Position numbers and translations under genes: made by a program
Shown here: positions 1 to 64,000 of the stretch, piece after piece
Position numbering within the stretch: position 1 is the stretch's first letter
How the letters are laid out: each line of letters begins with the position of its first letter
The notes under the pieces: model-generated
Told to the model about the DNA's origin: nothing
What the model saw: the letters and a program-made list of their open reading frames with translations, nothing else
Database searches by the model: none
Virus record (IMG/VR): IMGVR_UViG_3300047315_000487
DNA: 64,000 nucleotides
From: an uncultured virus (IMG/VR IMGVR_UViG_3300047315_000487)
Taxonomy: Duplodnaviria; Heunggongvirae; Uroviricota; Caudoviricetes
Direction: 5' to 3' (one strand)

Positions 1-142
1 CCTGCGAGGAGGCCTTGTTGAACCAGCCGAACGGCGAGTTGTTGCCGGCCTGGACGTGGAGGACGAGGCCGCGGTGTTCCTTCACGCCGTTCGGGTGGAA
101 GTTGACGACGGGGCGCCAGGTGGCGCCAGGCATGCGGGTCAT
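1..142 (-). CDS. N-acetylmuramoyl-L-alanine amidase endolysin, N-terminal part (runs off window edge)
   Basis: Manual translation MTRMPGATWRPVVNFHPNGVKEHRGLVLHVQAGNNSPFGWF; LVLH Zn-ligand motif typical of Amidase_2; downstream of tail genes. Confidence 0.7.
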   Translation of the reverse strand, partial: MTRMPGATWRPVVNFHPNGVKEHRGLVLHVQAGNNSPFGWFNKASSQ

Positions 143-145
143 GGG

Positions 146-1069
146 TCACAGCCCTTTCTGGACGGGCACCGTGGCAGCGACGTTGTTGTCGTGCGCCCAC
201 GCCTGCATCAGAGCCAGCGCCTGAACCAGGCGAGGATCCGCAGGAGGAGTGGGAACGGGGAGAGGGGACGGCGGCTCCGGCGCGGGTGTCGGAGTGGGCG
301 CGGGGATGGGGTTCGCGCGGCCGGTGAGCGCGGCGTAGTCCTGGCCGAGGGTGTACAGGTCGAGGCCCTGGACGTCCTCACCCTGGGAGCCGATGAAGTC
401 GGGGCCGATGATGACCCACGCCTCATCGAAGTACTTCTTGAGGAACGCCCAGGTCAGCTTCTGGACGGCACCCCAGGTGACGCACTCCAGGCCCGTCGCG
501 TCGTAGGCGCCGATGGTGACGCAGTGGCCGCCCTCGACCTTGGCGCCCCTGACGACGCCCCACGGCTGGCCGTTGTTGAACTGGCCCATCGCGGTGTCGG
601 GGAAGTTGAAGCCGCAGTAGATCTGCCCGAACAGGGCGATGGCCTGCTTCACCTCGGTGACGTTGGACAGGTCGACCTTCGCGAAGGCGATGACCTTCTC
701 GCCGAGGAAGCCGTGCTTGCGCCAGTAGTCCAGGACGTCCTGGCAGACCGCACCCTGGTCGGTGGACGGGTCGTCCGGGTTGAAGCCGGTGACAGCGGAG
801 TAAAGGGCGAGCGCGTCGGTGTCGGTGACGGTCAGGGCCTTGCCCTGGTTGACGTACACGTCGCCGATGCGCTTGTGGCCGACGCCGGCGCACGTGCAGT
901 TGCCGTAGCGGTCGTTCGCGAGCATGCCCCAGTTGCTGGCAGGCACGGGCTGCAGCCAGTCCGACGACAGCGGCGGGGCTGACAGGTCCGCGGTGAGAGC
1001 GCGGGAGAGTCTCAGGTGCGGACGGGCGGGCTCGGCAGGAAGCCGGCCGCCCTGGAAGGTGATGGTCAC
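146..1069 (-). CDS. Papain-like (C1-type) cysteine peptidase in lysis cassette
   Basis: GNCTCAG (Cys), GGHCV (His) and VTWG in papain order; Pro/Thr linker near C-terminus. Confidence 0.65.
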   Translation of the reverse strand: MTITFQGGRLPAEPARPHLRLSRALTADLSAPPLSSDWLQPVPASNWGMLANDRYGNCTCAGVGHKRIGDVYVNQGKALTVTDTDALALYSAVTGFNPDDPSTDQGAVCQDVLDYWRKHGFLGEKVIAFAKVDLSNVTEVKQAIALFGQIYCGFNFPDTAMGQFNNGQPWGVVRGAKVEGGHCVTIGAYDATGLECVTWGAVQKLTWAFLKKYFDEAWVIIGPDFIGSQGEDVQGLDLYTLGQDYAALTGRANPIPAPTPTPAPEPPSPLPVPTPPADPRLVQALALMQAWAHDNNVAATVPVQKGL

Positions 1070-1100
1070 GGAGGCTCCGGAAGGGCGTGATGGGGCATAC

Positions 1101-1130
1101 GAAAGCCCCCGGGCTGGGTGGCCGAGGGGC
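1101..1130 (-). terminator. Putative intrinsic terminator after tail genes
   Basis: Minus strand GCCCCTCGG...CCGGGGGC stem followed by TTTCGT. Confidence 0.45.
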
Positions 1131-1148
1131 GGAAAGAGGGGTGTGAGG

Positions 1149-1409
1149 TCAGCCGAAGACGGGTGGGCTCGCGGTCAGATCGGGGACCGCATACGTCTGG
1201 TCGACCTCGGTGCGGGACGCCGCGATCTGCGCCGCGATGCCCGCAGGCCAGGACACGGTCTTCATGGCCTGCAGCAGCTGAATGGCAATGCTGTCGGTCG
1301 TGCCAGCCTCGACCGAGAGGGTGAATGTTCCGCCACTCTCGGCGCCGGTGGCGTTGTTGCTGACGGAGACGCTGAAGTCGTACCGGATCTGGCTACTGAA
1401 GGTGCTCAC
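1149..1409 (-). CDS. Small hypothetical tail-region protein (86 aa)
   Basis: GTG start with AAGGAGAG RBS; C-terminal part of the listed 484-aa ORF. Confidence 0.7.
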   Translation of the reverse strand: MSTFSSQIRYDFSVSVSNNATGAESGGTFTLSVEAGTTDSIAIQLLQAMKTVSWPAGIAAQIAASRTEVDQTYAVPDLTASPPVFG

Positions 1410-1423
1410 GTCTCTCCTTGGGG

Positions 1424-1972
1424 TCAGCTGCTGATCCAGCAGACGGTCAGGGCCGGACCGAAGCCGATAGAGGCGGCGGTGGCGAGGTTGCCGCCCGAGG
1501 TCTGCCACATCACCATTTCGACGTAGTCGCCGACGACGAGGGGGAGATCGACGCTCACGCAGGCGCACCACGAGTTCGTGGAGATTGCCCCCAACTGGAC
1601 CGTGGCGCCACGGGCATTGGAGCCGTTGAGGTTGATGCCCAGTTTGCGGTTGCCGGTGGCGTTGTTGGCGAAGCCGCCGATGGCGGTGATGCGGTAGGTT
1701 CCGGCGACCTGCACGGTGTAGCGGCTGGTGTTGGTGCTGGTGGAGTGGCCGCTGTCGGAGTCGTAGTCCTCGGTGTCGAGCGTGATGGCGACATCGGTGG
1801 TTCCGCTGGCGAGGGTCTGCGCCGCGCTGGCCCAGCCTTTGAAGCGGGGTACGCCGTTGGAGCCGGAGCCGAGGAGGAAGTCGCCGGTGGCTTTGGTGGT
1901 GGCGTTGAACAGGGCGCCGGTGTTGTAGTTGCCGGGGGATTCGGTGGGCATGGCGGGAACAGTGCGGGGCAT
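1424..1972 (-). CDS. Minor tail protein, C1q/TNF-like beta-sandwich
   Basis: SRYTVQVAGTYRI and LVVGDYVE motifs; follows tail tip gene. Confidence 0.65.
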   Translation of the reverse strand: MPRTVPAMPTESPGNYNTGALFNATTKATGDFLLGSGSNGVPRFKGWASAAQTLASGTTDVAITLDTEDYDSDSGHSTSTNTSRYTVQVAGTYRITAIGGFANNATGNRKLGINLNGSNARGATVQLGAISTNSWCACVSVDLPLVVGDYVEMVMWQTSGGNLATAASIGFGPALTVCWISS

Positions 1973-1984
1973 GCGGCCCTCCTC

Positions 1985-4900
1985 TCAGTAGGCGAACGCC
2001 GTGGAGTCGAACTTGCTGCTGGCGTCGTAGACGGTTGGGTCGGTCACCCCGCTGGGGAGGGGTTCGCAGACGACGTCGGCCGCCGTGTGGCTTTTGGTGG
2101 TGTTGGCAGTGAGGGTGATGACCGCCGTGGTCCAACCCGGGGATGTGGCCCCGACGGACAGGACCGTCACCGTCTCCTGGTTGGTCGAGTTCTGCCCGAG
2201 GATCAGCGACTGGCCGGGCCCGAGTTGGGTTGCCAGCGGGTTGGTGGTGTCGGCGGACGCGTCGACGGTGATGGTGCTGACTCCGGACGAGATCGTGGTG
2301 TGCAGCGTCGTGTGCCAGGCGGCGAAGAGCGCGTAGGGGGTGAGGTCGGCGGGCGAGCACTGGAGGGTCTGGAAGGCTTCGCCGTCGTCGCCGAAGTCCC
2401 AGGCGATGTTTTCGACGAAGCATTCGACCTGGACGGTCGGCACCCCTGGCGCGCGGCGCATGATGCGGACGCGGGTGCCGAGTTCCAGGGCGAGACAGAC
2501 CGGCCACATGGCGGGGTTGGCGCTCGGGTGGAGCTTGATGCTGGAGACGCGGGTGGCCGGATTCTTGTACCTGCTGAGCAGGTAGTTCGCAGCGTCCTGG
2601 CATTCCAGCGCGCTGGATGAGTTGACGGTCCGGCTCATCGTGCGGGGGAAGAAGTTGGCGAGGGATGTCGCATCCGTGGCGTAGAACGCCTGCGATGTGG
2701 ACTCCTGCGTGACGGTGACCTGGTTCGACAGGTGGGTGCTGTCGAAGTCCAGGCTGACGTCCTCATACGGCCACTCGCCGGGCGCGTTCTCCCCGAAGGT
2801 GTAGGCGGGGCTGGTGGCGTTGTAGCGGGCCGACCGGGAACGGAATGTGACCGTCCCAGCCCGGTTGACGTAGTGTTCGCCCGCCTCGGTGTCCACTACG
2901 GCCTGGAGCGCACTGACGGCATCCTGGCCGTCGATGGCCGCCGGCCCCATGGAGGTGGTGAGGCCGGTCTGTACGGAGCTCGGGCCGCTGTAGCCGGAGT
3001 AGCGCAGGATGCGGGCGTAGCGGGCCGCCGTGGATTCTCCGGCGCAGGCGGAGCGCCAGGCCGTGTACAGGTTGGTGACGGTCGTGGGGCTGAGGAGTGA
3101 CGGGAATTCGGCGACGAACGAGATGTCGCCCTTGAAGTTGAGGATGGTGCCGTTGCCGACGGTGGGGTCCACGTAGGTGCCCACGTTGTCGCTGATCAGC
3201 CCGGACGGTGCGGTGTTCGCCGCGCTGCTGTAGGAGTAGACGACGCCGTCGAGAGCGACGAATGAGCTCGTGACGGTCGGGTCGAATCCGAAGACGACCA
3301 GGTGCCAGTCGCCGTCGCACACGTTGGTCGTCCCGGCCACCCGGGAGCCTCCCGCTCCCGTGGGGCCCGCCGATGCGAACTGGACGTATCCCGTGCCACC
3401 GATGGAGAGGATGAGATCCGACCCCGCGGGGACGCCGAGGGCGCGCTGGGAGTCGAATCCTGACCAGAGCACCGCACTGGCCGCCGGCACGGCCCCTCCC
3501 GTGTAGCGGAAGGCGATCATGCGCGTCCAGATGGTTGTCGCCGGGCCGAGGATGCCAGTCGAGCCGAGGCTGATGAACGTCGCTGCACTGATCGTGTTCG
3601 TGCCCGGGTTGGCGTTGTTGAGCCTGGCGACAGTGCCGGAGCTGCCCGCGTAGGTGCCACTGGCGTCGTCTGCGGCGATCGCATTGCCGAAGGTCAGGCT
3701 GCCCGCGCCGTACTTGGAGGTGGCGAGCTGTGCGGCCAGGTAGGTGCCGGTGGTGTCCGCTACGGACGTCGAGCCCGCCGGGTCGTCGAGCTTGAACAGG
3801 AACCGCGGCGAGGCGGTGCTGATCTCCTGGGTGAGGGGGTCCGACAGGGTCTTCTGCGACAGCAGACTGAACGCATCCACGGCCGACGGGGTGACCTTGC
3901 CGTAGGTGCCGGACATGTCCCAGCTCGACGGCCACCGCTCCATGAATCCGGCGTAGACCGGATTCCACAGGCCGGGGCAGGTCCACGCTGAGGCGGTGGA
4001 GCCCTTCTCCAGTTGCCAGCCGTCGACCTGCAGCGAACATGTGGCCGCTGCCGACGATGCGAGGGCCACGCCCACGTCGATACCCGCCGCGTTACTGGGG
4101 GCGGTCGCGGTGACCGTGATGGTCGTCCACGCGGCCGTCGTAGAGCCCGTCAGGGACGCCGACGAGCCGTAGTTGAACGACGTCGGAGTCGAGCCGCCGC
4201 CTGCGGTGTACCAGCCGAGGAACGCCTGCACGCTCAGGCTCGTGGATGCGGTGACGTCCCGCACCCGCAGCTGCACCGTGTACGTCTGTCCCGGGATGAC
4301 GCTGAACCGAGGCGTGTGGCAGGCGCGCGACGCCGACGCAGACCCGTTCGGCACCGCGAACTGCATGACCATGCCGCCGGCCCACGCCGTAGCGGTCGCA
4401 ACGAACGAGCCGCCCGTGCTGTCGGTGGAGGAGAAGATGTCCGCGCCCGCGCTGCCGCCTGGGATCGTGCCCGCCGAGTAGCCGCCCAGGTCGCCGCCTG
4501 TGGCGTGAACCTGATCCAGCAAGTTGCGAGTCGGCGGCCACTGCGCCCGGCGCCGGTACGGCTGGTATGGCTGGATGTGCCCGTACCAGGGCCCGGAGGC
4601 GTTGACCGGGTCGAGGGTGGCGTCCGTGTTGGCGAGTGTCAGGTTGGCTTCGCCGGAACGCACCTGGTCCGTTTCGTACTGTCGGCCGCGCGAGGTGTTC
4701 ACCGTGCCTCGGGTGCGGTCGGAGATCTCCACGTACCGGTCGAGGGGTGAGTCGCCCGCATTGGCGTTCCAGTAGGCGCCCCAGGCGTCTTCGATCGTCG
4801 GCCAGTTGATGTTGAAGGGGCCGCCGAGCATGGTGTTGACGTGCTGGATCGTGGCAGCGCTGCCTGCGACTTCAGTGCCCGAGGCGCCCGTCTGGAACAC

Positions 4901-5401
4901 GAACGTCACGGCGGTCGCCGCCCACGAGTACGCCGACGATGTGAGGGTCGTCCAGGTGAAGCCGTCCGCCGAGGTGTCCGCGTACCAGATACCTGCGGAC
5001 TCGCGGAGCCGCCACCAGCCGTGGGCGTTCGGGTCATACGTCGGCAGGGTTGTGGTGACCGTCGTTCCCGCCGTCTGCAGTGTGAACTTGAAGGCGCCCG
5101 CCTCCAGGCGGATCGCGACGCTGTTGCTGCCGTCCAGCAACACCTTGAAAATGGTCTTCGTGCCGCCCGCACCGTTCGGGACTGCCCCGACCTCGGCGTA
5201 GATCTGGCTGCTCGTCGCATCGAACAGCGTGTTCGTGCCGAACGTGTTGTTGGTGCCCGACGCGGTGGGCTGCGCCAAAGCGACCAGGTCATTGACCGCG
5301 TCCAGCGTGGTAGTGCCAGCCGTGATGTTGCTCCACAGCGTGGTGTTGATCGCCGCCGCGGTGAACGGATCGGCGAACGTGGACAGCTTGGGGTTGGCCA
5401 C
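1985..5401 (-). CDS. Large minor tail (tip/hub) protein with LamG/ConA-like and carbohydrate-binding-like domains
   Basis: 1138 aa immediately after tape measure; DGWQLEKGSTA and DGDWHLVV motifs. Confidence 0.8.
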   Translation of the reverse strand: MANPKLSTFADPFTAAAINTTLWSNITAGTTTLDAVNDLVALAQPTASGTNNTFGTNTLFDATSSQIYAEVGAVPNGAGGTKTIFKVLLDGSNSVAIRLEAGAFKFTLQTAGTTVTTTLPTYDPNAHGWWRLRESAGIWYADTSADGFTWTTLTSSAYSWAATAVTFVFQTGASGTEVAGSAATIQHVNTMLGGPFNINWPTIEDAWGAYWNANAGDSPLDRYVEISDRTRGTVNTSRGRQYETDQVRSGEANLTLANTDATLDPVNASGPWYGHIQPYQPYRRRAQWPPTRNLLDQVHATGGDLGGYSAGTIPGGSAGADIFSSTDSTGGSFVATATAWAGGMVMQFAVPNGSASASRACHTPRFSVIPGQTYTVQLRVRDVTASTSLSVQAFLGWYTAGGGSTPTSFNYGSSASLTGSTTAAWTTITVTATAPSNAAGIDVGVALASSAAATCSLQVDGWQLEKGSTASAWTCPGLWNPVYAGFMERWPSSWDMSGTYGKVTPSAVDAFSLLSQKTLSDPLTQEISTASPRFLFKLDDPAGSTSVADTTGTYLAAQLATSKYGAGSLTFGNAIAADDASGTYAGSSGTVARLNNANPGTNTISAATFISLGSTGILGPATTIWTRMIAFRYTGGAVPAASAVLWSGFDSQRALGVPAGSDLILSIGGTGYVQFASAGPTGAGGSRVAGTTNVCDGDWHLVVFGFDPTVTSSFVALDGVVYSYSSAANTAPSGLISDNVGTYVDPTVGNGTILNFKGDISFVAEFPSLLSPTTVTNLYTAWRSACAGESTAARYARILRYSGYSGPSSVQTGLTTSMGPAAIDGQDAVSALQAVVDTEAGEHYVNRAGTVTFRSRSARYNATSPAYTFGENAPGEWPYEDVSLDFDSTHLSNQVTVTQESTSQAFYATDATSLANFFPRTMSRTVNSSSALECQDAANYLLSRYKNPATRVSSIKLHPSANPAMWPVCLALELGTRVRIMRRAPGVPTVQVECFVENIAWDFGDDGEAFQTLQCSPADLTPYALFAAWHTTLHTTISSGVSTITVDASADTTNPLATQLGPGQSLILGQNSTNQETVTVLSVGATSPGWTTAVITLTANTTKSHTAADVVCEPLPSGVTDPTVYDASSKFDSTAFAY

Positions 5402-5450
5402 CGGGCACCTCCTGGATGTCGGCGCCCGGTGGCGCCCCTCGAACTGCGGG

Positions 5451-8400
5451 TCAGCGCTTGTAGGGCACGTAGGTGCCGGAGTTCCGCATGCCGAGGCGCA
5501 GCATCGACTGCTCCACGACGTCCCGCAGATTGCGCTCGGTCATGACGTGGCCCTCAACCGTGAGGTGCAGCGTGTAGCTCGGGGCCTGCGCTGCGCCCCT
5601 GCCGCCTCCGAGTGGCAGGGGGCCACCGGTGACCGTCGCGCCTTGGCGTACCGACATGGCGAGCCCTTGGGCTGCGATCTCGGCGTGCTTGGTGCTGCGG
5701 TTGATGCCGACGGCCATGCCTCGGGCGGTGTTGTCGCCGATCTCCGCCATGACCCGGCTGGGACTGTGGATCCCGAGGGCCTTCTCGATCGCCTTCCGCA
5801 TGGACTTGGCGATCCGCATCATCTGCCGTTCGATCGCCTTCTCCTGCGACTGCAGCCCCTTGACCAGACCCTGCGCCGATTTGATGCCTGCCCCGTACAT
5901 GGCGTCCGCGACGACCTTGCCGGTCTTGTTCGCCGCAGCCGTCGTCGTGGTCTGCATCTGGTTCATCTGCTGGAGCTGACCCTTACTGGCGCCCAGCAGA
6001 GCCGTTGCCGTGTCGCCGGCCTGGTCGACGCCCGCCGTGGCGAGCTGCTCGATCAGGGCGCTCGACAGCCCCTTCTTCTTCAGGGCGTCCAGATTCGCGG
6101 AGAACTGGACGGCCTTCTGCATCTGGGTGCGCAGGTTGTTGAGGACGTCCTGCGCGGTGAGCGCGAAGCCCTCCTGCGGGGCGGTGGTGACGATGGAGAA
6201 GCCCTGCATGATGCCGGAGGCGATGGACTTCGCCTCGTCGGCCCACTCCTTCTTCAGGTTCGCGAGCTTCGTCTTGGCAGCCTTGAGCTTGGCCGCCACG
6301 CCGTCCCGCTTGCCGGCGAGGGACTGCAGTTCCTTCGACTCGCGGGCCACGTAGCGTTGCAGGCTCTTGTGGTGTGATCCGAAGTCCACGTACAGGCTGG
6401 AGGCGATCCGCTTCGTGGCGGCCTTCACCTGGGCGGTGGTGCCAGTGAGACCCTGCACCAGGCCGTGCATCACGTAGGCGCCCAGCGCCCGGAACTTCTT
6501 GGACGGACTCGCGATGCCCAGCTCGTCACTGAACGCGGCGATGGTCGCCTTGCCGAGGCTGGCCGCGGCTGCGGCCACGGCACCCTGGCCGGCGGTGAGG
6601 CCGGCGATCAGGCCGCCCGCGACGTGGCCGCCCAGGGCGGTGGCGCTCTTCGCGGTGGAGTTGCCCCAGGTGACACTGCCGCCCATGATGGCCACCGTCT
6701 GCTCCGCGATACTGCGGGAGCGCGGGCGCCGGTCGTGGGGAATGTACGACTCGTCGCCGCCTTCGGCCCACAGGACGTTCGTGCCACCGCGGGCCATCAT
6801 GGCCGGACGGCTCATGCCGCCGTCGGCCATGCGCCGGACGCCGCCCCGGATGACGCTGCCGTCCGCGTTGGGTGCGAGGACAGTTCCGGTCCCGGGCTGC
6901 TTGCCGGGGTTGATGTACTTGGAGTAGATGTTGATCGTCCTGCCGTGCAGCGATGCGATGGCCCGCTTTGCGGCGGCGATCTGCGCCTTGAGCTGATCGA
7001 TGTTCGCTTGGACCTTGGCCTTGCGCGAGTCCGGGACGGACGCCAGCTGCTTCTTCGCGGAGGCCAGCTTCGCCTGGAGATCTTGCAGGTCGCCCTTCAC
7101 CTTGGCTGTCTTGTCGGGCGTCTTGAGGATCTGGTCCGCGAGCTTTTTCGCGTCCTTGGTGTTCAGGCCCATGGCCTCGGCGCTGGCGATGAGCTTCTGC
7201 CGGCCCCTGGTGTAGATGGCGTTGACGGCGGCCCAGGATTTGCCGCTGTCGCGGGCGGCGGCGGTGTTCGCATCGGTCTTCGCCGCCAGGTCAGACAGGG
7301 CGGTCGCCTCATTGCGGGCCTTCTCCGTGCCCAGCTGGAGCTGGCCATTCTTCATCTTCAGCGCGCGGCCGTTGTCCTTGGCTGCCTGCGTCGCCGCGTC
7401 GATCGCAGCCTCGAAGCCGATCTCGCCGTCGAGTCCTTGCCTGTTCACGTCGTTGAGCGCCTGAATGCTCTGCCTCAGACCGTCCGCCGACGCCTTCTGT
7501 GCTGCGAGCTTCTTCTGCACCGCCTGCGCCTGGGCGCCGAACAGCCCCATGCTGTCGGCGGCCATCTTCGCTTCGAACTGCTGGTCGGCGAGGGCGCTGT
7601 TGTAGTCCGTGAGGTACTTGGTCGGGATCTTCACCCCTTCCCTGTTGAGGAGCTGCAGGGCCTGCGTCGCCGTGTCGACGCCCTTGTTCTGGGCAATCGT
7701 CCCGAGGGCGTTACCGAGGTCGCGGTAGTCGTTGGCCGCGGCCTGCGTCGAGGTCCCGCTGTCCCGGAACTTCGCGCCCCAGTTGGTGAAGGAGTACGCG
7801 AACCGGTCCCACGCGCTAGCCGTGGAGTCGGTGTCCTTCACCAGGCCCTGCTGCGCTTTGCGCAGGTCGTCGATGACCGGCGACGAGATGGCGCCCTTGG
7901 CAAGGCCCTTCTCAATGGACCGCGCCAGATCATCGACGCTGATCCGAGCTTCCCTGGTGGACTCGCTCAGCTTGTACGCGGCCACCGCGATTCCGGCCAG
8001 AACGGCGAGGACCACCGTGGTTTTGGTGGCGAGGCTCAGCGACGCGAAGGCCGCCCGCAGGCCGGCGATACCGCCACCAGCGGCAACCGACACCGCGCGC
8101 AGCCGAGTCATCTGAGTGATCAGTGTGGTTACGCCGCCACTTGCCGTCCCGATTCCCGACGAGGCCAGCTTGATGAGCCTGAAGGCGGTGTACAGCTGCA
8201 TGGCCCGGGCGATGAAGCTGGGCGGCAGCGCGGCAACGAGCTTCGCCGCAGCGTTGACCAGAGCCAGCATTCCGGGACCCGCCTGCGCAGCCCCCTCCAT
8301 CAGCTTCACGACGGCCTTGCTGATGTTGGTGAGGGTTTCCCTGACCGCCGGGCCGTTGGTCTTGGCGTACTCCATGAACTTGGCGATCGGCCCGTTGGCC

Positions 8401-9320
8401 TGCCCTTCGGACAGGACCCGCGAGAAGTGGATCAGCTCGTCCGTGGCGTGCGTCAGCACGCGGTCAGTGAAGTTGGTGAACTTCTTCGACAAGGCGTCGA
8501 AGCCCGGGGTGGTGATCCCGCCCGCGGCGACCGTGACGAGGCGGTCGAACTGGCCGGAGAACTCCTTCACCATCGGGTTGAGCTTGGGCAGGATCCCCTG
8601 AACCAAGGCCAGGGACTTCGTGACCGGCACCATGGTGAACTTCGACAGGTCATTCGACCAGGACTTGAAGCCGTCCTTGAAGACCATCAACGCACCGGCG
8701 GCCTGCCGGGTGGCGGGCGGCATTGAGGCCATCGTCTTCGCGAACGCCGCCTGCGCCTCGCCAGCCTGCGACGAGGTAGCGCCGTACTTGGAGACGGCGT
8801 CGTTGTACTTCTTCTGCGCGTCGGACGCGTCACCGAGGGCTTTGAACTGGGGGATGACGGCCGCACCGAACGCGCCGACGGCCACGGTTGCCGCGCCCAC
8901 CGATGCCGCAACGGAAGCGGCAGATGCTGCGACGGGAATGAGTGCGGGAGCCAGTGAAATCAGCGCCGCGAGGCCCCCGGCCCCACCATCGCGACCCGAC
9001 CCGCCGAGGTTGTTCGTGTTGCCCGTGACGTTGGTGTTGATGGTGACGGTGCGGGGACGGGTCAGCAGCGCCAGGTCGTCGGCGGCAACCCGGGTGTCCG
9101 CGTCCGCTCGGATCTGGACCGCCCGGGCGCGCGTCAGCAAGGCGAGTTCGTCAGCGGCAACACGGGTATCCAGGTTCGCGCGAACCTGGATGGTGGCCTC
9201 CATGCGGCCGACTTCTGCAGCCCATTTACGGACCTCCGCCTTCGCCCGGGTGAGGGTGGCGATGAGGTTGCTTTCGTCGCCGGTGAGCTTCGCAACGACC
9301 GGAGGCAGGTAGTCAGCCAC
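5451..9320 (-). CDS. Tape measure protein
   Basis: 1289 aa, Ala/Lys-rich helical; LGIASPSK and LGIHSPSR motifs; follows tail assembly chaperones. Confidence 0.92.
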   Translation of the reverse strand: MADYLPPVVAKLTGDESNLIATLTRAKAEVRKWAAEVGRMEATIQVRANLDTRVAADELALLTRARAVQIRADADTRVAADDLALLTRPRTVTINTNVTGNTNNLGGSGRDGGAGGLAALISLAPALIPVAASAASVAASVGAATVAVGAFGAAVIPQFKALGDASDAQKKYNDAVSKYGATSSQAGEAQAAFAKTMASMPPATRQAAGALMVFKDGFKSWSNDLSKFTMVPVTKSLALVQGILPKLNPMVKEFSGQFDRLVTVAAGGITTPGFDALSKKFTNFTDRVLTHATDELIHFSRVLSEGQANGPIAKFMEYAKTNGPAVRETLTNISKAVVKLMEGAAQAGPGMLALVNAAAKLVAALPPSFIARAMQLYTAFRLIKLASSGIGTASGGVTTLITQMTRLRAVSVAAGGGIAGLRAAFASLSLATKTTVVLAVLAGIAVAAYKLSESTREARISVDDLARSIEKGLAKGAISSPVIDDLRKAQQGLVKDTDSTASAWDRFAYSFTNWGAKFRDSGTSTQAAANDYRDLGNALGTIAQNKGVDTATQALQLLNREGVKIPTKYLTDYNSALADQQFEAKMAADSMGLFGAQAQAVQKKLAAQKASADGLRQSIQALNDVNRQGLDGEIGFEAAIDAATQAAKDNGRALKMKNGQLQLGTEKARNEATALSDLAAKTDANTAAARDSGKSWAAVNAIYTRGRQKLIASAEAMGLNTKDAKKLADQILKTPDKTAKVKGDLQDLQAKLASAKKQLASVPDSRKAKVQANIDQLKAQIAAAKRAIASLHGRTINIYSKYINPGKQPGTGTVLAPNADGSVIRGGVRRMADGGMSRPAMMARGGTNVLWAEGGDESYIPHDRRPRSRSIAEQTVAIMGGSVTWGNSTAKSATALGGHVAGGLIAGLTAGQGAVAAAAASLGKATIAAFSDELGIASPSKKFRALGAYVMHGLVQGLTGTTAQVKAATKRIASSLYVDFGSHHKSLQRYVARESKELQSLAGKRDGVAAKLKAAKTKLANLKKEWADEAKSIASGIMQGFSIVTTAPQEGFALTAQDVLNNLRTQMQKAVQFSANLDALKKKGLSSALIEQLATAGVDQAGDTATALLGASKGQLQQMNQMQTTTTAAANKTGKVVADAMYGAGIKSAQGLVKGLQSQEKAIERQMMRIAKSMRKAIEKALGIHSPSRVMAEIGDNTARGMAVGINRSTKHAEIAAQGLAMSVRQGATVTGGPLPLGGGRGAAQAPSYTLHLTVEGHVMTERNLRDVVEQSMLRLGMRNSGTYVPYKR

Positions 9321-9356
9321 GGACAGCCCCTTTCGGCGCGATGCGGTCAGGCTGTG

Positions 9357-9809
9357 TCACATGGCGCGGCGCCACGCCTCGACGTAGATGGCCCGCAGAT
9401 CAGCCCGGGAGGAGCGCACCGTTGGTCGCATGTAGGGCCGGGGCGGCAGCGTCACCGAATGGTTGCGGCCTGCCTGGCCGCCGAGTTCCTGGATCCGCGA
9501 GTACACGGCCGTCGGCCCGAGCTGGCCGGTAAATCCGCCGCCGGTCGGCACTGGCCCGGTAGGCGTAAGGCCACCGCGCAGGTGTCCGGTGATGCGCGCG
9601 GGCGGCTGGCCAGGGGGTGACGGGGTGGGGGTGTTCGGCGGGTGGTAGTAGCGGGACAACTGCGCGTGCGCCCGCCGCTCCAGCAGCTTGAGGCCGTCCT
9701 TCGTGCCCTTGCGGGTCGCCGAGTGCATGCGCTGCTGCAGGACGTCGAGAGCTCGCGCGAAGTCGTCCGCACCCTCGACGTGCACGCCAATGTCGGGCAC
9801 CGCCCTCAC
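9357..9809 (-). CDS. HK97 gp10-like neck/tail completion protein
   Basis: TGHLR, YSRIQELGG and PRPYMRP motifs. Confidence 0.7.
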   Translation of the reverse strand: MRAVPDIGVHVEGADDFARALDVLQQRMHSATRKGTKDGLKLLERRAHAQLSRYYHPPNTPTPSPPGQPPARITGHLRGGLTPTGPVPTGGGFTGQLGPTAVYSRIQELGGQAGRNHSVTLPPRPYMRPTVRSSRADLRAIYVEAWRRAM

Positions 9810-10069
9810 CCCCTCCGGGCCGCCGCGCGGTCGACCTCGGCCTGCGCCTGCTCCTGGAGCGTCACCTTCGCCTCATCGACAGCCCCAGCCCACGTGGGGA
9901 ACTGCCTGATCACCCACAGGGGCTGCTCATCAACCTGGGTGGGTGTCCAGCCGTAGCGTTCGGCGAACCAGCCGTACCGCCACGCCATCCGCTCAAGCGG
10001 CGTCGTCGGGTGGTCGCCCTTGATGGGCCTGCCTTCGAGTGCCGCTAGGACTCGACGCCGGCCCCAGTA
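9806..10069 (-). CDS. Tail assembly chaperone, -1 frameshift extension
   Basis: The -1 frame is open upstream of ATG 9988 and overlaps the chaperone 3' end; YGWTPTQVDEQP is typical of the T segment. Confidence 0.65.
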   Translation of the reverse strand, partial: YWGRRRVLAALEGRPIKGDHPTTPLERMAWRYGWFAERYGWTPTQVDEQPLWVIRQFPTWAGAVDEAKVTLQEQAQAEVDRAAARRG

Positions 10070-10425
10070 GGGGAAGCCGGGTCCGCCTGCTGCGCTTCGA
10101 GTACCTGCGCATCCTCAGGCTCCGGATCCGACGGAAAGATGAGGTCTTCGGCGGGTTCCACCAGCTTCTTCAGCGCGTTGTAGTCGCGGATCTCCAGCAT
10201 CCGCAGCGACTCCGGGGCCTGCGACGGGATCGGCAACTGGTTCGGGAGCTGCCAGTTGACGACCAGTGCGACGATGAGGGCGTTGCGCATCTGCCGCATC
10301 ATCCTGCCCGAGCCGTCGGCGTCCATGGCGTCCTGGATGTCCATCTGGTCGCCGGCCTTGAGTTCCGTGGGGTCGCGGAGTTCGACCCACGCTCCTTCGG
10401 AGGCGAGGGGGTAGCGCTGAGACAT
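10045..10425 (-). CDS. Tail assembly chaperone (pre-frameshift)
   Basis: ATG with GAAAGG RBS; between tail tube and tape measure; ends ADPASPTGAGVES. Confidence 0.8.
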   Translation of the reverse strand: MSQRYPLASEGAWVELRDPTELKAGDQMDIQDAMDADGSGRMMRQMRNALIVALVVNWQLPNQLPIPSQAPESLRMLEIRDYNALKKLVEPAEDLIFPSDPEPEDAQVLEAQQADPASPTGAGVES

Positions 10426-10450
10426 GGTGGTGCCTTTCGGAAGGGAAGGC

Positions 10451-10480
10451 GCGGCTCCGGGCCCTTCCACCCGGAGCCGC
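10451..10480 (-). terminator. Hairpin after major tail gene
   Basis: GCGGCTCCGGG / CCCGGAGCCGC perfect 11-bp stem. Confidence 0.5.
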
Positions 10481-10499
10481 AGTTGAGGGGCCCCGGTTG

Positions 10500-11750
10500 C
10501 TAGAAGGTGCCGGGGGTGACGCCGCAGGTGACGGAGACCTTGATGGGGCTCATGCCGCCACTGCCGCCCGCGTTGGTGGTGTTGAAGACGGCCTCGAAGC
10601 CGTTCTGGTAGCCGACTGCGGCCTTGCTGGTGTCGGAGGCGGCCGAGGTGAAGGCACCGACCTGGACGTCGATCTGCACGCTGATCGCGGAGGTTCCGGC
10701 GAGGCCGTTGGTGATCAGGATCTGCACCTGCGGCTGGGTGTTGTTCAGCATGTACAGCAGCGCGGACTCGTCGCTGACGGCGCCGAAGTTGAGCTTGCCG
10801 GTCGCGGAGAACCCGCCGCGCTGGATGATGTACGGCGTCTGCACGCCCGTCGCCGTGAAGTACGGGGTGAGCTCGCGGACGAGGTCGACCTCGCCGTCGG
10901 TGACCGTGTTGACCAGCGTGCCGCCCGACGCGGGGCCGCCGATGCCGACCTTGGTGCGCCACGAGGCGATCGGCAGGATCGTCGTCGGGCTCGCGGTCGG
11001 GGCCACCCCGGCGATGACCGAGGGCCACGAGGTGCCCTGGCCGTCCCAGGTGAACAGCTCGCTCTCCGCGTTGAACTTGAGGTTGAGCTGCGACATGCAG
11101 AACCCCGGGTACTGCCGGGCTCCGGTGGTCGCGGTCGGGCCGAGCGAGTGCGTCAGGGTGTGCGACGGCGGCTGACCGCCACCGGAGTTGAGGAGACTCC
11201 ACGTGTACGTGTACGGCCCGGCCGTGACCACCGGCACGACGGCCTGCGCGGAGGCGTGCCCGTACACCAGGCCGCCCGTCGGTGACGACAGGGGGATCGA
11301 ATACGGCCCCGCACCAGTCGGGGTGCCTGTCGTGAACACTTCCGCAGTGGCACCGGTGCCGATCTGGATGACCGTCGCCGCCGGGATGGACGCCACGGTG
11401 GAGATGGTCGCGGCCCCGGCGGCGGCCTGCGCGGACAGTGTCGTGGAGCCCGATCCGGTGGGGGTGCCGGTGACGGCGAGGTCGCCGAGGATGTTGCGGA
11501 GCCACCAGCCGAGGGTGTCGCCGTAGACGGGGCCGCCGAGGGAGATGTCGGCGGTGGCGACGCCCTGGATCTGGGCGAAGCTGTCGGTTCCCATCGAGCC
11601 GCGCCACGACTGGTCCTTGAGGAACGTCGGCTTGTCGGTGGGGCTGAAGCTGGTGAGCAGTTGGGTGGCGGTCATCGCCACCGCAGTGCCCTGCGCGGCC
11701 TCCGGGGCGATGCCGACGAACTGCTTGGTGGATGCATAGGTGGCGACCAT
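10500..11750 (-). CDS. Major tail tube protein
   Basis: 416 aa, N-terminal FVGIAPEAAQGTAV; directly upstream of chaperones. Confidence 0.8.
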   Translation of the reverse strand: MVATYASTKQFVGIAPEAAQGTAVAMTATQLLTSFSPTDKPTFLKDQSWRGSMGTDSFAQIQGVATADISLGGPVYGDTLGWWLRNILGDLAVTGTPTGSGSTTLSAQAAAGAATISTVASIPAATVIQIGTGATAEVFTTGTPTGAGPYSIPLSSPTGGLVYGHASAQAVVPVVTAGPYTYTWSLLNSGGGQPPSHTLTHSLGPTATTGARQYPGFCMSQLNLKFNAESELFTWDGQGTSWPSVIAGVAPTASPTTILPIASWRTKVGIGGPASGGTLVNTVTDGEVDLVRELTPYFTATGVQTPYIIQRGGFSATGKLNFGAVSDESALLYMLNNTQPQVQILITNGLAGTSAISVQIDVQVGAFTSAASDTSKAAVGYQNGFEAVFNTTNAGGSGGMSPIKVSVTCGVTPGTF

Positions 11751-11751
11751 G

Positions 11752-12099
11752 TCACTCCTCCGAGGTGAGAGGCGCGGCGTTGTCCGCTACCTGGTTGGGC
11801 TTCTTCTTGGTGGGCTCCCAGCGGCCGTCGGCCGGCGCGCTGAACGGCCAGTCGAAGACCGTGGCTGGCGTCGGGGGCGCGCCCGGGTCGTCGCCGTCGG
11901 CAGGCCGGCCGGGGTCGGCCGGGCGCGCGGTGACCGGTACGTCGAGGTACTGCGTGGCGATCGACCCGGTGAACTGGTAGACCCCGGCGGGCAGGCGTCC
12001 GTCCGGAACGGGACCCGCCCCCGGCTCGGCAGCTACGGGGGCGGCGCTGGTGATGGGTGCCGGAGTCGGGTCCGGCTCGGGGGCAGGCTTCACGGGCAT
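11752..12099 (-). CDS. Hypothetical Pro-rich virion-module protein
   Basis: In operon; GGAG RBS. Confidence 0.6.
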   Translation of the reverse strand: MPVKPAPEPDPTPAPITSAAPVAAEPGAGPVPDGRLPAGVYQFTGSIATQYLDVPVTARPADPGRPADGDDPGAPPTPATVFDWPFSAPADGRWEPTKKKPNQVADNAAPLTSEE

Positions 12100-12141
12100 G
12101 CGGGACTCCAGTCCGGCGGCAACGATGAGGGTGGGGGCGGA

Positions 12142-12672
12142 TCAGGCCGCGACGATTTCCAGGGCGGTGAACGTCATCAGCAGGAAGGACTTGGTCAACT
12201 CGGCTGCGGTCTCGGGCTGGCCGTAGTCGCAGTCGATGGAGCCCTGACCGCCATCGACGGCTTCACCTGCCTCAAAGCACGCGCCGCCGAGCGTGCGGTC
12301 CGCGCGCATCCACTCCTTGAGGGCGTCCCGCAGTGCGTACACGTCGTCCTGCGCATCCTCTGCATACGGGGTGCGCGACCGGATGTAGCAGGCCAATTCG
12401 ACGTTGTAGCGGACGTTCTTCATGCCCCCATGGGCGCCGCCAAGGGCGAAGCGGACCTCGGAGTCATGGGGAATCCAGACGACGATCTGACAGCCCGTCC
12501 GAGCCCCCGCGTCCTGGCCGTTGAAAAAGTCGGCATGGTCGTCCCGCTTGGCCCAGGCCCGGCGCACCACGCCCACGCCCGTAATCGGCGACGAACGGTA
12601 GGTGCGGGTGTCCGGGTCGTAGGGGCCACCGAAGTATGTGCAGACCCCGTCGAGCACGGTCTGGATGCTCAT
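12142..12672 (-). CDS. Tail terminator-like protein
   Basis: RADRTLGG motif; position between adaptor and tail tube. Confidence 0.65.
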   Translation of the reverse strand: MSIQTVLDGVCTYFGGPYDPDTRTYRSSPITGVGVVRRAWAKRDDHADFFNGQDAGARTGCQIVVWIPHDSEVRFALGGAHGGMKNVRYNVELACYIRSRTPYAEDAQDDVYALRDALKEWMRADRTLGGACFEAGEAVDGGQGSIDCDYGQPETAAELTKSFLLMTFTALEIVAA

Positions 12673-13547
12673 CTGACCCTGCCGTAGGACGACAGCGTGC
12701 GAGCCGCCTCGGCGATGAGCCCCGAGCCGTCCTGTGGGTCATTGCGGCGGGTGTTGGAGGCGAGTTGAGTGTTGGGGAACTGATCCTCGGCGGCGGTGTC
12801 CGGGCGCATCAGCAGCGCCGTCGCATATTGCGCGATCGCGGTGCGCGCCTCGGCTGGCATGCCCGACACGTCGTGGCCCACCGCGTGCGCATACTGCGTG
12901 GGCGCGGCCAGTGAGACTGCGGTCGCGACGGCCGGGACATTGACTGCGGGAGGTGTCCACGCCGAGGAGACGGTGACCGTCTCCTCGGCGCCCGGCTCCC
13001 AGATGCGGTACTGGCCGCCGGGTGTGATTCCGGCGGGGTCGGCGACCGTGAGCGACGTGGCGCCAGCCAGGGCGTCCGCCTGAAGAACGGTGGCGACGAA
13101 GCCTGCCACGTACAGCATCTCCACGTACATCTCCCCCACTGGGCCGCCGAATTGCAGGCCGGCCGATGAGGGGATCGATGGACCCGGCAGTGTGATCACG
13201 ATCTGCCTGCCGTCCTCGATCCACACGCCGGACAGATCCGTCACCGCGGTCAAGGCCGACGGCGAATACCCCCAGGACAAGCCCGTCACTGCAGCGACCG
13301 GATTGTCGTCGGCGTGGACGAGAAGTCGCCCATAGCGGTCGAGGCGCTGCCGGAACTTCTGGACCTTCAGGTGCGCGCCGAGTGGCTGGTTGCACTGGTT
13401 GTCCGCCCAGGCGCTGGCCTGCAGGAGGATGTTGACCAGCTCGGCGGTCTGGTCGGCGGGGTCAGGGGAGCCGACACGCAGACCGTCCAGGTCCAGGTAG
13501 GTGGGGTGGGCCTTGAAGGCGGCGGCCGAGACGTAAGGCGTGATCAC
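12669..13547 (-). CDS. Head-to-tail adaptor protein
   Basis: ILLQASAWADNQCNQPL, YVAGF and MPAEAR motifs; position after capsid. Confidence 0.7.
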   Translation of the reverse strand: MITPYVSAAAFKAHPTYLDLDGLRVGSPDPADQTAELVNILLQASAWADNQCNQPLGAHLKVQKFRQRLDRYGRLLVHADDNPVAAVTGLSWGYSPSALTAVTDLSGVWIEDGRQIVITLPGPSIPSSAGLQFGGPVGEMYVEMLYVAGFVATVLQADALAGATSLTVADPAGITPGGQYRIWEPGAEETVTVSSAWTPPAVNVPAVATAVSLAAPTQYAHAVGHDVSGMPAEARTAIAQYATALLMRPDTAAEDQFPNTQLASNTRRNDPQDGSGLIAEAARTLSSYGRVR

Positions 13548-13565
13548 CGGGCGGCCCCTTCCTGG

Positions 13566-13814
13566 TCAGAGGGTGCGGTTCCAGGTGCCGTGCCCGCACC
13601 CGGCGGAGGTGGCGTCGGCCGGCCAGCCCGCGGGGAAGCAGTCAGCGCACGGTTGCTCGGCGTTGACTGGGTCAGGCTCAGGCTCAATGGGTGGTGTCGG
13701 CTCCTTGGCGACACCCTCCACCTCGTCTGCCGCCGCCTGCCCTTCCTGGGGGTCGCTGGCAGACCCGTCAGGCTCGGGCTTCGGCGTCGCCTGGGCGCGC
13801 TTCCTCGGAGGCAT
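13566..13814 (-). CDS. Hypothetical protein with C-terminal Cys/His cluster
   Basis: MPPRKRAQ...CADCFP...CGHG; start overlaps upstream stop. Confidence 0.6.
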   Translation of the reverse strand: MPPRKRAQATPKPEPDGSASDPQEGQAAADEVEGVAKEPTPPIEPEPDPVNAEQPCADCFPAGWPADATSAGCGHGTWNRTL

Positions 13815-14059
13815 CAGCTCTCCCTTTCGCAGGTCCCGCCGCAGCGGGAGCAGGTGATGAAGAACGACCCGAACGTGCAGTCCGTGCAGCGGTAGCCACC
13901 GCGGGCGCGACCGCCGAGGTTGGGCATGAATCCGCCGACCTTGACCAGTGCGGTGGCGTCTCGGGGGTGCATGTCGTAGACGCCGTCGCGGGACTTGTAG
14001 CGGCGTCCGGTGATGCCGTCGACTTCGCGGACGGCGCCATCGGGGGCAGCGACGCGCAC
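13814..14059 (-). CDS. Small Zn-ribbon protein
   Basis: CTDC...CSRC. Confidence 0.65.
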   Translation of the reverse strand: MRVAAPDGAVREVDGITGRRYKSRDGVYDMHPRDATALVKVGGFMPNLGGRARGGYRCTDCTFGSFFITCSRCGGTCERES

Positions 14060-14089
14060 GGTGTCTCCCAGGGGTGAGGGGGTGAGCGC

Positions 14090-14125
14090 TCAGGGGTCGC
14101 AGGCACGCTCGCCTGCGGCCCCTGA
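14090..14125 (-). terminator. Hairpin after major capsid gene
   Basis: TCAGGGGTCGCAGGC / GCCTGCGGCCCCTGA inverted repeat. Confidence 0.55.
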
Positions 14126-14130
14126 TGCGA

Positions 14131-15747
14131 TTACTTGATGCCGAGCAGGAGGCCGGACCAGGCGGGGGCGTAGTGGACCAGCGCGCCGTAGAGGTAGGTG
14201 CTCTGGTCATACGTTGCCTGGATGACCGGCCAGTCGATGGCCATGTAGTCCTGCACGTTGATGACCTCGGCCGTGTTGGAGATCTCCGAGTCCGGGACCG
14301 GCAGCGACAGGGACCGGATGAGGGCCGCACCCGAGGGCATGTACGGGTGGACCTGGAGGTCGACCATCTTGCGGGTGACCTCGTTCTCGATACCGGTGAC
14401 GGTGGAGCCGAGGGTGGCGCCGTGTCCGTCATTGGAGAGCGCGATCCGGTAGTTCGAACTGGCGGAGGTCTTGAGGAGGTCTCCGATTTCGACCATGACG
14501 CCGGCATCGGTCCACACCTGCTCCGGGTCCGCCTTGACGGCCTGGTAGAGGGCCAGGAATGCGGCCTGGAACTCGGTGCCCGGGTTGGAGGTGCTGAGGG
14601 TGCTGTTGATGCGCTTGACGTATCCGGACTGGGTGGGGTCGGCCTGCACGGTGAGGAAGCCGTCGTAGGCGGAGGCGGAGGCGCTGCTGTCCGCGACGGG
14701 AACGGCAGCGGTGCCCGTGGTGTAGGTGCTGAGTACCACCGAGTTGCCGGTGAAGGAGGTCTGGAAGACCTCGCTGCCGGACGGCCCAAAGTACAGGTTG
14801 TAGCCGTAGGCCCCGGCGGGCTCGGTGGTGACGGTGACGGTGACGATGTTGGTGGAGGCGACGACGACCGAGGCGGACGAGGACGGCACGGACTCGCCGA
14901 AGCCACCCCGCGCGGTGACCTTCACCGAGTAGGTGGCGGCCGGGATGCTGCCCGTGGCGCCGGAGGCTGCGGCCGAGACGACGGGCGCGGAGACGGCGCC
15001 GGCGTAGCCGGTGTCGGTGCCGCGGCCGTAGAGGAGCGCGCGCTCCTCGCCGCCGAATGTCGCCCACAGCAGGGCGGTCTGGGAGAGGGAGCGGATGTCC
15101 TCGAAGCCCTGGCCGGCGAACTGCGCCTTCCACGAGACACTGTCGGACAGGCCCATCTCCTTGTAGATGACGGACTTGCTGTCCGACGCGTAGCTGATCT
15201 TCGCGCCGCGCCGGAGCGACAGGGATCCGAACGTCGCGGTCTGCGTCTGGGAGTCCATGAACGGGTTCTGGTCGGCGACGCCGCCGGTACCCGAGTTCGA
15301 CCAGCCGAGGATCCGCTTGAACTGGCGGGCGGTGCCCTGGCCCTTACTGCGGGGTGTGCTGTTGCGCAGCGGCGTGAGGCGCGGGACGAGGAGCTTGGCG
15401 GGGGCCTCGAGGTCGTAGGGGACCAGACCGGTGGAGTTGGGGGCCGTGGTCGTCCAGTCCTTGTTGACGTCGCCGGCGGCGGCCTTCAGCTCGTCGAGCT
15501 GGCCCTGGATCGCGGCGACGGTCTCCGGAGAGAGGGACTTGGTGAGGCTCTCGACCTTCTCGGCGATCGCCTCGTTGGCCGCGGCCTTGACGATGCCCTC
15601 ACCCGGGGCGAAGGACAGGCCGCCCTTGGCGGACTTGGCGTGGGTGGCGGCCAGGGCGGACTTGTACTGCTCGAAGCGCTGAGCGACCTCGACGCCGGAG
15701 GCGGCATCGGAGAACATGTCGGACGGCTTGGGTACGGCGTGAGGCAT
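14131..15747 (-). CDS. Major capsid protein (with FN3/Ig-like insertion)
   Basis: 538 aa after protease; LVPYDLEAPAK..TPLRN and VHPYMPSG motifs; internal YSVKVTA..GESVPS segment. Confidence 0.82.
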   Translation of the reverse strand: MPHAVPKPSDMFSDAASGVEVAQRFEQYKSALAATHAKSAKGGLSFAPGEGIVKAAANEAIAEKVESLTKSLSPETVAAIQGQLDELKAAAGDVNKDWTTTAPNSTGLVPYDLEAPAKLLVPRLTPLRNSTPRSKGQGTARQFKRILGWSNSGTGGVADQNPFMDSQTQTATFGSLSLRRGAKISYASDSKSVIYKEMGLSDSVSWKAQFAGQGFEDIRSLSQTALLWATFGGEERALLYGRGTDTGYAGAVSAPVVSAAASGATGSIPAATYSVKVTARGGFGESVPSSSASVVVASTNIVTVTVTTEPAGAYGYNLYFGPSGSEVFQTSFTGNSVVLSTYTTGTAAVPVADSSASASAYDGFLTVQADPTQSGYVKRINSTLSTSNPGTEFQAAFLALYQAVKADPEQVWTDAGVMVEIGDLLKTSASSNYRIALSNDGHGATLGSTVTGIENEVTRKMVDLQVHPYMPSGAALIRSLSLPVPDSEISNTAEVINVQDYMAIDWPVIQATYDQSTYLYGALVHYAPAWSGLLLGIK

Positions 15748-15795
15748 GGTTGGTCCCGTTTCAGGCGAAGTGGAGTGGCGATCGGGTCCGGGCGC

Positions 15796-17361
15796 TCAGG
15801 GGGCGTCGGAAACGCTGGCCTTGGCGTCGGCGTCTGCCGCCATCTGCAGATATCCGGCCTTGGTCCTCGAGTCCGTGACCTGGTCGGCCATGGTCCGGTA
15901 GTGGACGGCCTTGGCCAGGTGTTCGTCCTTGATGGCGGCCCGGTTGGTATCGGCGGCGGTCCTGGTGAGGACGGGGCCGCCGGGGATCGGCTTGCTCTTG
16001 ACCTTCGCCAGTTCGGCCTCGAGCGCAGCGATGCGCCCCTTGGAGGCATCCTCGGCCTTTGTCACGGCTGCCGTGATGAGCTGGTTGACCCGCTCCTCGT
16101 CAAGAGCGGGGGCTTGGGGGGTGGGGGCCTTGACCGCGTCGGGTTCGGCGGCAAGGTCCACGTGGACCATATCCGGGTCTGGCCCGGACGCGTCCTGGGT
16201 GGTGAACGGGGAGGTCGTTTCGCCGACGGCGGCTTCGTGACTCCACCAGTCGAGGTACATCGACAGGGCGCAGAGCAGCTGGTGAAGGTCGCAGCGCTCG
16301 TCGTCGCCTCGAGTGAACTCGTCGAGCTCGGCCTTCATGACGGCGATGAGGCCGTCGCGGACGGCGGCGAGTTCGGCCGGGTCGTGGACCCACTGACCAT
16401 CGGCCTTGATCAGGTCGGGGTCCGCTCCCTTCCACGCGTCAGGGAGCAGGTCTTCGCGGCCGAGCGCCTTGGCGCGGGCGATGATGTGGCGCTTGGCCGC
16501 GGCGGGGTCCTTGGCGCGGCCGATGGCCTTGACCGCATTGCGGAGGTCGGTGGCGCTCTTGATGGGGAACCCTCCGTCCTTCATTGCCTCGCCGTCCTCG
16601 GCGGCATCCTGGCGCTGCTCGGCAGTGAAGGCGCGCTTGGCGAGAGCCGCGTCGAGAATGCGGGCGATGCGCGCGTCGAGGTCATCGGTTTCGGCGGGGG
16701 CGGCCTCGGGCTCGACTGCCTTCGCCGCGTCCGGCTCGGCCGGCTCCGCGGGGGCGTCGGTGGGCTGCTCGACGCTCTCCGGGCTGGCGCCCTGGTCGTC
16801 AGAGTCGTCCGACTTGGAGAGGTCCGCAGCGTCTCCTTCGAGGAGTTCTTCGACGCGCACCAGACCGGTTGCCTCGTCGAAATCCCCGGCGGCGATCTCC
16901 ATGCCCGGGGTTGCGGCCTTGCCCACGACCAGGGTGCAGGTCGCGTTGCAGGGCCGGTCGACGAGGGAGACCTCCACGATGTCGCCACCCACGATGCGGC
17001 CGCCGGGAGCCGCGGCGTCCTTGACGACCCGCGGGTTCTTGATGCCGATGCTGTAGCCCTTGAGAACTTTCTTCTCCACCTTGCGGGCAGAGTTGTCATC
17101 GACGATGACGGAGCGGACCATCCACGAGTCGCCGTCCTGCTCGAGGTCGGTGGCGACCCCGGCGGCGATCGACGAGTGCTGCTCGCGGATGTTCCCGTAC
17201 TGCATCCATGCGGGCATGGCGGTCTTGAGCCATGCCGGGTCGCAGATCTGCTTGTCGAGATCGAGGTCGGGGCCGGTGGCCTTGCCGAAGACGACGAGGT
17301 CGCCGTCGGAATTGCGCTCGGCCTTGAGGATGTCTGCCGCATAGACGCGCGTGATGGTCAT
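15796..17361 (-). CDS. Capsid maturation protease / scaffold
   Basis: IREQH, GYSIG and EVSLVDRP prohead protease motifs; acidic and helical C-terminus. Confidence 0.8.
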   Translation of the reverse strand: MTITRVYAADILKAERNSDGDLVVFGKATGPDLDLDKQICDPAWLKTAMPAWMQYGNIREQHSSIAAGVATDLEQDGDSWMVRSVIVDDNSARKVEKKVLKGYSIGIKNPRVVKDAAAPGGRIVGGDIVEVSLVDRPCNATCTLVVGKAATPGMEIAAGDFDEATGLVRVEELLEGDAADLSKSDDSDDQGASPESVEQPTDAPAEPAEPDAAKAVEPEAAPAETDDLDARIARILDAALAKRAFTAEQRQDAAEDGEAMKDGGFPIKSATDLRNAVKAIGRAKDPAAAKRHIIARAKALGREDLLPDAWKGADPDLIKADGQWVHDPAELAAVRDGLIAVMKAELDEFTRGDDERCDLHQLLCALSMYLDWWSHEAAVGETTSPFTTQDASGPDPDMVHVDLAAEPDAVKAPTPQAPALDEERVNQLITAAVTKAEDASKGRIAALEAELAKVKSKPIPGGPVLTRTAADTNRAAIKDEHLAKAVHYRTMADQVTDSRTKAGYLQMAADADAKASVSDAP

Positions 17362-17401
17362 GACTGGTCTCCTTGCGCCGTAGCGGCGTCGGTGTCCTGT
17401 T

Positions 17402-20125
17402 TCAGGGGGCCGGAAGCAGCGAGCACCGGCAGTTCGGATGCCCCGGAGGCGAGTAGGAGCCGTCCGGCCAGCCCTGACCCAGGGGGATCGGGCCCTCCGC
17501 CTCGTTGGCTAGGCAGGCGGGGCACGCGCCGGGTTCGGTGGTCCACTGCCACCTGGTGATCCCTGCAGCCTTGTAGATCGCTGCGGCGGCCTGGGCCTGG
17601 GCGCGGGAGAGCTCTGTCAGTGCAAGGCGGTGCGCCCATGTGGGATCGGTGAGGAGTGCGCGGATGTCCTGCGCCAACTGGACGCTGTCGCGGCGTCCCC
17701 CACGGAACCCGGCGAGGAGCAGGCCAAGGGCATCACGGCGTCGGTCTGCGATCTCCCGGAGGGTATCTGCCAGGGATCGTGACCAGTTGGCGAGTTCGCG
17801 TTCCTGGCTGGGCGCCAGGACGCGGCGGGCACTGGTGGTGTCTCCGGCGCGCCATGGCAGCCGGATTGTCCGCTCACCTCGGAGTACGGCCCCAGCTGAC
17901 GCCGTCCCGAGCGCCCACCCCTCCATCCAGAGTCCGCCGATGACCCGCATGAGGCCGGCCGTCAGGTCGATTCCCTGAGCAAGAAGCCATGCGGCAGCCG
18001 CCGCGGCGGCGATGTCCCGCGCCGCATGACTGTCGGGCGGCGGCTCCTCGTTGGGTGCGGCGTCGGTCAATCCGCTGGAGAGCCAGCGTTCGGCGAGGGC
18101 CTGCAGGTCGACGCCTTGGGTAGCGGCCTGCTGGATGCGGGTAGCCCAGACGTCGGCGATCGCCTCGTCGTGGCCCCAGCCGGGCCACGCGCCCGCTGGG
18201 GGGCTACCAACTTTTGGGTCGCCGTCACCACCGGGCGTCGGATCGGCGAATACGATCCGATCATCGGCGGCCAGCTCGGGCGCGTCAGCCTTGGTGAGGA
18301 CGGCGCACTGGAAGGGGCGGCTGCCAGCAGACCGCTTGGCCGCCCAGCGTCGGAACGCGGTGCGCTCGGCCTTGACTGCAGCCTCACGCCCTGCGTCCCG
18401 GTCTTCCAGTTCATCGTCCGCAGCACTCACCGGGGCGCCGCGGCCGATGTCGGCATCGGGCCCCTGGGGTGCATCCAGGATTCCGTCGGCGTCGCCGTCC
18501 CGCAGTGGTGCTCCCGCGACCTGGTCGACGGGCTCACCAGCGGGCATGAGCTGTGATGCGCCGTCCATGAAGACGATGCCCCGGGAGGTACGGATGAACG
18601 GCATGTCCGCTTCGGGGAAGGCGAACCGGGGAAGCCCCTGCCGGTCACGGTCCTCGTTGATGGTCATGCGGGCTTCCCCCACGCGGGAGCCGGCAACCTC
18701 ATCGGCCGCTGCCTCGTCCTCGCTCTCCAGCCCGAGGAAGCGGAACTCCAGTTCCTCAGGCATCCCGAGGTGCTGGCGGGAGATATCCGTGAGGACGGAG
18801 GCGAGCCAGCTCACCAGCGGCAGGCGTCCCTTCCGGTCCTGCACGTCGGCCTGGCCCTCGTGGTAGCCGGCCGAGCCGAGCCCTTTGGCCTCCGTAAAGC
18901 CCAGCTCGGAAATCGACACGTCGAAGTGCGACGCAAGGAGCTTGATCAGGTGCAGGTCGTACTCCGGCTTGTAGCGCTCCGAAGCGTCGGTCGAGTCGGC
19001 GGGCTCCAGTCCTGGGGGCAGGATGCGGAAGCGGCGCCTGTTGTGGGTGTCTCCGGAGTAGAAGTCGTTGAAGTCCCGCTCGTACTCGAGGAGCTGCTGC
19101 GGGGTCCACGAGTTCTGGCCGGCGGCGGTGGAGTGTTGCAGCCATCCGGACGGCATGACGCCGTCGGTGTACTCGGACTTCAGCCACTGGTAGCGGCGCA
19201 TGTACAGGTCGCCGTCATTCAGGGCCTGCTCCACGGCGGAGTACCCGTAGGGAGTCCAGGTGCGTACCGCGCGCCGGATATAGATGAGCTGGTCGGAGGG
19301 GTAGCCGCCCTTGATGTCCTGCCCGTTGTCACCGTGGTTGGTGTCGGCTGTGAATTCGCCGCGGGGGAAGCCCCACAGGATCTGCTGGTACGCCGGGAAC
19401 GGCGGTGCGGGTCGGCCACCGCGGTGGTCGAGCAGCGGCTTGACGGTGCTGCCGTCCAGCATTTCCAGGGAGTACAGCTCTCCGCCGTAGGTGTAGCGGG
19501 GGTAGATGGCGATGGCGTCGAGAACGTAGTGCTCTTCGAGGAGCTGTCCGAGCCATTCGGCGAACGTGTAGCCGTTGCTCTGGTCGGGGGTGCGCCAGAA
19601 GGACACGAGGCGGTCGATGTGCGGGTCCAGATCCTTACGGAGGCTCTCCTCCGCCTGGGCGCGGGATGCCCCGGGGTCGGCGCGCTGCGCGGTCTGTACG
19701 GCGCGCTTGGTGAGGGCGATGTCCCACTCGGTGCTGACGGTCTCGTTCTTGCGGATCTCGATGCAGCGCCGGAACAGCGGAATGTTGTCAGCGGCGTCCC
19801 GCAGGGTCTTCCACGGCACGAGGCGGTGACGGCTGCCCGAGCCGGGCAGGTTCCACGACGGGTCATATTCGAAGATGCGGGGCTCGGGTCGGCCGCTGTC
19901 GCTGCGGACCGGGTCCAGGGCAGAGGGCGGGGAGGCAACTCCGGGGCCCATGGAGTAGGGGAAGGTGTCGCGCGGCATCGGCGTGGCACTGCCGAAAGCC
20001 TGGCCGGCGGCGAACGCTGCAGCGAGGACTTCGGTACTGGTCATGGCTGCGCCGCTGGCATTGCGGGCCAGCGCCTTGGCGGCTTGCGGTGGGGGCTGGC
20101 GGCGGCGGTTGCGGCTCTTGGCCAC
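17402..20125 (-). CDS. Portal protein fused to C-terminal MuF-like head morphogenesis domain
   Basis: Portal motifs (LDGSTVKP, YGYSAVE); C-terminal TELSRA..W...ACPAC..PPGHPNCRC. Confidence 0.82.
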   Translation of the reverse strand: MAKSRNRRRQPPPQAAKALARNASGAAMTSTEVLAAAFAAGQAFGSATPMPRDTFPYSMGPGVASPPSALDPVRSDSGRPEPRIFEYDPSWNLPGSGSRHRLVPWKTLRDAADNIPLFRRCIEIRKNETVSTEWDIALTKRAVQTAQRADPGASRAQAEESLRKDLDPHIDRLVSFWRTPDQSNGYTFAEWLGQLLEEHYVLDAIAIYPRYTYGGELYSLEMLDGSTVKPLLDHRGGRPAPPFPAYQQILWGFPRGEFTADTNHGDNGQDIKGGYPSDQLIYIRRAVRTWTPYGYSAVEQALNDGDLYMRRYQWLKSEYTDGVMPSGWLQHSTAAGQNSWTPQQLLEYERDFNDFYSGDTHNRRRFRILPPGLEPADSTDASERYKPEYDLHLIKLLASHFDVSISELGFTEAKGLGSAGYHEGQADVQDRKGRLPLVSWLASVLTDISRQHLGMPEELEFRFLGLESEDEAAADEVAGSRVGEARMTINEDRDRQGLPRFAFPEADMPFIRTSRGIVFMDGASQLMPAGEPVDQVAGAPLRDGDADGILDAPQGPDADIGRGAPVSAADDELEDRDAGREAAVKAERTAFRRWAAKRSAGSRPFQCAVLTKADAPELAADDRIVFADPTPGGDGDPKVGSPPAGAWPGWGHDEAIADVWATRIQQAATQGVDLQALAERWLSSGLTDAAPNEEPPPDSHAARDIAAAAAAAWLLAQGIDLTAGLMRVIGGLWMEGWALGTASAGAVLRGERTIRLPWRAGDTTSARRVLAPSQERELANWSRSLADTLREIADRRRDALGLLLAGFRGGRRDSVQLAQDIRALLTDPTWAHRLALTELSRAQAQAAAAIYKAAGITRWQWTTEPGACPACLANEAEGPIPLGQGWPDGSYSPPGHPNCRCSLLPAP

Positions 20126-20155
20126 GGCACCCCCTCGGCGAACTGCTGTTGTGGG

Positions 20156-21631
20156 TCACGCGGCTGCAGCGAAGGCGCGGAGCCAGTCCGCGGCCTCGCC
20201 GTATCCGCCCGGCGCGGAGTAGAAGGCGAGCAGCAGGGCGTCGGCGTTGTCTGGGGACCGGCCGATGCGCTTCTTCGTGTCGTCTTTCGGTTCGACGACG
20301 ATGCGGCCGCTCGAGTCGGGGGTGTACTTGGGTGCAGTGAGCTGCGAGATGAGCCGTTCCCGGTCGTCCTCGTCGAGCTGGGACAGGTCCCACGCGCCGT
20401 CTTCGGAAAGCTTGCGGCCGATCTCCCACCAGATCTGCGAGCGCAGGCGCGGAAATCGGTGGGGCTGGCTGGAGGCGACGGAGACGTTGACGCCGAGGAT
20501 CTCCGCCTGGTGCAGGCCCTGTTCGCGCTTCTCGCGGAGGGAGCCGACGATGCCCCAGCCGATGCCGATGGAGTCGACCTTGACGGCGGTGGCACCGGTG
20601 GTACGGATGGCCTCGAGGATGAGGCCGACGACCTTGATGGGGTCCTTTTCGCGGGACCGCCATTCGCGGCCGACTTGCATGCCGCGGCGTTCGCGGATGC
20701 AGGTTTCGTCGCCGCCCGCGCCGAGGTCGACGCCGAGCTCAATCGGAGTCAGTTGCTCCTCGGCGAGTGGGACGTCGCGGGGCTGCGCGCAGGCGCGGAT
20801 CGCTGACAGGCGGACAACGCCGTCGTCGGCGTCCGAGGGGAACTCGCCGAGCACCTTGGAGATGTAGGTGGGCGATTTCTCTCCGTACTCGGCCTTCATG
20901 TCGTCGACGTAGGACTGACTGACGAGCATGGGTCGCACTTCGGCTGGCACGAGCTCGTCGGTGAAGTTCGGGGAGTCGAAGGCGGAGATGCGGATGACGT
21001 TCCAGCGGCCGTTGGCGCAGGCGCGGGCGAAGTAGGAGCCGGGGTCGTCGGGGTTGCCGACGGCGAGGATCCGACAGTGCTCACCAGTGGCGATGGAGTT
21101 GGCAGCGGTCCAGAACTGCTTGTTGATCCCGCAGGCTTCGTCGAGGAGTACCAGGACGTACTTAGCGTGGATGCCTTGGAAGGCGTGCGGGTTGTAGTCG
21201 GACGGCTTGCGGCCGAACGCGAGGAGGCGCTTGTCGAGCTTCCACTCGGTCTCGTTGATGCGCCCGATGAAGGGGTTGCCGCGGGCTTGGGCTTTGGCGA
21301 ACGCCCCGTTGATCTCGGACCACAGGATGGCCTTGACCTGGTCGCCGGTGGGTGCGGTGGTGACGACGCGGGCCTCACCGGGTGGGTGGATGTCCAGCCA
21401 CCATGCGGTGAGTCGGGACGCCACGAACGACTTGCCGGTGCCGTGGCAGGACTGCACGGCCGTGAGCCGGTGGTCTCGGACGGACTCGGCGATGGCGACC
21501 TGCTTGGACCACAGGTGCTCGCCGAGCTTGTCGCGTGCCCACAGCGCCGGGTCCCGGGCATAGTCAGCGGAGACGCGATCACGCTCGCCGCTCTGCTCGA
21601 TCCGGTCCGCAGCCATCAGGAGAGCGTCCAT
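20156..21631 (-). CDS. terL: Terminase large subunit
   Basis: SCHGTGKS Walker A, LLDEA Walker B, GVDLG and RSPDNADA nuclease motifs. Confidence 0.92.
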   Translation of the reverse strand: MDALLMAADRIEQSGERDRVSADYARDPALWARDKLGEHLWSKQVAIAESVRDHRLTAVQSCHGTGKSFVASRLTAWWLDIHPPGEARVVTTAPTGDQVKAILWSEINGAFAKAQARGNPFIGRINETEWKLDKRLLAFGRKPSDYNPHAFQGIHAKYVLVLLDEACGINKQFWTAANSIATGEHCRILAVGNPDDPGSYFARACANGRWNVIRISAFDSPNFTDELVPAEVRPMLVSQSYVDDMKAEYGEKSPTYISKVLGEFPSDADDGVVRLSAIRACAQPRDVPLAEEQLTPIELGVDLGAGGDETCIRERRGMQVGREWRSREKDPIKVVGLILEAIRTTGATAVKVDSIGIGWGIVGSLREKREQGLHQAEILGVNVSVASSQPHRFPRLRSQIWWEIGRKLSEDGAWDLSQLDEDDRERLISQLTAPKYTPDSSGRIVVEPKDDTKKRIGRSPDNADALLLAFYSAPGGYGEAADWLRAFAAAA

Positions 21632-21648
21632 CGCTCACCTCGCTCGGC

Positions 21649-22365
21649 CTATTCGACGGACCGCAGTCTGCGGGCCGCGACGCGCTTGGCGTTGTAGGCG
21701 GCATCACCCGTGACGCCTGCAGAGGCAAGGGCGGCGTCGATGGCCTGCATGACCTTCTCCGCCTGCTTCTCGGTGATCGCGGCGAGGCGTTCGTCGATGT
21801 TCAACCTGGCGATGTTGGCGAGGAGGCCGCCGGCCCGGTCGATCGCCCGCTCGTACAGGGCGACCTCGGCGCGAAGCTGCTCGCCGGCGCCGCCCTTGTA
21901 GCGGATCTCTTCGAGCTCGTTGACCTTGGCGCCGAGCGCGTTCTTGAACGCAAGGACTTCGCCAGCCAACTCGCTGAGGGCGGTGAGCGGGTTATCGACG
22001 GGGCTGGCGCCAACTTGGACGAGCAGCTTGTTGGCTTCCTTCATCAGCTTCACCTCCGCGATCCGCTTGGCTGCCGCCTTGAGGGCGTTGGGTGACTTGC
22101 CGCCGTGTGCTTTACAGACGTCCTGGCCCCTCATGGCCCAGTCGGTGCAGCGCTGTCCGGCGTTGTGGCCGTTTTTGGTGGTGCCGGTGCAGCGGCGTTC
22201 GTCGGGCGCCTTGCCGATGAGGCCTTGGCCGCTGTGGCGGTGGCAGACGTCGTATCCGGGGAGGGTCCACAGTTGGCAGCGCCCGCGCGGGTCGCCGCTG
22301 GGGTACAGGCGGATGGTGACGCATTGCCGGTCGGGGGGTGGCTTGCGGGGGCCGGGGTGTGCCAT
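21649..22365 (-). CDS. Probable terminase small subunit with two C-x-C-x-HxG Zn fingers
   Basis: VCHRHSG and VCKAHGG; helical C-terminus; directly upstream of terL. Confidence 0.65.
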   Translation of the reverse strand: MAHPGPRKPPPDRQCVTIRLYPSGDPRGRCQLWTLPGYDVCHRHSGQGLIGKAPDERRCTGTTKNGHNAGQRCTDWAMRGQDVCKAHGGKSPNALKAAAKRIAEVKLMKEANKLLVQVGASPVDNPLTALSELAGEVLAFKNALGAKVNELEEIRYKGGAGEQLRAEVALYERAIDRAGGLLANIARLNIDERLAAITEKQAEKVMQAIDAALASAGVTGDAAYNAKRVAARRLRSVE

Positions 22366-22790
22366 TAGCTGCTGCCGGTGGTCCAGTGCTCGGGCAGCAG
22401 TGTCGGCGCGGGCTCGTCGACCGGCTCGGGTTCGGGCAGCGGTTCGGGGGTGCAGTCGCAGCCGGGCAGGTCCGCCTCGTTGGGTGCGGTGCAGCTGCTG
22501 GCGTGGACGTGGGCGGCGGCGTCCATGTCGATGGCGTGCGGGCCACACGCGAAGACGGGGGTGGTGCATTCGTCGGCCTGCGGGAGCGGCCCGAACTCGG
22601 GGGGCGGGAGTTGGGGGTCGGCGAGGAGGAGTCGTTCGTCGCGCTTCTCCTGCTCGAGGGTGATGTGCGCGGCGAGTTCGGCGTCGGTGAGACGCCGCTG
22701 CCACTGCACGATGGCCCGGTCGCCGCACGCTGCGCACCGCGGTCCTGCGGGCGCCTGGCTGGCCGGGGTGGTGTCGGTTGGGGTGCTCAC
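22365..22790 (-). CDS. Cys/His-rich hypothetical protein
   Basis: GTG with GGAGG RBS; CAAC, CGPH, CDC. Confidence 0.65.
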   Translation of the reverse strand: MSTPTDTTPASQAPAGPRCAACGDRAIVQWQRRLTDAELAAHITLEQEKRDERLLLADPQLPPPEFGPLPQADECTTPVFACGPHAIDMDAAAHVHASSCTAPNEADLPGCDCTPEPLPEPEPVDEPAPTLLPEHWTTGSS

Positions 22791-22809
22791 GGTGGCCTCC
22801 TCAGGCGGG

Positions 22810-25281
22810 TCAGATGGCATACCAGCCCCACGCGGTGCCGTTGTAGAGGGCCTGCACCCGCAGGGTTACGCCGGTAGCGACGGTGGCGGTGGTGGCCCCG
22901 GTGCCGCTGGTCGTGTAGATGAGTTGGCTGCTGGTCGTCCCGACGGTGAGGATGTTGGCGCCGACGTTCTTGAAGACGTACTCGACGGGGTTGTAGTCGG
23001 CAGCAGGCAGCGTCCCGGTGAACCCGGCGGACGTGGTGTCGCAGACCAGGGTGCGGTCGATGGGGCTGGCCGTGAACGTCGTCGTCTTCCGCTTGATGGC
23101 GCGCGGTACCTGACCGTTGACGAGCTCGATGCCGGTCGGGTTAGAGACGCTGACACCGGACTCGGTGAACAGGCCCGTGAGAACGACCCGGCCGAGCGCG
23201 GCGTTCATGGCCCCGGCCGAGTTGCCTGCCACGTTGGGCGTGCTGGATTCGGTGGAGATCCCGATGTAGATCGTAGGACCGACACCTTGGGAGCCAGGGC
23301 CGACGATGTACAACTCGTGCGTGCACGCCTCGATGCTGGCGGAGGTGACGTGCATGGCGTGCACGGAGCCGACCGATCCCGCATAGGTCCCGACGGCGCA
23401 GAGGCCAGCCCAGCAGTACAGGGCCATGTAGCGATCTGTCACGGCGTGTTCGGTGAGGAACATCGCGTAGGTGTAGCCGCCGCCGCAGGAGACGTTGTTG
23501 GCGACAACGTAGTCGTTGTTACCGGGCGCTGGCAGCAGGAGCCCGACCGACAACCCGGTGCCGAAGACACCCGGCGAGGAGTAATCGGTGGATGGGCTCG
23601 CGACGGTGCCGAGCGTTCCGTAGCCGACGTTCTCCACATGCGCGTTCGCGCAGCCCCACAGGTTCAGCGCCCCATAAGTGAGGCCGTAGGCGGAGTGGGT
23701 GGTGAGGATCGCCAGGTTCTTGACGACCACCATCAGGTTGCTGAAGTTCGCGTTCACGCCGTACCCGGAGGCCTCATTGGGCCCGCTGATCACAGCCGGG
23801 TTTCCGTGTGCGTTGATATCAGTGATCTGAGCGCCGGTCGACGCGTAGACGCCGGCGGAGATGATGCACGACCCGGTCAGCTGCGGCACCCCTTGCAGCC
23901 AGTGCCGCACCGCTGCTGCTCCGTCACCCACGCCGACGAACGCGAGTTCCTTCTTGCCTGCCGAGGTCGCGTAGACGCCGAACGCGGTCTGCCCGTTGCC
24001 GCTCTTGGATGTGTTGAGGGCTCCGGCGTGCATGTACGGAAGGGGTGGATAGAACACCTCTGCGTAGCTGTGGCCTGCGGCCAGGTACGCCTCTGCGGCG
24101 TCGGTGGCAGTCTGGAAGGCTGTGCTGTCGCTGGTGCCCCACACGACTTTTGCGCCCGTGACGTTGCCGCCGGAGGCGTTCGCCAGCGACAGAGTGATCT
24201 GCGTCGAACTCTGACGGGACTGCGCGACCGCGACCAGGCTGGTGACGCCGAGGGCGCCCGCCCCGTTGACGATGACGGTCTTGCCGACGATGCCGGACTC
24301 GAACTGGCCCGAGGCGCTGGTGAGGATCGCGGAGCCAGTGCTCATCGCCCCGTCGGCGACCACCTTGGAGTCGCCGACGGCCCCATATTTAGTGACGTCG
24401 AAGATCCACGGCGTTGAGGTGAAGCGACTGTCGTTGCCGGCCGCCACGGTGCCGGCGGTCGTTCCTACTGGTAGGACCGAGCCGATGGCGCCGGATGCCG
24501 AGCGGGCCTTGAGGACGCCGCCTTCGGCGTACACCACCGCACCGGAGGCCGGGTTGCTGCTCGGTACGGTCGCGGCGTTCGGGACGTGGACGACTCCGAC
24601 GCCGCTGCCGAAGTCTGTGCCGCCGTCGAGGAGTGAAAGGTTCGGCCCGCTCGCCCCGGGCTGCACGCGCAGCACCGGCAGCCCGTTGGCCGAGTCGACG
24701 AGGTACAGGTCTTGGCTGCCGGGCTCCATCTGCCAGGCGAACCGGTCGATGCCCGCGGTCCTGAAGGCGTAGGCGGCGTAGTTGGTGGTGGCGCCACGGT
24801 CAACGGCGTTGATGGCCGTGCCGGTGGAGTCGACGACGACGTTGCCGTCGGCGATCGTGACGTTGCCGGTGACGGTGCCGCCGCCGGCGAGGGCGAGGTA
24901 CTTGGTGACGGCGTCGGCGATGGCCGCGGCCTGTGCTGCTGCTGCTGCTCCGGACGCGTCGAACGCGCTGCTCGCCTGGGTGGCCGCGCTGCCGAGGCCG
25001 AGGCTATTGCGGGATGTGGCGGCGCTCTGGACGTCGGACAGGTTGTTGGCCGCGAGGAGCGCCCCGGTGACGCCTCCGCCGAATGTGATGCCGCTGCCTG
25101 GCCACGTCCCGCTGGCCTTGGGCCCATAGAGGACCGCCGAGGTGGGGTAGCTGGTGGTGTTGATCCAGTAGTCGCCGTCGATGCCATCGGAGGACAGTGG
25201 GGTGCGGGCCCCGTTGAGGACGGCGTTACCTCGGGGGCCTTGGACGCCGGTCGGGGAGACGATGACGTTCGGCACGGACAC
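22810..25281 (-). CDS. Tail spike/fibre-like protein with pectate-lyase-like beta-helix
   Basis: GVQGPRG collagen-like start; NNLSDV..RNSLGLG; FDVTKYGAVGD..DSTAFQ motif. Confidence 0.72.
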   Translation of the reverse strand: MSVPNVIVSPTGVQGPRGNAVLNGARTPLSSDGIDGDYWINTTSYPTSAVLYGPKASGTWPGSGITFGGGVTGALLAANNLSDVQSAATSRNSLGLGSAATQASSAFDASGAAAAAQAAAIADAVTKYLALAGGGTVTGNVTIADGNVVVDSTGTAINAVDRGATTNYAAYAFRTAGIDRFAWQMEPGSQDLYLVDSANGLPVLRVQPGASGPNLSLLDGGTDFGSGVGVVHVPNAATVPSSNPASGAVVYAEGGVLKARSASGAIGSVLPVGTTAGTVAAGNDSRFTSTPWIFDVTKYGAVGDSKVVADGAMSTGSAILTSASGQFESGIVGKTVIVNGAGALGVTSLVAVAQSRQSSTQITLSLANASGGNVTGAKVVWGTSDSTAFQTATDAAEAYLAAGHSYAEVFYPPLPYMHAGALNTSKSGNGQTAFGVYATSAGKKELAFVGVGDGAAAVRHWLQGVPQLTGSCIISAGVYASTGAQITDINAHGNPAVISGPNEASGYGVNANFSNLMVVVKNLAILTTHSAYGLTYGALNLWGCANAHVENVGYGTLGTVASPSTDYSSPGVFGTGLSVGLLLPAPGNNDYVVANNVSCGGGYTYAMFLTEHAVTDRYMALYCWAGLCAVGTYAGSVGSVHAMHVTSASIEACTHELYIVGPGSQGVGPTIYIGISTESSTPNVAGNSAGAMNAALGRVVLTGLFTESGVSVSNPTGIELVNGQVPRAIKRKTTTFTASPIDRTLVCDTTSAGFTGTLPAADYNPVEYVFKNVGANILTVGTTSSQLIYTTSGTGATTATVATGVTLRVQALYNGTAWGWYAI

Positions 25282-25284
25282 CCC

Positions 25285-25656
25285 CTACGCGGCTGCGACT
25301 AGCTGACTGTTGAAGGTGCCGTCGACCCACGCGAGCGCGGTGGTCGTGCCGGGGTTGGACCACAGCGTGTACGGTCGCGCGCCCTTGCTGAGGAGGGCGG
25401 TGGCCGCCGGGTTGAGGACGACGGTGACAGTGCCGGTCACGGTGTCGACGGTGATGTAGCCCTGCGCGCTCGATGTCGTGGTGACCTGCACAAGGGCTGG
25501 GCTCGCGGTGTCGGTGGTGTTCGGCCGGATCACGAACTCCCACGTCCAGCCCGCGATGTTGACCGGTGTGCCGTCGTCGTTCTGGAGGGTGAACGCCTGG
25601 ATCCACTGCGAGCCGGCGGGCGTGAAGGCGTTCCACTGGTTGGGGAGTCCGGGCAC
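25285..25656 (-). CDS. BppU-like small beta-sandwich virion protein
   Basis: TLQNDDGTPVNIAGW; adjacent to spike gene. Confidence 0.55.
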   Translation of the reverse strand: MPGLPNQWNAFTPAGSQWIQAFTLQNDDGTPVNIAGWTWEFVIRPNTTDTASPALVQVTTTSSAQGYITVDTVTGTVTVVLNPAATALLSKGARPYTLWSNPGTTTALAWVDGTFNSQLVAAA

Positions 25657-25683
25657 CGCGTCACCGCCCCTCCGGATCGCTCG

Positions 25684-25854
25684 CTACTCGGCGTTGAGCG
25701 GATCGACGTTGGGCCACGTGTGGTCGTCCATGACGGCCGGGGTGTGGACGAGGTGGTCGCCGTCGTGGCGGCCGTCGTCGCTCCAGTAGACGCAGCGCAG
25801 TTCGAGCGGCTCGGTGTCGATGGTGACGGTGTCGGTGGCGGGGCAGCGGATCAT
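25684..25854 (-). CDS. Small hypothetical protein (56 aa)
   Basis: Manual translation MIRCPATD...HDGDH; GAGAGGA RBS. Confidence 0.5.
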   Translation of the reverse strand: MIRCPATDTVTIDTEPLELRCVYWSDDGRHDGDHLVHTPAVMDDHTWPNVDPLNAE

Positions 25855-25905
25855 GACCTGGTCCTCTCGGGGTCAGCGGCGGTAGTTGCCACGGCTTCAC
25901 CGCCC

Positions 25906-26067
25906 TTAGCTGAGGTGCTGTCCGGCGTGAATCACGAACGGGATCCCGAAGGCGACGAGCCCGACGGCGACCATCCGCACCCGGTCGAGGGCCGGTGTGG
26001 CGTTGGGGGCGATCGCGGCGAGGCCCCAGATGGCGACGGCGATCAGGTAGCAGATGAGGTCGAGCAC
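25906..26067 (-). CDS. Small two-TM membrane protein (53 aa)
   Basis: Manual translation MLDLICYLIAVAIWGLAA..MVAVGLVAFGIPFV; GGAGG RBS. Confidence 0.6.
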   Translation of the reverse strand: MLDLICYLIAVAIWGLAAIAPNATPALDRVRMVAVGLVAFGIPFVIHAGQHLS

Positions 26068-26160
26068 GGGAGCCTCCCGGGGTTCAGCGGGGGTAGCCGA
26101 TGGGCCAGATCCGGGACTCCTGGATGTAGCGCCGGATCTCGCGCTGCGTTCGAGGCGCGC

Positions 26161-26224
26161 CGCCGTTCCGGATTCGAACCGGTACTGGCCAGCATCGGAC
26201 GACAGCCTTCATCTGCCGACGGCG
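26161..26224 (-). ncRNA. Degenerate tRNA-like element within a structured non-coding region
   Basis: CCGG-TTCGAAT-CCGG T-arm; CGCCGT/ACGGCG acceptor-like stem; no canonical anticodon arm or CCA. Confidence 0.45.
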
Positions 26225-26381
26225 TCCCCGTCTTGGGGCCCGCTGCATGGGCTCTCGGGGAGACCCAGGCAGCGGACGTGAATGGTGGGCCGGGGACTCA
26301 CCTCGGGAGGGTCTCCCGGCCCACAGGGCGAGCGCTTCCGCAAGACGCCGCCCAGCCCCGGAACCAGCGGGGCGGTCTCGA

Positions 26382-26633
26382 TTAGGCGGCCTTGGGGCTC
26401 CGCTGCGGCGTGGGACGGTAAGTGCGGGCCCGCTCCTGAACCTCCGGCAGGGCGTACATGGTCTTGTACTCGTGCCCGTTGCCGGTGAGGCGACCTTCAC
26501 CAGGGAACTTCTGGATCTTGCCGCGACGGGCCCACTGCCGGATGACGGTCTGGGGTACCCCGGTCTCGGCCTCAGCCTCGTGCGCGAACACAAGGTCGTC
26601 GGCGTACAGCTCGCTGGGGCGCATGGCGTCCAC
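26382..26633 (-). CDS. MerR-like HTH DNA-binding protein (late regulator candidate)
   Basis: AEAETGVPQTVIRQWARRGKI. Confidence 0.7.
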   Translation of the reverse strand: MDAMRPSELYADDLVFAHEAEAETGVPQTVIRQWARRGKIQKFPGEGRLTGNGHEYKTMYALPEVQERARTYRPTPQRSPKAA

Positions 26634-26645
26634 CCCCGTACATGC

Positions 26646-26675
26646 AGAAAGCCCCCGGCGGAAGCTGGGGGCTCT
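26646..26675 (-). terminator. Terminator-like hairpin at start of late region
   Basis: Minus strand AGCCCCCAGC-TTCC-GCCGGGGGCT followed by TTCT. Confidence 0.5.
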
Positions 26676-26753
26676 AGAAGACTGCGGACACAGTTGTGTT
26701 CCGGCATGGGCACTGTGACATACGAACGATCACGCGCGCAAGCCGTTCTCGTA

Positions 26754-27401
26754 TCAGGCTGCCGCGCGGACCGCCAGGGGCAGTTCGAGAGCTTCTTCCC
26801 GCCCGTACTGGACACCGCAGGCGCTACAGCGGGCGCCGGGCGTGGAGAGGGTGACGTGCAAGGTCGCGCCGCATGAGCAGGCGACGGGGATGCGCCGCTC
26901 TGGGCGTTCCCCGGTGACCTGGCGTCGGCAGGTTCGCGTCACCGTGGCCACCTCGGCCTCGAACTCTCCGAACGCCGGGTGCTGCGACGCCGCCCACTCC
27001 AGATTATTCCGCAGCGCCTTGACGACCTGGTCGAGCTGCTGCTGCAGGCCACCCTCCCAGCGGGGATGCCGCCAGCCGAGGATGTCGTGCCAGTCGACCT
27101 GCCAGGTCTGCAGGATCGTGACGACGCCGCCTCGGGCGGAGAGGCTGAGCGGTTCGAGGCGGAGCGGGAGCGGTGCGCTGCGACTGCCAGACACTCGCCC
27201 CTCGCCTGATCCGGCGCCGGGAGCGAAGGCGCCGGCAAGTAGGGCGTACAACCCTGCGTCGCCAGCAAGGTCGGCAAGATTGCCGTCCACGCGGTGCTGG
27301 CAGATGCGACAGGCAATCCGGTCGAGTTCGTCATGGCGGAGTTGGCGCCGACAGGCGGTGCAGGTAGGCCACTCGTAGTCGGTCAAGGCGAACTCGGGCA
27401 C
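26754..27401 (-). CDS. Zn-finger protein, putative late transcription regulator
   Basis: CTAC..CRIC at N-terminus; CSCG..CSAC at C-terminus; position before late genes. Confidence 0.6.
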   Translation of the reverse strand: MPEFALTDYEWPTCTACRRQLRHDELDRIACRICQHRVDGNLADLAGDAGLYALLAGAFAPGAGSGEGRVSGSRSAPLPLRLEPLSLSARGGVVTILQTWQVDWHDILGWRHPRWEGGLQQQLDQVVKALRNNLEWAASQHPAFGEFEAEVATVTRTCRRQVTGERPERRIPVACSCGATLHVTLSTPGARCSACGVQYGREEALELPLAVRAAA

Positions 27402-27588
27402 GGTGGGCCTCCCGGTGAGCATGCGGCTGCTGAGGCAAGTATGCACACGGTGGGTGACAACCTCGGGGTGAACCTCACACGGTGTGGCGTACCGCATCAG
27501 GGTCCACGTCACCGTATGGTGACATTCGCCCCACCCCGCGCGGCTTCCGCCATGATGCACCCCATCTGACGCACACCCAGGGGGAACC

Positions 27589-27897
27589 ATGCACGCCATC
27601 CGCGCCGCCGCTCTGCTCGCCGCGCTCATCCTGCCGCTCACCGCCTGTGCCAGCAGCGAGAAGGTCGCGCCACCCGCCGCCAGCAGTTCCGCGCCCGCCA
27701 CGTCGAGCGCACCCAGCCAAGCCGACCTCATCGCCCTGTGCGCTGACGCGATCGCCGCTGGCAAGGACGAGGGGGACGGCGCGCCCGAGTGCACGGACCT
27801 GTCGCTGGACGACTACAACGACGCGCTGCATCAGGCGAACCAGGCAGGGCAGGACGCGCTGCAGAAGCTGCTTGACGGGGCGACGCAGACCCCTTGA
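27589..27897 (+). CDS. Lipoprotein
   Basis: Signal peptide with LTAC lipobox; counter-oriented to neighbours. Confidence 0.75.
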   Translation: MHAIRAAALLAALILPLTACASSEKVAPPAASSSAPATSSAPSQADLIALCADAIAAGKDEGDGAPECTDLSLDDYNDALHQANQAGQDALQKLLDGATQTP

Positions 27898-27904
27898 ACC
27901 GGTC

Positions 27905-28099
27905 TCACGGGGTGTCGCGGCGATTGGCCCAACCCCAAGCGAGGGGCTCGTTGTAGTCCCCGCCGTCGGCGCCGTCGAACCATGCGTCGAGGCAGTCTCG
28001 GCAGAGGTGGATGGTGTTCGCGGCGGGGTTGGTGGTCAGCCATGCGGCGGCAGGCTCGCAACTGATGAGCTGGACGTAGCAGGGGGTGTGTCGGTTCAC
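27905..28099 (-). CDS. Hypothetical protein
   Basis: GTGA-coupled small ORF. Confidence 0.5.
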   Translation of the reverse strand: MNRHTPCYVQLISCEPAAAWLTTNPAANTIHLCRDCLDAWFDGADGGDYNEPLAWGWANRRDTP

Positions 28100-28467
28100 A
28101 GCCTCTCCTCCGGCAGGATTTCGCGCCCTTCACACCCGCGCGGCCAGAAGATCCACTCGGTTTCCATCTCCGAGTCGCGGAAGCGGCCCTCGCGGAACAC
28201 AAGCGCCGGGCCGAAGTTGGCGTTCGACTCGCGGGTGCCGCACAGCGGGCACCGGTGGTCTCGCCAGAACCGCAGCAGGTCGAGCGGCCCGAGGATCGGC
28301 TGCGGCAGGTACTCGCCGATCTGGTGCGGGGTGTGGTCGCCATCATGACCGCACCACAGGCCGCATGGCTCGTCGTCGACGATGCGGCAGCACTGATGTG
28401 GTGGTTCGTCGGCATGGTCGAGCGGCAGCCAGCGGGTTGGGTAGATCCATGTGAACATGTCCGTCAC
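28096..28467 (-). CDS. Hypothetical Cys/His-rich protein
   Basis: GTGA-coupled; HDGDH and CPLC. Confidence 0.5.
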   Translation of the reverse strand: MTDMFTWIYPTRWLPLDHADEPPHQCCRIVDDEPCGLWCGHDGDHTPHQIGEYLPQPILGPLDLLRFWRDHRCPLCGTRESNANFGPALVFREGRFRDSEMETEWIFWPRGCEGREILPEERL

Positions 28468-28871
28468 GTCGCCGCCCCGGTCCAGCCCCAGCCCTCGGCG
28501 AGGTTGCGCACGGCGAACTCTAGGGCGGCGGTACGGGCGCGCCCCGTCTCGGACTCGTGGTCCCAAGCGGAGCCGTCGGCCTCGTACTCGGCGCGCGCCT
28601 TCTCGTAGGCGGCGAGCGTCTTCCGGTCGGCGGCGATCCGACGCAGGGTCGCCTGCGGGTCGTGGCGGACAATGTGGGCGACTACTTCGGGGGCCGTGTA
28701 CCCGTAGGCGTCGGCGAGGAATGGGCCCGGATGGTTGCTGGCGTCATCGCTGTAGAGTCCGCTGTCCGAACCGTGCCAGCCGGGGGCGCCGGTCTCGACT
28801 GCTGCCGCTTCGGCGTCTCGCTGCGCCGCGTCCAGGGTGGCCGTGAGGAAGGTGAGCGGGTCGGTCGTCAC
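28464..28871 (-). CDS. DUF6221-like phage protein
   Basis: FLTATLD...HIVRHDPQATLRRIAADR. Confidence 0.6.
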   Translation of the reverse strand: MTTDPLTFLTATLDAAQRDAEAAAVETGAPGWHGSDSGLYSDDASNHPGPFLADAYGYTAPEVVAHIVRHDPQATLRRIAADRKTLAAYEKARAEYEADGSAWDHESETGRARTAALEFAVRNLAEGWGWTGAAT

Positions 28872-29341
28872 GGGAGCCACTCTCCGCTCGGCTTCAGCGC
28901 ATCCCGAATCATCCCGGGCGTCACCACGAGCCGCCTCCCCAGTTCCGTCATGCGGATCTCCATCGCCCGCAGCAGCGTGTTCTTGGCGTACATCTTGCTG
29001 CTGTTGTCCCGCTCGTCGCAGTGCCACAGTAAGTGCATCGCACGGTCTGCCGCCGCTGCCACCGCCTTGAGGTCATCGGGCGGTCCGTCGAGGTCGAGCC
29101 GCTTCCGCCACTTCAGGTCCGCCGTGTCGTCGCCGACACCGAACGCCAGATGGCCGTCCACCTCCCGCCAGGACAGCCACCGGCCTGAGAACCGCATCGC
29201 ATGACCGGTGTCGGGGTCCGGGAACCAGATTTCGATGTACTCGTCGCAGACGTGCTCGACCTCCCAGCCCAGGGCTTCGAGGTGGCCGCAGAGCGCGAGG
29301 ATCATCTCCTGCGACAGGGGTGAGGTACGGGCGCCCATCAT
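28868..29341 (-). CDS. Hypothetical protein (contains an in-frame TTA codon)
   Basis: Coupled ORF; TTA at 29030-29032. Confidence 0.6.
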   Translation of the reverse strand: MMGARTSPLSQEMILALCGHLEALGWEVEHVCDEYIEIWFPDPDTGHAMRFSGRWLSWREVDGHLAFGVGDDTADLKWRKRLDLDGPPDDLKAVAAAADRAMHLLWHCDERDNSSKMYAKNTLLRAMEIRMTELGRRLVVTPGMIRDALKPSGEWLP

Positions 29342-29484
29342 CGCCTCCGCTTGATCCGGTTGCGTTGCCGCTGCCGGTACTTGTGGCCGTCGACCGCGAG
29401 CACGAGCCCGACGTGCTTCGGCTTGAGGCGGTAGGCGCGCAGGATCTGCCGGACCAGCGGATCACTCGGATGCGGGATTGCCAT
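29338..29484 (-). CDS. Small basic protein (48 aa)
   Basis: Manual translation ending KYRQRQRNRIKRRR; overlaps next start. Confidence 0.45.
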   Translation of the reverse strand: MAIPHPSDPLVRQILRAYRLKPKHVGLVLAVDGHKYRQRQRNRIKRRR

Positions 29485-29530
29485 GCAGCCAGTATGCGAC
29501 TGGCCGCCGGCGGTCCCCGCAGGTTAAGCG

Positions 29531-30046
29531 TCAGCCCAGCTTCGCCACTGCCGCCTTGTAGTCGCCCGCCTGTGCTGGAGTGAGGAACCGCGAGACCCGA
29601 ACCACAACAGAACCGTGGACGTAGTCGTACTCGGCGAGGGCGGGCATGCTCTTCCCGATGGCCTGGATGTACTTCGCGCGCGCCTCCGCGCCACTCGCAT
29701 CGCCGAACACCTCGATCGCACCCCCGAGCTCCACGTCGCCCTTCTTGAAACCGTCGGCGTCGCTCTTGGAGATGCGGGAGTCGGTGAACGTCACCTTCGA
29801 CGCGTACTGGTTGGGGCGGCCCAGAAGGTGGTTCGGGTCGTTCTCGGCCGTGACAGTGCTGGAGAGCGTGGCTGACGGCACCGACCCGGCGATGGCTTCG
29901 AGAGCAGTCGCGGCGGTGAGCGGCTTGGCGATGCTCGACTTCGCTGCGGCAGGACTGGCGGGGGCGCTGGACGTCGTGGTCGTACTGGAGCAGCCGGCGA
30001 GCAGGATGACGGCGGCGCATGCGGTGGCGGCGAGGGCGTTTCTCAT
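29531..30046 (-). CDS. Lipoprotein
   Basis: LAGC lipobox; Ser/Thr linker; DPNHLLGRPNQY domain. Confidence 0.8.
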   Translation of the reverse strand: MRNALAATACAAVILLAGCSSTTTTSSAPASPAAAKSSIAKPLTAATALEAIAGSVPSATLSSTVTAENDPNHLLGRPNQYASKVTFTDSRISKSDADGFKKGDVELGGAIEVFGDASGAEARAKYIQAIGKSMPALAEYDYVHGSVVVRVSRFLTPAQAGDYKAAVAKLG

Positions 30047-30304
30047 GACGGCAGATCATTCACCCAAGTGGGGCCGGACTGGGGCATTCCCGCAAATCCG
30101 TGACCTCACCGTGTCGCTCCCGCCACACTCATCCTCATGGCGGTCGCACTGTGGGCGTTGGGTGATGACGAGGCGGAGTTGGCTGAGTGGCTGGCTGCTC
30201 ACGGCATGCTGCCGGTGGGCCAGCCGGTGCACGGGATCACGGCGCGGGCCCGGCTGATGCAGCGCTGCGAGCCACGGGGCGGCGACGGCGAGCCCGAACA
30301 CGGC

Positions 30305-30331
30305 TGAGGCCCCCGCTTTCGGCGGGGGCCT
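30305..30331 (-). terminator. Hairpin at end of transfer operon
   Basis: GAGGCCCCCGC / GCGGGGGCCTC 11-bp stem. Confidence 0.5.
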
Positions 30332-30348
30332 CGACGGTGCGGGGCGGG

Positions 30349-30807
30349 CTACTTGCTCCTGGACCGGCTGCTCGCCCGGGCGTTCCCGCCGGTGGCGTTG
30401 ACGTTGACGCTGACGTGGACGTTCTGGCCGGACTTGGATCCGCCGCCCTTGACGAGCATCACGAGCGCACCCAGCCCGGCGCAGGTGGCTGCCACGCCGA
30501 TGCCGGCCATCTCGGCGGCGTGACCGGCTTGGGACAGTCCGGGTCCGTAGTGGCCGATGACGCCGAGGACCGCGGCGGTGGATGCCCCGCCGGCGAGCAT
30601 CCGCGTGGGCCACGGGTCGCGCTCGTGCACTACCGGGGGCGGTCGGTCGGCCTCCTGGTCGGGTGGGAGGTAGGCGAGGACGCGGTCGCCGTTGGGTGCG
30701 AGTGCCCACACCATGCCGGGCGGCGCCTTCTCCACGCGCGGGGGTGCGTCGGGGTCGTAGTCGTCGATGGTGGGCCACCCGGGGGGCGGCTGATGGGCGG
30801 TGCTCAT
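30349..30807 (-). CDS. Membrane protein, Spd-like spreading protein candidate
   Basis: Two hydrophobic segments; downstream of traB. Confidence 0.6.
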   Translation of the reverse strand: MSTAHQPPPGWPTIDDYDPDAPPRVEKAPPGMVWALAPNGDRVLAYLPPDQEADRPPPVVHERDPWPTRMLAGGASTAAVLGVIGHYGPGLSQAGHAAEMAGIGVAATCAGLGALVMLVKGGGSKSGQNVHVSVNVNATGGNARASSRSRSK

Positions 30808-30847
30808 GGCTGCCTCCTGGGCGGCGTCGGCGTACTGGTGGGCGGGG

Positions 30848-31072
30848 TTACTTGGCGACGGAGTTGACGGTCTCGCTGGTCGTCTTCACGCCGGTGCCGA
30901 TGATGCTCTGGACCTTTTCGACGCCGGAGGCGCCCCACGGGGTGGCGACGATGAGGATCCAGAGCAGCGAGACGGCGAGGAACTCGCGCTTGCGGAAGCT
31001 GGAGTCCTTCTTCATCCAGATGCCGAGGCCGATGGCGACCAGCGTGAACAGGGCGGTGGTGGTCATGGTCAT
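30848..31072 (-). CDS. Small two-TM Spd-like protein
   Basis: AGGAG RBS; ALFTLVAIGLGIW / LAVSLLWILIVATPWG. Confidence 0.65.
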   Translation of the reverse strand: MTMTTTALFTLVAIGLGIWMKKDSSFRKREFLAVSLLWILIVATPWGASGVEKVQSIIGTGVKTTSETVNSVAK

Positions 31073-31094
31073 GGTTCTTCTCCTGGTGGGTTGG

Positions 31095-33665
31095 TTAGGC
31101 GCTGACGGGTTCGGTGTCGAGGGGTTCGGCGGTGTGCCAGTCCTGCTGCTTCTTGGCGAGCTTTCCGAGGCGTTCCAGGCGTGCGGTGGCGTTGGCGACG
31201 TTGTTCGGCTTGAGGTCGGTGACTTCGGAGATCTGCTTGTTGCGCCGGGCGCCGCCGTCGACCGCATGCCAGACGAGGTGGGAGCGGGTGGGCGGCACGA
31301 GCTCGTCGAGGTCGTCGTCTTCGAAGTCCTCGCCGGCCACGGATGTGGTCTTCGTGTCGATGACCGTGGTGTGCTTGCCGGTCCTGGCTTCCTCGTCCTT
31401 GACGAGGTCGCGGAGGAACGCTTCCTCTTCGGCGGCGTCCAGGTGCCGGTACTCCTCGCGCCGCAGGTAGGCGATCCCGGCCGGGCCGGCTGCTGCTGCC
31501 GCGTCGGCCTCGCGTCGGGTCAGTGTCTGTACGGGGAACTGGCGGGCGATGCGGGCCGGGTTGGTGTGGAACATGGCCCTCGACTGCGTGTACTGCGCTT
31601 TGCCGTCGGCGATGTAGAACAGGCCGCCGGTCTCGGAGCCGTCCGGGAAGCGTTCGGGCAGGGATGCGAGGCGGAACTCGGGGGTGCGGGAGCCGAGCGA
31701 CATGATGTCGACGTCGGAACGCGCGGTGCGGAAGAGGGCGATGTTCCCGGACTGGAGCATGTCGCGGATGGCGTTGGCGCTGGCGTCGGAGCCGATGGAG
31801 TCCAGGTTGGGGATCTGCACCCACACCCGGGCCGCGATGCCCGCCGCGCGGGACAGGCGGCCGACGCTGGACACGGACCGCAGGAGCGGCTTGACATGGT
31901 CGGCCTGCGGGTCCTTGAGGATCATCTCGTTGAACTCGTCCCAGGTGGCGACCATGGGGGCGAACGGGTCGTTCGGGACGAAGAAGCTGCGGCCGTTCTC
32001 GGTGAACCCTTCGTCATCCAGCCACTGCAGCTTCATCTGCTCGGCGTACCGGTACTCGCTGACCGCATTGGCGGCCTGCCCCATGAGCATGGCGCCGTAG
32101 GGCGACTTGAGGAGCCAGTCGAGCTCCGACATCCACGGCGCGTAGCCGGCGCCGCCCTTGCCGTCGGCAAGCCAGGAGATGAACCCGTTCATGCGCTGGG
32201 CGACCTGCAGGTCTTCTTCGAGGGAGGTCTTGCCGGCGCCGGTGGTGCCGGACCCGAAGGAGTGCACCGCCGAGGCGGACGACTGCCCGGACAGGCCGCG
32301 GCGCTTGGGGTCAAACTTCAGCAGCCGCCACTTCGCGGGGCGCCCGTAGACGTCCTTGCCGACGGTGATGTAGCCCTGGTCGTCCATGCGCAGGGCGTCC
32401 AGGTCGAGGGGCACGCCGCCCTGCAGCGGGTTGACGGTCATCTCGTTGACCTCGATGCGGCGGGCATCGAGGACCCGCAGGTGCAGGCGGGACACGGCGT
32501 CTTCGCCTGCAAGGTCGAGGGCTTGGGCGATGGCGCGCGGCTGCACGTCGGCGACCGAGGAGCCACGGCGCGGCATGAGGATTTTGAAGCGGCGCCCGGT
32601 CTCGGTCTTCTCCGGGTCGTACAACTCGCTGCCGCCGTAGGGGCTGTACTCGTTCCACACCGCGGCCAGGTCGCCCATGTCCAGTTCGACGGTTTTGGTG
32701 CGCAGCCGCACGGTCAGCTTGGCCCGGTTGGCGGCCATGTCGTCGGGCCGGTAGACGTTCACGGCCCGCGGCGGCACCCCGAACGCGATGCTGATGGAGT
32801 CCTGGTCGACGCCCAGTGCGGGCTTGGCCGTCGTGGAGACGATGACCGCGGTGAGCTTGTCGGCGTCGAGGTCGATGCTGACGAGCTTCGATGCGGGCAG
32901 CGGGCCGCCGTCGCAGGCGATCCATTCCGCCCACCGGGCCAAGTACCAGTCCGCCGTCGCCGCACGGGCCTTCTTCGGGTCTGCCGCGTCGGGCTTGTGC
33001 CATATCCGGGCACCCCATCCGGCAGCGATGGAGCCGACCGCGAGGTGCGCCCACCAGGGCAGCTCGACGAACCCGGCCGCGGGGATCGCCGCGAGCGGAC
33101 CCGCCCGCAGCGCCATCTCGACGGCCGTGTACTGGCGCCACCAGCCGGACTCCCAGTCGGGCAGGTACTTCGCCCAGGCGGTGCGCAGGTGCTTGCAACG
33201 CATCCGGTGCGCCTCGGCGGTCGCTGCGCGCACCAGGGCAGGCCGGTCGTCACGCTGACGCCAACCGTCGGCGATCCCGACAACCGGCACGAACAGCCCG
33301 TTGCCACCCACGGCCGGGCCGTGCGAGTGGTCCTGTGCGAGGCGGCTGCGCATGCGGCGGACCTTGCGCCGGTAGCCGCGGTTACTGCTGCGGCACAGCC
33401 ACTCCCACGGCTCCCCCTGCCCGGGCAGCCAGCGCCACGGACCGGGGTTCATGCCGAGGCCCGCCCAGCCGGCGGCGAGACCGGTGGTTCCGAGGGTGGC
33501 GAGCAGCAGCGGTTCGCCGGTGAGGCATCCGGAGGCGACGCCCAGCCCGGCGCCGAGGTACAGGCCGGGGTTCTGCATCTGGTCGATGCGGGCGCGCAGG
33601 CCGGTCAGCTCCTGCGGCTGCACCTCGGTCTTGGCGTCGGTCTTGGTTAGGGTCGGCGTTGCCAT
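31095..33665 (-). CDS. traB: TraB-like FtsK/SpoIIIE conjugative DNA translocase
   Basis: N-terminal TM segments; GTTGAGKT Walker A; ADGKGG; WDEF Walker B; RLSRAAGI; C-terminal wHTH-like segment. Confidence 0.75.
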   Translation of the reverse strand: MATPTLTKTDAKTEVQPQELTGLRARIDQMQNPGLYLGAGLGVASGCLTGEPLLLATLGTTGLAAGWAGLGMNPGPWRWLPGQGEPWEWLCRSSNRGYRRKVRRMRSRLAQDHSHGPAVGGNGLFVPVVGIADGWRQRDDRPALVRAATAEAHRMRCKHLRTAWAKYLPDWESGWWRQYTAVEMALRAGPLAAIPAAGFVELPWWAHLAVGSIAAGWGARIWHKPDAADPKKARAATADWYLARWAEWIACDGGPLPASKLVSIDLDADKLTAVIVSTTAKPALGVDQDSISIAFGVPPRAVNVYRPDDMAANRAKLTVRLRTKTVELDMGDLAAVWNEYSPYGGSELYDPEKTETGRRFKILMPRRGSSVADVQPRAIAQALDLAGEDAVSRLHLRVLDARRIEVNEMTVNPLQGGVPLDLDALRMDDQGYITVGKDVYGRPAKWRLLKFDPKRRGLSGQSSASAVHSFGSGTTGAGKTSLEEDLQVAQRMNGFISWLADGKGGAGYAPWMSELDWLLKSPYGAMLMGQAANAVSEYRYAEQMKLQWLDDEGFTENGRSFFVPNDPFAPMVATWDEFNEMILKDPQADHVKPLLRSVSSVGRLSRAAGIAARVWVQIPNLDSIGSDASANAIRDMLQSGNIALFRTARSDVDIMSLGSRTPEFRLASLPERFPDGSETGGLFYIADGKAQYTQSRAMFHTNPARIARQFPVQTLTRREADAAAAAGPAGIAYLRREEYRHLDAAEEEAFLRDLVKDEEARTGKHTTVIDTKTTSVAGEDFEDDDLDELVPPTRSHLVWHAVDGGARRNKQISEVTDLKPNNVANATARLERLGKLAKKQQDWHTAEPLDTEPVSA

Positions 33666-33692
33666 CCGGTTCTCTCTCCGATCTGCGGGTGG

Positions 33693-33726
33693 GAAGGGCG
33701 GGGTCACGGCTATGGCCCCGCCCTTC
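33693..33726. promoter_or_regulatory. 14-bp stem hairpin immediately upstream of traB
   Basis: GAAGGGCGGGGTCA / TGGCCCCGCCCTTC. Confidence 0.45.
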
Positions 33727-33741
33727 GTGGCGGTGTGCCTG

Positions 33742-34134
33742 CTACTGGCGCTTGATGAATTCGCGGTCGGCCATCTGCACGTTGTGGGTGCGGTTGGCGT
33801 CCTGCATCCGCCCGTGCTGGGCCCTGGTCTCGGACTCCAGGCCCTGGGCGTTGACGGTCAGGGAGTCGGAGGCGGAGACGATCGAGCCGACGTTGCCTGC
33901 CGCCGCCGTCCCGAGCCGGGAGACCTCCATGTAGGCGGTCGTGGTGGGCTCGTCGACGTCCAGCCGGGTCATGGCCTCGGACAGGTACCGGGCGGAGTCG
34001 GCCCGGTCTTCGTACCGGGCCTTCATCCGCTCGACGGCCGCCTTGGTGAGCGCGGCTCGGGCGATGTAGGCGCCCGCCCGGGCGAGGACTGCGGCAACGG
34101 TGACGACCGACCTGGTGTTCGTGGATGTGCTCAT
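33742..34134 (-). CDS. Helical TraA-like transfer-associated protein
   Basis: All-helical 130 aa upstream of traB; ends HGRMQDA..MADREF. Confidence 0.55.
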   Translation of the reverse strand: MSTSTNTRSVVTVAAVLARAGAYIARAALTKAAVERMKARYEDRADSARYLSEAMTRLDVDEPTTTAYMEVSRLGTAAAGNVGSIVSASDSLTVNAQGLESETRAQHGRMQDANRTHNVQMADREFIKRQ

Positions 34135-34136
34135 GG

Positions 34137-35294
34137 TCAGGCCGCCTTCGTCTCGTAGACCTCGGTGTGGGCCTGGGTGTCTTCGGCGTCGACCGCGTCG
34201 GAGATGTAGGCCTCGCGCTCGGCGACGTCCTCCATGTCCTTGGCGATGTCGGCGTAGACGCCCTGACCGGCTTCCAGTAGCGCCTTGGCTTTCACCACGG
34301 CTTCGCCTTGGGCGATGGTGTTCTGCTGCAGGTCGTCGACCTCGGCGTGGATGACCCCGTAGTTCTCCTTGCAGCGGACCACCCAGGCGATGACCTTCTC
34401 GCCGAGGCCGGTGGCTTTCGCGGCGGCGATGAGGGCGTCGCCTCGGCCGATCTCGCGCTCGGCGCGGGCGCGGATCCGGTCGTAGACCCGCACGTCGTCG
34501 TCGCACATGATGGAGAGTTCGTCGCTTTCCTCCATGACGGATTCGTAGGTGACTTCTGCTGCCATGCGGCCAGCTCCGTTCTTGACGTCCTGGGGTGTCG
34601 TCGTGTCAGCGGTTCCGGCGGTGGCCGGTTCGGGCTCGGGGGCGGTGGGGGCCGACGCGACAGCGGGGCCATCCGTGGTTTCTTCGGGGACCGTTGAGGC
34701 CTCGGGGGCTCCGGCGGTAGTGCTTGTGTCATCCGCGGTGGGCTCCGTGGTCCCGTCGGACACCTCGGGCTTCACCAAGGTCACGCCGCCACTCACGTTG
34801 CTGCCGCCACCGACTGTCGGCGGGTGGGTCGGCATCGGCGGAACGACCAGCGTCGGCTGACCGACAGGCACCGGGACCAGGACCGGCGCCGGGTCGGGCT
34901 GACCCGCGGCGCGCCGGCTCTTGCGGTACTGCCTCAGGGCGCCGCGTCCGGTGTCCTTGACCCAGCCCACGCCCGTGGCCGTGAAGTGGCCGGCGTGGCG
35001 CCCGATCGGGGTCGCGACCCGGGCGACCGGGGTGTGGCTGCGGTAGCCCGACCGGAACGCCTCGGGGATGGTGACGGGGGTAGCCGCCGCGGGCGGTTCC
35101 TTCCACGGCGAGACGCCCACAGGGTTCTGCGGGACTGTCGTGCCGTGTTTCTCGGCGATCTGCCGCACGGCCTTGTCGTGCCGGGTCTGCTCACGCATGA
35201 TTTCGCGCTGCGCCGGGCTGATGCCCAGCTTGGCCTGTTCGCTCTGCGCCCCTGCAACCCATGCCAGCAGGCAGGCGGCGAGCAAGACTTCCAT
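34137..35294 (-). CDS. Membrane-anchored transfer-associated protein with helical C-terminal domain
   Basis: Hydrophobic N-terminus, Pro/Thr linker, helical C-terminus. Confidence 0.6.
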   Translation of the reverse strand: MEVLLAACLLAWVAGAQSEQAKLGISPAQREIMREQTRHDKAVRQIAEKHGTTVPQNPVGVSPWKEPPAAATPVTIPEAFRSGYRSHTPVARVATPIGRHAGHFTATGVGWVKDTGRGALRQYRKSRRAAGQPDPAPVLVPVPVGQPTLVVPPMPTHPPTVGGGSNVSGGVTLVKPEVSDGTTEPTADDTSTTAGAPEASTVPEETTDGPAVASAPTAPEPEPATAGTADTTTPQDVKNGAGRMAAEVTYESVMEESDELSIMCDDDVRVYDRIRARAEREIGRGDALIAAAKATGLGEKVIAWVVRCKENYGVIHAEVDDLQQNTIAQGEAVVKAKALLEAGQGVYADIAKDMEDVAEREAYISDAVDAEDTQAHTEVYETKAA

Positions 35295-35411
35295 TACCTC
35301 TCCTCACGGTTGGTGACCGGGAGCGGGTGAACGTCTGCCTCGCACGCGCATGTACGCGTATAGGGCATCGCGACGTTCACTCGCAACCCGAGTGAATGAA
35401 TGAGTGAACGA

Positions 35412-35600
35412 TCACCGTGAGTAGCGGTCGGTGATCTGCTGAAGGGCATCGGCGACCTCCCGCCACGCACGGTTGGCGACCACCGGATCGGCCTTGCGCA
35501 GCACCCCGCGCAGCCGGTCCAGGCGCTTGGCCGCACCCTCCTTCGGGGAGCGCCCGTCCGCCTTTCGGATCTCCTTGATCCAGAACGCGGATCCGCCCAT
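35412..35600 (-). CDS. Small basic helical protein
   Basis: GAGGAGAGG RBS. Confidence 0.55.
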   Translation of the reverse strand: MGGSAFWIKEIRKADGRSPKEGAAKRLDRLRGVLRKADPVVANRAWREVADALQQITDRYSR

Positions 35601-35696
35601 CGGGAACCTCTCCTCTCTCGTCGGTTCGGGTGGTGCTCGCGGCCGTGGAGAGCTGCAGGTCAGAGAACTGGGGCTCGATCGTCATCAGCAGTCCCC

Positions 35697-36467
35697 TCAG
35701 TCCAGGGCCGGGAGTTCGGTGCGGTCGAGGATCTCCGCGCGGATGGACTTGGCCCGGGAGGCGGAGACGCTGCCGAACCCACCAGCGTCGATCGCATTCG
35801 CGAACTCGGATGCAGTGGGGTTGCGGCGCAGGCGCGCAAACTCCGCGCGGAAGATGGGCCCAGCGAGATCGACCCATTGATCGATCGAGCGACGCTGCGC
35901 CTTCTTGCTCGTGCGCGATCGAGCGCTGCGCGCGTTTGCCCTGGTCGGACGCTTTGCCGTGACGCCAACGCGGTGCCGCGGCCCCTTCTCTGCGATGAAG
36001 TGGACGACGTCCGGGGTTAGCTCGAACCACTCACTGTCGGCCACCCGGTGGGCGCCGAACTTCGCGTGTAGCGCCCGCTCCAGATCGGTTCCGCCGTGGA
36101 GCAGAAGCAGTACCGCGTCTTCACGGAGCGACAGGGAGGAGATGCGGTTGAACAGGGACTTCGTGTAACCGATCTTGACCCGGCCGCCGTTCGCCATGAA
36201 GTACACCAGCGCCGAATGCGGGTCGGTCGCCGGCATCGGCGCAGCCTGTGCGCTCGACACCAGGTGCGCCACAGCCGGCGGCAGCGTCCGGCTGCTCACT
36301 GCGCGCGCATCGCGGAGCGCGGCGGCGAGAAGCTCCGGTGTCACCGCGGCGGCGACTTGAAGCTTGTGCTCATCGCACAGGCGAACCGGCACGGCCAGGC
36401 TCGCGGCGTGGATGCACGCTGCGCCGTCCTGCTGCGCCTGGCACATGGTCTCGTGGTTCACGATCAT
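35697..36467 (-). CDS. T5orf172/MUG113 (GIY-YIG superfamily) protein with C-terminal HTH-like domain
   Basis: VYF..VKIGYT..ERALHAKF..SEWF. Confidence 0.72.
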   Translation of the reverse strand: MIVNHETMCQAQQDGAACIHAASLAVPVRLCDEHKLQVAAAVTPELLAAALRDARAVSSRTLPPAVAHLVSSAQAAPMPATDPHSALVYFMANGGRVKIGYTKSLFNRISSLSLREDAVLLLLHGGTDLERALHAKFGAHRVADSEWFELTPDVVHFIAEKGPRHRVGVTAKRPTRANARSARSRTSKKAQRRSIDQWVDLAGPIFRAEFARLRRNPTASEFANAIDAGGFGSVSASRAKSIRAEILDRTELPALD

Positions 36468-36483
36468 CCTTCGGTTCGGCGGT

Positions 36484-37491
36484 TCAGTTGTGGCGCTGGG
36501 ACCAGTTGGCCCGCGCCTCGACGAGTCGGTTGTAGGCGGTGGTCTTCGACATGCCGGTGCGCTCCTGGACGAACCCGAGCTTCACTTCGTCGTAGCCGTG
36601 CTCCTCGATGAGGTTCAGGACTTCGCGAACCTGCTCCTCGGGCGAGGCCGTGTCGTTGGTTCCGGCAGGTTCGGCGATGGGCCGCTTGGGCTTGTCGCGC
36701 TTGGTTCGCGCCGTGGTTCGCCGCGGTTGGCGGACGGTGGTTCGCCGGGGCCGGTTCGCGGGTTCCGGGGCGGCCTGAACCTCGGGTTCGGGACCAAGTT
36801 CCGGGGCCGGTTCCGAACCGGGTTCGCCAGCCTCCGTCGACTGGTTCGCCGGGGGCTCCGGAACCGGGTTCGCGGACAGGTTCGCCGCGGCCTCCTTGAG
36901 CGCGTCCGGGAGCTCGATGCCGAGGATGTAGGCGCGGTAGATGGCCCAGGTTCCGGACCGGTCGACGAACCACCGGAGCAGGTGCACGCGCGGTCGCTCG
37001 CTGCCGTCCCGGCGGGCAGCTGCCGCGCGGGCCTCGGACATCAGGCCCTCGAAGAGGATCACGGCGGCGGGCGGCATGAACGCGGCGATCCAGCGGCCGG
37101 TCGGGTCGGTGATGTGCTCCCAGTTGATCCAGCTCGACAGCGCGGTGAACACGACGATCAGCAGCCGCCACAGCGACGCGCCGCGGGCGTTGATGCTCGC
37201 GCGGAACACGACCAGTGACAGGCCGGCCGCGGCGCCGTCGAAGGTGATGGGGACGAGCCAGGCGGTGTCGGCGTTCAGGCCCATGTGGGTCATGCCGAAG
37301 TTGTGCAGGCCGATGAACGATGCGGTCCAGCCGGCGAGGGCGACGATGAGGACGACGACGAAGCCGGTGATGCCCAGGCCTGTGTCGCGCGCCCAGTTGC
37401 CGACGGCGCGCAGGCGGTCGGCGGCCGTGGTCGTCGCGCGCGGTTCGGGCACGTCGATTCCCGGCTGGGCGTCGGCCTGGTTGGCGGTCAC
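36484..37491 (-). CDS. DUF2637 / SpdA-like membrane protein with C-terminal HTH
   Basis: ASFIGLH, AWLVPITFDG, NWEH, MPP motifs; four TMs; TGMSKTTAYNRL. Confidence 0.75.
   Translation of the reverse strand: MTANQADAQPGIDVPEPRATTTAADRLRAVGNWARDTGLGITGFVVVLIVALAGWTASFIGLHNFGMTHMGLNADTAWLVPITFDGAAAGLSLVVFRASINARGASLWRLLIVVFTALSSWINWEHITDPTGRWIAAFMPPAAVILFEGLMSEARAAAARRDGSERPRVHLLRWFVDRSGTWAIYRAYILGIELPDALKEAAANLSANPVPEPPANQSTEAGEPGSEPAPELGPEPEVQAAPEPANRPRRTTVRQPRRTTARTKRDKPKRPIAEPAGTNDTASPEEQVREVLNLIEEHGYDEVKLGFVQERTGMSKTTAYNRLVEARANWSQRHN
36703..36886 (+). repeat. Eight co-oriented GGTTCGC[C/G] 8-mers (clt/TRS-like)
   Basis: Copies at 36703, 36715, 36739, 36753, 36821, 36843, 36867, 36879. Confidence 0.7.
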
Positions 37492-37525
37492 GTCGGTCTC
37501 CTTCATGCGGTGGGGGTGGGGTGGG

Positions 37526-37771
37526 TCAGTGCTCGGTGCTCTGGTCCTTGGCGACGGTCGTCTTCGCGCGCTGCCAGCCGGCCCACAGGTGGCCGAGGCC
37601 CATGTAGACGCCGGTGAAGCTGGACAGTCCCGCGAACAGGCCCACGGTGAACGGCAGGTGGTGCAGGTACATCTCGCGGCCGAGGAGGGTGGCGAAGAAC
37701 AGGGCGATCGCGGCGAAGATCCAGTAGACGATGCTGTCGTCACGGTCCTCGGTGGGCTTGTCGGTGGTCAC
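37526..37771 (-). CDS. Small two-TM membrane protein
   Basis: Two hydrophobic helices; GAGAGGA RBS. Confidence 0.65.
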   Translation of the reverse strand: MTTDKPTEDRDDSIVYWIFAAIALFFATLLGREMYLHHLPFTVGLFAGLSSFTGVYMGLGHLWAGWQRAKTTVAKDQSTEH

Positions 37772-37853
37772 GGCGGTCCTCTCATGGACGGGTCGGGGTC
37801 GCTAACCGTTCTCCTTGGTGCTCACCCCGGGGGCTGAGCACCGCGGGCAGTGG

Positions 37854-38033
37854 TCAGCGGCCGAAGCCCCACTTGATGACGGCGGACACGGTGTCGGTCT
37901 GGTCGGTGACCTTGCCGGAGTCGAGTTCGTCGGCGCGGGCCTCCAGTCGGTCGGCGGAGTCCTTGCGGCCGGCGCCCCTCTGGCGGTCGGCTTCGGTGCG
38001 ATTCGCGGCGGCGGCGCGGGTCATGCGGGACAT
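37854..38033 (-). CDS. Hypothetical protein (59 aa)
   Basis: Manual translation MSRMTRAAAAN...KWGFGR; GAAGGA RBS. Confidence 0.5.
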   Translation of the reverse strand: MSRMTRAAAANRTEADRQRGAGRKDSADRLEARADELDSGKVTDQTDTVSAVIKWGFGR

Positions 38034-38172
38034 GAGGGTCCTTCCGGGTCGGGCGGGTGGGGCGGAGGTGGTGCACCGTCACCCCGAGCCGCGGGGGAAC
38101 ACCCCGGGGTGACGGCGGTTCTTGCCGGGCTTGGCGGGTCGTCGGAGCGGTAGTCCGCGAAACCCGGCGGTC

Positions 38173-38631
38173 TCAGGTGACGATCGGCCGCTCGATGTGG
38201 CGGTGCTCGACCTCGCACGAGATGTCTGCCGCACGGAGGTGCACAGCGATTTCCTCAGCCACGGCAACCGAACGGTGGCGACCTCCCCCACAGACCGCGT
38301 GGACGTCCACCCGGTACTGCTGCGGGCCGCCGGTCCACTGCCGGAGGTTGTCGCGCTGCAGCAGGATGCGGACCTTCTCGGCCGACTGCGCCACCAGTTC
38401 CTTCGCGCCCGGCGTCGCCATGACGTACCGGCGGACTTCCGGATCCAGGCCGTTGGAGCGCAGCATCCGTTCGCGGACCTCGGGGTCCTCGGGCGGGTTG
38501 CGCAGGATGCGGGTGTCGACGTGAAGGGCGGTTCCAGTGGGTGCGTCGTGGTGGAGGTCGCCGTAGGAGGTGATGACGGCCGCCACGTGCCGGTCGTCGT
38601 AGAGGGCGCTGAGGTCGTTCGGGGTTCCCAT
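38173..38631 (-). CDS. Stand-alone RapZ C-terminal-like domain protein
   Basis: ITSYG..H..DTRILRNP and VCGGGRHRSVAVAE..VEHRHI match RapZ-CTD motifs. Confidence 0.7.
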   Translation of the reverse strand: MGTPNDLSALYDDRHVAAVITSYGDLHHDAPTGTALHVDTRILRNPPEDPEVRERMLRSNGLDPEVRRYVMATPGAKELVAQSAEKVRILLQRDNLRQWTGGPQQYRVDVHAVCGGGRHRSVAVAEEIAVHLRAADISCEVEHRHIERPIVT

Positions 38632-38635
38632 GGGG

Positions 38636-38800
38636 TCAGTCGCCGTAGTTCTCGGGGAGTCCGTGGCGTCGGAGCCACTCGCTCTCCATGGAGTTGGAGC
38701 CCTGCAACTCGTAGTAGGCGCGGGCGTCGTTGACCTCGTCGTCGGTCATCTCGCCGGAGGTCTTCGGGTACCAGGACTGCTTGGTGTGGTCGGTGCTCAT
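38636..38800 (-). CDS. Hypothetical protein (54 aa)
   Basis: Manual translation; GAGAGGA RBS. Confidence 0.5.
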   Translation of the reverse strand: MSTDHTKQSWYPKTSGEMTDDEVNDARAYYELQGSNSMESEWLRRHGLPENYGD

Positions 38801-38836
38801 GGGGTTCCTCTCGGATGCGTCGGATGGTCGGGCTAG

Positions 38837-39136
38837 TCAGACGAGCTGCAGGTCTTCGTTGGCGTCGTACAGCAGGCGGTCGGCCTGGGTGAGCAGCCGC
38901 TTCCGGGTCTTGGTGTCCTTCGCCCCGAGGTGCTGCACGGCGCGGAGGATGTCGGCGGCTCCGGTCAGGCATTCGCGTTCGTAGCCGAGCGGGCTGAGTC
39001 GGTTGAGGACCGCGCCCAGGAGGTCGGCGAAGCCGGCCTCGGTGCAGTCGTCGGCGTCGAGGGTGATACCGACGGCCTCGGCGATCGGGGCGGCGTAGTC
39101 GGCGATCAGGGTGTCGACGGTGATGGGCTTGGTCAC
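38837..39136 (-). CDS. Hypothetical protein
   Basis: GGAG RBS; operon context. Confidence 0.6.
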   Translation of the reverse strand: MTKPITVDTLIADYAAPIAEAVGITLDADDCTEAGFADLLGAVLNRLSPLGYERECLTGAADILRAVQHLGAKDTKTRKRLLTQADRLLYDANEDLQLV

Positions 39137-39153
39137 GGGGTCTCCGGTCGGGT

Positions 39154-39378
39154 CTAGTAGGCGGGGCCGTCGACCTGGCGGACGTACAGCCGCACACCGG
39201 GGTGTTCGGCCTGGGTGCGCAGTACGTCCTGGACGATGCTGTTGAGGGATCCCGGGCCGCCGACACCGCCGAAGCTGAGGAGCTCTCCGGTGGCGTCGTT
39301 GTAGACCCGGTAGTTCATGTCGACGTCGGAGGTGTCCTTGCGATCCGGGAGGGACTTGCCGTTCCAGCGGTCGGCCAT
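39154..39378 (-). CDS. Hypothetical protein
   Basis: GGAGG RBS; coupled to upstream ORF. Confidence 0.55.
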   Translation of the reverse strand: MADRWNGKSLPDRKDTSDVDMNYRVYNDATGELLSFGGVGGPGSLNSIVQDVLRTQAEHPGVRLYVRQVDGPAY

Positions 39379-39502
39379 CACCGGCCTCCCTGCTGGCGTC
39401 GGGCGTCCTCGATGGCCTTCTGGGCGCGCGCGATCTCGGCCATCCGCTGACGGGTCTGCTCGGCCAGCGCGCGGGCAGCGGCGCCCTGATCGGATGCGGC
39501 GC

Positions 39503-39733
39503 TCACTTGAGCTCACCCCCGTCGAGCTCCCGGTTGACGCCCCCGACGAACGCGACCTTCATGGCCGGGGTCATCCGGTACGTGGTCTGCCAGAACGCGC
39601 CACGCTCGTCCTGGCTCGTCAGGGTGAGCAGGCCGCCACCATCGGGGGTCTCCTCGACCTTGAACATCGTCAGGTCGTCGATCAGCGGGGCCGGGGCCGC
39701 GGCGGCGCCGGGCTGGATCGCGTACACGATCAC
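39503..39733 (-). CDS. Hypothetical protein
   Basis: Protein-like C-terminal part of listed ORF. Confidence 0.5.
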   Translation of the reverse strand: MIVYAIQPGAAAAPAPLIDDLTMFKVEETPDGGGLLTLTSQDERGAFWQTTYRMTPAMKVAFVGGVNRELDGGELK

Positions 39734-40015
39734 CACCCCCGCACGGCGGCGGCCAGTCGACGCAGCGCCCTGGCGAGTGCGAGCCTCGGCGGCAGATCCG
39801 GAATGATCGGCGGGAGGCCGCTCATCGCGCACCCCCGGGCTGCTCGCCGTGCTTGGCGGCGTTCCCCGACGCGTCCTGGTAGGCGGCCTGGTAGTGGCCG
39901 ACACTCCCGGCCGACGGGTGACCGGGCGTGGCCTGGATCTCCACGATCCGCGCGGCCAGACCGTTGGCACGGTTCTGCTCCTCGGCCGCGAACGCCGGAG
40001 ACGGAAGGTCGGCGG

Positions 40016-40264
40016 TCACCGGACGCCTCCCACCGCGAGTTGGTTGGGCTCCAGCGAGAAGAACAGGAGGCTGAACGCTCCGAACTCCTCCTGCATCTGC
40101 TTCAGCAGGAACCGGTAGCACTCCGCTCGCGTATTCCCGGGCGGCACCATCAGGAAGCCGTCGCGGACGCTCGCGAGGCCGCCACGGGCCTGGATCGAGA
40201 TGATGTAGTGGTACTCCACGGCCTGCGAGTCCTGGGCGGTGGGCTGCTCGGTCGCGGCGATCAC
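40016..40264 (-). CDS. Hypothetical protein
   Basis: GTGA-coupled ORF. Confidence 0.55.
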   Translation of the reverse strand: MIAATEQPTAQDSQAVEYHYIISIQARGGLASVRDGFLMVPPGNTRAECYRFLLKQMQEEFGAFSLLFFSLEPNQLAVGGVR

Positions 40265-40647
40265 AGCGCACCGGCCATGGCGCGCTCGGCGGTGACCTCG
40301 GCACGGAACTGCCGGTCGAGGTCGTAGCCGATGACGTAGTTGAACTCGCTGTCGGCCTCCAGGTACGGGGTGGCCTCCAGCAGCCGGCTCATCGCGGCGG
40401 CGAGCACCGGCGTCGGGATACGGCGGGCGGTCGAGGCGAACGACTCGTACACCTCGAAGTCAGCGGCCTGCCAGTCGGCGACCGGAACCTCGGCGGTCAG
40501 TGCGCCGGCGTCGGCGGTGTGGAACACGATCGGCGCGAACACCTGAGCGGACGGCTTCGGCGGGTTCGAGGCACCCGGGGTGCGCTTCGGGAGAGGTGCG
40601 GCGGACATGGCGGGGGTGGTCGGGCGGAGGGCGGTGGCGGTGGTCAT
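40261..40647 (-). CDS. Hypothetical protein
   Basis: ATGA-coupled to Xis-like gene. Confidence 0.6.
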   Translation of the reverse strand: MTTATALRPTTPAMSAAPLPKRTPGASNPPKPSAQVFAPIVFHTADAGALTAEVPVADWQAADFEVYESFASTARRIPTPVLAAAMSRLLEATPYLEADSEFNYVIGYDLDRQFRAEVTAERAMAGAL

Positions 40648-40913
40648 GATGCAAGCTCCTCAAGCTCAGTGACAAGGCAGTCGTTCCGGTACGCCTGCAC
40701 CACTGCCTCCGGGATCCGGATAGCGCCTCCGCGCCGGGGGTCGCCTTCGGGTCGGGGCTGGCCGTACCGGATGGCAGGCAGCTCGCCGTTGGCGATCCAG
40801 CGGTAGACGGTCGGCTTGGAGACGCGCAGAACCTCTGCGGCCTCCCGCACGGTCAACAGGTTTGGGCTGGCGGGCAGCATCTGGCGCTCCAATCCAGGAG
40901 TAGGGGCGAGCAC
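40644..40913 (-). CDS. Excisionase-family (HTH_17) DNA-binding protein
   Basis: LLTVREAAEVLRVSKPTVYRWIANGELPAIR..IRIP. Confidence 0.85.
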   Translation of the reverse strand: MLAPTPGLERQMLPASPNLLTVREAAEVLRVSKPTVYRWIANGELPAIRYGQPRPEGDPRRGGAIRIPEAVVQAYRNDCLVTELEELAS

Positions 40914-40916
40914 TCC

Positions 40917-40948
40917 TCAACTGTAGGTGCTGTCTTGAGAAGTCACAA
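40917..40948 (-). promoter_or_regulatory. sigma70-type promoter for xis/transfer operon (probably leaderless)
   Basis: TTGTGA-17 nt-TACAGT, 6 nt before the GTG start. Confidence 0.6.
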
Positions 40949-41062
40949 CCTTCTCGCATGCCTGAACCGCTCCCGTAAGCCCCGCGCCACCTTTTGAACT
41001 GCGCTTATGGTGGTGAAAGTGTTGGATGCCTCAAGAGAAGTCGCCTACTAGAGGAGCTGGAC

Positions 41063-41599
41063 ATGGCCGACGCACACTGGAAGGGGTCGTCGACGCCCTA
41101 TCTGAGCGATGGGCAGGGTGATGTCTGGCAGCAAGAAGCAGCAGCTCTGGGGCGTTCTGGCACTCAGCGGATTACCTGGGCTGGCGAGACGGAAGCGCCA
41201 GAAGAGATCAGGGCCGCGCTCGGCCTAGCCGCCGGCTCGGGCGTGATTGCGCGACAACGGCTCATCCTTCTGGATGAGCAACCGATCGAACTCGCGAACT
41301 CCTACTGGCCCAGCAATGTGGCGGGCGGCACCAATCTGGCGCAGCCCCGCAAGATACGCGGGGGCGCCGTGTCGCTGCTCGCCGATCTCGGCTACCGGCC
41401 CGCGTCCGTTGACGAGCAGATCCGAACCCGTCCACCAACGGAAGAGGAGATGCGCGCCCTGGAACTCACCGATGCGCACGAGTGGGTTCTCACCCTTACT
41501 CGCGTCATCGCCAATGATCACGGTCGGCCCTACGAGGTGTCAGTCATGGTCAACCCCGGCCGCATTGGGCGGCTCCACTACTCAATGAAGGTCGACTGA
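41063..41599 (+). CDS. UTRA-domain-only protein
   Basis: RQRLILLDEQPIELANSYWP, RPPTEEE motifs; no N-terminal HTH; GAGGAG RBS. Confidence 0.8.
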   Translation: MADAHWKGSSTPYLSDGQGDVWQQEAAALGRSGTQRITWAGETEAPEEIRAALGLAAGSGVIARQRLILLDEQPIELANSYWPSNVAGGTNLAQPRKIRGGAVSLLADLGYRPASVDEQIRTRPPTEEEMRALELTDAHEWVLTLTRVIANDHGRPYEVSVMVNPGRIGRLHYSMKVD

Positions 41600-41600
41600 C

Positions 41601-42365
41601 ATGGCAAACGAGAACGAGGACGAGGCCACCGTCTGGTCAACGCAAGACCAGATCGCTGCCTACCTGCGCGACGGGATCCTGTCAGGCGACTTCCCGCCGG
41701 GCAGCAAGCTCCCTTCCAGCAGAGACCTGACCGAGCGGTTCGGCGCTGCCGCGCAGACCATCCGCAACGCGGTGCTCACTCTCACAGCGGAGGGCCTCGT
41801 CTACTCGCGACAGGGCTCGGGCGTGAAGGTCCGCGAGCATCCGCAACGGACCATGGAGCCGGCGAGCTACAAGACGCCACCCTCCGCCGGAGGGAAGTAC
41901 CAGTGGATCAGTGCGGCCGAGAAGAAGGGCTCGTCCGGCAGTAGTGAGTTGCTTGTCGTCGAGGAGGTCGTCCCTCCCGTGGCCATCCGCGAGGCGCTCG
42001 GCCTAGCCGACGGCGAGTCGGCGCTGCTGCGGCGACAGGTCCTGTTCCTTGATGACAAGCCGTGCGAACTGGTCGAGGTGTACGTGCCGCTCGATCTGGC
42101 TCGTGAGACCGCCATCGCCGCGAACCGGAAGATCAGGGGTGGGGTGGGGCGAGTGCTTGCGGAGGCCGGGTTCCCCCCGTTGCGATGCGTGGACAAGGTG
42201 TCGGCTCGCTGGCCCACGCCGGAGCAGGCTCGGGCCCTGAAGATGCCCACCAAGCTGCCGGTGCTGCGCACCTTCCGGGTGACGTACAGCGTGGACGACA
42301 GGCCCATCCAGGCGGAGATCATGGCGAAGGCGGGCCACCTGTACGAGTTGCAGTACGAGTTCTAG
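41601..42365 (+). CDS. GntR/HutC-family repressor (KorSA-like)
   Basis: GDFPPGSKLPS..L..EGLVYSRQGSG wHTH plus UTRA; divergent from transfer operon. Confidence 0.88.
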   Translation: MANENEDEATVWSTQDQIAAYLRDGILSGDFPPGSKLPSSRDLTERFGAAAQTIRNAVLTLTAEGLVYSRQGSGVKVREHPQRTMEPASYKTPPSAGGKYQWISAAEKKGSSGSSELLVVEEVVPPVAIREALGLADGESALLRRQVLFLDDKPCELVEVYVPLDLARETAIAANRKIRGGVGRVLAEAGFPPLRCVDKVSARWPTPEQARALKMPTKLPVLRTFRVTYSVDDRPIQAEIMAKAGHLYELQYEF

Positions 42366-42373
42366 CCCGCCCC

Positions 42374-42401
42374 AAGCCCCGGCGCGCAACGCCGGGGCTT
42401 T
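42374..42401 (+). terminator. Intrinsic terminator
   Basis: AAGCCCCGGCG / CGCCGGGGCTT followed by T. Confidence 0.65.
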
Positions 42402-42426
42402 GCTGTGCCCGAGACAAATGAGAGCA

Positions 42427-42458
42427 TTGCAACTTCTCTAGGAACCTCTTACAGTTGA
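42427..42458 (+). promoter_or_regulatory. sigma70-type promoter homologous to the xis promoter
   Basis: TTGCAA-17 nt-TACAGT. Confidence 0.6.
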
Positions 42459-42500
42459 CCCCGGAAGGTGGCCCACGCCACACGCACCGTAAGGAGCGGC

Positions 42501-42815
42501 ATGCCCGAAACCCCCGAGCGCACCGCGCTCTACCGGCTCTACGACGCCGAAGATCAGTTGCTGTACATCGGGATCTCCAGCAGCCCTACGCGGCGTTGGC
42601 GGCAGCACGAGCGGGACAAGGGGTGGTGGCCGCAGGTCGCCAAGCTCGTCATGGTGTGGCTCGACTCCCGTCTGGACGCGCAGTCGGCAGAAGGGCACGC
42701 GATCAAAGCCGAGGGGCCATTGCACAACGTGATTGGCACCAAGGAGGAGGAGTCCGAAGTGGCGGTCGAGAACGAGCCCATGGTCTTCAACATGCTCGAC
42801 TTCCCATGGGCGTAG
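42501..42815 (+). CDS. Small GIY-YIG nuclease-family protein
   Basis: ALYRLYD..LLYIGIS..RRW.QH..E..AI..P.HN; AAGGAG RBS. Confidence 0.78.
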   Translation: MPETPERTALYRLYDAEDQLLYIGISSSPTRRWRQHERDKGWWPQVAKLVMVWLDSRLDAQSAEGHAIKAEGPLHNVIGTKEEESEVAVENEPMVFNMLDFPWA

Positions 42816-42868
42816 CCCCCGCCCCCGCCCCCACCCCACCCCGTCCCCGAAAGGAGGTAGCCCCAGTG

Positions 42869-43117
42869 TCACGCTTCCGTGTACGCCACGACGATGACCA
42901 TGCCCAGCGTGGTCGCGTAGTAGATCACGCGGGCGGTGCCCTGCCGGTAGTCACGGAGGGGGCTGTTCGGGAGCGGTTCGCCGATCTTCGGGTCGAGGGA
43001 GATCGCGACGAGCAGCGGGTCAAGGCGCTGCAGCTCGGCGTCGCTCATGAGGGCGAGTTGCCGTTCGGCTACTTCGTGGAAGGTGACGAGGGCGCGCCGG
43101 GGGCCGTGCTTAGGCAA
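42869..43117 (-). CDS. Putative RelE/ParE-fold toxin
   Basis: 82 aa; VTF..AERQL..DP.IG..LRDYR..RVIY; overlaps upstream small gene. Confidence 0.55.
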   Translation of the reverse strand: MPKHGPRRALVTFHEVAERQLALMSDAELQRLDPLLVAISLDPKIGEPLPNSPLRDYRQGTARVIYYATTLGMVIVVAYTEA

Positions 43118-43316
43118 CGTTGTGTGCCTCGTCTTCGAGGGGCGGCAGGCCGCGCTCGGCGCGGATGTCTTCCCAGGGCCGGCACTTCTCCAGATCGATG
43201 CCTTCATCGGCTAGCTGGAGGAGGACGTAGGCGAGGGAGGGATTGCCGGGGAATTCGGCTCGGGCCGCGTCGCGCAGCCCGTCGGCCTCTTCAGGGTCGA
43301 AGACGATGTGTGCCAC
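43110..43316 (-). CDS. Putative cognate antitoxin
   Basis: 68 aa, acidic, PWEDIRAERGL near C-terminus; upstream of toxin-like gene. Confidence 0.55.
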   Translation of the reverse strand: MAHIVFDPEEADGLRDAARAEFPGNPSLAYVLLQLADEGIDLEKCRPWEDIRAERGLPPLEDEAHNVA

Positions 43317-43373
43317 GGCGGCCTCCCGGTTGCGGTGTCATTCCAAGCTAGCGCAGGAGAGGGGGTGAGAGGG

Positions 43374-43628
43374 ATGGATGAGCGGGAGGTCGAGACCGAG
43401 ATGCAGGCTTATGCCCGCGAGATCGATGAGGCGCTGCGCCGGACGCCGGAGCGCGCGGCTCGGGTCGCTGAGCTGGAGCGGGCGGTCGGTATGGCGGAGA
43501 CCCGCGAGGAGGGTCGGGCAGCAGCTGAGGAAGTGGGCCGTCTGCTGGCCGTGGCGGCCGAGGAAGTGAATGCGGCGCGGAAGGCTGCTGGTCGGCCGGT
43601 GCCGCACGACGGAGGCGGACCTGTTTAG
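43374..43628 (+). CDS. Hypothetical helical protein
   Basis: Purine-rich RBS. Confidence 0.5.
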   Translation: MDEREVETEMQAYAREIDEALRRTPERAARVAELERAVGMAETREEGRAAAEEVGRLLAVAAEEVNAARKAAGRPVPHDGGGPV

Positions 43629-43977
43629 GCCAGCTTCGGTGAGCCGTTTCGAGGGGTTCTGGCGGTCGTGATCGTGGCGCTCGGTGATCTTCTCAAAGGG
43701 TGCCATTCCCGGGTCCGCGAGGGTCCGCGCTGCTGCTGGACTCGGAGAATGTTTTTTGTCGATCTTCCCTTAGGGAGCGTCTTGGCTGGCGTTCTTCACC
43801 GGCTGTCATGACCTCCATTTGGCGAGGTGGTCAGATCTGACCGGCGTTTTCGTGGCCGGTTCCTGTAGCCAGATACGTTCCACGCAGCACGACGGCCGGG
43901 GCTAGTGACCCCGGCCGAAGTAACCAGCGGTGTCCGCCGCTGATCAACGAGTCCCAACCATCACGAAAGGACTTCAC

Positions 43978-44460
43978 GTGAAGTCTACAGTCGAACAGTC
44001 GTCCGACACCGCCCCCGCCCCCGTGGCCGCCGTCACCCCGCCTCCGCCCCGCACGTGGGCGTTCATCAACCGCTACAACGGCGATCCGATGGCCTACACC
44101 TGCCTGACCGGCTGCACGAACGACCACGCCCTCGACATCGCCACGCCCACGTTCCCGTCGGACATCTTCTGCGAGACCACCGAGTCGACCGTCACCCTGC
44201 CGATGAACACCGGGCGGGCCATCGAGGAACTGCGCGTCATGGGTGTCGCGCTGCGCGTCGACCCGTTCTCCCGCACCATCGCCGAGCGTCTGCCCTTCGC
44301 GGACTTCGCGATCACCGACGACATCGTCATCGAGGGCCTGGACCCGGACGGCCTGGCCACCGTCCTCAACACCATCGCTGCCCGACTGGGCTCCCTGTGG
44401 GAGACCCACGGCCGCCTGGTCCAGCTCCGCGCCGAATACATGCAGCGTCAGGTGGCATAG
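43978..44460 (+). CDS. DUF6907-like phage protein
   Basis: CLTGCTNDH..DIFC..PF..LDPDGL; GAAAGG RBS. Confidence 0.6.
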   Translation: MKSTVEQSSDTAPAPVAAVTPPPPRTWAFINRYNGDPMAYTCLTGCTNDHALDIATPTFPSDIFCETTESTVTLPMNTGRAIEELRVMGVALRVDPFSRTIAERLPFADFAITDDIVIEGLDPDGLATVLNTIAARLGSLWETHGRLVQLRAEYMQRQVA

Positions 44461-44478
44461 CACTCCAGAACGTAGCAA

Positions 44479-44509
44479 CGGCCGGGCGGTGAACCAGGCC
44501 GCCCGGCCG
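44479..44509. terminator. Hairpin between convergent genes
   Basis: CGGCCGGGCGG / CCGCCCGGCCG. Confidence 0.55.
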
Positions 44510-44522
44510 GCACCTTCATGGG

Positions 44523-44966
44523 TCACTCCGGAAGGAGTCCCCGGCGTTTCAGCTCGGCCACCGCATGGGCGGTGATTTCCCGGACCTGCGCGATCGTGAG
44601 GGTGTCAGTCGAGGCAACTACGGCACTGGTTACCGCCTGGGCGATGTCCTCGTCTTCGAGGACGCGCTTGGGGACCTTGGTGTAGGTGATCTCTTCGGAT
44701 TCATCTTCGATCAGGGTCGGACCGGGGGCGCCCTTGAGGATGTCGGAGATCGACCCAGGGGCCCAGCCAAGAACGGGCTCGATCTTCATGTAGCCGATTT
44801 CCCTGGCGAACTCGCCTCGTTCAATGCGGCGGTAGGTATTGACGGAGGTGCCGGCCGCCGCAGCCAGGGCGTTGATCGACATGCCGAGTTCGTGTCGTCG
44901 CGTCCTCGCGATGACGGCAAGGCGGTTGAGTGGCGTGTCCTGCTGGTCGGCGTTCATGGGACTCAT
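44523..44966 (-). CDS. XRE-family HTH repressor
   Basis: RRHELGMSINALAAAAGTSVNTYRRIERG..LGWAPGS. Confidence 0.82.
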   Translation of the reverse strand: MSPMNADQQDTPLNRLAVIARTRRHELGMSINALAAAAGTSVNTYRRIERGEFAREIGYMKIEPVLGWAPGSISDILKGAPGPTLIEDESEEITYTKVPKRVLEDEDIAQAVTSAVVASTDTLTIAQVREITAHAVAELKRRGLLPE

Positions 44967-44983
44967 AGTGCCAGATTCGGGCG

Positions 44984-45043
44984 GCAACTTCCACACGTAG
45001 TTGCATCATCTTGACTTGAGTTGCATCCCGAATGGTGTAACTT
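44984..45043. promoter_or_regulatory. Divergent promoter/operator region between repressor and antirepressor
   Basis: GCAACT-N9-AGTTGC inverted repeat; AGTTGCATC twice; AT-rich; TTGACT. Confidence 0.55.
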
Positions 45044-45132
45044 CAATAGCAGTGGGCCCGCCCCAGAACGGCCAAGTACGAGGCGGGCCCCTGTCCAGCA
45101 ACCCCTCTGTCAGCAACAGATCGGAGTGGACC

Positions 45133-45936
45133 ATGCCTATGGTCCCATCCACCAGCGCACCGCTGGTGTACGTGTTCCCCGAGACCGCGCAGACCGTGCG
45201 ATCCCTGATGGTCGAAGGTGATCCCTGGTGGGTCGCCCGCGACATCGGCGACGCCCTGGAACTGGGCAACATGCGCTCCTCGCTCGCCCTCCTGGACGAC
45301 GACGAGAAGGGGGTCCACGCCATGGACACCCCTGGCGGCTCGCAGGACATGGTGACGGTGAATGAGCCGGGCCTGTACTCGCTGATCCTGCGGTCGCGGA
45401 AGCCGCAGGCGAAAGCTTTCAAGCGGTGGATCACGCACGAGGTGATACCGCAGATCCGCAAGAACGGCCGCTTCGAGGTCACACCGCCCGAGGCGCCGAA
45501 GGAACTCAATTCCTCCCTGATGGGCATGCAGCCACCGCACGCACAGGCCGAGCTCCTCGTGATCCTGAGTCCGCTGCTCCCCGCGCTCTACGTGACCGCC
45601 ACGGCGAAAGTGATCGTCGCCCGCGCCATGGGCGAGCGGCCCGAGCTGGACCCGGCGGAGACGCCGCTGTACGCGGCGACGTTCCTGGCGGAGAAGGGCC
45701 ACAAGGCGGCCACGGTCAGCAAGTTCCAGTCGGGCTTTGGGTCGCGGGTGTCGAACCGCTTCTTCAAGGTGCACGGCCGCCGCCCGGAGAAGATCCCGGG
45801 CCCTGCCGGCTCGCGGATCGACAAGGTAGCGGTCTACAGCGAGGAGGACCGGCCGCTACTGGAGCAGGTGTACGCGGAACTCGCGGACATCATCGACATG
45901 TTCGAGACCGGCGGCCAGACCGCCATCGGGGCCTAG
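45133..45936 (+). CDS. BRO-N domain antirepressor
   Basis: PWWVARDI..NEPGLYSLILRSRKPQAKAFKRWITHEVIPQIRK. Confidence 0.9.
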   Translation: MPMVPSTSAPLVYVFPETAQTVRSLMVEGDPWWVARDIGDALELGNMRSSLALLDDDEKGVHAMDTPGGSQDMVTVNEPGLYSLILRSRKPQAKAFKRWITHEVIPQIRKNGRFEVTPPEAPKELNSSLMGMQPPHAQAELLVILSPLLPALYVTATAKVIVARAMGERPELDPAETPLYAATFLAEKGHKAATVSKFQSGFGSRVSNRFFKVHGRRPEKIPGPAGSRIDKVAVYSEEDRPLLEQVYAELADIIDMFETGGQTAIGA

Positions 45937-46071
45937 AAGTGCTGACGGCCGGGTGGGATGTGGCGTCCCGCCCGGCCGTTGTCAGATCAGCGGGTGGCCA
46001 CCCGTGCGATCCAAGGAGTTCACCTTGACGGTACAGAGCCGCAGGCACATTCACCAGCAGGCGGCGGTGCG

Positions 46072-46425
46072 GTGAGGACCCATAAGTCACGCCCCAAAAC
46101 GGGCTGGACGCCACTCAGCAACAAGGACGTCGCCCAGAACTACCGCCTGAGCCTGAAGGCGAAGGGCCTGCTGCTGACTTTCCTCTCACACCCCGACGGC
46201 AGTGGCATGACGGTCGAGCGCCTCGCCTATCTCCACAAGGCAGCAGGCGGCAAGGGCGAGGGCGAACACGCCATCCGCGAGGGGCTGAAGGAGCTTCGGG
46301 CTGCCGGGCTCGTCGCCCATGCGAAGGAGAAGGGCAAGAGCGGCCGGTGGCAGACAACGACTGCGGTGAGTGACACCCCGGAGGGTCTGTTGTTGCTGCT
46401 CAGGCAGATCGCACCGGACCCCTAA
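46072..46425 (+). CDS. Small replication-initiator-like wHTH protein
   Basis: WTPLSN..RLSLKAKGLL..LSHPDG..IREGLKELRAAG..GRW, resembling phage initiator N-domains. Confidence 0.65.
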   Translation: MRTHKSRPKTGWTPLSNKDVAQNYRLSLKAKGLLLTFLSHPDGSGMTVERLAYLHKAAGGKGEGEHAIREGLKELRAAGLVAHAKEKGKSGRWQTTTAVSDTPEGLLLLLRQIAPDP

Positions 46426-46493
46426 TTTTCCGGGGTCCGGACGCTCCGGGTGCCGGACGGTCCGGGGTCCCAAAATTGGGGGGTCTCTATAAA
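46414..46493 (+). repeat. Five 16-bp-period iteron-like repeats followed by an A-rich tract (ori candidate)
   Basis: Units start at 46414, 46430, 46446, 46462, 46478. Confidence 0.6.
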
Positions 46494-46656
46494 GAGGGTT
46501 ACTGAAAGAAGGCTGGCTAGAAAATCATCATCCTCAAAGAGAGCAAGCCGCCCGGCTTGCCGCCGCCGTTAGCGCACGCACGCGCGCGAGGCAAAAAGCG
46601 GCAGGCAAGCCAGCAAGCGATCACCGATGACGACCGCGATCAACTGGAGGTAGGCG

Positions 46657-47073
46657 ATGGGTGATGACGTGGAGCGGAAGAGGGCTGAGGAGTTCAGTCG
46701 GTTCGTGACGAAGGCGGCTCGTAGGGCCGGCTATGACGTTGATGGTCAGCGGAGTGGCGGCCGGGTGGCGCTGGCGCGGGCTACGGGCATGACGGGGTCG
46801 AGCGTGGGTCGGATGCTGTCCGGCCAGACGATGCCTGATCCGTGGCGTCTGGAGCGCCTTGCTGACGCCCTGAACGTGTCGCTGGCGGAGTTGCTGGAGC
46901 GCTCGGGTATCGCGTCGCCTGGGGCGGTCCAGGACGGTCCCATCGGGGCGTCTAAGCGCCTTGCCCCGGCCGAGGCGGCGAAGCGGTTGGGGATCACAGA
47001 TCCGCTGCGGATCGCCTTGTTCGAGGCGATGGTGGCCACCCTCGTTGAGCACCCGGGCGAGCGGCCTCGCTGA
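46657..47073 (+). CDS. XRE-family HTH regulator
   Basis: LARATGMTGSSVGRMLSGQTMPD..LADALNV. Confidence 0.82.
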   Translation: MGDDVERKRAEEFSRFVTKAARRAGYDVDGQRSGGRVALARATGMTGSSVGRMLSGQTMPDPWRLERLADALNVSLAELLERSGIASPGAVQDGPIGASKRLAPAEAAKRLGITDPLRIALFEAMVATLVEHPGERPR

Positions 47074-47217
47074 CCTCTGGAGGTGCCACCGTGTCCCCTG
47101 CGCCCCGTGTTGCCGCCTCCCCCGTGACCCCCGCCACACTCCACCCCCGCCCCGTTGCCACCCCCGCAACGCCCGGCCACCCTGGCGTCCTCACCGTGGC
47201 AACAAAGGGGCCGGACC

Positions 47218-47541
47218 ATGATCTGTCCGTCGGGCAAGTGCGGTTCATCGAACGTCGAGTCCCTGCCGCACTACTGGGCGAGCCTCCCGTCGGACTCCCC
47301 ACTGAAGGCGTCACTCGCCCAGCCGCCGGCGGTCCAGGCCCAGTACCTGGTCGCGGTCGGCGTCGCCCTCTTCGGCGTCTTCGCGGTGGCTCAGGGCGCA
47401 CTGGCGGGCCTGCTGCTGGTCCTGGGCGGCGTGGTGTGGGGTGTGGTGACGCACGGCCGGGCGGAGGCTGCGGATTCGGCGCGGGCGGAGTGGGGCAGCT
47501 CGCTGATCTGCTTGGCGTGCACGGGGCAGTTCAGGCCCTGA
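47218..47541 (+). CDS. Two-TM membrane protein with split Zn ribbon
   Basis: CPSGKC at N-terminus, CLAC at C-terminus, two TMs. Confidence 0.65.
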   Translation: MICPSGKCGSSNVESLPHYWASLPSDSPLKASLAQPPAVQAQYLVAVGVALFGVFAVAQGALAGLLLVLGGVVWGVVTHGRAEAADSARAEWGSSLICLACTGQFRP

Positions 47542-47561
47542 GCTACCACTGAGGGCGGCAG

Positions 47562-47597
47562 GAAGCCCCCGGGCCCGTTGTGGGCGCCGGGGGCTTC
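47562..47597 (+). terminator. Putative terminator
   Basis: GAAGCCCCCGG / CCGGGGGCTTC. Confidence 0.5.
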
Positions 47598-47801
47598 GTC
47601 GGTTCCGTTGGCCGTGGGGTTCGTCAGTAAATCGCGCACGCTTTCGATTTGCTTACGATGCCGTCCCGCGTCTCCCTACCCACAGGTAGGGCCGTTAGTG
47701 TGGACTCGATTGGATGGTTCTCCGCACACCATGGGTCCGCCGAGTCGCATGTGGGGGCGACTCGACTACGGTGGAAGCGAGGAACGCAGAGGGGACCGAT
47801 C

Positions 47802-48254
47802 ATGGCCAACGTCAACGACGTAGCCGCATACATCCTGGCCAAAGCCGCACCGATGACCGCCATGAAGCTGCAGAAGCTCTGCTACTTCGCCTACGGCTAC
47901 CACCTCGCCTGGGAAGACCGGCAGCTCTTTCCCGAACGGTTCCAGGCCTGGGCGAACGGCCCCGTGTCCCCCGCGCTGTACGACAGGCACCGCGGCCGGT
48001 TCCAGTTGAACCGCGGCGACATCGCCGGCGACCCGTCCGTACTGGACGACGGCGAGCGCGAGACCGTCGACCTGGTCCTTGATGCGATGGGCGCCTTCTC
48101 GGCGCACGAACTGTCGAGCATGACTCATCGGCCGGGCCCGTGGCTGGCCGCCCGCGAGAGGGCTGGCGCCGCCGATCTGGAGCGGTCCACCGAAGAACTC
48201 CGCGACGAGGACATAGAGGACTTCTTTGGGGCGCTGGCGGGCAGCGACGACTGA
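47802..48254 (+). CDS. Panacea (DUF4065/SocA/GepA) antitoxin
   Basis: MKLQKLCYFA..LF.E.FQAWANGPV..LS.MTH..PW. Confidence 0.88.
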   Translation: MANVNDVAAYILAKAAPMTAMKLQKLCYFAYGYHLAWEDRQLFPERFQAWANGPVSPALYDRHRGRFQLNRGDIAGDPSVLDDGERETVDLVLDAMGAFSAHELSSMTHRPGPWLAARERAGAADLERSTEELRDEDIEDFFGALAGSDD

Positions 48255-48724
48255 TGGCCAAGGGGGGAAAGCCGAAGAAGCGGCTCGCCGTGCCCCCGAT
48301 GGGGCCTGCCAGCGGCAAGCAGATCGGCAACGCCAAGGGCCTGCTCCCCGGAGCGGGCAACTCGTCCGAGCGGTTGTGCTGGCGCTTCACCTATGTCGAT
48401 CACGAGAGCCGCTGGGATTTCTGCGCCATCACGCCAGCGCTGATGTGCGAGATCTTGGGCAAGATGTCCGCCTGCGAGTCCATGACCATCGACGAGCTGC
48501 GGAAGACCTGGCGGCTATTCAAGGACTACGAGCTGCCGGGCGGCCTGTGCAAGGAAGCTCTCGACCGCTTGACGGCGACAGGCCGCGATGACCAGACGAA
48601 GATCCAGCGTCTGGAGTTCAAGGGCACGCAGCGGCTGTACGGCTTCCTTGAAGACAACGTCTTCCACGTCATCTGGTGGGACCCGGACCACGAGGTCTAC
48701 CCGTCCACGCTCAAGAACACCTGA
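48254..48724 (+). CDS. Putative cognate toxin (RelE-like fold candidate)
   Basis: TGATG-coupled to antitoxin; RLYGF..VFHVIWWDPDHEVYP. Confidence 0.65.
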   Translation: MAKGGKPKKRLAVPPMGPASGKQIGNAKGLLPGAGNSSERLCWRFTYVDHESRWDFCAITPALMCEILGKMSACESMTIDELRKTWRLFKDYELPGGLCKEALDRLTATGRDDQTKIQRLEFKGTQRLYGFLEDNVFHVIWWDPDHEVYPSTLKNT

Positions 48725-48736
48725 CATCGACGGCCG

Positions 48737-48940
48737 TCACCCGAACAGTCCGTCCTGCGGCACGTCGAACCGCCCCACGCCCGGCCCGATCCGGATGCCG
48801 AGCTTCTGCCGGCACCGCGGCCCGAGCCTGTACATCCGCGAGATGCGGTCGTGCAACTCCTCATCGCACTCGTCGCATGGAACGACGACGCGCCCCGTCG
48901 CCAGCTCGTTGGAGCGGGCGAGGAGCGCGTCAGGAGTCAT
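48737..48940 (-). CDS. DUF6011-like Zn-finger protein
   Basis: CDEC..L.D..S...LGPRC. Confidence 0.65.
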   Translation of the reverse strand: MTPDALLARSNELATGRVVVPCDECDEELHDRISRMYRLGPRCRQKLGIRIGPGVGRFDVPQDGLFG

Positions 48941-48955
48941 GCGTCCAGTGTGCGG

Positions 48956-50308
48956 CTACGCGGCGCTCTCGCGGCCGGGGAGGCGCATCTCCAGGGTGTG
49001 GCCGCCGTCGACGTCCAGGAGCTTCACCAGCGGCACCGTGACGGCCTCTGGGCGCGGGATGGCCAGGGTCGGCGCCTGCTGCGGGATGACCGGGCGGGTC
49101 GTGGCCTGCCGCGTGCCCCACCCGTTGCGCCGCAGTGTGGCGAGCGCGTACAGCCGCAGGGGGATGAGGAGCGTCAGGTTCATCAGCGCGTACAGCGGCG
49201 CCGCGGCGAACGTGAGCAGCCGGTCGGTACGCGGCACCTGGCCGGCCGAGCGCAGGTAGTGCAGCGACCGGAACCATGCGGCGGCGGAGACGTACACGGC
49301 GTACCAGGCGAACACCGTCCAGGCGTGCGGGTTGCTGGCGAACACGGCGAGGGCGACCAGCAGGGCCGAGGTGAACGCGACCCACGTGGCGAGCTCGACC
49401 AGGTTGAGCCACCAGTAGGCGCGGCCCATCGAACTGACCTTCAAGGCCAGGAGGACGCCCTCGCGGATGAAGCTCTTCGTCCACCTGCATTGTTGAACGA
49501 GATACTTCCGAAGATTCTCCGGCACGTCGGTCCAGGCGACCGCGGTGGGCACGATCAGCGACTGGCCCTCCAGCAGGCAGTAGTACGTGAGCCGTCGGTC
49601 GTCGCCGAACGTGCACTCCTTGCCGAGGAAGCGTTGGCCGAGGAAGTCGTCGAGGTACTTCCGGACCGTCGAGCCGCGATAAAGGGCGAGGCTTCCGCAG
49701 GCGCAGAGGACGGAGCCGAGGCGGGAGTAGGCCACCCGCTCGCCGAGGAACGCATTCTGATACCGCATGTCGATCAGGCGCGTCAGCAAGTTCTTCGAGC
49801 GATTCGCGGCCAGGACAAGGCCGGTGACGGCGTGGACGCGGCGACGGGCGAACGGCCGGGCGGCCTCCTCGACGGCGTGTTCGTCGAGCACGGTGTCGGA
49901 GTCGATGCACAGGTAGATGTCGGCGTCCTGGCGGGCGTTGAACCCGGCGGCGAGGCCGTGGCGTTTGCCGCGGTTGACGGGGAAGCGGATGAAGTCCAGG
50001 CGGATCCCGGCGGCAGCGAACGCCGGGCGCAGATGGTCGATGACTCCGGCGGCGGAGCGGTCCTTCGAGCAGTCGTCGATGACGGTCAGCGAGTCGGGCC
50101 GGCGGGTCTGGTCGAGGATCGACTCCAGGCAGCGACGGAGCGCAGCAGGGTCCTCGTTGAAGGTCGTGACAACCCCGTGGATGACGTGGCTCGTCGCCCC
50201 GGCCGGCTGCTGCGCGGTGGGTCTGCGGCGCCGCTTCAGCGACGCGAGGAGCTTGATGGCGAGCAGGGAGCCGACGGCGATGCCGTACCAGCCCAGGTGA
50301 TTGTGCAC
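48956..50308 (-). CDS. Processive GT2 glycosyltransferase, hyaluronan synthase/NodC-like
   Basis: IDDCS, IDSDT, CACGSLALYR, FGDDRRLT and QQCRWTKSFIRE motifs; C-terminal TMs. Confidence 0.85.
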   Translation of the reverse strand: MHNHLGWYGIAVGSLLAIKLLASLKRRRRPTAQQPAGATSHVIHGVVTTFNEDPAALRRCLESILDQTRRPDSLTVIDDCSKDRSAAGVIDHLRPAFAAAGIRLDFIRFPVNRGKRHGLAAGFNARQDADIYLCIDSDTVLDEHAVEEAARPFARRRVHAVTGLVLAANRSKNLLTRLIDMRYQNAFLGERVAYSRLGSVLCACGSLALYRGSTVRKYLDDFLGQRFLGKECTFGDDRRLTYYCLLEGQSLIVPTAVAWTDVPENLRKYLVQQCRWTKSFIREGVLLALKVSSMGRAYWWLNLVELATWVAFTSALLVALAVFASNPHAWTVFAWYAVYVSAAAWFRSLHYLRSAGQVPRTDRLLTFAAAPLYALMNLTLLIPLRLYALATLRRNGWGTRQATTRPVIPQQAPTLAIPRPEAVTVPLVKLLDVDGGHTLEMRLPGRESAA

Positions 50309-50345
50309 AGGGGTCCCCCTTGAGTGTGGTTCGAGTGGTGGTTGG

Positions 50346-50558
50346 TCAGGTGCGGCGGGTCTTGGCGACGACGATGTCTACGCAGGCATCCGCGAGGCCC
50401 GTGACCCACGAGAAGTCCTCGTAGGTGATGCCGTGGACCGCCGCCGCAGCGAGCATGTCTTCCAGCAGCCGAAGCGCCAGGTCCCGCTGCTCCGCCGTGA
50501 TGGCCGGCCCATACCGCTGGACGGCGGCGATGGCCTCGGCCGGGGTGCGGGCGGTCAT
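50346..50558 (-). CDS. Hypothetical protein
   Basis: GAGGAG RBS; coupled ORF. Confidence 0.55.
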   Translation of the reverse strand: MTARTPAEAIAAVQRYGPAITAEQRDLALRLLEDMLAAAAVHGITYEDFSWVTGLADACVDIVVAKTRRT

Positions 50559-50876
50559 CGCTTCTCCTCCTCGTCGCTCCACCGCTTCTCGGCGGACGGG
50601 TCGTAGTGCTCGCGGTTGATGGCGCTCTTGCTGTCGACGTGGCCCGGGGACTTCCGGCAGATGAGGGTGTGGCCGTCCTTGGTGCGGGTGGCGAGGCAGA
50701 GGTCGTGGGCGGTCACTGCTGCTCACCATCTCGACACTGGTCGCGCCAGTCGTAGCGCAGCGTGCGGCGTTCCACGCACAGCCTGTCCCAGTGGTCGCGG
50801 GCGGCATTGAGCGCCTTGTAGGCGTCGTCGATGTCTGCGGCCAGGCGCCGCTCTCGGGCCTCGTACTCCTCGCGGG

Positions 50877-51305
50877 TCATGCGGTCCTCCGAGCGTTCGG
50901 ATGGCAGTCAGCCTCCGGACCGTGCCCGCAGTCGCACGGGCTGCCGGTCGGGCCGTGGAACTGGCAGGCGTCGGCGGCCGGTTCGACGAGCTCCAACCCC
51001 AGCCGCTCCCGTTGCTCCGGCGGCAGGAATAGGGCTGCGGGCCGTCCGGTGTCGGTCATGCAGGCCACGATCGCCTGGTCGTCCTCGCCGGTCGGCGGCA
51101 TGACGAGGCGGTCCCAGTGGAGGACGATCGGGGTCGTGTCGGCTTTCGCCTCGGCCTCGAACTCGTTGAGCAGTCGGTCGAGGCGGGCGATGACCGTGGG
51201 CGGGAGCGGCTTGCCTCGGGCGGCGTTGTCGATCCAGAGGACGGTGAAGGCGCGCAGGTTTTCGCGGGCCGATGGGGTGGCCTCGGGGGTCTGGGCGGAG
51301 TTCAC
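50877..51305 (-). CDS. Hypothetical protein
   Basis: Coupled early ORF. Confidence 0.55.
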   Translation of the reverse strand: MNSAQTPEATPSARENLRAFTVLWIDNAARGKPLPPTVIARLDRLLNEFEAEAKADTTPIVLHWDRLVMPPTGEDDQAIVACMTDTGRPAALFLPPEQRERLGLELVEPAADACQFHGPTGSPCDCGHGPEADCHPNARRTA

Positions 51306-51492
51306 GGGCGGGGCTCCTTACTGCTCGATGCATTCCGCAGGTCGGCGTAGTACTGGGCTCCCTTGCGAGTGAAGAACGAGTCGCAACTGAGCTGGCTGAC
51401 GGTGTCGGTGATGACGAACCAGCGCGGGCCGTACTGCTCGACGACGAATCGCGCCTCGGTCACGGCCTGCTCGGCGCGGGACAGGGGGGTGG

Positions 51493-51915
51493 TCACGACG
51501 CACTCCATCCGAGCACGTCGCCCGCCATACCCTCGGCGAGGGCCTTCATCGCGTCGTCGCCAGAGTCCTGCGCGACATGCTCGCCGCCGTGCTCGGCAAC
51601 CAGAGCGCGCACCAACTCGACGGGCACGTACCCGAAGAGGCGTCGGTCGGTCGGGTCCGACTCGTAGTCGGCGGTGTGCTCGGCCCAGGACTCGGGCGCG
51701 GTCAGCGGCTCAACTAGGTACACCTCCAGCGCGGTGTACGGGCCGGCGTAGTCCTCGGGGGCGTCGCCCAGGCCGTAGGACGCGGGGCGGGGCGTGCAGT
51801 ACGCGCCGGGCCCGGCCTGCACGGAGATCACCGCATCGTCGGTGAACCGGATTCGGCGGGGCAGGCGGCCGGTGCCGTGGGCGGCGATGTGGTCGAGGCG
51901 GTCGGTGTGGATCAC
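51493..51915 (-). CDS. Hypothetical phage protein
   Basis: ISVQAG..YCTPR..GYVPVELV; AAGGAG RBS. Confidence 0.6.
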   Translation of the reverse strand: MIHTDRLDHIAAHGTGRLPRRIRFTDDAVISVQAGPGAYCTPRPASYGLGDAPEDYAGPYTALEVYLVEPLTAPESWAEHTADYESDPTDRRLFGYVPVELVRALVAEHGGEHVAQDSGDDAMKALAEGMAGDVLGWSAS

Positions 51916-51951
51916 GGGTGCTCCTTACGGGATGGGATGCCGGGCCGGAGA

Positions 51952-52317
51952 TCAGGACGGGCAGGTGCAGGCGGGGTTCGCGGGGTAGCGGCACGGGGCG
52001 GGGTGCGGGGCCTCGGGCTGACCGTCGGGGCGCGCCACCACCTGCCAGCCGAACGGCAGGTTGCGGGTGGGGTCGTCGGGGTCGGGCGTGAACGTCGGCT
52101 GGTAGCGCAGCATGTAGCCGCCGTCGCGGACGGTGCCGCCGTGGTGGGCACCCGCATCGACTACAGCCGTCGGCTTCACGCCGAGTTGCTCGCAGAAGCC
52201 AGCAATCATGTCGATGTTGTACTCGGACAGGCGGTTGAGGGCGTTGGCCAAGTCCTGCCAGAGGGCGTACTCGATGGCGTCGTACATGCGGGCGTCGATG
52301 TCGCGCGGGCTGGTCAC
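51952..52317 (-). CDS. Hypothetical protein
   Basis: AAGGAG RBS; GTGA coupling. Confidence 0.55.
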   Translation of the reverse strand: MTSPRDIDARMYDAIEYALWQDLANALNRLSEYNIDMIAGFCEQLGVKPTAVVDAGAHHGGTVRDGGYMLRYQPTFTPDPDDPTRNLPFGWQVVARPDGQPEAPHPAPCRYPANPACTCPS

Positions 52318-52574
52318 TGCTGCTCCTTGCGGTCGCGGACGGGCAGGTCGGGGCGGACGTCGCGGAGGTGCCACTCCGTGACGGCTCCGTGGCCGCTCAC
52401 GGTGTCGACGAATCGGGCGCCGCATCCGCCGCCGGGCTTCGGGGTGTACCCGGAGATGTCGGCGTGGTGCGTGACTGGGGTGCCGTGGCGGTCGCGGAGC
52501 AGGGCGGGTTTCCCGCAGTGGCCGCACTCGGAGTCGGAGATATTGATGACGATGGTCGCGGTCAACTCGGTCAC
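52314..52574 (-). CDS. Hypothetical Cys-containing protein
   Basis: Start preceded by 19-bp repeat carrying RBS. Confidence 0.6.
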   Translation of the reverse strand: MTELTATIVINISDSECGHCGKPALLRDRHGTPVTHHADISGYTPKPGGGCGARFVDTVSGHGAVTEWHLRDVRPDLPVRDRKEQQ

Positions 52575-52603
52575 GTGCGGGCCCTCCTCGGGCTGTCGGT
52601 CGG

Positions 52604-52861
52604 TTAGCGCGTGGCGTCTTCTGTGCACCAGGGCGCATCGGCGTCGTCGTAGATGACAGGGGGGTGGCCGTCGGCGCGGTGGCCTGTCGGGGCGAACGTG
52701 ATGCGCGTCCGGGCTGTGGCGTCATCCGTCTCGGTGCTGGTGACGGTGCGGTCGTAGCCGGTGCCGTCGGAGATCCGCATGCCGGGTTTCAGGTCGCGGG
52801 CCTTGTGCCAGGTGGTGCGGGGGAAGGGGCCGGGCTTTCCGGCGAGGTTGGCGCTTCTCAC
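52604..52861 (-). CDS. Small beta-rich hypothetical protein
   Basis: KARDLKPGMRI; preceded by repeat. Confidence 0.6.
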   Translation of the reverse strand: MRSANLAGKPGPFPRTTWHKARDLKPGMRISDGTGYDRTVTSTETDDATARTRITFAPTGHRADGHPPVIYDDADAPWCTEDATR

Positions 52862-52884
52862 GGTGGCCCTCCTCGGGCTGTCGG

Positions 52885-53118
52885 TCAGGCGTCGGTGTCG
52901 TTGGCGGGCGGCATGTAGTGGACGATGTCGCCGGGCTGGAGCCAGACGGGCGGCTCCCACAGGTGGGAGTCGATGTCGAGGAGGTCCAGGCGTAGGCGGG
53001 CGGGCTGACCCGGGCACGGGTCCGGAGTGACCTGGTCGACGATGGCGCAGCGGTCGCCGAGGTCGGCGATCGCGCCGACGGGGAGGCGGTCGGCGGTGTC
53101 GAGCGTCATGCGGGACAT
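52885..53118 (-). CDS. Small beta-rich hypothetical protein
   Basis: ADRLPVGAI; preceded by repeat. Confidence 0.6.
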   Translation of the reverse strand: MSRMTLDTADRLPVGAIADLGDRCAIVDQVTPDPCPGQPARLRLDLLDIDSHLWEPPVWLQPGDIVHYMPPANDTDA

Positions 53119-53170
53119 GTGGCCCTCCTCGGGCTGTCGTCGGCACCCGGCCGCGAAGGACGGGCAGGGG

Positions 53171-53446
53171 CTAGCGGGTTGCGGTACGGATCGCGGCGAC
53201 GCGTGCTTCGCGGCTGGTCCGGCGGCACCTGTCGTTCGGGAGGGCGGTGACCTCGCCTGCGATCCGGAGGCCCCAGAGCTGGGCGGCGGGCGAGAAGACC
53301 AAGTCGACGCCTGACGCGCGGTAGCCCGTGCAACCGCAGGTCTCGACCGTGCAGTGGTCGGCGAACTTGTGGCCGTGGCCGCAGGGGCAGACGTTGGCGA
53401 TGGTGGTGGTCCAGTCGGTGATCACGGGCTGGGTGATGGTCTGCAT
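53171..53446 (-). CDS. Hypothetical Cys/His-rich protein, first gene of early operon
   Basis: CPCGH..HC..CGC; GGGGAG RBS. Confidence 0.6.
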   Translation of the reverse strand: MQTITQPVITDWTTTIANVCPCGHGHKFADHCTVETCGCTGYRASGVDLVFSPAAQLWGLRIAGEVTALPNDRCRRTSREARVAAIRTATR

Positions 53447-53485
53447 TGCGGGCTCCCCTGCGGTTGGCGATGACTCCACTCTAGA

Positions 53486-53582
53486 GGCCAACGCGTTGGC
53501 CATGCAAGTGGCCACACGGTTTGACTCATGATTCTTTCCGTGGTCCACTGGAGTGGCCTTCCCGATGGCCAACGGTGTGTGC
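53486..53582. promoter_or_regulatory. Four 16-bp operator-like palindromes, consensus GGCCA-N6-TGGCC
   Basis: At 53486, 53510, 53543 and 53567, between divergent genes. Confidence 0.7.
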
Positions 53583-53594
53583 GAACATGACCCC

Positions 53595-53870
53595 ATGGCC
53601 AGCAAAAACACACCCGACGACGACGCCCTTCGCCTCTACGGCCGACACAAGCGCGCCCACGACCTCGCGGCAGAACTCAAGGATCCGGTGCGAGAGCAGG
53701 CGGCACAGGATCTGAAAGCCGGGGTCACACCCGCGCAGCTCGCCAAGCTCACCGGACTCTCGGACGAGTTCTTCCGCCGCATCGCCCGCGCGGTCGGAGC
53801 CGACAGGCAGCGGGAGCCAACCGTCGGACGGGAGGCGAAGAAGCGCGCTGAATCCCAGCGCGAAGACTGA
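53595..53870 (+). CDS. Small HTH regulator
   Basis: AGVTPAQLAKLTGLSDEFFRRIAR. Confidence 0.7.
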   Translation: MASKNTPDDDALRLYGRHKRAHDLAAELKDPVREQAAQDLKAGVTPAQLAKLTGLSDEFFRRIARAVGADRQREPTVGREAKKRAESQRED

Positions 53871-53882
53871 CCGGAGGACCGA

Positions 53883-54419
53883 ATGCCCCACCCGCAAGGA
53901 CGCACCGCCGCCTACCGCCTCTACGACCGAGACGACAAGGTGATCTACGTCGGGATCTCCAACAACCCGCACGCTCGCTGGAGCGGCCACGCAGCCGACA
54001 AGCCGTGGTGGGGCGATGTCGTCATGCGCGAAGTGGAGTGGTTCGAGACTCGCGAAGATGCGGAGCGAATCGAGAGGCAGCTGATCGGGTCGCTCACGCC
54101 GCGATGGAATACCGCCCCCGGCATGCCCGAGCGCATCACTCCAGCCGCTCGCGGCCGCAAGATCCGCGCCGGATGGGAACCGCCTGCTGAGATGACTGCT
54201 CTCATTGCCCGCTATGAGCGGGAGCAGCAGATGATCGCCGCTACTCGCGATGAACTGGAAGCCTTCATCGTGGCCGAGATGACGAAGGGTGTGTCTGCCC
54301 ACCGGATGTCTAAGTTCCTGCCGTGGGAACCGCCAATGATCGCCAAGATTGGCAAGCGAGGGGCCGTCCCGCCGCTTCGCCCCGCCACCGTCGTAAGCGC
54401 CCGCAAAGCACGAGCCTGA
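53883..54419 (+). CDS. GIY-YIG nuclease-family protein with C-terminal HTH-like segment
   Basis: AAYRLYD..IYVGISNNP..RW..H..E..P.WN. Confidence 0.75.
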   Translation: MPHPQGRTAAYRLYDRDDKVIYVGISNNPHARWSGHAADKPWWGDVVMREVEWFETREDAERIERQLIGSLTPRWNTAPGMPERITPAARGRKIRAGWEPPAEMTALIARYEREQQMIAATRDELEAFIVAEMTKGVSAHRMSKFLPWEPPMIAKIGKRGAVPPLRPATVVSARKARA

Positions 54420-54645
54420 CTTCCCGACCGAGCGCCGCACCTCCCCGCCAGGTGTGGCGCTCGGCTGCGTCACCGGGATCACCGCCGTCCCCGCCCCCGT
54501 CCCCTAACCCGCCCGCAGACCTCGACCGCCGCGAACACGGCGAGGCCGACAGTGAGGATCACCCACCACGGCGGGAGCGCGTGGCCGGTGACCACCCACA
54601 ACGCGGCGGGCGACATGGCGGCGGCGAACCACGCGGCGAAGGCGA

Positions 54646-54897
54646 TCAACGTGCGGGTGCGGCCCACAACGCCTCCCTCGGCTTGACCATGTACGCGATG
54701 TCGGTATCCAGGTCCAGCCACACCAGCAGGCTGACCAGGGCGTGAGCGTCGGGGGCGCTGCCTGCCGCGATGCGGGAGAACGTCGGCGCGCTGATGCCGA
54801 CGATCTCGGCGACCTGCTTCCACCGGAGGCCCCTCGCGGCACGCTGGGCGTCCAGGCGGCGGTAGAGCTCTTCGACATCGAGCAGGTAGGCGCTCAC
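54646..54897 (-). CDS. XRE-like HTH protein
   Basis: RGLRWKQVAEIVGISAPTFSRI. Confidence 0.7.
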   Translation of the reverse strand: MSAYLLDVEELYRRLDAQRAARGLRWKQVAEIVGISAPTFSRIAAGSAPDAHALVSLLVWLDLDTDIAYMVKPREALWAAPAR

Positions 54898-56093
54898 CGG
54901 CCAGCCTCCGGCGTGATCCGGATGTCGAGCCGCATCTGCTCCCCATGCTCGGCCTCGATGAAGTCCCGGATCGTTCCGGCCCACCGATCAGCGTTGGCCT
55001 GGTCGGGGGCTTGGATGTCGATGGTGACGGTGGAGCGGCCGGGGAGTGTGGCCGGCGGGGTGGTGTCGGCCGGGCCGTCGAGGGCGGCTCGGAGGGCTTC
55101 GGCGTATCGCCGGTCGGGTGCCAGCGCGTTCTCCCACCGGTCAGCGAGCTGGCGGATGCGGGTGATGGCGGCCTCGGCAGTCTCGACGCGCTGATAGTGC
55201 AGCAGCCAGCGCGCGTTTGTGATGTCGCGGCCGACGGCCTTGCCGATGGCGGCGATGGTGCGCAGGGGCACGTAGGTGCCGCGCTCGCTGATCTCCCATT
55301 CGCCGACGGAGCGCTTGATCGTGGCGAGGGCGCTTTCGGCTTCCTGGCAGCGGAGGTTCAGGCGGCGGTTCGTCTCGCGGGCCTGCTGGAGTTCGGTATC
55401 GCGGACGGCGAGGACGGCGTTCGCCACGTCCAGGGAGGCGGGGACATCGCGGCGGAGCGATACCAGCTCGGCGCGGATGGCCCTGGCGTACTCGTCTCGC
55501 AGGCCGATGGCGCACCCGGGCTCGTGGTCTGGTGGGTAGAGCTCCATCGCGGATGGCTGGATGATTCCGCGTGTGCGCTCGTCGGCGGTGCAGCGCGCGC
55601 AGGGCTTGGTGTCCGGGGTTGTCCGGGCGGTCGCCGCACGCAGCAGCGCATCCGGCTCCCGTGCGCATGCCGTGCCGGGTTCGGGTGTCGGGCAGGTGAC
55701 GCAGATGGTCAGTCCGGCCCATGTGGCGGCGGGGCAGGTGGCTGTCGGCTTGTCCCGGCATCCGCATGCCTGCCGCTGGTCGGGCATGGGCGCGGTGGAC
55801 TCACCGAGCCCGGCCGCGCGGACCTGTTCGGCGAGTTCCGCCTGCTGGCCGTCGGTGAGGCAGTCGGGCCAGGTGCAGGCCGTCGGGTCGTACAGCGTGC
55901 ACCGTCCGGCGTAGGCGTGGCCCTCGGCGCACTCCTCACCACAGGCCGGGGCGTCGTCCCATTCGCGCCCGCTCCGGTCGCGGTGGTGCGGGTCGTGGTG
56001 TGGCCGCCGGTAGCAGCGGCCGGTGGAGCCGGGTAGTGGGCCGTTGAGGCTGCCGATGGCGCCGCAGGTGTCCTGCTCGGGCTGGTCGGTCAC
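54894..56093 (-). CDS. Hypothetical mosaic Cys-rich/coiled-coil phage protein
   Basis: 399 aa coupled ORF. Confidence 0.55.
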   Translation of the reverse strand: MTDQPEQDTCGAIGSLNGPLPGSTGRCYRRPHHDPHHRDRSGREWDDAPACGEECAEGHAYAGRCTLYDPTACTWPDCLTDGQQAELAEQVRAAGLGESTAPMPDQRQACGCRDKPTATCPAATWAGLTICVTCPTPEPGTACAREPDALLRAATARTTPDTKPCARCTADERTRGIIQPSAMELYPPDHEPGCAIGLRDEYARAIRAELVSLRRDVPASLDVANAVLAVRDTELQQARETNRRLNLRCQEAESALATIKRSVGEWEISERGTYVPLRTIAAIGKAVGRDITNARWLLHYQRVETAEAAITRIRQLADRWENALAPDRRYAEALRAALDGPADTTPPATLPGRSTVTIDIQAPDQANADRWAGTIRDFIEAEHGEQMRLDIRITPEAGR

Positions 56094-56296
56094 GGGGTGG
56101 GCTCCTCGGAGGCGTCGTGGCAGCCACAGAGGCAGCCGGTTCCGTCGTTCTGGCAGCCGTCGGGTGCGCAGACACCCTCGAAGCAGCGAATGCTCTTGTA
56201 CGTCTCGATAGCCAGCGCGCGGCCCTTCGCTGCGCCTTGCGCCTGTCGGCGGCTACGGAGTTCGTCGCGCTCGATACGGGAGGTGGGGAACGTCAT
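56090..56296 (-). CDS. Hypothetical protein
   Basis: GAAAGG RBS; CLCGCH. Confidence 0.5.
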   Translation of the reverse strand: MTFPTSRIERDELRSRRQAQGAAKGRALAIETYKSIRCFEGVCAPDGCQNDGTGCLCGCHDASEEPTP

Positions 56297-56357
56297 GGGC
56301 GTCGGCCTTTCGGTTGGGCCCGGCCGGTCGTCCCGGCCGGGCAACGGGCAGAGGTGG

Positions 56358-57233
56358 TCAGGCGGTGGCTTGGTCGAAAAGGTCAGTGACGGTCAGGTCG
56401 TCCCGGGCGATGGCGTGGTCTGCGGCGTTGAGGTCGATGCCCACGTACCGCATGCCGAGCTGACGGGCCGCGAGGCCAGTGGTTCCGGTGCCGGAGAACG
56501 GGTCGAGCACGACGCCACCCGGTCGGCACCCGGCCCGGATTGCACGCAGCGGCAGGTCTATCGGGAAGGTGGCGTAGTGCTTCCCCGCGTGCCGACCGGG
56601 TCGCTTGGGGATATCCCACACGTCACCGGGGTTGGAGCCGAGCGGGTTCGCCGTGCGGTGCAGGGTGGTCGGACCGGTCCCGTGGTTGGTGCCGGGTGCG
56701 GCGTACACGTGGCGGTTGAGGGCTGCGTTGCGATCGTGCTGGGCGCGCTCTTCGGTGATCGGGTTGCGGATCGCGTCCAAGTCGAAGTGGTATCGGCCCT
56801 GCCGGGTGAGCAGGAACAGGTGCTCCCACTTGTGGGACAGCCGGTCCTGCGCCTTCTCCGGCATGGCGTTCCGCTTGTGCCAGACGCCCTTGTTCCGGAC
56901 GATCCAGCCGTCGTCCGCGAGGGAGATGAGGAGCCGCTCGGGCACCAGGAGCGCGGACTTGTTGGCGTAGGAGTCGTCGATGTTGATCCAGCACGTGCCG
57001 TCCGCAGCCAGCACCCGGCGGGCCTCGGCGAACACGTCGCGGAGCTTGGCGACAAACTCGGCCGGGCTGGCTTCCTGCCCGTACTGGCCTGCAATTTTGT
57101 AGTCGCGGGCCTTGTAGTACGGCGGGCTGGTGACGATGCAGTCGACGGAGGCTCCGGGCAACTCCCGCAGGACATCAAGGGCGTCGCCGAGCCACAGCGT
57201 CACCTGATCATCGGAGTGGAAGAGGGCGGTCAC
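56358..57233 (-). CDS. Orphan N4-cytosine/N6-adenine DNA methyltransferase (beta class)
   Basis: TSPPY catalytic motif precedes VLDPFSGTGTT SAM-binding motif; HYATFP. Confidence 0.9.
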   Translation of the reverse strand: MTALFHSDDQVTLWLGDALDVLRELPGASVDCIVTSPPYYKARDYKIAGQYGQEASPAEFVAKLRDVFAEARRVLAADGTCWINIDDSYANKSALLVPERLLISLADDGWIVRNKGVWHKRNAMPEKAQDRLSHKWEHLFLLTRQGRYHFDLDAIRNPITEERAQHDRNAALNRHVYAAPGTNHGTGPTTLHRTANPLGSNPGDVWDIPKRPGRHAGKHYATFPIDLPLRAIRAGCRPGGVVLDPFSGTGTTGLAARQLGMRYVGIDLNAADHAIARDDLTVTDLFDQATA

Positions 57234-57367
57234 GGCGGGGTCCTTCCGGGTGGTGTCGGGTGTGTCGAGGAGCCGGGCACAGGCCCGGGGCTACGGGCGT
57301 TCCCCCCGCCGCCAGCCGGCGATGGCGCAGGCGGCGGCGAGGACGGACAGGGCGATGTGGGGAAAGG

Positions 57368-57703
57368 TCACGGCTGGTCGGCGGCTTCCTGGTCGCGGGA
57401 CCACTGGGCCGGGATGCGGGTGGCCGCCGGGTCGGGGCCCGGGTTCTGCCACATCACGCCCCACGGCTTGTCCACCGCCACGAGGCCGACAGTGGCCGGG
57501 TCGACGCAGTGACGGCCGCCGCCGTAAGAGCCCTTGCGGTGCTGGCCTGCTGCCGAGTCGCAGGAGAACGTCCGGCAGCACGCGGCGCAGTGGGCGCGGC
57601 CGGTTCCGGTCCAGTGCTGCCCGCACTTCGGGTGCCGGATCGCCGAGTACGCGAGGGCCTCGGGAGCGCTCTGGGTGTCGGCGGGGGTTTGGGTGTCGGT
57701 CAT
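57368..57703 (-). CDS. Phage Zn-binding protein
   Basis: KCGQHWTG..AHCAAC.RTFS..QHR..CVDP. Confidence 0.6.
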   Translation of the reverse strand: MTDTQTPADTQSAPEALAYSAIRHPKCGQHWTGTGRAHCAACCRTFSCDSAAGQHRKGSYGGGRHCVDPATVGLVAVDKPWGVMWQNPGPDPAATRIPAQWSRDQEAADQP

Positions 57704-57804
57704 TGATGCCTCAAATCGTTGGTCGGGTCTTTGTCAGACGGCTTCGGGCGCGGATTTCGGGGAAGCGGACGCGGGTGGTGCTCGCGCGGCCCTGTAGTGG
57801 CGAA

Positions 57805-58083
57805 TCAGGGAGAGTCCTCGCCGGAGTCTCCGGCGAGCGCCCGTATCCCGGCCCGCAGCAGCCCCGCCTCCTCCGGCAGCAACGCCCCACGCTCAGCCCG
57901 ATCCACCAGCGCCAGCAGGGACGCAGCGGTCGGCCGCCCGTCGGCGCGCTGCACGAAGCCGGCGGACGCCTCGTAGTCGACGACGGTCTTGCGGGCGGCC
58001 AGGTAGGCGCGGAAGTCGGCCACGGCCTGCGCGTCGCCATCGGACAGGACGGTGCGCGGGTCGTTGCCGCAACCCCGGGTCAC
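57805..58083 (-). CDS. Hypothetical protein
   Basis: Coupled ORF. Confidence 0.5.
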   Translation of the reverse strand: MTRGCGNDPRTVLSDGDAQAVADFRAYLAARKTVVDYEASAGFVQRADGRPTAASLLALVDRAERGALLPEEAGLLRAGIRALAGDSGEDSP

Positions 58084-58328
58084 CGCCGTGCCTCCTTCCG
58101 TGGCGGCACGGCCACATCCCCCGGCCGCACCAGCCCGACCCGCATGGCCACCGCGACCGCCTGGGCCCGGGTGTCGGCGCCGAGTTCTGCCATGGCGGCC
58201 GTCATGTCGCGGCGGACGGTGTCGGGGCCGCGCTTGAACTCGGCGGCTACCTCGGCTGTGGTGTGGCCGTTGGCGTAGAGGCGGAGGATGCGGGCCTGCC
58301 GGGCGGACAGGCTGCGGGGGGCGGTCAC
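58080..58328 (-). CDS. LuxR-type HTH protein
   Basis: LSARQARILRLYANG.TT.EVA..TV..LGA..RAQAV. Confidence 0.8.
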   Translation of the reverse strand: MTAPRSLSARQARILRLYANGHTTAEVAAEFKRGPDTVRRDMTAAMAELGADTRAQAVAVAMRVGLVRPGDVAVPPRKEARR

Positions 58329-59080
58329 CGCTGCGCCCCCTCAGCGGCCTCAGGCTGCTGCGGGATCAGGACGTCCGCGCCGCAGGTCGAATGCGCGCAG
58401 ATCCCGCCGTCGGGCAGGTCCTCCGAGAAGACCGGGGGCCAGTAGGGGCTGAGTTCGTCCCGGTGGCGGGTGCAGAACAGGGCGGTGCCGCCGGGTGACT
58501 GGTAGGCAACGATGCGGTCCCCGTCGGCCTCCTGCGGCCGCTGCGCCACGGCGGCCGGGGCTCCGATGCCGAGGATGTGCACGGGGTCCATCGGCGGGCG
58601 CTTGGGCTGGGCGGCCTGCGTCTCCCGTTCGTCACGGGCCTCGCCAGCCATGTCATGCAGCTCGGCCACCAGGACGCGGGCCACGTCCCGGAACGAGTGA
58701 AGCCGGGCCGCAGGAGCAGGCGCCTGCCGTGCGCGGGTCTCAAGCCGCTCGATCACCTCACGGATCAGCGCGGCCCGGTCGGCGGGCGCAGGCGACGAGA
58801 CGGCGGGCTCCCACACCGCACGGAACGCCGCATCCGACTTCGCCACGAAGTAGCCCTCAAAGCGCAGCACCCAGTCACCGGGGCCGATGCCCACCCAGTG
58901 GCTGGCCTCGACGAGCAACTGCGCGTCCTGGTCCGGGTCCTCGATGCGGTCCTGCGGGTCGATCGTGTCGAAGTCGGTACCGGCGAACGCGCGGAGTTCG
59001 TCGGCGTTGGTGCCGGTCCACTGGAGGGCTTCGGCTTCGAGAGGGCGCTGGCGGTAGGCGGGCTTGCTGGGTTCGGACAT
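58325..59080 (-). CDS. Hypothetical phage protein
   Basis: EALQWTGTN..GDWV..F..WEP N-terminal domain common in phages. Confidence 0.55.
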   Translation of the reverse strand: MSEPSKPAYRQRPLEAEALQWTGTNADELRAFAGTDFDTIDPQDRIEDPDQDAQLLVEASHWVGIGPGDWVLRFEGYFVAKSDAAFRAVWEPAVSSPAPADRAALIREVIERLETRARQAPAPAARLHSFRDVARVLVAELHDMAGEARDERETQAAQPKRPPMDPVHILGIGAPAAVAQRPQEADGDRIVAYQSPGGTALFCTRHRDELSPYWPPVFSEDLPDGGICAHSTCGADVLIPQQPEAAEGAQR

Positions 59081-59111
59081 CAGGGGTCTCCGGTCTCGGG
59101 ATGGGCGGGGG

Positions 59112-59948
59112 TCAGGCTGCGGTCGGGTTGGCCTTGTTGGCCCGGGAGAACGAGGCGTTCACCATGCTTTTCGTCGCGCCGATCCGGGCGCCGGCCTGCT
59201 CGCGGGTGTAGCCCTGCGTCTCAATCAGCCACGTGACGTCCTCGACGACGGCGTCCTGCCGCGTGGTCTTGTCACCCACGCAGGGCTTGGCGGCCGGGTC
59301 GTCGATCGTGTCGTCGTCCCACGCGCCGACGGGCGGCCAGCCCTGAGCGGCTGCGTGACGGCGGGCGCGGGTGGCTCCGGCCGGGCTGGCGCCATGTTCG
59401 GACGGGTCCGCACGCCATAGGTCGTCGTACAGGCCGCGGACAGCCCGCGCGGTGCGGACGATGGTCCGGTCCCGGCGCAGGGCGTCGCTGAAGTTCGAGT
59501 CGGTCACGCCCAGCCGCACCGCGAGGTGATGCTGCGGCCAGCCCGCGGCAACCAGCGCCCGCAGGCGGCGGTGCGTGCCGGTTGCGTCGATGACGGTGGC
59601 GGTGCCGAGGTTGTCGAGCGTCGGCTCGACGGCCAGGACCGCGGCGGCGAACGCGGGGCGGACCTTCTCCTGCGGGCCGGTGCCGCGCTCGGGTCGGCCG
59701 CCGATGACGGCCTGCAGACGCTTACGGTCAACACCTGCCACGTCGGCGATCCGGCGCAGCCCGAGACCGCACGCCTGCAGATTGCGGATGTGATCGCGGA
59801 CCGGCTCGGCGTCGGTCCAGGGCTGCCACTGGCCGCGGCGGATCGCGTACTCCCGGGCATCCCGGTACGAGGCGACCGCCCAGCCGCAGGTGTAGCAACG
59901 GCAGCCGTCCAGCTTGTAGCGGGCGTAACCGTGCGGGCGTTCGCTCAT
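59112..59948 (-). CDS. Multi-HTH phage DNA-binding protein
   Basis: HG..Y..GCRC..C; IADVAGV; RRLRALVAAGW. Confidence 0.65.
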   Translation of the reverse strand: MSERPHGYARYKLDGCRCYTCGWAVASYRDAREYAIRRGQWQPWTDAEPVRDHIRNLQACGLGLRRIADVAGVDRKRLQAVIGGRPERGTGPQEKVRPAFAAAVLAVEPTLDNLGTATVIDATGTHRRLRALVAAGWPQHHLAVRLGVTDSNFSDALRRDRTIVRTARAVRGLYDDLWRADPSEHGASPAGATRARRHAAAQGWPPVGAWDDDTIDDPAAKPCVGDKTTRQDAVVEDVTWLIETQGYTREQAGARIGATKSMVNASFSRANKANPTAA

Positions 59949-59949
59949 G

Positions 59950-60396
59950 TCAGCTGGCCTTCCTGTCATCGCGTGCGGGTTGGCAAACGGGCTGGTCGGG
60001 GGCCCGTCGCACGGTGAGGTGCGGGGGGTGGGGGGTGGTCATGAGGTCGGCCAGTTCGGCGGCCAGGCGGTGGATGCCGCCGGCGTGCGGGCTGCCGAGC
60101 GATGTGGCTTCGAGGACCCAGCCGACGAGGATGTAGGCCTCGGTCGGGCAGAACGAGGGCGGGCTCTGCGTGCACGGCCGGTGCGTGCCCCGGTCGATCT
60201 GGCCGAGCTCGCGACGCACCCGCTCCAGGCGCGGCACGTCGGCCACCGGGCGGTCCGTACCGCGGTTGGCGCGGATGACGCGGTCGAGGATTTCCCGCAT
60301 CGCCGGGTAGGTGGCGTTCCACAGTGCGGCGAGGTCGGCGGCCTGGTCGGCGGTGAGGTGGCGGTAGGTGCGGAGGGTGGCGGGGGTGATGGTCAC
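59950..60396 (-). CDS. Hypothetical protein
   Basis: GGAGG RBS; coupled. Confidence 0.55.
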   Translation of the reverse strand: MTITPATLRTYRHLTADQAADLAALWNATYPAMREILDRVIRANRGTDRPVADVPRLERVRRELGQIDRGTHRPCTQSPPSFCPTEAYILVGWVLEATSLGSPHAGGIHRLAAELADLMTTPHPPHLTVRRAPDQPVCQPARDDRKAS

Positions 60397-60713
60397 GGCA
60401 TCCTCCAGAGCGTCTTGGCGGCGATCCGGCAGCCGCTGCACTCGCAGTTGGCCGGGGCGTCGTAGTTGCCGTGGCGGTAGTCCTCGACGGCCTGCTGCCA
60501 GGCGGCGGGGTCCTGGGGTTCGACGGGGCCGGGCGGCCGGGTGCCGGTGGGCCATGCGCCGGGCCGGTGGTTCGGGTCGCGGGGCTCGAGCGCCTTGGCC
60601 TTTGCGGGCGGGGCTGCGGCCGGCTGGGGCTTGGAGCCGAGGTGGCGCAGGAACTCTCCGAAGGAGCCGTCGCGGCGCATGGCGGCGATGTCCTCGGCAC
60701 TGACATCGGTCAT
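60393..60713 (-). CDS. Hypothetical protein
   Basis: ATGA-coupled; HRPGAWP.G. Confidence 0.55.
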   Translation of the reverse strand: MTDVSAEDIAAMRRDGSFGEFLRHLGSKPQPAAAPPAKAKALEPRDPNHRPGAWPTGTRPPGPVEPQDPAAWQQAVEDYRHGNYDAPANCECSGCRIAAKTLWRMP

Positions 60714-60982
60714 GTTGCCCACGCCCCTTCGCCTTCGGGGAGCAGCCCGATGAGGTGCGATATGGCGGCGTGCCAGGCCTCTTCGGTGTGGAGCTCGGGG
60801 GCGGCGCCGGTGTCGCGTTCCCAGCCGGCGAGGGGCTTGATGGCGGGGCGCAGGGTCCAGCTCCAGTACTGCGAGAACGACCACATCGGGTTGTCCGCCG
60901 CCCGCTTGGCTTCGGCGAGGACGGTCTGCTCGAGGTCGATGAACCGCGGTTCTGCTGCCGTGAGTTCGAGCCAGGTGATCAC
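60710..60982 (-). CDS. Hypothetical protein
   Basis: Coupled to helicase stop. Confidence 0.6.
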   Translation of the reverse strand: MITWLELTAAEPRFIDLEQTVLAEAKRAADNPMWSFSQYWSWTLRPAIKPLAGWERDTGAAPELHTEEAWHAAISHLIGLLPEGEGAWAT

Positions 60983-63582
60983 GTGTATTCCCTTCCGAAG
61001 TTGCTGAGGCGGGCGTAGTGGCCCTGCCAGACGAGCGGGATTTCGATCTTGTTTTTGCCTTGGCGCTGCTTCTCGACGAGCACGTCGACCTCGTCGGTGC
61101 GGTCCCTGTCGCCGCGGGCCCGCTCGTCGTCGGTGAGCGGCGGCGGCCGATGGAGGAGCAGCACGATGTCCGCGTCGTTCTCGATCGACCCCGACTCGCG
61201 AAGGTCGGACATGGCGGGCTTCTTGTCCGCGCGCCCCTCCGACGCCCGGTTCAACTGGGTGAGCGCGATGACCGGGATGTTGAACTCCATGGCGAGCTTC
61301 TTCAGCTCGCGCGAGAGCTCGCCGACCGCGGCGACACGGTTCTCGTGCCGGCCGGTGGGCTTCATCTGCTGGATGTAGTCGATGACGGCGACCGCGGCCG
61401 GAATGCCCTGGCCCTGCATCCAGCGGAGCCGGGTGCGGACGTGGGAGACGGTGAGGGACGTGGAGTCGTCGATGACAAGCGGGGCGTCCCGGACGCTCGA
61501 CGACACGCCGGAGATGAGCATGAAGTCCCGGTCGGTGAAGTTGCGGTCCTCGAAAGCGGTTAGTGACACCGAGGCCTGCGAGGCGAGGATCCGGTCGTCG
61601 ATCTGGAAGCGCGGCATCTCGAGGCTGAACAGCACCGCGGGCTGACCGCGCTTGACGGCCGTGTGCACGGCGATGCCGAGCCCGGCGAGCGAGTTGTGCG
61701 TCGGGATGCAGGCGCGGCTGGCCAGGAACAGGTGGCTCTCATTGTCGACGCGGACGCATCGCACCGGCACCGACGGGATCGGGCGAACATCCACGACGTA
61801 GCGCCGGTCGACGCCAGCACGGTTCGTGGTGACGAGTCGCTGTGCCTTTCGGGTCAGGTAGACGACCTTGTCGGTCGTGGTGAAGGTGACGATGTAGCAG
61901 GTGGATGTCTCCGGGTGGCGGCCCTTGACGGGCTTGGTCCGTATGGCGGGCCGGTAGCCGAGCGATGCGATCAGCTCGTAGGCACCCTCGGCCAGGGCCC
62001 GGCTAGTGACAGCGAACTGGACACTGCCGCTCGTATTGACGGTGCCGTCGGTGTCGAGCAGCCCGGCGAGCAGCTTGCGCCGCTGACGCTCGGAAGCACG
62101 CAGATAGGCCGCAGGGATGTGCTTGTTGCCGAGGACGCCTATGTCGCGCAGCAGCTCTGTCAGAGTCCGATGTTTCTCGGCCTGAGGTGCCGTGGTCGGC
62201 ACATAGCCGCGCTTCCAGCCGGTCAGATTGGGGCCAGTGACCTTCCGGATGGCGTCGGCCGCAACGCCGACATGAACGGCCGCCCGCATGATCGGCATCC
62301 CGTCGCGCACCAACTCTGCGCCGTCGGTCACGCGCTGGCGCCACTCGGACTGGTTGCTGATCCCGTAGAGCAGGTAGTTCTTTCGCGGCGTGATCTCGTA
62401 ACCGTCCAGCCGGATCCGGTCGAGGATCTCGGGGTCCACGGTGGTGATGTTGGGGGTGAGTGAGCCGCCATCACCCAGCCACGCACCCAGGGTGTACGGA
62501 GCGATGAGCAGGTCAGCTTCAGGAAGTTCGAACGGGCGGGCATTGACGATCGAGTGATTGGCCCGTTGATCCGCGGTCGTCGCCCTCACGGTTGCCGCGA
62601 TCTCAGCGGTGGTTCGCACCGCGGGGAAGGTGCGTTGGTTCCGGTAGCGGTTCCGCCCAGCCGCCGCCTGCTGCGCTGACCGCAAGGACGCGCAAGTGTC
62701 CGTGAGCCACTGGTGCTCAGCATCGGCGACGATCACCGTGCCATCGGAGAACTCGACCTCAAAGCAGGGGCGGCCGTGCATAACGTCGGTCGCTGCCGTG
62801 ACAGTGCAGGGCTTGCCGTCGGCTCCGATGAGCTGCTCGCCGACTCGGATGTCGCCCATCGTCGTCCAGCCGGACGGCGTAGGCAGTGGCGTGTCGAGAG
62901 CGAGCGCCTTGCCGCCACCCGGTCGGGCTCCGATCACCACAAGCTGGCCGCCACGAATGCGGACCCGCTCGTTCACGTCCAGCCACGGCGTCGGCAGCAC
63001 CGGGTTCAGGTCGGGCTTCTCCAGCGACGCCAGGTAGTCCTCGAAGTCATCAGCCAGCAACAGGGGCTGGCTGTCCGGCCGGCCGACGGCCGCGGCCTGG
63101 ACTCCGGCGAGCACGATCTCGGTGTCGGTTGCCGCGTCGAAGGCGGGGCTCGAGGTGAGCTGCACGCCTCGGATGCAGGCTCGCCACACGGCGCGGCGGG
63201 CGTAGTCGTCGACGACGAGCTGGGCGTGGTTGCGGACGGCCTCGAGACCGATGGCTGCCCGGTTGGCGAGGTCGTACACGCGGTCGGGGCTGTTCCCGAA
63301 CACCCGCATGCCGTCGGTCTTCTGGACCTGGCGGACGATGGACCGGACGTCGATCCACTGGTTGCCGCCAGCAAGCTCGAGGGCTGCGGCGAAGGCGGTC
63401 GAGCATGTCGCCTGGTAGAAGTGCTCGGGGGTGAGGATCTCCGCAGCGGTCTCGGTGTAGTTGCGGCCGTGAAGGGCGGCGCCGACTACGGCGTCCTCGG
63501 CGTCGAGAACGGCGCGGCTCGGGACCTCGCCGGATGGCGGACCGGGCTGCTCGTCGAGCGGGTCGTCGTCAAAGTGGCTCAT
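60979..63582 (-). CDS. dnaB: Replicative DnaB-like helicase with intein
   Basis: GARPGGGK|S Walker A split by intein; FSLEM; IDYIQ; QLNR; DLRESGSIENDAD. Confidence 0.93.
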   Translation of the reverse strand: MSHFDDDPLDEQPGPPSGEVPSRAVLDAEDAVVGAALHGRNYTETAAEILTPEHFYQATCSTAFAAALELAGGNQWIDVRSIVRQVQKTDGMRVFGNSPDRVYDLANRAAIGLEAVRNHAQLVVDDYARRAVWRACIRGVQLTSSPAFDAATDTEIVLAGVQAAAVGRPDSQPLLLADDFEDYLASLEKPDLNPVLPTPWLDVNERVRIRGGQLVVIGARPGGGKALALDTPLPTPSGWTTMGDIRVGEQLIGADGKPCTVTAATDVMHGRPCFEVEFSDGTVIVADAEHQWLTDTCASLRSAQQAAAGRNRYRNQRTFPAVRTTAEIAATVRATTADQRANHSIVNARPFELPEADLLIAPYTLGAWLGDGGSLTPNITTVDPEILDRIRLDGYEITPRKNYLLYGISNQSEWRQRVTDGAELVRDGMPIMRAAVHVGVAADAIRKVTGPNLTGWKRGYVPTTAPQAEKHRTLTELLRDIGVLGNKHIPAAYLRASERQRRKLLAGLLDTDGTVNTSGSVQFAVTSRALAEGAYELIASLGYRPAIRTKPVKGRHPETSTCYIVTFTTTDKVVYLTRKAQRLVTTNRAGVDRRYVVDVRPIPSVPVRCVRVDNESHLFLASRACIPTHNSLAGLGIAVHTAVKRGQPAVLFSLEMPRFQIDDRILASQASVSLTAFEDRNFTDRDFMLISGVSSSVRDAPLVIDDSTSLTVSHVRTRLRWMQGQGIPAAVAVIDYIQQMKPTGRHENRVAAVGELSRELKKLAMEFNIPVIALTQLNRASEGRADKKPAMSDLRESGSIENDADIVLLLHRPPPLTDDERARGDRDRTDEVDVLVEKQRQGKNKIEIPLVWQGHYARLSNFGREYT
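61693..62907 (-). mobile_element. 405-aa intein with LAGLIDADG-like homing endonuclease
   Basis: Starts ALALDT, ends PTHN followed by Ser; LGAWLGDG and LAGLLDTDG. Confidence 0.9.
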
Positions 63583-64000
63583 CGGGTGTCTCCCATGGCG
63601 TCGGGGTTGCAGTTGCGGCAGCGGACGTAGCCGGTGCCGTTGTCGAGCCAGCGGTAATCGGGGCTGTCGCACTTGCCGCACCACTCGGGGAGCGGGGCGG
63701 CGGAAGGCTTGGGGGAATCGCGGGCGGTGACGGTGTCCGGATGCCATGCAGTGCCGGGTCTGGGCGCCCCGTACTCCTGCCAGATGTCGAGCAGGAGCGT
63801 CGCGAACTTGATCGGGTTGGTCGGGTCGTAGCGGAGGCCGGCGAGGTGGACCAGGTAGGGCTGGCCGTGGCTCCCGAGTAGCTGCTGGAGTTGCACCCAC
63901 CGGAGATCGCTCATCCGGTGCTTCCAGCTGACGACGATGCCCTTCGCCTCGAGCTCGTTGATGATGCTTTGGGCCCAGCCAGGTACACGAAGCCCGCGGT
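63579..64000 (-). CDS. Probable replication initiator, C-terminal part (start outside window)
   Basis: Frame open to window edge; PEWCGKCD..RCRNCNP Zn ribbon; coupled to dnaB. Confidence 0.55.
   Translation of the reverse strand, partial: RGLRVPGWAQSIINELEAKGIVVSWKHRMSDLRWVQLQQLLGSHGQPYLVHLAGLRYDPTNPIKFATLLLDIWQEYGAPRPGTAWHPDTVTARDSPKPSAAPLPEWCGKCDSPDYRWLDNGTGYVRCRNCNPDAMGDTR

Follow-up and report, generated by a model that had tools for sequence, protein, structure and literature searches.

What is a cassette of the kind with which Streptomyces plasmids move double-stranded DNA between hyphae doing in a tailed-phage genome, and does it belong there? The stretch analysed here (64,000 nucleotides; the window) carries phage packaging, head and tail genes (terminase, portal, tape measure) together with a tra-type cassette. 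The latter is a leftward operon, faced by a GntR/UTRA repressor gene, that encodes an Xis-like HTH protein, a DUF2637 membrane protein, two conserved proteins, an ATPase and small membrane proteins. Early genes lie on one side of the operon, and terminase, portal and tail genes on the other. A previous sequence-only reading of this DNA had listed the GntR-UTRA repressor, the Xis-like HTH, DUF2637, a large ATPase, a small two-segment protein and the phage flanks, all of which were found at the positions it gave. The flanking landmarks are as follows:

5451-9320: tape measure gene, flanking phage gene
17402-20125: portal gene, flanking phage gene
20156-21631: TerL gene, flanking phage gene
60979-63900: DnaB gene, flanking early gene

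The module lies about 8.7 kb from the terminase gene, with other genes in between; it is located just upstream of the late genes, is co-oriented with them, and has a GC content (0.69-0.71) similar to that of the structural region. The endolysin gene starts at position 142 and leaves the window at the left end, and the early genes leave it at the right end; therefore, the phage, previously taken to be complete-looking, is incomplete in the window. A scan of 104 ORF translations from the window, some overlapping alternative frames among them, yielded no plasmid replication gene, partition gene (repA, parAB) or integrase; the element extends past both ends. The 64-kb window has no tRNA gene, and a repeat search around the module turned up nothing att-like, with no direct repeat longer than 16 nt flanking it. 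The earlier statement that neither an RCR Rep nor an att-like junction flanks the module thus agrees with our analysis. Its statement that there is no integrase holds inside the window but not beyond it: in a relative with the same endolysin start, a tyrosine integrase is encoded about 2.8 kb beyond the endolysin stop, about 3.5 kb past the window's left end, and past the positions matching the window ends, relatives have genes for a tyrosine integrase and an RDF-like Gp3 protein. An AICE is described as a 9-24 kb unit of Int, Rep and Tra bounded by att repeats, usually in a tRNA gene (PMC3218068). The module was rejected as an AICE, as it has no integrase or Rep in or beside it and lacks the tRNA gene and direct repeats just mentioned. 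As for the plasmid part of the proposed match to plasmid and AICE transfer regions, the same cassette is present on large Streptomyces plasmids.

The identification of the module as a plasmid-type FtsK-fold translocase cassette under a GntR repressor is supported by the data below; DNA binding, the identity of the moved DNA and any transfer or spread are what we infer from it. With somewhat more confidence than doubt, we interpret the module as an accessory cassette of plasmid origin, resident in the genome of a temperate Streptomyces tailed phage, that would move double-stranded DNA in the way proposed further below. The interpretation centers on one gene:

31095-33665, minus strand: FtsK/TcpA-fold ATPase with a C-terminal winged helix (P0001), TraB-like pump candidate, 856-870 aa (longest ORF to 33707)

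The ATPase contains a Walker A motif (GSGTTGAGKT) and a TWDEF motif, and K493, E591 and R660 are invariant across 60 aligned sequences. It had no match in Pfam, PHROGs or NCBIfam, PF01580 not being matched directly, and its best sequence match in PDB was at E 0.84 only. Its kinship with FtsK is thus drawn from the fold and from remote relatives. PF01580 is matched by 24 of 39 remote relatives at E <= 0.01 (seven above the gathering score), and many of the remote relatives have a C-terminal wHTH or FtsK_gamma, the MarR_2, HTH_24 or FtsK_gamma matches falling at the same place as the winged helix of the window's protein. In the AlphaFold2 model, whose pLDDT averages 79.6 and exceeds 90 over most of residues 250-780, a single ATPase domain is followed by a winged helix at residues 808-859, consisting of three helices (808-846) and a beta hairpin (850-859), with pLDDT about 96. 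A Foldseek search of PDB ranked the conjugation coupling protein TcpA first (E 2.1e-13) and FtsK motor domains next (E from 2.6e-12 to 8.5e-11). The ATPase domain aligns to TcpA of Clostridium perfringens pCW3 (6o1w) and to the motor domain of FtsK (2iut, 6t8g) with TM-scores by target of 0.56-0.64 and 13-17% identity; the N-terminal half and the winged-helix tail differ, and the match indicates superfamily and kind of motor only. The comparison with TraB, EccC and FtsK that the earlier reading called for thus places TcpA and FtsK ahead of EccC by structure, HMM searches giving no match. From its description of an FtsK-family ATPase, the motifs and the C-terminal wHTH are retained; the N-terminal transmembrane segments are weak in hydropathy, with the best 19-residue Kyte-Doolittle means of 1.32 (residues 67-85) and 1.26 (196-214), and the model places helices at residues 47-83 and 195-236 with pLDDT below 60.

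Such a motor could also serve conflict or secretion, as a HerA/FtsK-type defence or exclusion ATPase or as a T7SS-like EccC motor with small helical substrates. The Foldseek matches further include EccC/EssC, at E values from 8.1e-10 to 3.2e-6, and defence complexes of HerA, at about 1e-5 to 1e-4; a neighbouring gene in plasmid pSV2 has a weak WXG100_2 match (E 0.0064), and a Panacea-domain gene and nuclease-like ORFs are located nearby. However, TcpA and FtsK rank above these matches, the protein contains a single ATPase domain instead of three and ends in a winged helix of the DNA-binding kind, the cassette occupies the place of tra genes in pSV2 and pSLE1, and the site array for the membrane protein described below has no role in such models. 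EccC/EssC of type VII secretion was rejected as the counterpart of the pump on its domain number, DNA-binding-type tail and Foldseek rank, and a function in conflict or secretion is, in our opinion, highly unlikely.

The rest of the module, from the repressor leftward, contains the following features:

41601-42365, plus strand: GntR + UTRA repressor, divergent from the operon, candidate TraR/Kor-type (Pfam GntR E 1.9e-18, UTRA E 1.4e-17; phrog_10724 E 5.8e-44)
40994-41599, plus strand: UTRA-only ORF, 201 aa (Pfam UTRA E 2.7e-18)
40917-40955 and 42420-42458: arms of a 39-nt imperfect inverted repeat flanking the GntR pair, 72% complementary (repeat search)
40644-40913, minus strand: HTH_17 (Xis/MerR-like) DNA-binding protein, first gene of the leftward operon (Pfam E 6.7e-16; phrog_66 and phrog_2907, excisionase-type)
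38636-40647, minus strand: small ORFs 40261-40647, 40016-40264, 39503-39736, 39154-39381, 38837-39136 and 38636-38800 (GC3 frame analysis)
38173-38631, minus strand: RapZ C-terminal-domain-like protein (Pfam PapZ_C E 6.6e-23)
37526-37771, minus strand: 81-aa membrane protein (hydrophobic segment at residues 13-31)
36484-37506, minus strand: DUF2637 membrane protein (longest ORF to 37743; Pfam E 1.7e-36)
35697-36467, minus strand: T5orf172/MUG113 (GIY-YIG-like) nuclease-type ORF (Pfam MUG113 E 1.3e-9, T5orf172 E 2e-7)
35412-35600, minus strand: small conserved ORF or conserved DNA upstream of the 385-aa gene, coding frame uncertain (GC3)
34137-35294, minus strand: conserved cassette protein of 385 aa, rich in Pro/Thr/Ala in the middle and acidic towards the C-terminus
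33742-34134, minus strand: conserved cassette protein, 130 aa, directly upstream of the pump gene (26 homologous ORFs)
30848-31072, minus strand: conserved 74-aa protein directly after the pump gene (hydrophobic segments 1-19 and 31-49; 25 homologous ORFs)
30349-30807, minus strand: 152-aa protein with a Pro-rich start, last module gene (hydrophobic segment 101-119)

GntR-UTRA homologs adjoin the cassette in loci L001, L002, L005 and L007, and a GntR gene faces the operon in the plasmid loci L001 and L002 and in pSLE1. The UTRA-only ORF is a tandem paralog of the repressor with no recognised HTH, and the same tandem pair is present in contig G003. Judging by the sequence, the arms of the inverted repeat that flank this pair may be operator sites. 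The small ORFs between 38636 and 40647 have no Pfam or PHROG match; homologs of the ORF 39154-39516 are located downstream of the cassette in L022, L027 and L028. Weak homologs of the RapZ-C-like protein are found near the cassette in L001, L004, L005 and L023, and neither the 81-aa membrane protein (at E 1e-5) nor the 152-aa protein has a homolog in the 26 loci.

A stretch of 61-88 aa corresponding to 35412-35600 is conserved in 23 of the 26 loci (tblastn). The 385-aa protein has 24 homologous ORFs in related loci (38-76% identity) but matched no family in Pfam, PHROGs or NCBIfam, and ESM Atlas returned nothing named. The 130-aa protein holds the same position as a small 'TraB' ORF of pSV2; in a search of a small database, the profile of the 130-aa family matched that ORF, whose annotation reads 'conjugal transfer protein TraB', with E 1.5e-4. 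The 385-aa and 130-aa proteins had been called TraA-like, a name with no Pfam support; the sole hint is an ESM Atlas lead for the 130-aa protein, a cluster with 34% of its members PF28214 TraA-like, at a score of 0.85. The candidate role of a helical transfer protein for 35697-36467 was ruled out by the MUG113/T5orf172 matches. This nuclease-type ORF has no tblastn match in the other 26 cassette loci and is probably a selfish insertion.

The five-gene core was found in 26 loci, namely in large Streptomyces plasmids, in four IMG/VR contigs with other structural genes, and in genomes. Pump matches were obtained in 128 Streptomyces/Kitasatospora plasmids; in eight, identity was 68-72% and the match covered at least 94% of the pump's length. 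The latter plasmids carry the same neighbouring genes and a divergent GntR gene; plasmids of Streptomyces sp. CdTB01 and S. albidoflavus (155-290 kb) have the same cassette with pumps in this identity range. In pSV2 (NC_004934.1), a DUF2637 gene (E 4.4e-45), the small 'TraB' ORF and a 768-aa pump relative occur in the same order as in the window, the pump family profile matching the 768-aa protein at E 3.2e-28. The cassette-bearing large plasmids (155-290 kb) and pSV2 differ from the window in possessing ParAB and often a second canonical FtsK gene, while the window instead has packaging, head and tail genes.

On the phage side, the four IMG/VR contigs (G002-G005) combine the cassette with their own TerL, portal, capsid and tape measure genes. 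The provirus G004 has the overall gene order of the window, and in G003 and G004 the cassette is likewise located between early and packaging genes. Integrases are encoded by G003 and G005. Among the genome loci, 3 of 19 have Pfam-recognised packaging or head genes within 10 kb of the cassette. Neither G006, a 47.5 kb fragment that is the closest structural relative, nor G007, a 52.8 kb contig rated complete, has the pump, and no relative of the pump was found in 50,697 records of isolated phages, even at E 10. The window's portal has no match in Streptomyces plasmids.

Public sequencing runs allowed the left end of the module to be examined, giving one further feature:

30100-30140: left recombination boundary of the module (public runs)

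In run X4, depth was 0.06-1.5 over 20001-30005, 7.6 in the bin 30006-30672 and 12.7-24 from 30673 on, and a contig turns to unlike sequence at 30119, giving the cassette a different left neighbour. Since this run has another neighbour and the closest structural relative lacks the cassette, we regard the latter as an exchangeable accessory and not as a core part of the phage. The view of the module as a resident part of the phage therefore needs to be narrowed: it is inside phage DNA and recurs in four IMG/VR contigs, in G003 and G004 at the same place, but it is missing from the closest relative.

The same observations could mean that the cassette belongs to a plasmid or integrative element and not to the phage, the window being a composite (a prophage in a conjugative plasmid or the reverse) or a chimeric metagenome assembly. 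The module depth of about 16 in X4, where the 20-30 kb region is nearly absent, the departure of the contig at 30119, the cassette-less relative and the occurrence of the cassette on 155-290 kb plasmids all fit this explanation, as does the fact that the 'early' genes (DnaB, methylase, WhiB in relatives) are also found on plasmids. Nevertheless, depth is flat across 20-40 kb in three of the four runs (X1-X3), and a contig of X3 bridges 28741-31277. The module has no tRNA, integrase, Rep or att-like repeat around it and resembles the structural region in GC content; moreover, G002-G005 all have their own structural genes, with the cassette between early and packaging genes in two of them. A composite or chimera is consequently very unlikely.

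A possible clue to how the pump would select its cargo comes from the DUF2637 gene, which contains a further feature:

36550-36970: array of the word GGTTC (extended GGTTCGC) in the 3' half of the DUF2637 gene, candidate binding-site array, clt-like or tether site (word counts)

The bin 36500-37000 has 21 copies of GGTTC, against a mean of 1.32 per 500 nt and 6 in the next-highest bin, and 9 of the window's 28 copies of GGTTCGC are within 36625-36885. The words occupy all three frames and use the rare CGA codon. Different words are arrayed at the equivalent position in related loci, the top 6-mer being present in at least 8 copies in the equivalent gene of 24 of 26 loci. Where the C-terminal domains of the DUF2637 proteins were homologous, 50 of 106 locus pairs had related words; where they were not, none of 170 pairs did, although the pairs are not phylogenetically independent. 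Thus, the word co-varies with the C-terminal domain of the DUF2637 protein itself and not with the winged helix of the pump, which is nearly the same in loci with different words; because of this near-constancy, the classical TraB-clt pairing is not seen. Between 400 nt before and 1500 nt after the end of the pump gene, the 26 loci showed no TraB-type repeat array (clt) and no shared or local word array; the array that exists lies about 3 kb upstream of the pump gene, in another gene.

The DUF2637 protein itself has four hydrophobic segments. Its AlphaFold2 model shows helices at residues 28-166, a low-confidence region at 213-288 and helices at 289-339 with pLDDT about 97, corresponding to a helical membrane domain at the N-terminus that a disordered linker connects to a three-helix domain at the C-terminus. 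Foldseek gave only non-significant short HTH-like matches. We propose that the protein anchors DNA at the membrane.

In the proposed mechanism, the GntR/UTRA repressor would keep the leftward operon off. Once on, the operon would provide the putatively membrane-associated FtsK/TcpA-fold ATPase with its C-terminal winged helix (TraB-like), the two conserved partner proteins, the small two-segment membrane protein, and the DUF2637 protein, whose C-terminal three-helix domain would bind the approximately 21 GGTTC(GC) words in its own gene. The DUF2637 protein would then hold the DNA of the element at the membrane beside the pump, and the pump would push phage or prophage duplex DNA into adjacent compartments of the hyphae or into mating hyphae, in the way that TraB moves Streptomyces plasmids.

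A close functional counterpart is the TraB/clt/TraR/Spd system of pSVH1 and pIJ101 (Thoma et al., 2015, PMC4447253), described as likewise using a single FtsK-like translocase whose C-terminal domain recognises DNA. An adjoining GntR-type repressor and small membrane proteins in the operon are common to that system and the window. The window differs in that its pump has no direct PF01580 match and no 8-bp repeat array at the pump gene, its only array is in another gene and follows that gene's own putative DNA-binding domain, and its partner proteins have no recognisable Spd homologs. Deletion of spdA in pSVH1 is reported to leave transfer and pocks unchanged (PMC4447253); therefore, a DNA-anchoring protein need not be essential.

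Sites inside the coding region of the binding protein are also described for SpdA2/sps of pIJ101 (Thoma et al., 2014, PMC4170104), and SpdA2 has been proposed as a link between the DNA substrate and the translocation apparatus (PMC4447253). SpdA2 is described as a 135-aa protein with an N-terminal DNA-binding region and two or three copies of a conserved 12-bp palindrome, while the window's protein is about 340 aa long, combines a DUF2637 membrane domain with a three-helix domain at the C-terminus, and is associated with about 20 copies of a non-palindromic, lineage-specific word of 5-7 nt. No sequence relationship between the two was found. The DUF2637 protein was therefore rejected as an SpdA, having membrane and C-terminal helical domains and no 12-bp palindromes; the likeness is one of logic only. 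What is new here is the word array inside the DUF2637 gene, tracking the C-terminal domain of that protein.

SpdA2 also brings in the possibility that the cassette serves maintenance or segregation and not transfer, the membrane protein, site array and FtsK-like pump distributing an extrachromosomal prophage among the compartments or spores of its own host with no movement between strains. SpdA2, with sites in its own gene, is reported to affect segregational stability and not transfer or pocks (PMC4170104), and FtsK-type pumps are described as clearing DNA from closing septa (PMC4447253). A site array to which a membrane protein putatively binds is reminiscent of partition or tether sites, and no ParAB was found in the window. 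Against this, relatives of the cassette include integrating elements (the integrase-encoding G003 and G005 and the provirus G004), which have no need of plasmid segregation, ParAB is already present on the large plasmids that carry the cassette, and divergent GntR control is the Kil-Kor layout of transfer genes (PMC4447253). We consider a pure segregation role unlikely.

Another alternative is that the pump serves the lytic cycle, spreading replicating phage DNA across hyphal cross-walls before lysis or helping genome entry. FtsK/SpoIIIE-like genes have been noted in isolated Streptomyces phages, with roles that are speculative only in those accounts (PMC13587820, PMC11536984), and the location of the module just upstream of the co-oriented late genes would suit such a role. 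However, the module has its own facing GntR repressor, common to plasmids, the pump family occurs in none of the isolated-phage records, and an identical cassette is present on plasmids, which have no lytic cycle. This makes a lytic role extremely unlikely.

For the preferred reading, a plasmid-derived cassette for moving duplex DNA, the closest precedents are Streptomyces plasmid-phages. pZL12 and pFP4 are cited as conjugative (PMC4170104, PMC3583192), and pSLE1 (NZ_LN831788.1) is described as homologous and syntenic to pZL12 (PMC4487206); transfer genes are reported for one Streptomyces plasmid-phage, whereas in the wider field phages are viewed as non-conjugative. The layout of pSLE1 is like that of the window: a divergent GntR gene, small genes, a membrane-HTH gene, genes for proteins of 594 and 127 aa and a 774-aa Tra, then terminase and capsid. 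Its membrane-HTH gene also holds a word array (18 copies of GGCTCA in 500 nt), and its Tra, a distant relative of the window's pump (25% identity, profile E 1.8e-7), likewise barely matches PF01580 (E 0.0063). At the same time, the window differs from pZL12/pSLE1 in phage lineage, its portal matching no Streptomyces plasmid, and in pump subfamily, and was rejected as their sequence kin on these two grounds. pSLE1 is described as having ParAB (PMC4487206), whereas none was found in the window, whose relatives hint at integration. Transfer of pZL12 has been tested according to citing papers (PMC3583192, PMC4487206, PMC4170104).

More generally, temperate Streptomyces tailed phages, integrating ones included, may commonly carry a working one-pump conjugation apparatus and thus have two routes of spread, by virions and by hypha-to-hypha passage of duplex DNA; the cargo would be chosen not by the winged helix of the pump but by a separate membrane protein reading a lineage-specific array in its own gene, which would be a second kind of clt system. 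We put this forward tentatively, as a possibility more open to doubt than to belief. The dual-route idea has precedent, as Streptomyces plasmid-phages that do both have already been cited (PMC4170104).

Several Streptomyces phage lineages that are unrelated to one another share this DNA-pump cassette of plasmid type, and some of these lineages have integrases. Should the cassette be functional, the genomes of phages in mycelial bacteria could spread with no need for lysis and could pass receptor-based resistance, there would be one pool of transfer modules for phages and conjugative plasmids alike, and the word array in the membrane-protein gene would be a concrete, testable candidate for the DNA site of cargo selection.

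The window DNA has a G+C content of 66-73%, and GC3 frame analysis places most genes on the minus strand. From position 64000 towards position 1, early genes are followed by a lower-GC plus-strand block, the module, some 8.7 kb whose genes are mostly unknown, and the late genes. The recognizable features are listed below in that order.

60979-63900, minus strand: DnaB with LAGLIDADG intein, early gene
56358-57233: N6/N4 methylase, early gene
among the early genes: LuxR/sigma-like protein
48956-50308, minus strand: family-2 glycosyltransferase (450 aa), early gene
42400-48750, mostly plus strand, opposite to most genes: lower-GC block (0.66)
47649-48254: Panacea (SocA-like) domain protein in the lower-GC block, followed by a 156-aa ORF
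46657-47073: Cro/CI-type HTH protein in the lower-GC plus-strand block
45001-45936: Bro-N/Ant antirepressor in the lower-GC plus-strand block
44523-44996, minus strand: Cro/CI-type HTH protein
42468-42815: GIY-YIG endonuclease in the lower-GC plus-strand block
within the lower-GC plus-strand block: DUF6907
30.3-42.4 kb: module under study
20156-21631: TerL, late gene
17402-20125, minus strand: portal-MuF fusion of 907 aa, MuF-like domain C-terminal
15796-17361: protease/scaffold, late gene
14131-15747: probable capsid gene, late gene
10500-11750: tail gene, late gene
5451-9320: tape measure, late gene
1985-5401: tail protein of 1138 aa, late gene
2-142: amidase start, 47 codons, running off the left window end; 46 of the 47 residues are in common with the related contig L059

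The sequence-only reading had described a complete-looking siphovirus; the window is in fact not a whole phage, as the amidase gene is cut at the left end and the early genes continue past the right end. No close isolated phage was found, all portal matches being below 32% identity, and the phage collection contained no megablast match to the module as a whole. The same portal-MuF fusion is encoded by Arthrobacter phages Sonali and Mufasa8 (27% identity). The intein of the DnaB-type helicase, with its LAGLIDADG homing-endonuclease domain, occupies about residues 335-735 and is absent from the same helicase (98-99% identity) of a close relative, L058. The glycosyltransferase at 48956-50308, a partial homolog of which adjoins the cassette of IMG/VR contig G003, could alter the cell envelope or receptor. 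The block at 42400-48750 looks like an immunity region with a possible toxin-antitoxin or defence pair; it is absent from G006, the IMG/VR contig closest to the window in its structural genes.

All genes that had been named in the module are present, but its large ATPase (P0001, the pump; 31095-33665, minus strand) has weak membrane segments and no direct family match in Pfam, PHROGs or NCBIfam. The pump is 870 aa long from the first GTG and 856 aa from the GC3-preferred start. Its family comprises 115 clusters at 56-98% identity; all members with a source name are called 'hypothetical protein', none has a Pfam domain, and the named ones come from Streptomyces and one Streptacidiphilus. The NCBIfam scan of eight module proteins returned nothing meaningful, the best match in a PDB sequence search with the pump had an E-value of 0.84, and tblastn against 50,697 phage records detected no relatives at E 1e-5 and none at E 10. 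When all 1.84 billion representatives were scanned with HMMER, 125 proteins were retrieved at E <= 0.001. PF01580 (FtsK_SpoIIIE) was matched by 24 of the 39 remote relatives scanned at E <= 0.01, seven of them above the gathering score, and many remote relatives carry C-terminal winged helices of the MarR, HTH_24 or FtsK_gamma type. In a 60-sequence alignment, G492, K493, E591 and R660 are invariant.

The AlphaFold2 model of the pump (mean pLDDT 79.6) has high confidence at residues 250-780 and 800-865 and low confidence in the N-terminal 250 residues. Its Foldseek matches in PDB are TcpA, the coupling protein of pCW3 (E 2.1e-13), FtsK motor domains (E 2.6e-12 to 8.5e-11), EccC (E 8.1e-10), and HerA-type ATPases (E about 1e-5). 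The comparison of TraB, EccC and FtsK that the sequence-only reading had proposed came out in favor of a motor of the FtsK/TcpA type that has a single domain and a DNA-binding tail, as in TraB and unlike three-domain EccC; the pump is a divergent branch.

The name 'TraA-like' is unsupported, with the sole exception of an ESM Atlas lead (score 0.85); the ESM Atlas search with the 385-aa protein yielded no named family. The ORF at 35697-36467 (minus strand), taken earlier for a helical transfer protein, is instead of the T5orf172/MUG113 nuclease type. It separates the DUF2637 gene from the conserved core of the cassette; none of the 26 related cassette loci has it, which makes a recent selfish insertion probable. 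Scanning for promoters and terminators produced no useful result.

When k-mers were scanned across 28-43.5 kb, a single outlier emerged. The word GGTTC/GAACC occurs in 21 copies within 36500-37000, against a mean of 1.32 per 500 nt and six in the next-highest bin, and nine of the 28 window copies of GGTTCGC fall within 36625-36885. The longest DUF2637 ORF (36484-37743) holds 22 copies of the word, 16 as GAACC and six in the opposite orientation. The GAACC copies are distributed over the three frames as 6, 5 and 5, the words encode differing peptides, and the rare CGA codon is used three times; what is kept is the DNA word and not a peptide repeat. The array spans residues about 179-311 of the 340-aa DUF2637 protein, mostly linker: the AlphaFold2 model consists of a helical membrane domain (28-166), a disordered linker (213-288), and, at the C-terminus, a three-helix domain predicted with confidence (289-339). 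Foldseek found no significant match to this model, just short HTH-like pieces (E 2.6-4.2), and a full-text literature search for 'DUF2637' returned only unrelated papers.

In the related loci, a gene lying upstream of the pump gene, at a distance of about 3 kb, codes for a protein with two to four hydrophobic segments and a small domain at the C-terminus, and in 24 of 26 loci this gene contains at least eight copies of its top 6-mer. The words are as follows.

Array words in the related loci
CGTCAC or CCGTCAC: nine loci, all with the 'VVLRHLRY...SYRQAV' type of C-terminus
GTGGCCA: L006, L007 and L026, with the 'VVVRWLRYAMEPP' type of C-terminus
GGTCAC: L028, and L004 with 7 copies only
CGAAAC(G): L030 and L032 (CGAAAC as top 6-mer); L030 and L039 (CGAAACG as top 7-mer)
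CGGACCG: L024, 33 copies
CTCTCAC: L027
GGCTCA: pSLE1, a Streptomyces plasmid-phage

The strongest array found is that of L024 (4716-7394), where a single membrane-protein gene, located upstream of the pump gene, contains 33 copies of CGGACCG (41 of CGGTCC).

Related words were observed in 50 of 106 locus pairs with homologous C-terminal domains versus 0 of 170 other pairs, these pairs sharing phylogeny and not being independent. The winged helix of the pump does not track the array word: that of L023 differs from that of L024 at a single position, while the words are CCGTCAC and CGGACCG, respectively. Since the words go with the C-terminal domain of the membrane protein and not with the winged helix of the pump, the likeliest reader of the array would be the membrane (DUF2637-type) protein itself. 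No TraB-type repeat array was found at or after the pump gene in the 26 loci; GAC-rich clusters at this position were considered and rejected, being an acidic coding stretch. In the parts of the literature covered, the nearest printed parallel to an array in the DUF2637 gene is SpdA2 of pIJ101, which is described as binding palindromes inside its own gene (PMC4170104) and has been proposed to be the interface between DNA and the translocation apparatus (PMC4447253).

The pump matches sequences on 128 Streptomyces and Kitasatospora plasmids (tblastn). Eight plasmids of 155-290 kb match at least 94% of its length with 68-72% identity, and two of these have the same neighbours and a divergent GntR gene upstream, with ParAB encoded in another part of the plasmid. 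About 100 further plasmids carry 25-29% relatives annotated as winged-helix proteins, among them pSV2, in which the order is DUF2637, other genes, a small 'TraB' ORF, and a 768-aa relative. The core of the cassette was found in 26 loci (two plasmids, five IMG/VR loci, and 19 species-representative genomes) and consists of the pump, the 385-aa and 130-aa proteins, the 74-aa membrane protein, and a small conserved stretch; none of the DUF2637, 81-aa and 152-aa proteins has a homolog there at E 1e-5. A second, canonical FtsK gene (FtsK_alpha, FtsK_SpoIIIE and FtsK_gamma; E about 1e-66) follows plasmid-context cassettes within a few kb, at 23997-26393 in plasmid L001 and likewise downstream of the cassette in five genome loci (L030-L033 and L039). 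A DUF5131 (phage Gp37/Gp68) gene also occurs within a few kb after such cassettes; phage-context copies have neither gene.

The claim that the module is a resident part of the phage could be retained in part. The four larger cassette-bearing IMG/VR contigs (54-92 kb) each have their own structural genes, of types unlike those of the window; the portals of cassette-bearing contigs belong to phrog_2662, phrog_12 and phrog_104, and two such contigs, G003 and G005, encode integrases. Contig G004, classed as a provirus, follows the overall order of the window: tail genes, homologs of the genes at 22365, 22810 and 25285, cassette, UTRA gene, and early genes. In a flank scan of the 19 genome loci, which covered 59 of 72 large ORFs (the 13 omitted being array-bearing membrane ORFs), TerL was found within 10 kb of the cassette in L025; within the same distance, L027 and L028 each have a portal gene and L027 also a capsid gene, and Prim-Pol occurs in the flank of L037. 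Sequencing depth is flat over 20-40 kb in public runs X1, X2 and X3, and an X3 contig bridges 28741-31277; the best-matching public run may be the source sample itself.

However, the pump is absent from the 47.5 kb of G006, whose late genes are 39-90% identical to those of the window at the protein level (most above 65%), and from G007, which is rated complete. A clean insertion, as the absence from G006 might suggest, was rejected: at the nucleotide level, G006 resembles the window over positions 1647-26237 of the latter only; this similarity ends at 26.2 kb, so that the whole early arm differs. Moreover, depth in run X4 is about 16 from about 30.1 kb onward versus about 0.5 over 20-30 kb, and an X4 contig turns to unlike sequence at 30119; therefore, the module also occurs with another left neighbour. 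The cassette is an accessory that can be exchanged and that moves between plasmids and phages.

Models of integrases, Rep and ParAB matched none of the 104 window ORF translations, some of which are overlapping alternative frames. The window has no tRNA genes, and no att-like repeats longer than 16 nt were found around the module or around 29-48.7 kb, the stretch missing in G006. The reported lack of an integrase is true of the window only, as L059, in which the amidase begins alike, encodes a tyrosine integrase some 2.8 kb past this gene, and L058, which is 95-97% identical over the DnaB region, has genes for WhiB, an exonuclease and a Gp3-like RDF protein upstream. Both are fragments, 37-38% complete, and both are without the pump. 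The Gp3-like protein of L058 (4162-5283; PF18897, E 2.8e-37) belongs to the family that supplies phiC31-type serine integrases with their recombination directionality factors, and hints that the lineage integrates via a serine integrase.

Elements of this kind have precedents. Plasmid-phage pSLE1, which is reported to be highly homologous to pZL12 and syntenic with it (PMC4487206), has the same plan as the window cassette, its tra region lying directly upstream of the terminase. In tblastn searches with pSLE1 Tra, no Streptomyces phage was matched in the phage collection, and pZL12 was not among the best 25 of 79 plasmid matches. For isolated Streptomyces phages, the portions of the reports covered name FtsK-like genes just in passing (PMC13587820, PMC11536984).

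The finding is real and its reading as a conjugative phage is reasonable; the kind of element is already known. We infer, with somewhat better than even confidence, that the cassette serves DNA transfer or spread. It is a variant of the known element type because of aspects that are new relative to known elements: the pump subfamily is divergent and unnamed; the cassette is common to large plasmids and several phage lineages; and the cargo is probably recognized through a membrane protein whose own gene contains the array, instead of through the pump and a clt locus.

Follow-up and report, generated by a model that had tools for sequence, protein, structure and literature searches.

A heptamer array in the linker codons of a viral DUF2637 membrane-protein gene, a probable docking site for the protein's own C-terminal domain

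What reads a cluster of short DNA repeats that lies inside a protein-coding gene? The question arises from a 64-kb window, the whole stretch of DNA analyzed here, which comes from an uncultured virus and has a G+C content of 68.9%. A preliminary description had reported eight copies of GGTTCGC[C/G] in about 185 bp, all in one orientation and accompanied by three variants, and had proposed that they form a cis-acting transfer site, clt, read by the translocase TraB. Our scans recovered all eight copies on the plus strand, between 36703 and 36886, as well as the variants. The array lies in the gene of a DUF2637 membrane protein, which belongs to a transfer module of the Streptomyces-plasmid type (divergent GntR regulator, DUF2637 protein, TraB-like ATPase) with the following components:

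31095..33707, minus strand: TraB-like ATPase P0002, 870 aa (Walker A motif, structure-model matches)
33742..35600, minus strand: three conserved genes encoding 62 aa, 385 aa and ~254 aa
35697..36467, minus strand: T5orf172/MUG113 protein (Pfam)
36484..37491, minus strand: DUF2637 membrane-protein gene, 335 aa, GTG start at 37491 (identical to P0004; PF10935, E 1.7e-36)
41601..42365, plus strand: divergent GntR/UTRA regulator (Pfam)

The GntR/UTRA gene occupies the position that KorA/TraR takes in Streptomyces plasmids, and the three conserved genes accompany the TraB-like gene in 23–24 of 24 Streptomyces/Streptacidiphilus loci. The remainder of the window is phage-like, encoding a tape measure protein, a minor tail protein, a portal fused to MuF, a large terminase and a protease, together with other phage-type genes (DnaB with an intein, a methylase and Ant/Bro).

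We conclude that a TraB-like pump is present because the model of P0002 matches TcpA, EccC and FtsK motors (Foldseek: TcpA coupling protein, 7e-8; FtsK motor, 6e-7; EccC; probability 1.00) and because the protein has a Walker A motif, GSGTTGAGKTS. N-terminal hydrophobic helices, an FtsK/TcpA-fold motor and a C-terminal three-helix wHTH-like domain (helices 808–846) complete the architecture, so that P0002 combines the motor fold, Walker A motif, N-terminal membrane segment and C-terminal wHTH of FtsK/SpoIIIE-TraB translocases. It had no match in Pfam or NCBIfam, PF01580 included, and its sequence link to FtsK/SpoIIIE runs only via locus L035 of the comparison described below. The family consensus MAT.T..K suggests that its true start is near 33665. 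The P0002 gene is 2.8 kb downstream of the array, with four genes between them.

The repeats are arranged as follows:

36703..36886, minus strand: core array of eight exact GCGAACC copies on the coding strand, GGTTCGC[C/G] on the plus strand (motif scan, cluster scan and codon resampling)
36703, 36715, 36739, 36753, 36821, 36843, 36867 and 36879, plus strand: starts of the exact GGTTCGCS matches
36380..36886, minus strand: extended array, made up of the core, degenerate copies and two inverted exact copies
36658, 36668, 36725, 36761 and 36785: degenerate copies with CGAACC, GGAACC or CCAACC cores, among them the variants GGTTCCGG (36658 and 36761), GGTTCGGG (36785) and GGTTGGCG (36725)
36624-36631 and 36380-36387: inverted exact copies just downstream on the coding strand, the first in the HTH-coding part of the gene and the second in the next gene

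Successive core copies on the coding strand are separated by 12, 24, 22, 68, 14, 24 and 12 bp. TRF and a repeat finder detected no tandem unit behind the GCGAACC copies, whose flanks are 64–79% alike. The enrichment expected by the preliminary description is borne out: both strands of the window hold 26 copies of GGTTCGC[C/G], 8 of them in the array, against 11.5 ± 3.3 in whole-window shuffles, none of which (0 of 100) reached 26. No other same-strand 7-mer cluster in the window is as large as that at 36703..36886; unrelated clusters come next with 4 copies, and the largest clusters in third-order Markov simulations (n = 30) had 3–5. The expected strand skew holds within the array, where all eight copies point the same way, but does not extend over the element, since the 18 copies outside are scattered, 8 on the plus strand and 10 on the minus strand. 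A KOPS-like polar skew of the word over the element was rejected on the same counts.

The array is real and under selection at the level of the DNA, as the preliminary description had surmised from the different reading frames. On the coding strand the eight GCGAACC copies occupy all three phases, encoding AN four times, RT three times and EP once. With the protein sequence held fixed, 1.6 ± 1.1 copies are expected from the codon usage of the window and 2.2 ± 1.2 from synonymous permutation within the gene; not one of 3,000 resampling replicates under either null reached at least eight. Selection on the DNA follows from these two observations, the use of three frames and the resampling expectation of about two copies where eight are found. 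Codon choice at individual sites fits the same pattern. All three RT sites in the linker use the rare arginine codon CGA, which makes up 48 of the 639 arginine codons in the reference ORFs of the window, and all four AN sites in the linker use GCG, whereas an AN near the N-terminus takes GCC instead.

The protein that carries these codons starts at the GTG at 37491, because the identical database protein P0004 has 335 aa; the longer 419-aa ORF (36484..37743) is probably a wrong gene call. Its gene can be divided into three parts:

36916..37365, minus strand: DUF2637 domain, aa 43-192 (PF10935)
36643..36906, minus strand: disordered linker, ~aa 196-283, ~90 residues (pLDDT 30-38)
36487..36642, minus strand: C-terminal three-helix domain, called the type A tail, aa 284-335 (pLDDT 86-91)

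The PF10935 score is 126 bits against a gathering cut-off of 22.8. The N-terminal part of the protein was poorly modeled, and the topology was therefore read from the sequence, in which four hydrophobic helices and the positive-inside rule would place the C-terminus, and with it linker and tail, in the cytoplasm. The linker, in which the array sits, is rich in P, E, A, N, R and T and is hypervariable among homologues. The type A tail (~52 residues) matches the structures of F-112, FapR, DriD, the TetR N-terminal domain, the ScpB N-terminal domain, AsnC and TtgV (Z 4.7–5.5, rmsd 1.9–4.2 Å), with an rmsd of 1.9–2.6 Å over 49–54 residues for F-112, DriD, TetR-N, ScpB-N and AsnC; such fold scores (Z ~5) are modest and common for a helical domain of 50 residues. 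Its best Pfam matches, TetR_N (17.5 bits) and HTH_IclR (16.2 bits), are both below cut-off. We propose that this putative HTH or winged-helix-like domain is the reader of the array, its candidate targets being single half-sites and GGTTCGCGAACC.

Relatives of the locus allowed us to ask which protein the word follows. DUF2637 homologues retain the membrane domain and end in C-terminal domains of several unrelated kinds; types B to F have no Pfam family above threshold. In viral and metagenome loci (numbered with the prefix L), many linkers repeat words of their own on one strand and in several frames: CGGACCG 35 times in L039, GCGCCCC 11 times in L037, AGCGCCC 8 times in L035, CCTGCCAG 7 times in L036 and CGCCAAG 9 times in L034. 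The linker word of L033, GTGAGAG, occurs 9 times in a single frame only. Locus L037 also carries a type III PKS gene, like that reported for pZL12/pSLE1. When the top 7-mer of each gene was compared with a synonymous-permutation null for the same maximum statistic, it exceeded the null in 11 of 16 genes (P <= 0.004) and did not in the other five (L025, L026, L029, L030 and L032). At 24 genome loci with a P0002 homologue, the corresponding position is taken by another membrane protein, again with an array.

The type A tail recurs in unrelated surroundings. Residues 292-333 of the window protein match the C-termini of 786–831-aa plasmid proteins (64–67% identity) from Streptomyces californicus, S. 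microflavus and two Kitasatospora species, and these plasmid proteins have no DUF2637 Pfam match. The match is limited to aa 292-333 in the S. californicus protein (786 aa) and extends into the linker (aa 205-333, 35% identity) in the K. fiedleri protein (831 aa). Six loci carry a type A tail (L032, L040, L041, L050, L053 and L054), of which L050 came from a genome search, and all except L032 have GCGAACC/GGTTCGC arrays, with 10–20 copies per 950 bp flanking the tail-coding part on both sides. In L032, where the tail is again attached to a DUF2637 protein, the array is only degenerate, with a GAACC/GGTTC core; L051 and L052, weak tail matches that we consider spurious, have no array. Four of the arrays (L040, L041, L053 and L054) continue beyond the stop codon, where the DNA lacks coding-type GC3, and many of the copies there form 12-bp palindromes, GGTTCnnGAACC. 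A 12-bp palindrome is the classic form of operator for a dimeric HTH protein. Within the window, GGTTCnnGAACC has two one-mismatch matches elsewhere, which is the chance expectation. A search of L040 and L041 for window proteins (E <= 0.01) found the tail only, save for a distant TraB-like match in L040.

Tails and words also appear to have been exchanged together. The N-terminal protein type is common to L040 and L004, which differ in tail (A versus D) and word (GCGAACC versus CGGACCG), and L004 in turn shares its type D tail and the word CGGACCG with L039, a DUF2637 locus. L033 and L023 have tail and word (GTGAGAG) in common, and L001, L003, L018 and L019 have a common sixth tail type with the word CCGTCAC. 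We clustered the C-terminal 66 aa of 23 genes by blastp (E <= 1e-3), obtaining six clusters, and counted the pairs of genes whose top 7-mers have a 6-mer in common: 27 of 45 pairs within clusters, which include close relatives (L018/L019; L040/L050/L054; L041/L053), and 0 of 208 pairs between clusters. Judged by these sequence comparisons, the word co-varies with the C-terminal tail domain. Joint inheritance of the adjacent linker and tail as one block of DNA may be an alternative source of this co-variation. Related arrays mix both orientations, so that arrays of this kind are not in general strictly strand-polarized.

Several searches define the reach of this comparison. The segment 34000-40000 had no blastn match in the phage collection, P0004 had no tblastn match there, and a scan of viral contigs with a single protein found no relatives of the locus either. 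Among homologues that share the tail, the nearest, P0005, P0008 and P0009, have motif-compatible linker peptides (AN[LPHQ], RT and EP), a similarity at the protein level only. Further tail searches, each in 401 genomes, gave one strong match for type A and matches in two genomes for type C, figures that come from short, insensitive queries and are not estimates of prevalence; two of the three type C matches (L057 and L059), for which the ORF selected was in a wrong frame, were left out of the comparison. The type B tail also occurs outside membrane proteins of this kind: aa 183-255 of the T5orf172 protein in the window are 57% identical to the tail of the L034 DUF2637 protein, and the T5orf172 gene has no array of its own.

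The reading that best accommodates these observations, to which we assign a probability of roughly 0.68, is that the C-terminal HTH-like domain of the DUF2637 protein itself docks on the array as its cognate site, which is written into the codons of the protein's linker. The protein would be embedded in the cytoplasmic membrane, its linker and tail facing the cytoplasm, and several tails would bind (G/C)CGAACC half-sites on the double-stranded DNA of the element, producing a membrane-tethered nucleoprotein complex that marks this DNA. Such a complex could keep the element at the membrane, next to the TraB-like pump that the operon also encodes. It would likely serve to recruit or hand over DNA, either for transfer between cells or for spreading within the mycelium, or else to anchor the element so that it is stably inherited. 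Site and reader, being parts of a single gene, would move together as a cassette. The location of the array in the protein's own gene is observed directly; the pairing of site and reader is suggested by the co-variation, the swaps and the plasmid type A loci, and we infer the binding by the tail, its topology and its biological role. The cis-acting site in a transfer module that the preliminary description proposed thus survives as a probable protein-docking site in a module that is indeed present; its identification as a clt read by TraB is not supported.

That earlier proposal holds that the heptamers are TraB recognition sequences bound by the P0002 wHTH, so that the ATPase would load there and pump the DNA. 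It has precedents, since known clt loci are arrays of 7–9-bp direct repeats bound by TraB or TraA (PMC4447253, PMC3583192). In the window the operon encodes a TraB-like ATPase that has an FtsK fold and ends in a three-helix domain, and an FtsK/SpoIIIE-like ORF was found 0–3 genes from the DUF2637-type gene in 6 of 9 viral and metagenome loci scanned (4 scored above the Pfam cut-off, 2 slightly under it). The word, however, does not follow the pump. Across 10 loci the P0002-family wHTH hardly varies, yet the accompanying words number at least four, GCGAACC, CCGTCAC, CGGACCG and GTGAGAG; in L003 and L004 the recognition helices are identical and the words are CCGTCAC and CGGACCG. Because a near-invariant helix occurs with four words, the TraB wHTH is probably not what sets the word, which tracks the tail of the membrane protein instead.

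The converse comparison points the same way. Four TraB types neighbor GCGAACC arrays: P0002 in the window, a protein like that of L035 in L040, a canonical FtsK/SpoIIIE protein in L041, and yet another type in L032. These four are ~20–25% identical where any similarity can be detected. Type C arrays occur beside three TraB families that are ~20% identical. The array in the window is 2.8 kb and four genes upstream of its pump, whereas the clt of pWTY27 overlaps the end of traA (PMC3583192). One further pair, L037 and L039, has pumps that are 92% identical and different words and tails; their recognition helices differ at three positions, and the pair is therefore not decisive. A search for a clt near P0002 found that the 7- and 8-mers shared by 24 syntenic segments were generic GC-rich words only, an uninformative result. 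Taken with the co-variation of word and tail, the comparisons of wHTH, TraB type and position make recognition of the array by TraB unlikely.

Regulation by the tail itself is another reading that we regard as improbable. The tail would bind the array mainly to regulate its own operon as an operator or roadblock, including the TraB-like 'kil' gene, rather than to tether DNA. Half-sites suited to an HTH domain and the operator-type palindromes in related loci are what such a mechanism would use, the sites fall within the operon and precede the pump gene, and unregulated traB is described as toxic and normally GntR-repressed (PMC4447253). Against this, the 8–37 copies spread over 200–600 bp far exceed the needs of an operator, a GntR regulator is already there, and a repressor needs no membrane anchor.

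Arrays of iterated short sites presumably resemble plasmid centromeres, and the membrane protein could then act as the anchor by which the element's copies are partitioned along hyphae or into spores. A ParB-N protein is encoded near the L032 array gene, and SpdA2 and its sps sites in pIJ101 affected segregational stability and not transfer (PMC4170104). The ORFs scanned in the window, however, include no ParA- or ParM-type motor, and the conserved neighbor is a TraB-like pump, which makes a partition centromere quite improbable. A by-product of low-complexity coding or of replication slippage, functionless as DNA, is strongly disfavoured to the point of near-dismissal: the linker is biased in composition and the chromosomal DUF2637 linkers of L044 and L045 have the single-frame repeats typical of peptide repeats, but the array uses three frames and biased synonymous codons, has no tandem unit, and recurs as the same word in unalignable linkers and in the non-coding DNA of distant loci.

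Double-stranded DNA is transported by a single pump in TraB-type conjugation, for which clt, to our knowledge, has so far been taken as the sole address label. We tentatively suggest, as a possibility that we hold at somewhat less than even odds, that the locus exemplifies a widespread and so far undescribed actinomycete cassette consisting of an anchor, a disordered linker and a DNA-reading tail, in which the codons of the linker repeat the word of the tail, and that this membrane adaptor rather than the TraB wHTH chooses the DNA to be pumped. Its proposed setting is in transfer modules on plasmids, AICE-like islands and plasmid-phages. If this is true, specificity and address label would evolve and recombine as one unit, double-stranded-DNA conjugation would have a second, exchangeable layer of cis-recognition, and the pairing of tail type and word would be a sequence rule that predicts the compatibility of elements and machinery. 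Selection or tethering of DNA by adaptors would also explain the high variability of Spd-region genes. The locus would moreover be a clear case of a protein-binding array laid over a translated disordered linker, with codon choice set by a DNA site. Few Streptomyces plasmid-phage hybrids are known, and the location of the module in an element that encodes a virion adds another.

Among known systems, pZL12 and pSLE1 are comparable to the element as a whole, as phage-like elements that combine virion genes with plasmid functions; the likeness is one of description only (PMC4487206). The openly accessible literature that we searched on DUF2637, SpdB/SpdB2 and clt/TRS describes no linker-encoded arrays that follow a tail domain. 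Known clt repeats include an 8-bp repeat in pSVH1 (GACCCGGA), a 9-bp repeat present nine times in pJV1 and TGACACC present four times in pWTY27, and the loci adjoin or overlap a tra gene and are bound by TraB or TraA (PMC5133688, PMC3583192, PMC4447253). The array in the window resembles them as a set of short, mostly direct, irregularly spaced repeats in a TraB-type module that probably dock protein multimers. It differs in that its word does not track the TraB wHTH and that it lies in another gene, at a distance from the pump gene.

The closest parallel for a site inside the binder's own gene is SpdA2 of pIJ101, which binds a 12-bp palindrome within its coding sequence; synonymous recoding of sps abolished binding and lowered stability, and transfer was unaffected (Thoma et al. 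2014, PMC4170104). SpdA has been suggested to link the DNA substrate to the TraB/Spd translocon (PMC4447253). Both cases concern a DNA-binding protein of the transfer or spread region, here one whose binding is predicted, with sites inside its own coding sequence that are selected as DNA. The remark in the preliminary description that some SpdA proteins bind repeats within their own genes therefore comes closer to the reading favored here than its clt proposal does. SpdA2 is a soluble protein of 135 aa with an N-terminal zinc-finger-like domain, in contrast to a C-terminal HTH-like tail on a membrane protein, and its sites are 2–3 copies of a 12-bp palindrome, CGTCACGTGACG, found on many plasmids, in contrast to 8–37 half-sites whose word depends on tail type. 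SpdA2 of pIJ101 showed no sequence similarity to the 23 tails (best E 1.8), and the window protein lacks the features that define SpdA proteins (117–163 aa, a conserved N-terminal domain and the palindrome CGTCACGTGACG). The type F word CGTCACG equals the sps half-site; a link to SpdA2 was considered and rejected, since the proteins show no similarity. The DUF2637 cassette is thus best described as an analogue of SpdA/sps and not as a member of the family.

For the membrane anchor, the counterpart is SpdB2 of pSVH1. This integral membrane protein of the Spd group forms oligomers, binds double-stranded DNA non-specifically and interacts with TraB (PMC4447253). The likeness consists of a membrane anchor with a cytoplasmic DNA-binding part beside traB, where binding and topology are predicted for the window protein, and the difference lies in the non-specific DNA binding reported for SpdB2. 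Pfam searches gave no DUF2637 match for SpdB, SpdA or KilB of pIJ101, and homology to SpdB is thus unsupported. In effect, the arrangement proposed for this locus would combine a DNA binder whose gene contains its sites, the idea of SpdA/sps, with a membrane anchor resembling SpdB.

The transfer-type module of the window is placed between a tailed-phage structural block (1–25300) and a replication block (50000–64000). The window has the following features:

5451–9320, tape measure, structural block
17402–20125, portal fused to MuF, structural block
20156–21631, terminase, structural block
31095–35600, minus strand, the TraB-like ATPase P0002 and three genes upstream of it (62, 385 and about 254 aa)
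35697–36467, minus strand, T5orf172/MUG113 protein with a C-terminal domain of type B, one of the small tail classes A–F
38173–38631, minus strand, 152-aa protein that is a stand-alone RapZ C-terminal domain (PF22740, 6.6e-23)
56358–57233, N6/N4 methylase, replication block
60979–63900, DnaB with a LAGLIDADG intein, replication block

Neither integrase nor partition genes were seen among the window ORFs scanned, and in isolated phages the relatives of the portal are all distant, at 25–31% identity. The four-gene module is conserved across many genomes of Streptomyces and Streptacidiphilus (L001–L024), at 57–97% identity. All members are annotated as hypothetical, with no Pfam match for any of them, and the modeled fold of P0002 is that of an FtsK/TcpA-type motor.

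The type B tail of the T5orf172/MUG113 protein shares 57% identity with that of the DUF2637 protein in comparison locus L034, and one database homologue (P0064) is a DUF2637–MUG113 fusion; because of these two cases, tail domains seem to have been shuffled among different N-terminal partners. No array accompanies the type B copy on the window protein. The RapZ-domain gene lies upstream of the window DUF2637 gene, and its homologues occupy the same position in L034 and a second comparison locus, L026.

Directly past the stop codon of genes for the HTH-like type A tail, several 12-bp palindromes of the form GGTTC-nn-GAACC occur in DNA that appears non-coding:

L054, 4139–4300
L040, 6139–6400
L041, 6205–6360

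In L054, two perfect copies of GGTTCGCGAACC are separated by 35 bp. Whereas the word copies within linkers are mostly single half-sites, these palindromes look like dimer operators. One further feature belongs to the window:

9173–9186, within the tape-measure gene, 14-bp palindrome GGTTCGCGCGAACC, formed by two inverted copies of the array word

This palindrome occurs only once and may be due to chance.

Type F arrays (L001, L003, L018 and L019), located upstream of the P0002 homologue at about 5.2–5.8 kb from its end, carry the word CCGTCAC/CGTCACG. This word is identical to the half-site of the published SpdA2 sps palindrome, CGTCACGTGACG (PMC4170104). No protein similarity was found between the type F tail and SpdA2 of pIJ101. 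In the IMG/VR contig L037, the following gene lies beside the DUF2637 and TraB genes:

L037, 15236–16306, type III polyketide synthase gene

In this respect L037 resembles the plasmid-phage pZL12 and pSLE1, for both of which a type III polyketide synthase gene is reported (PMC4487206).
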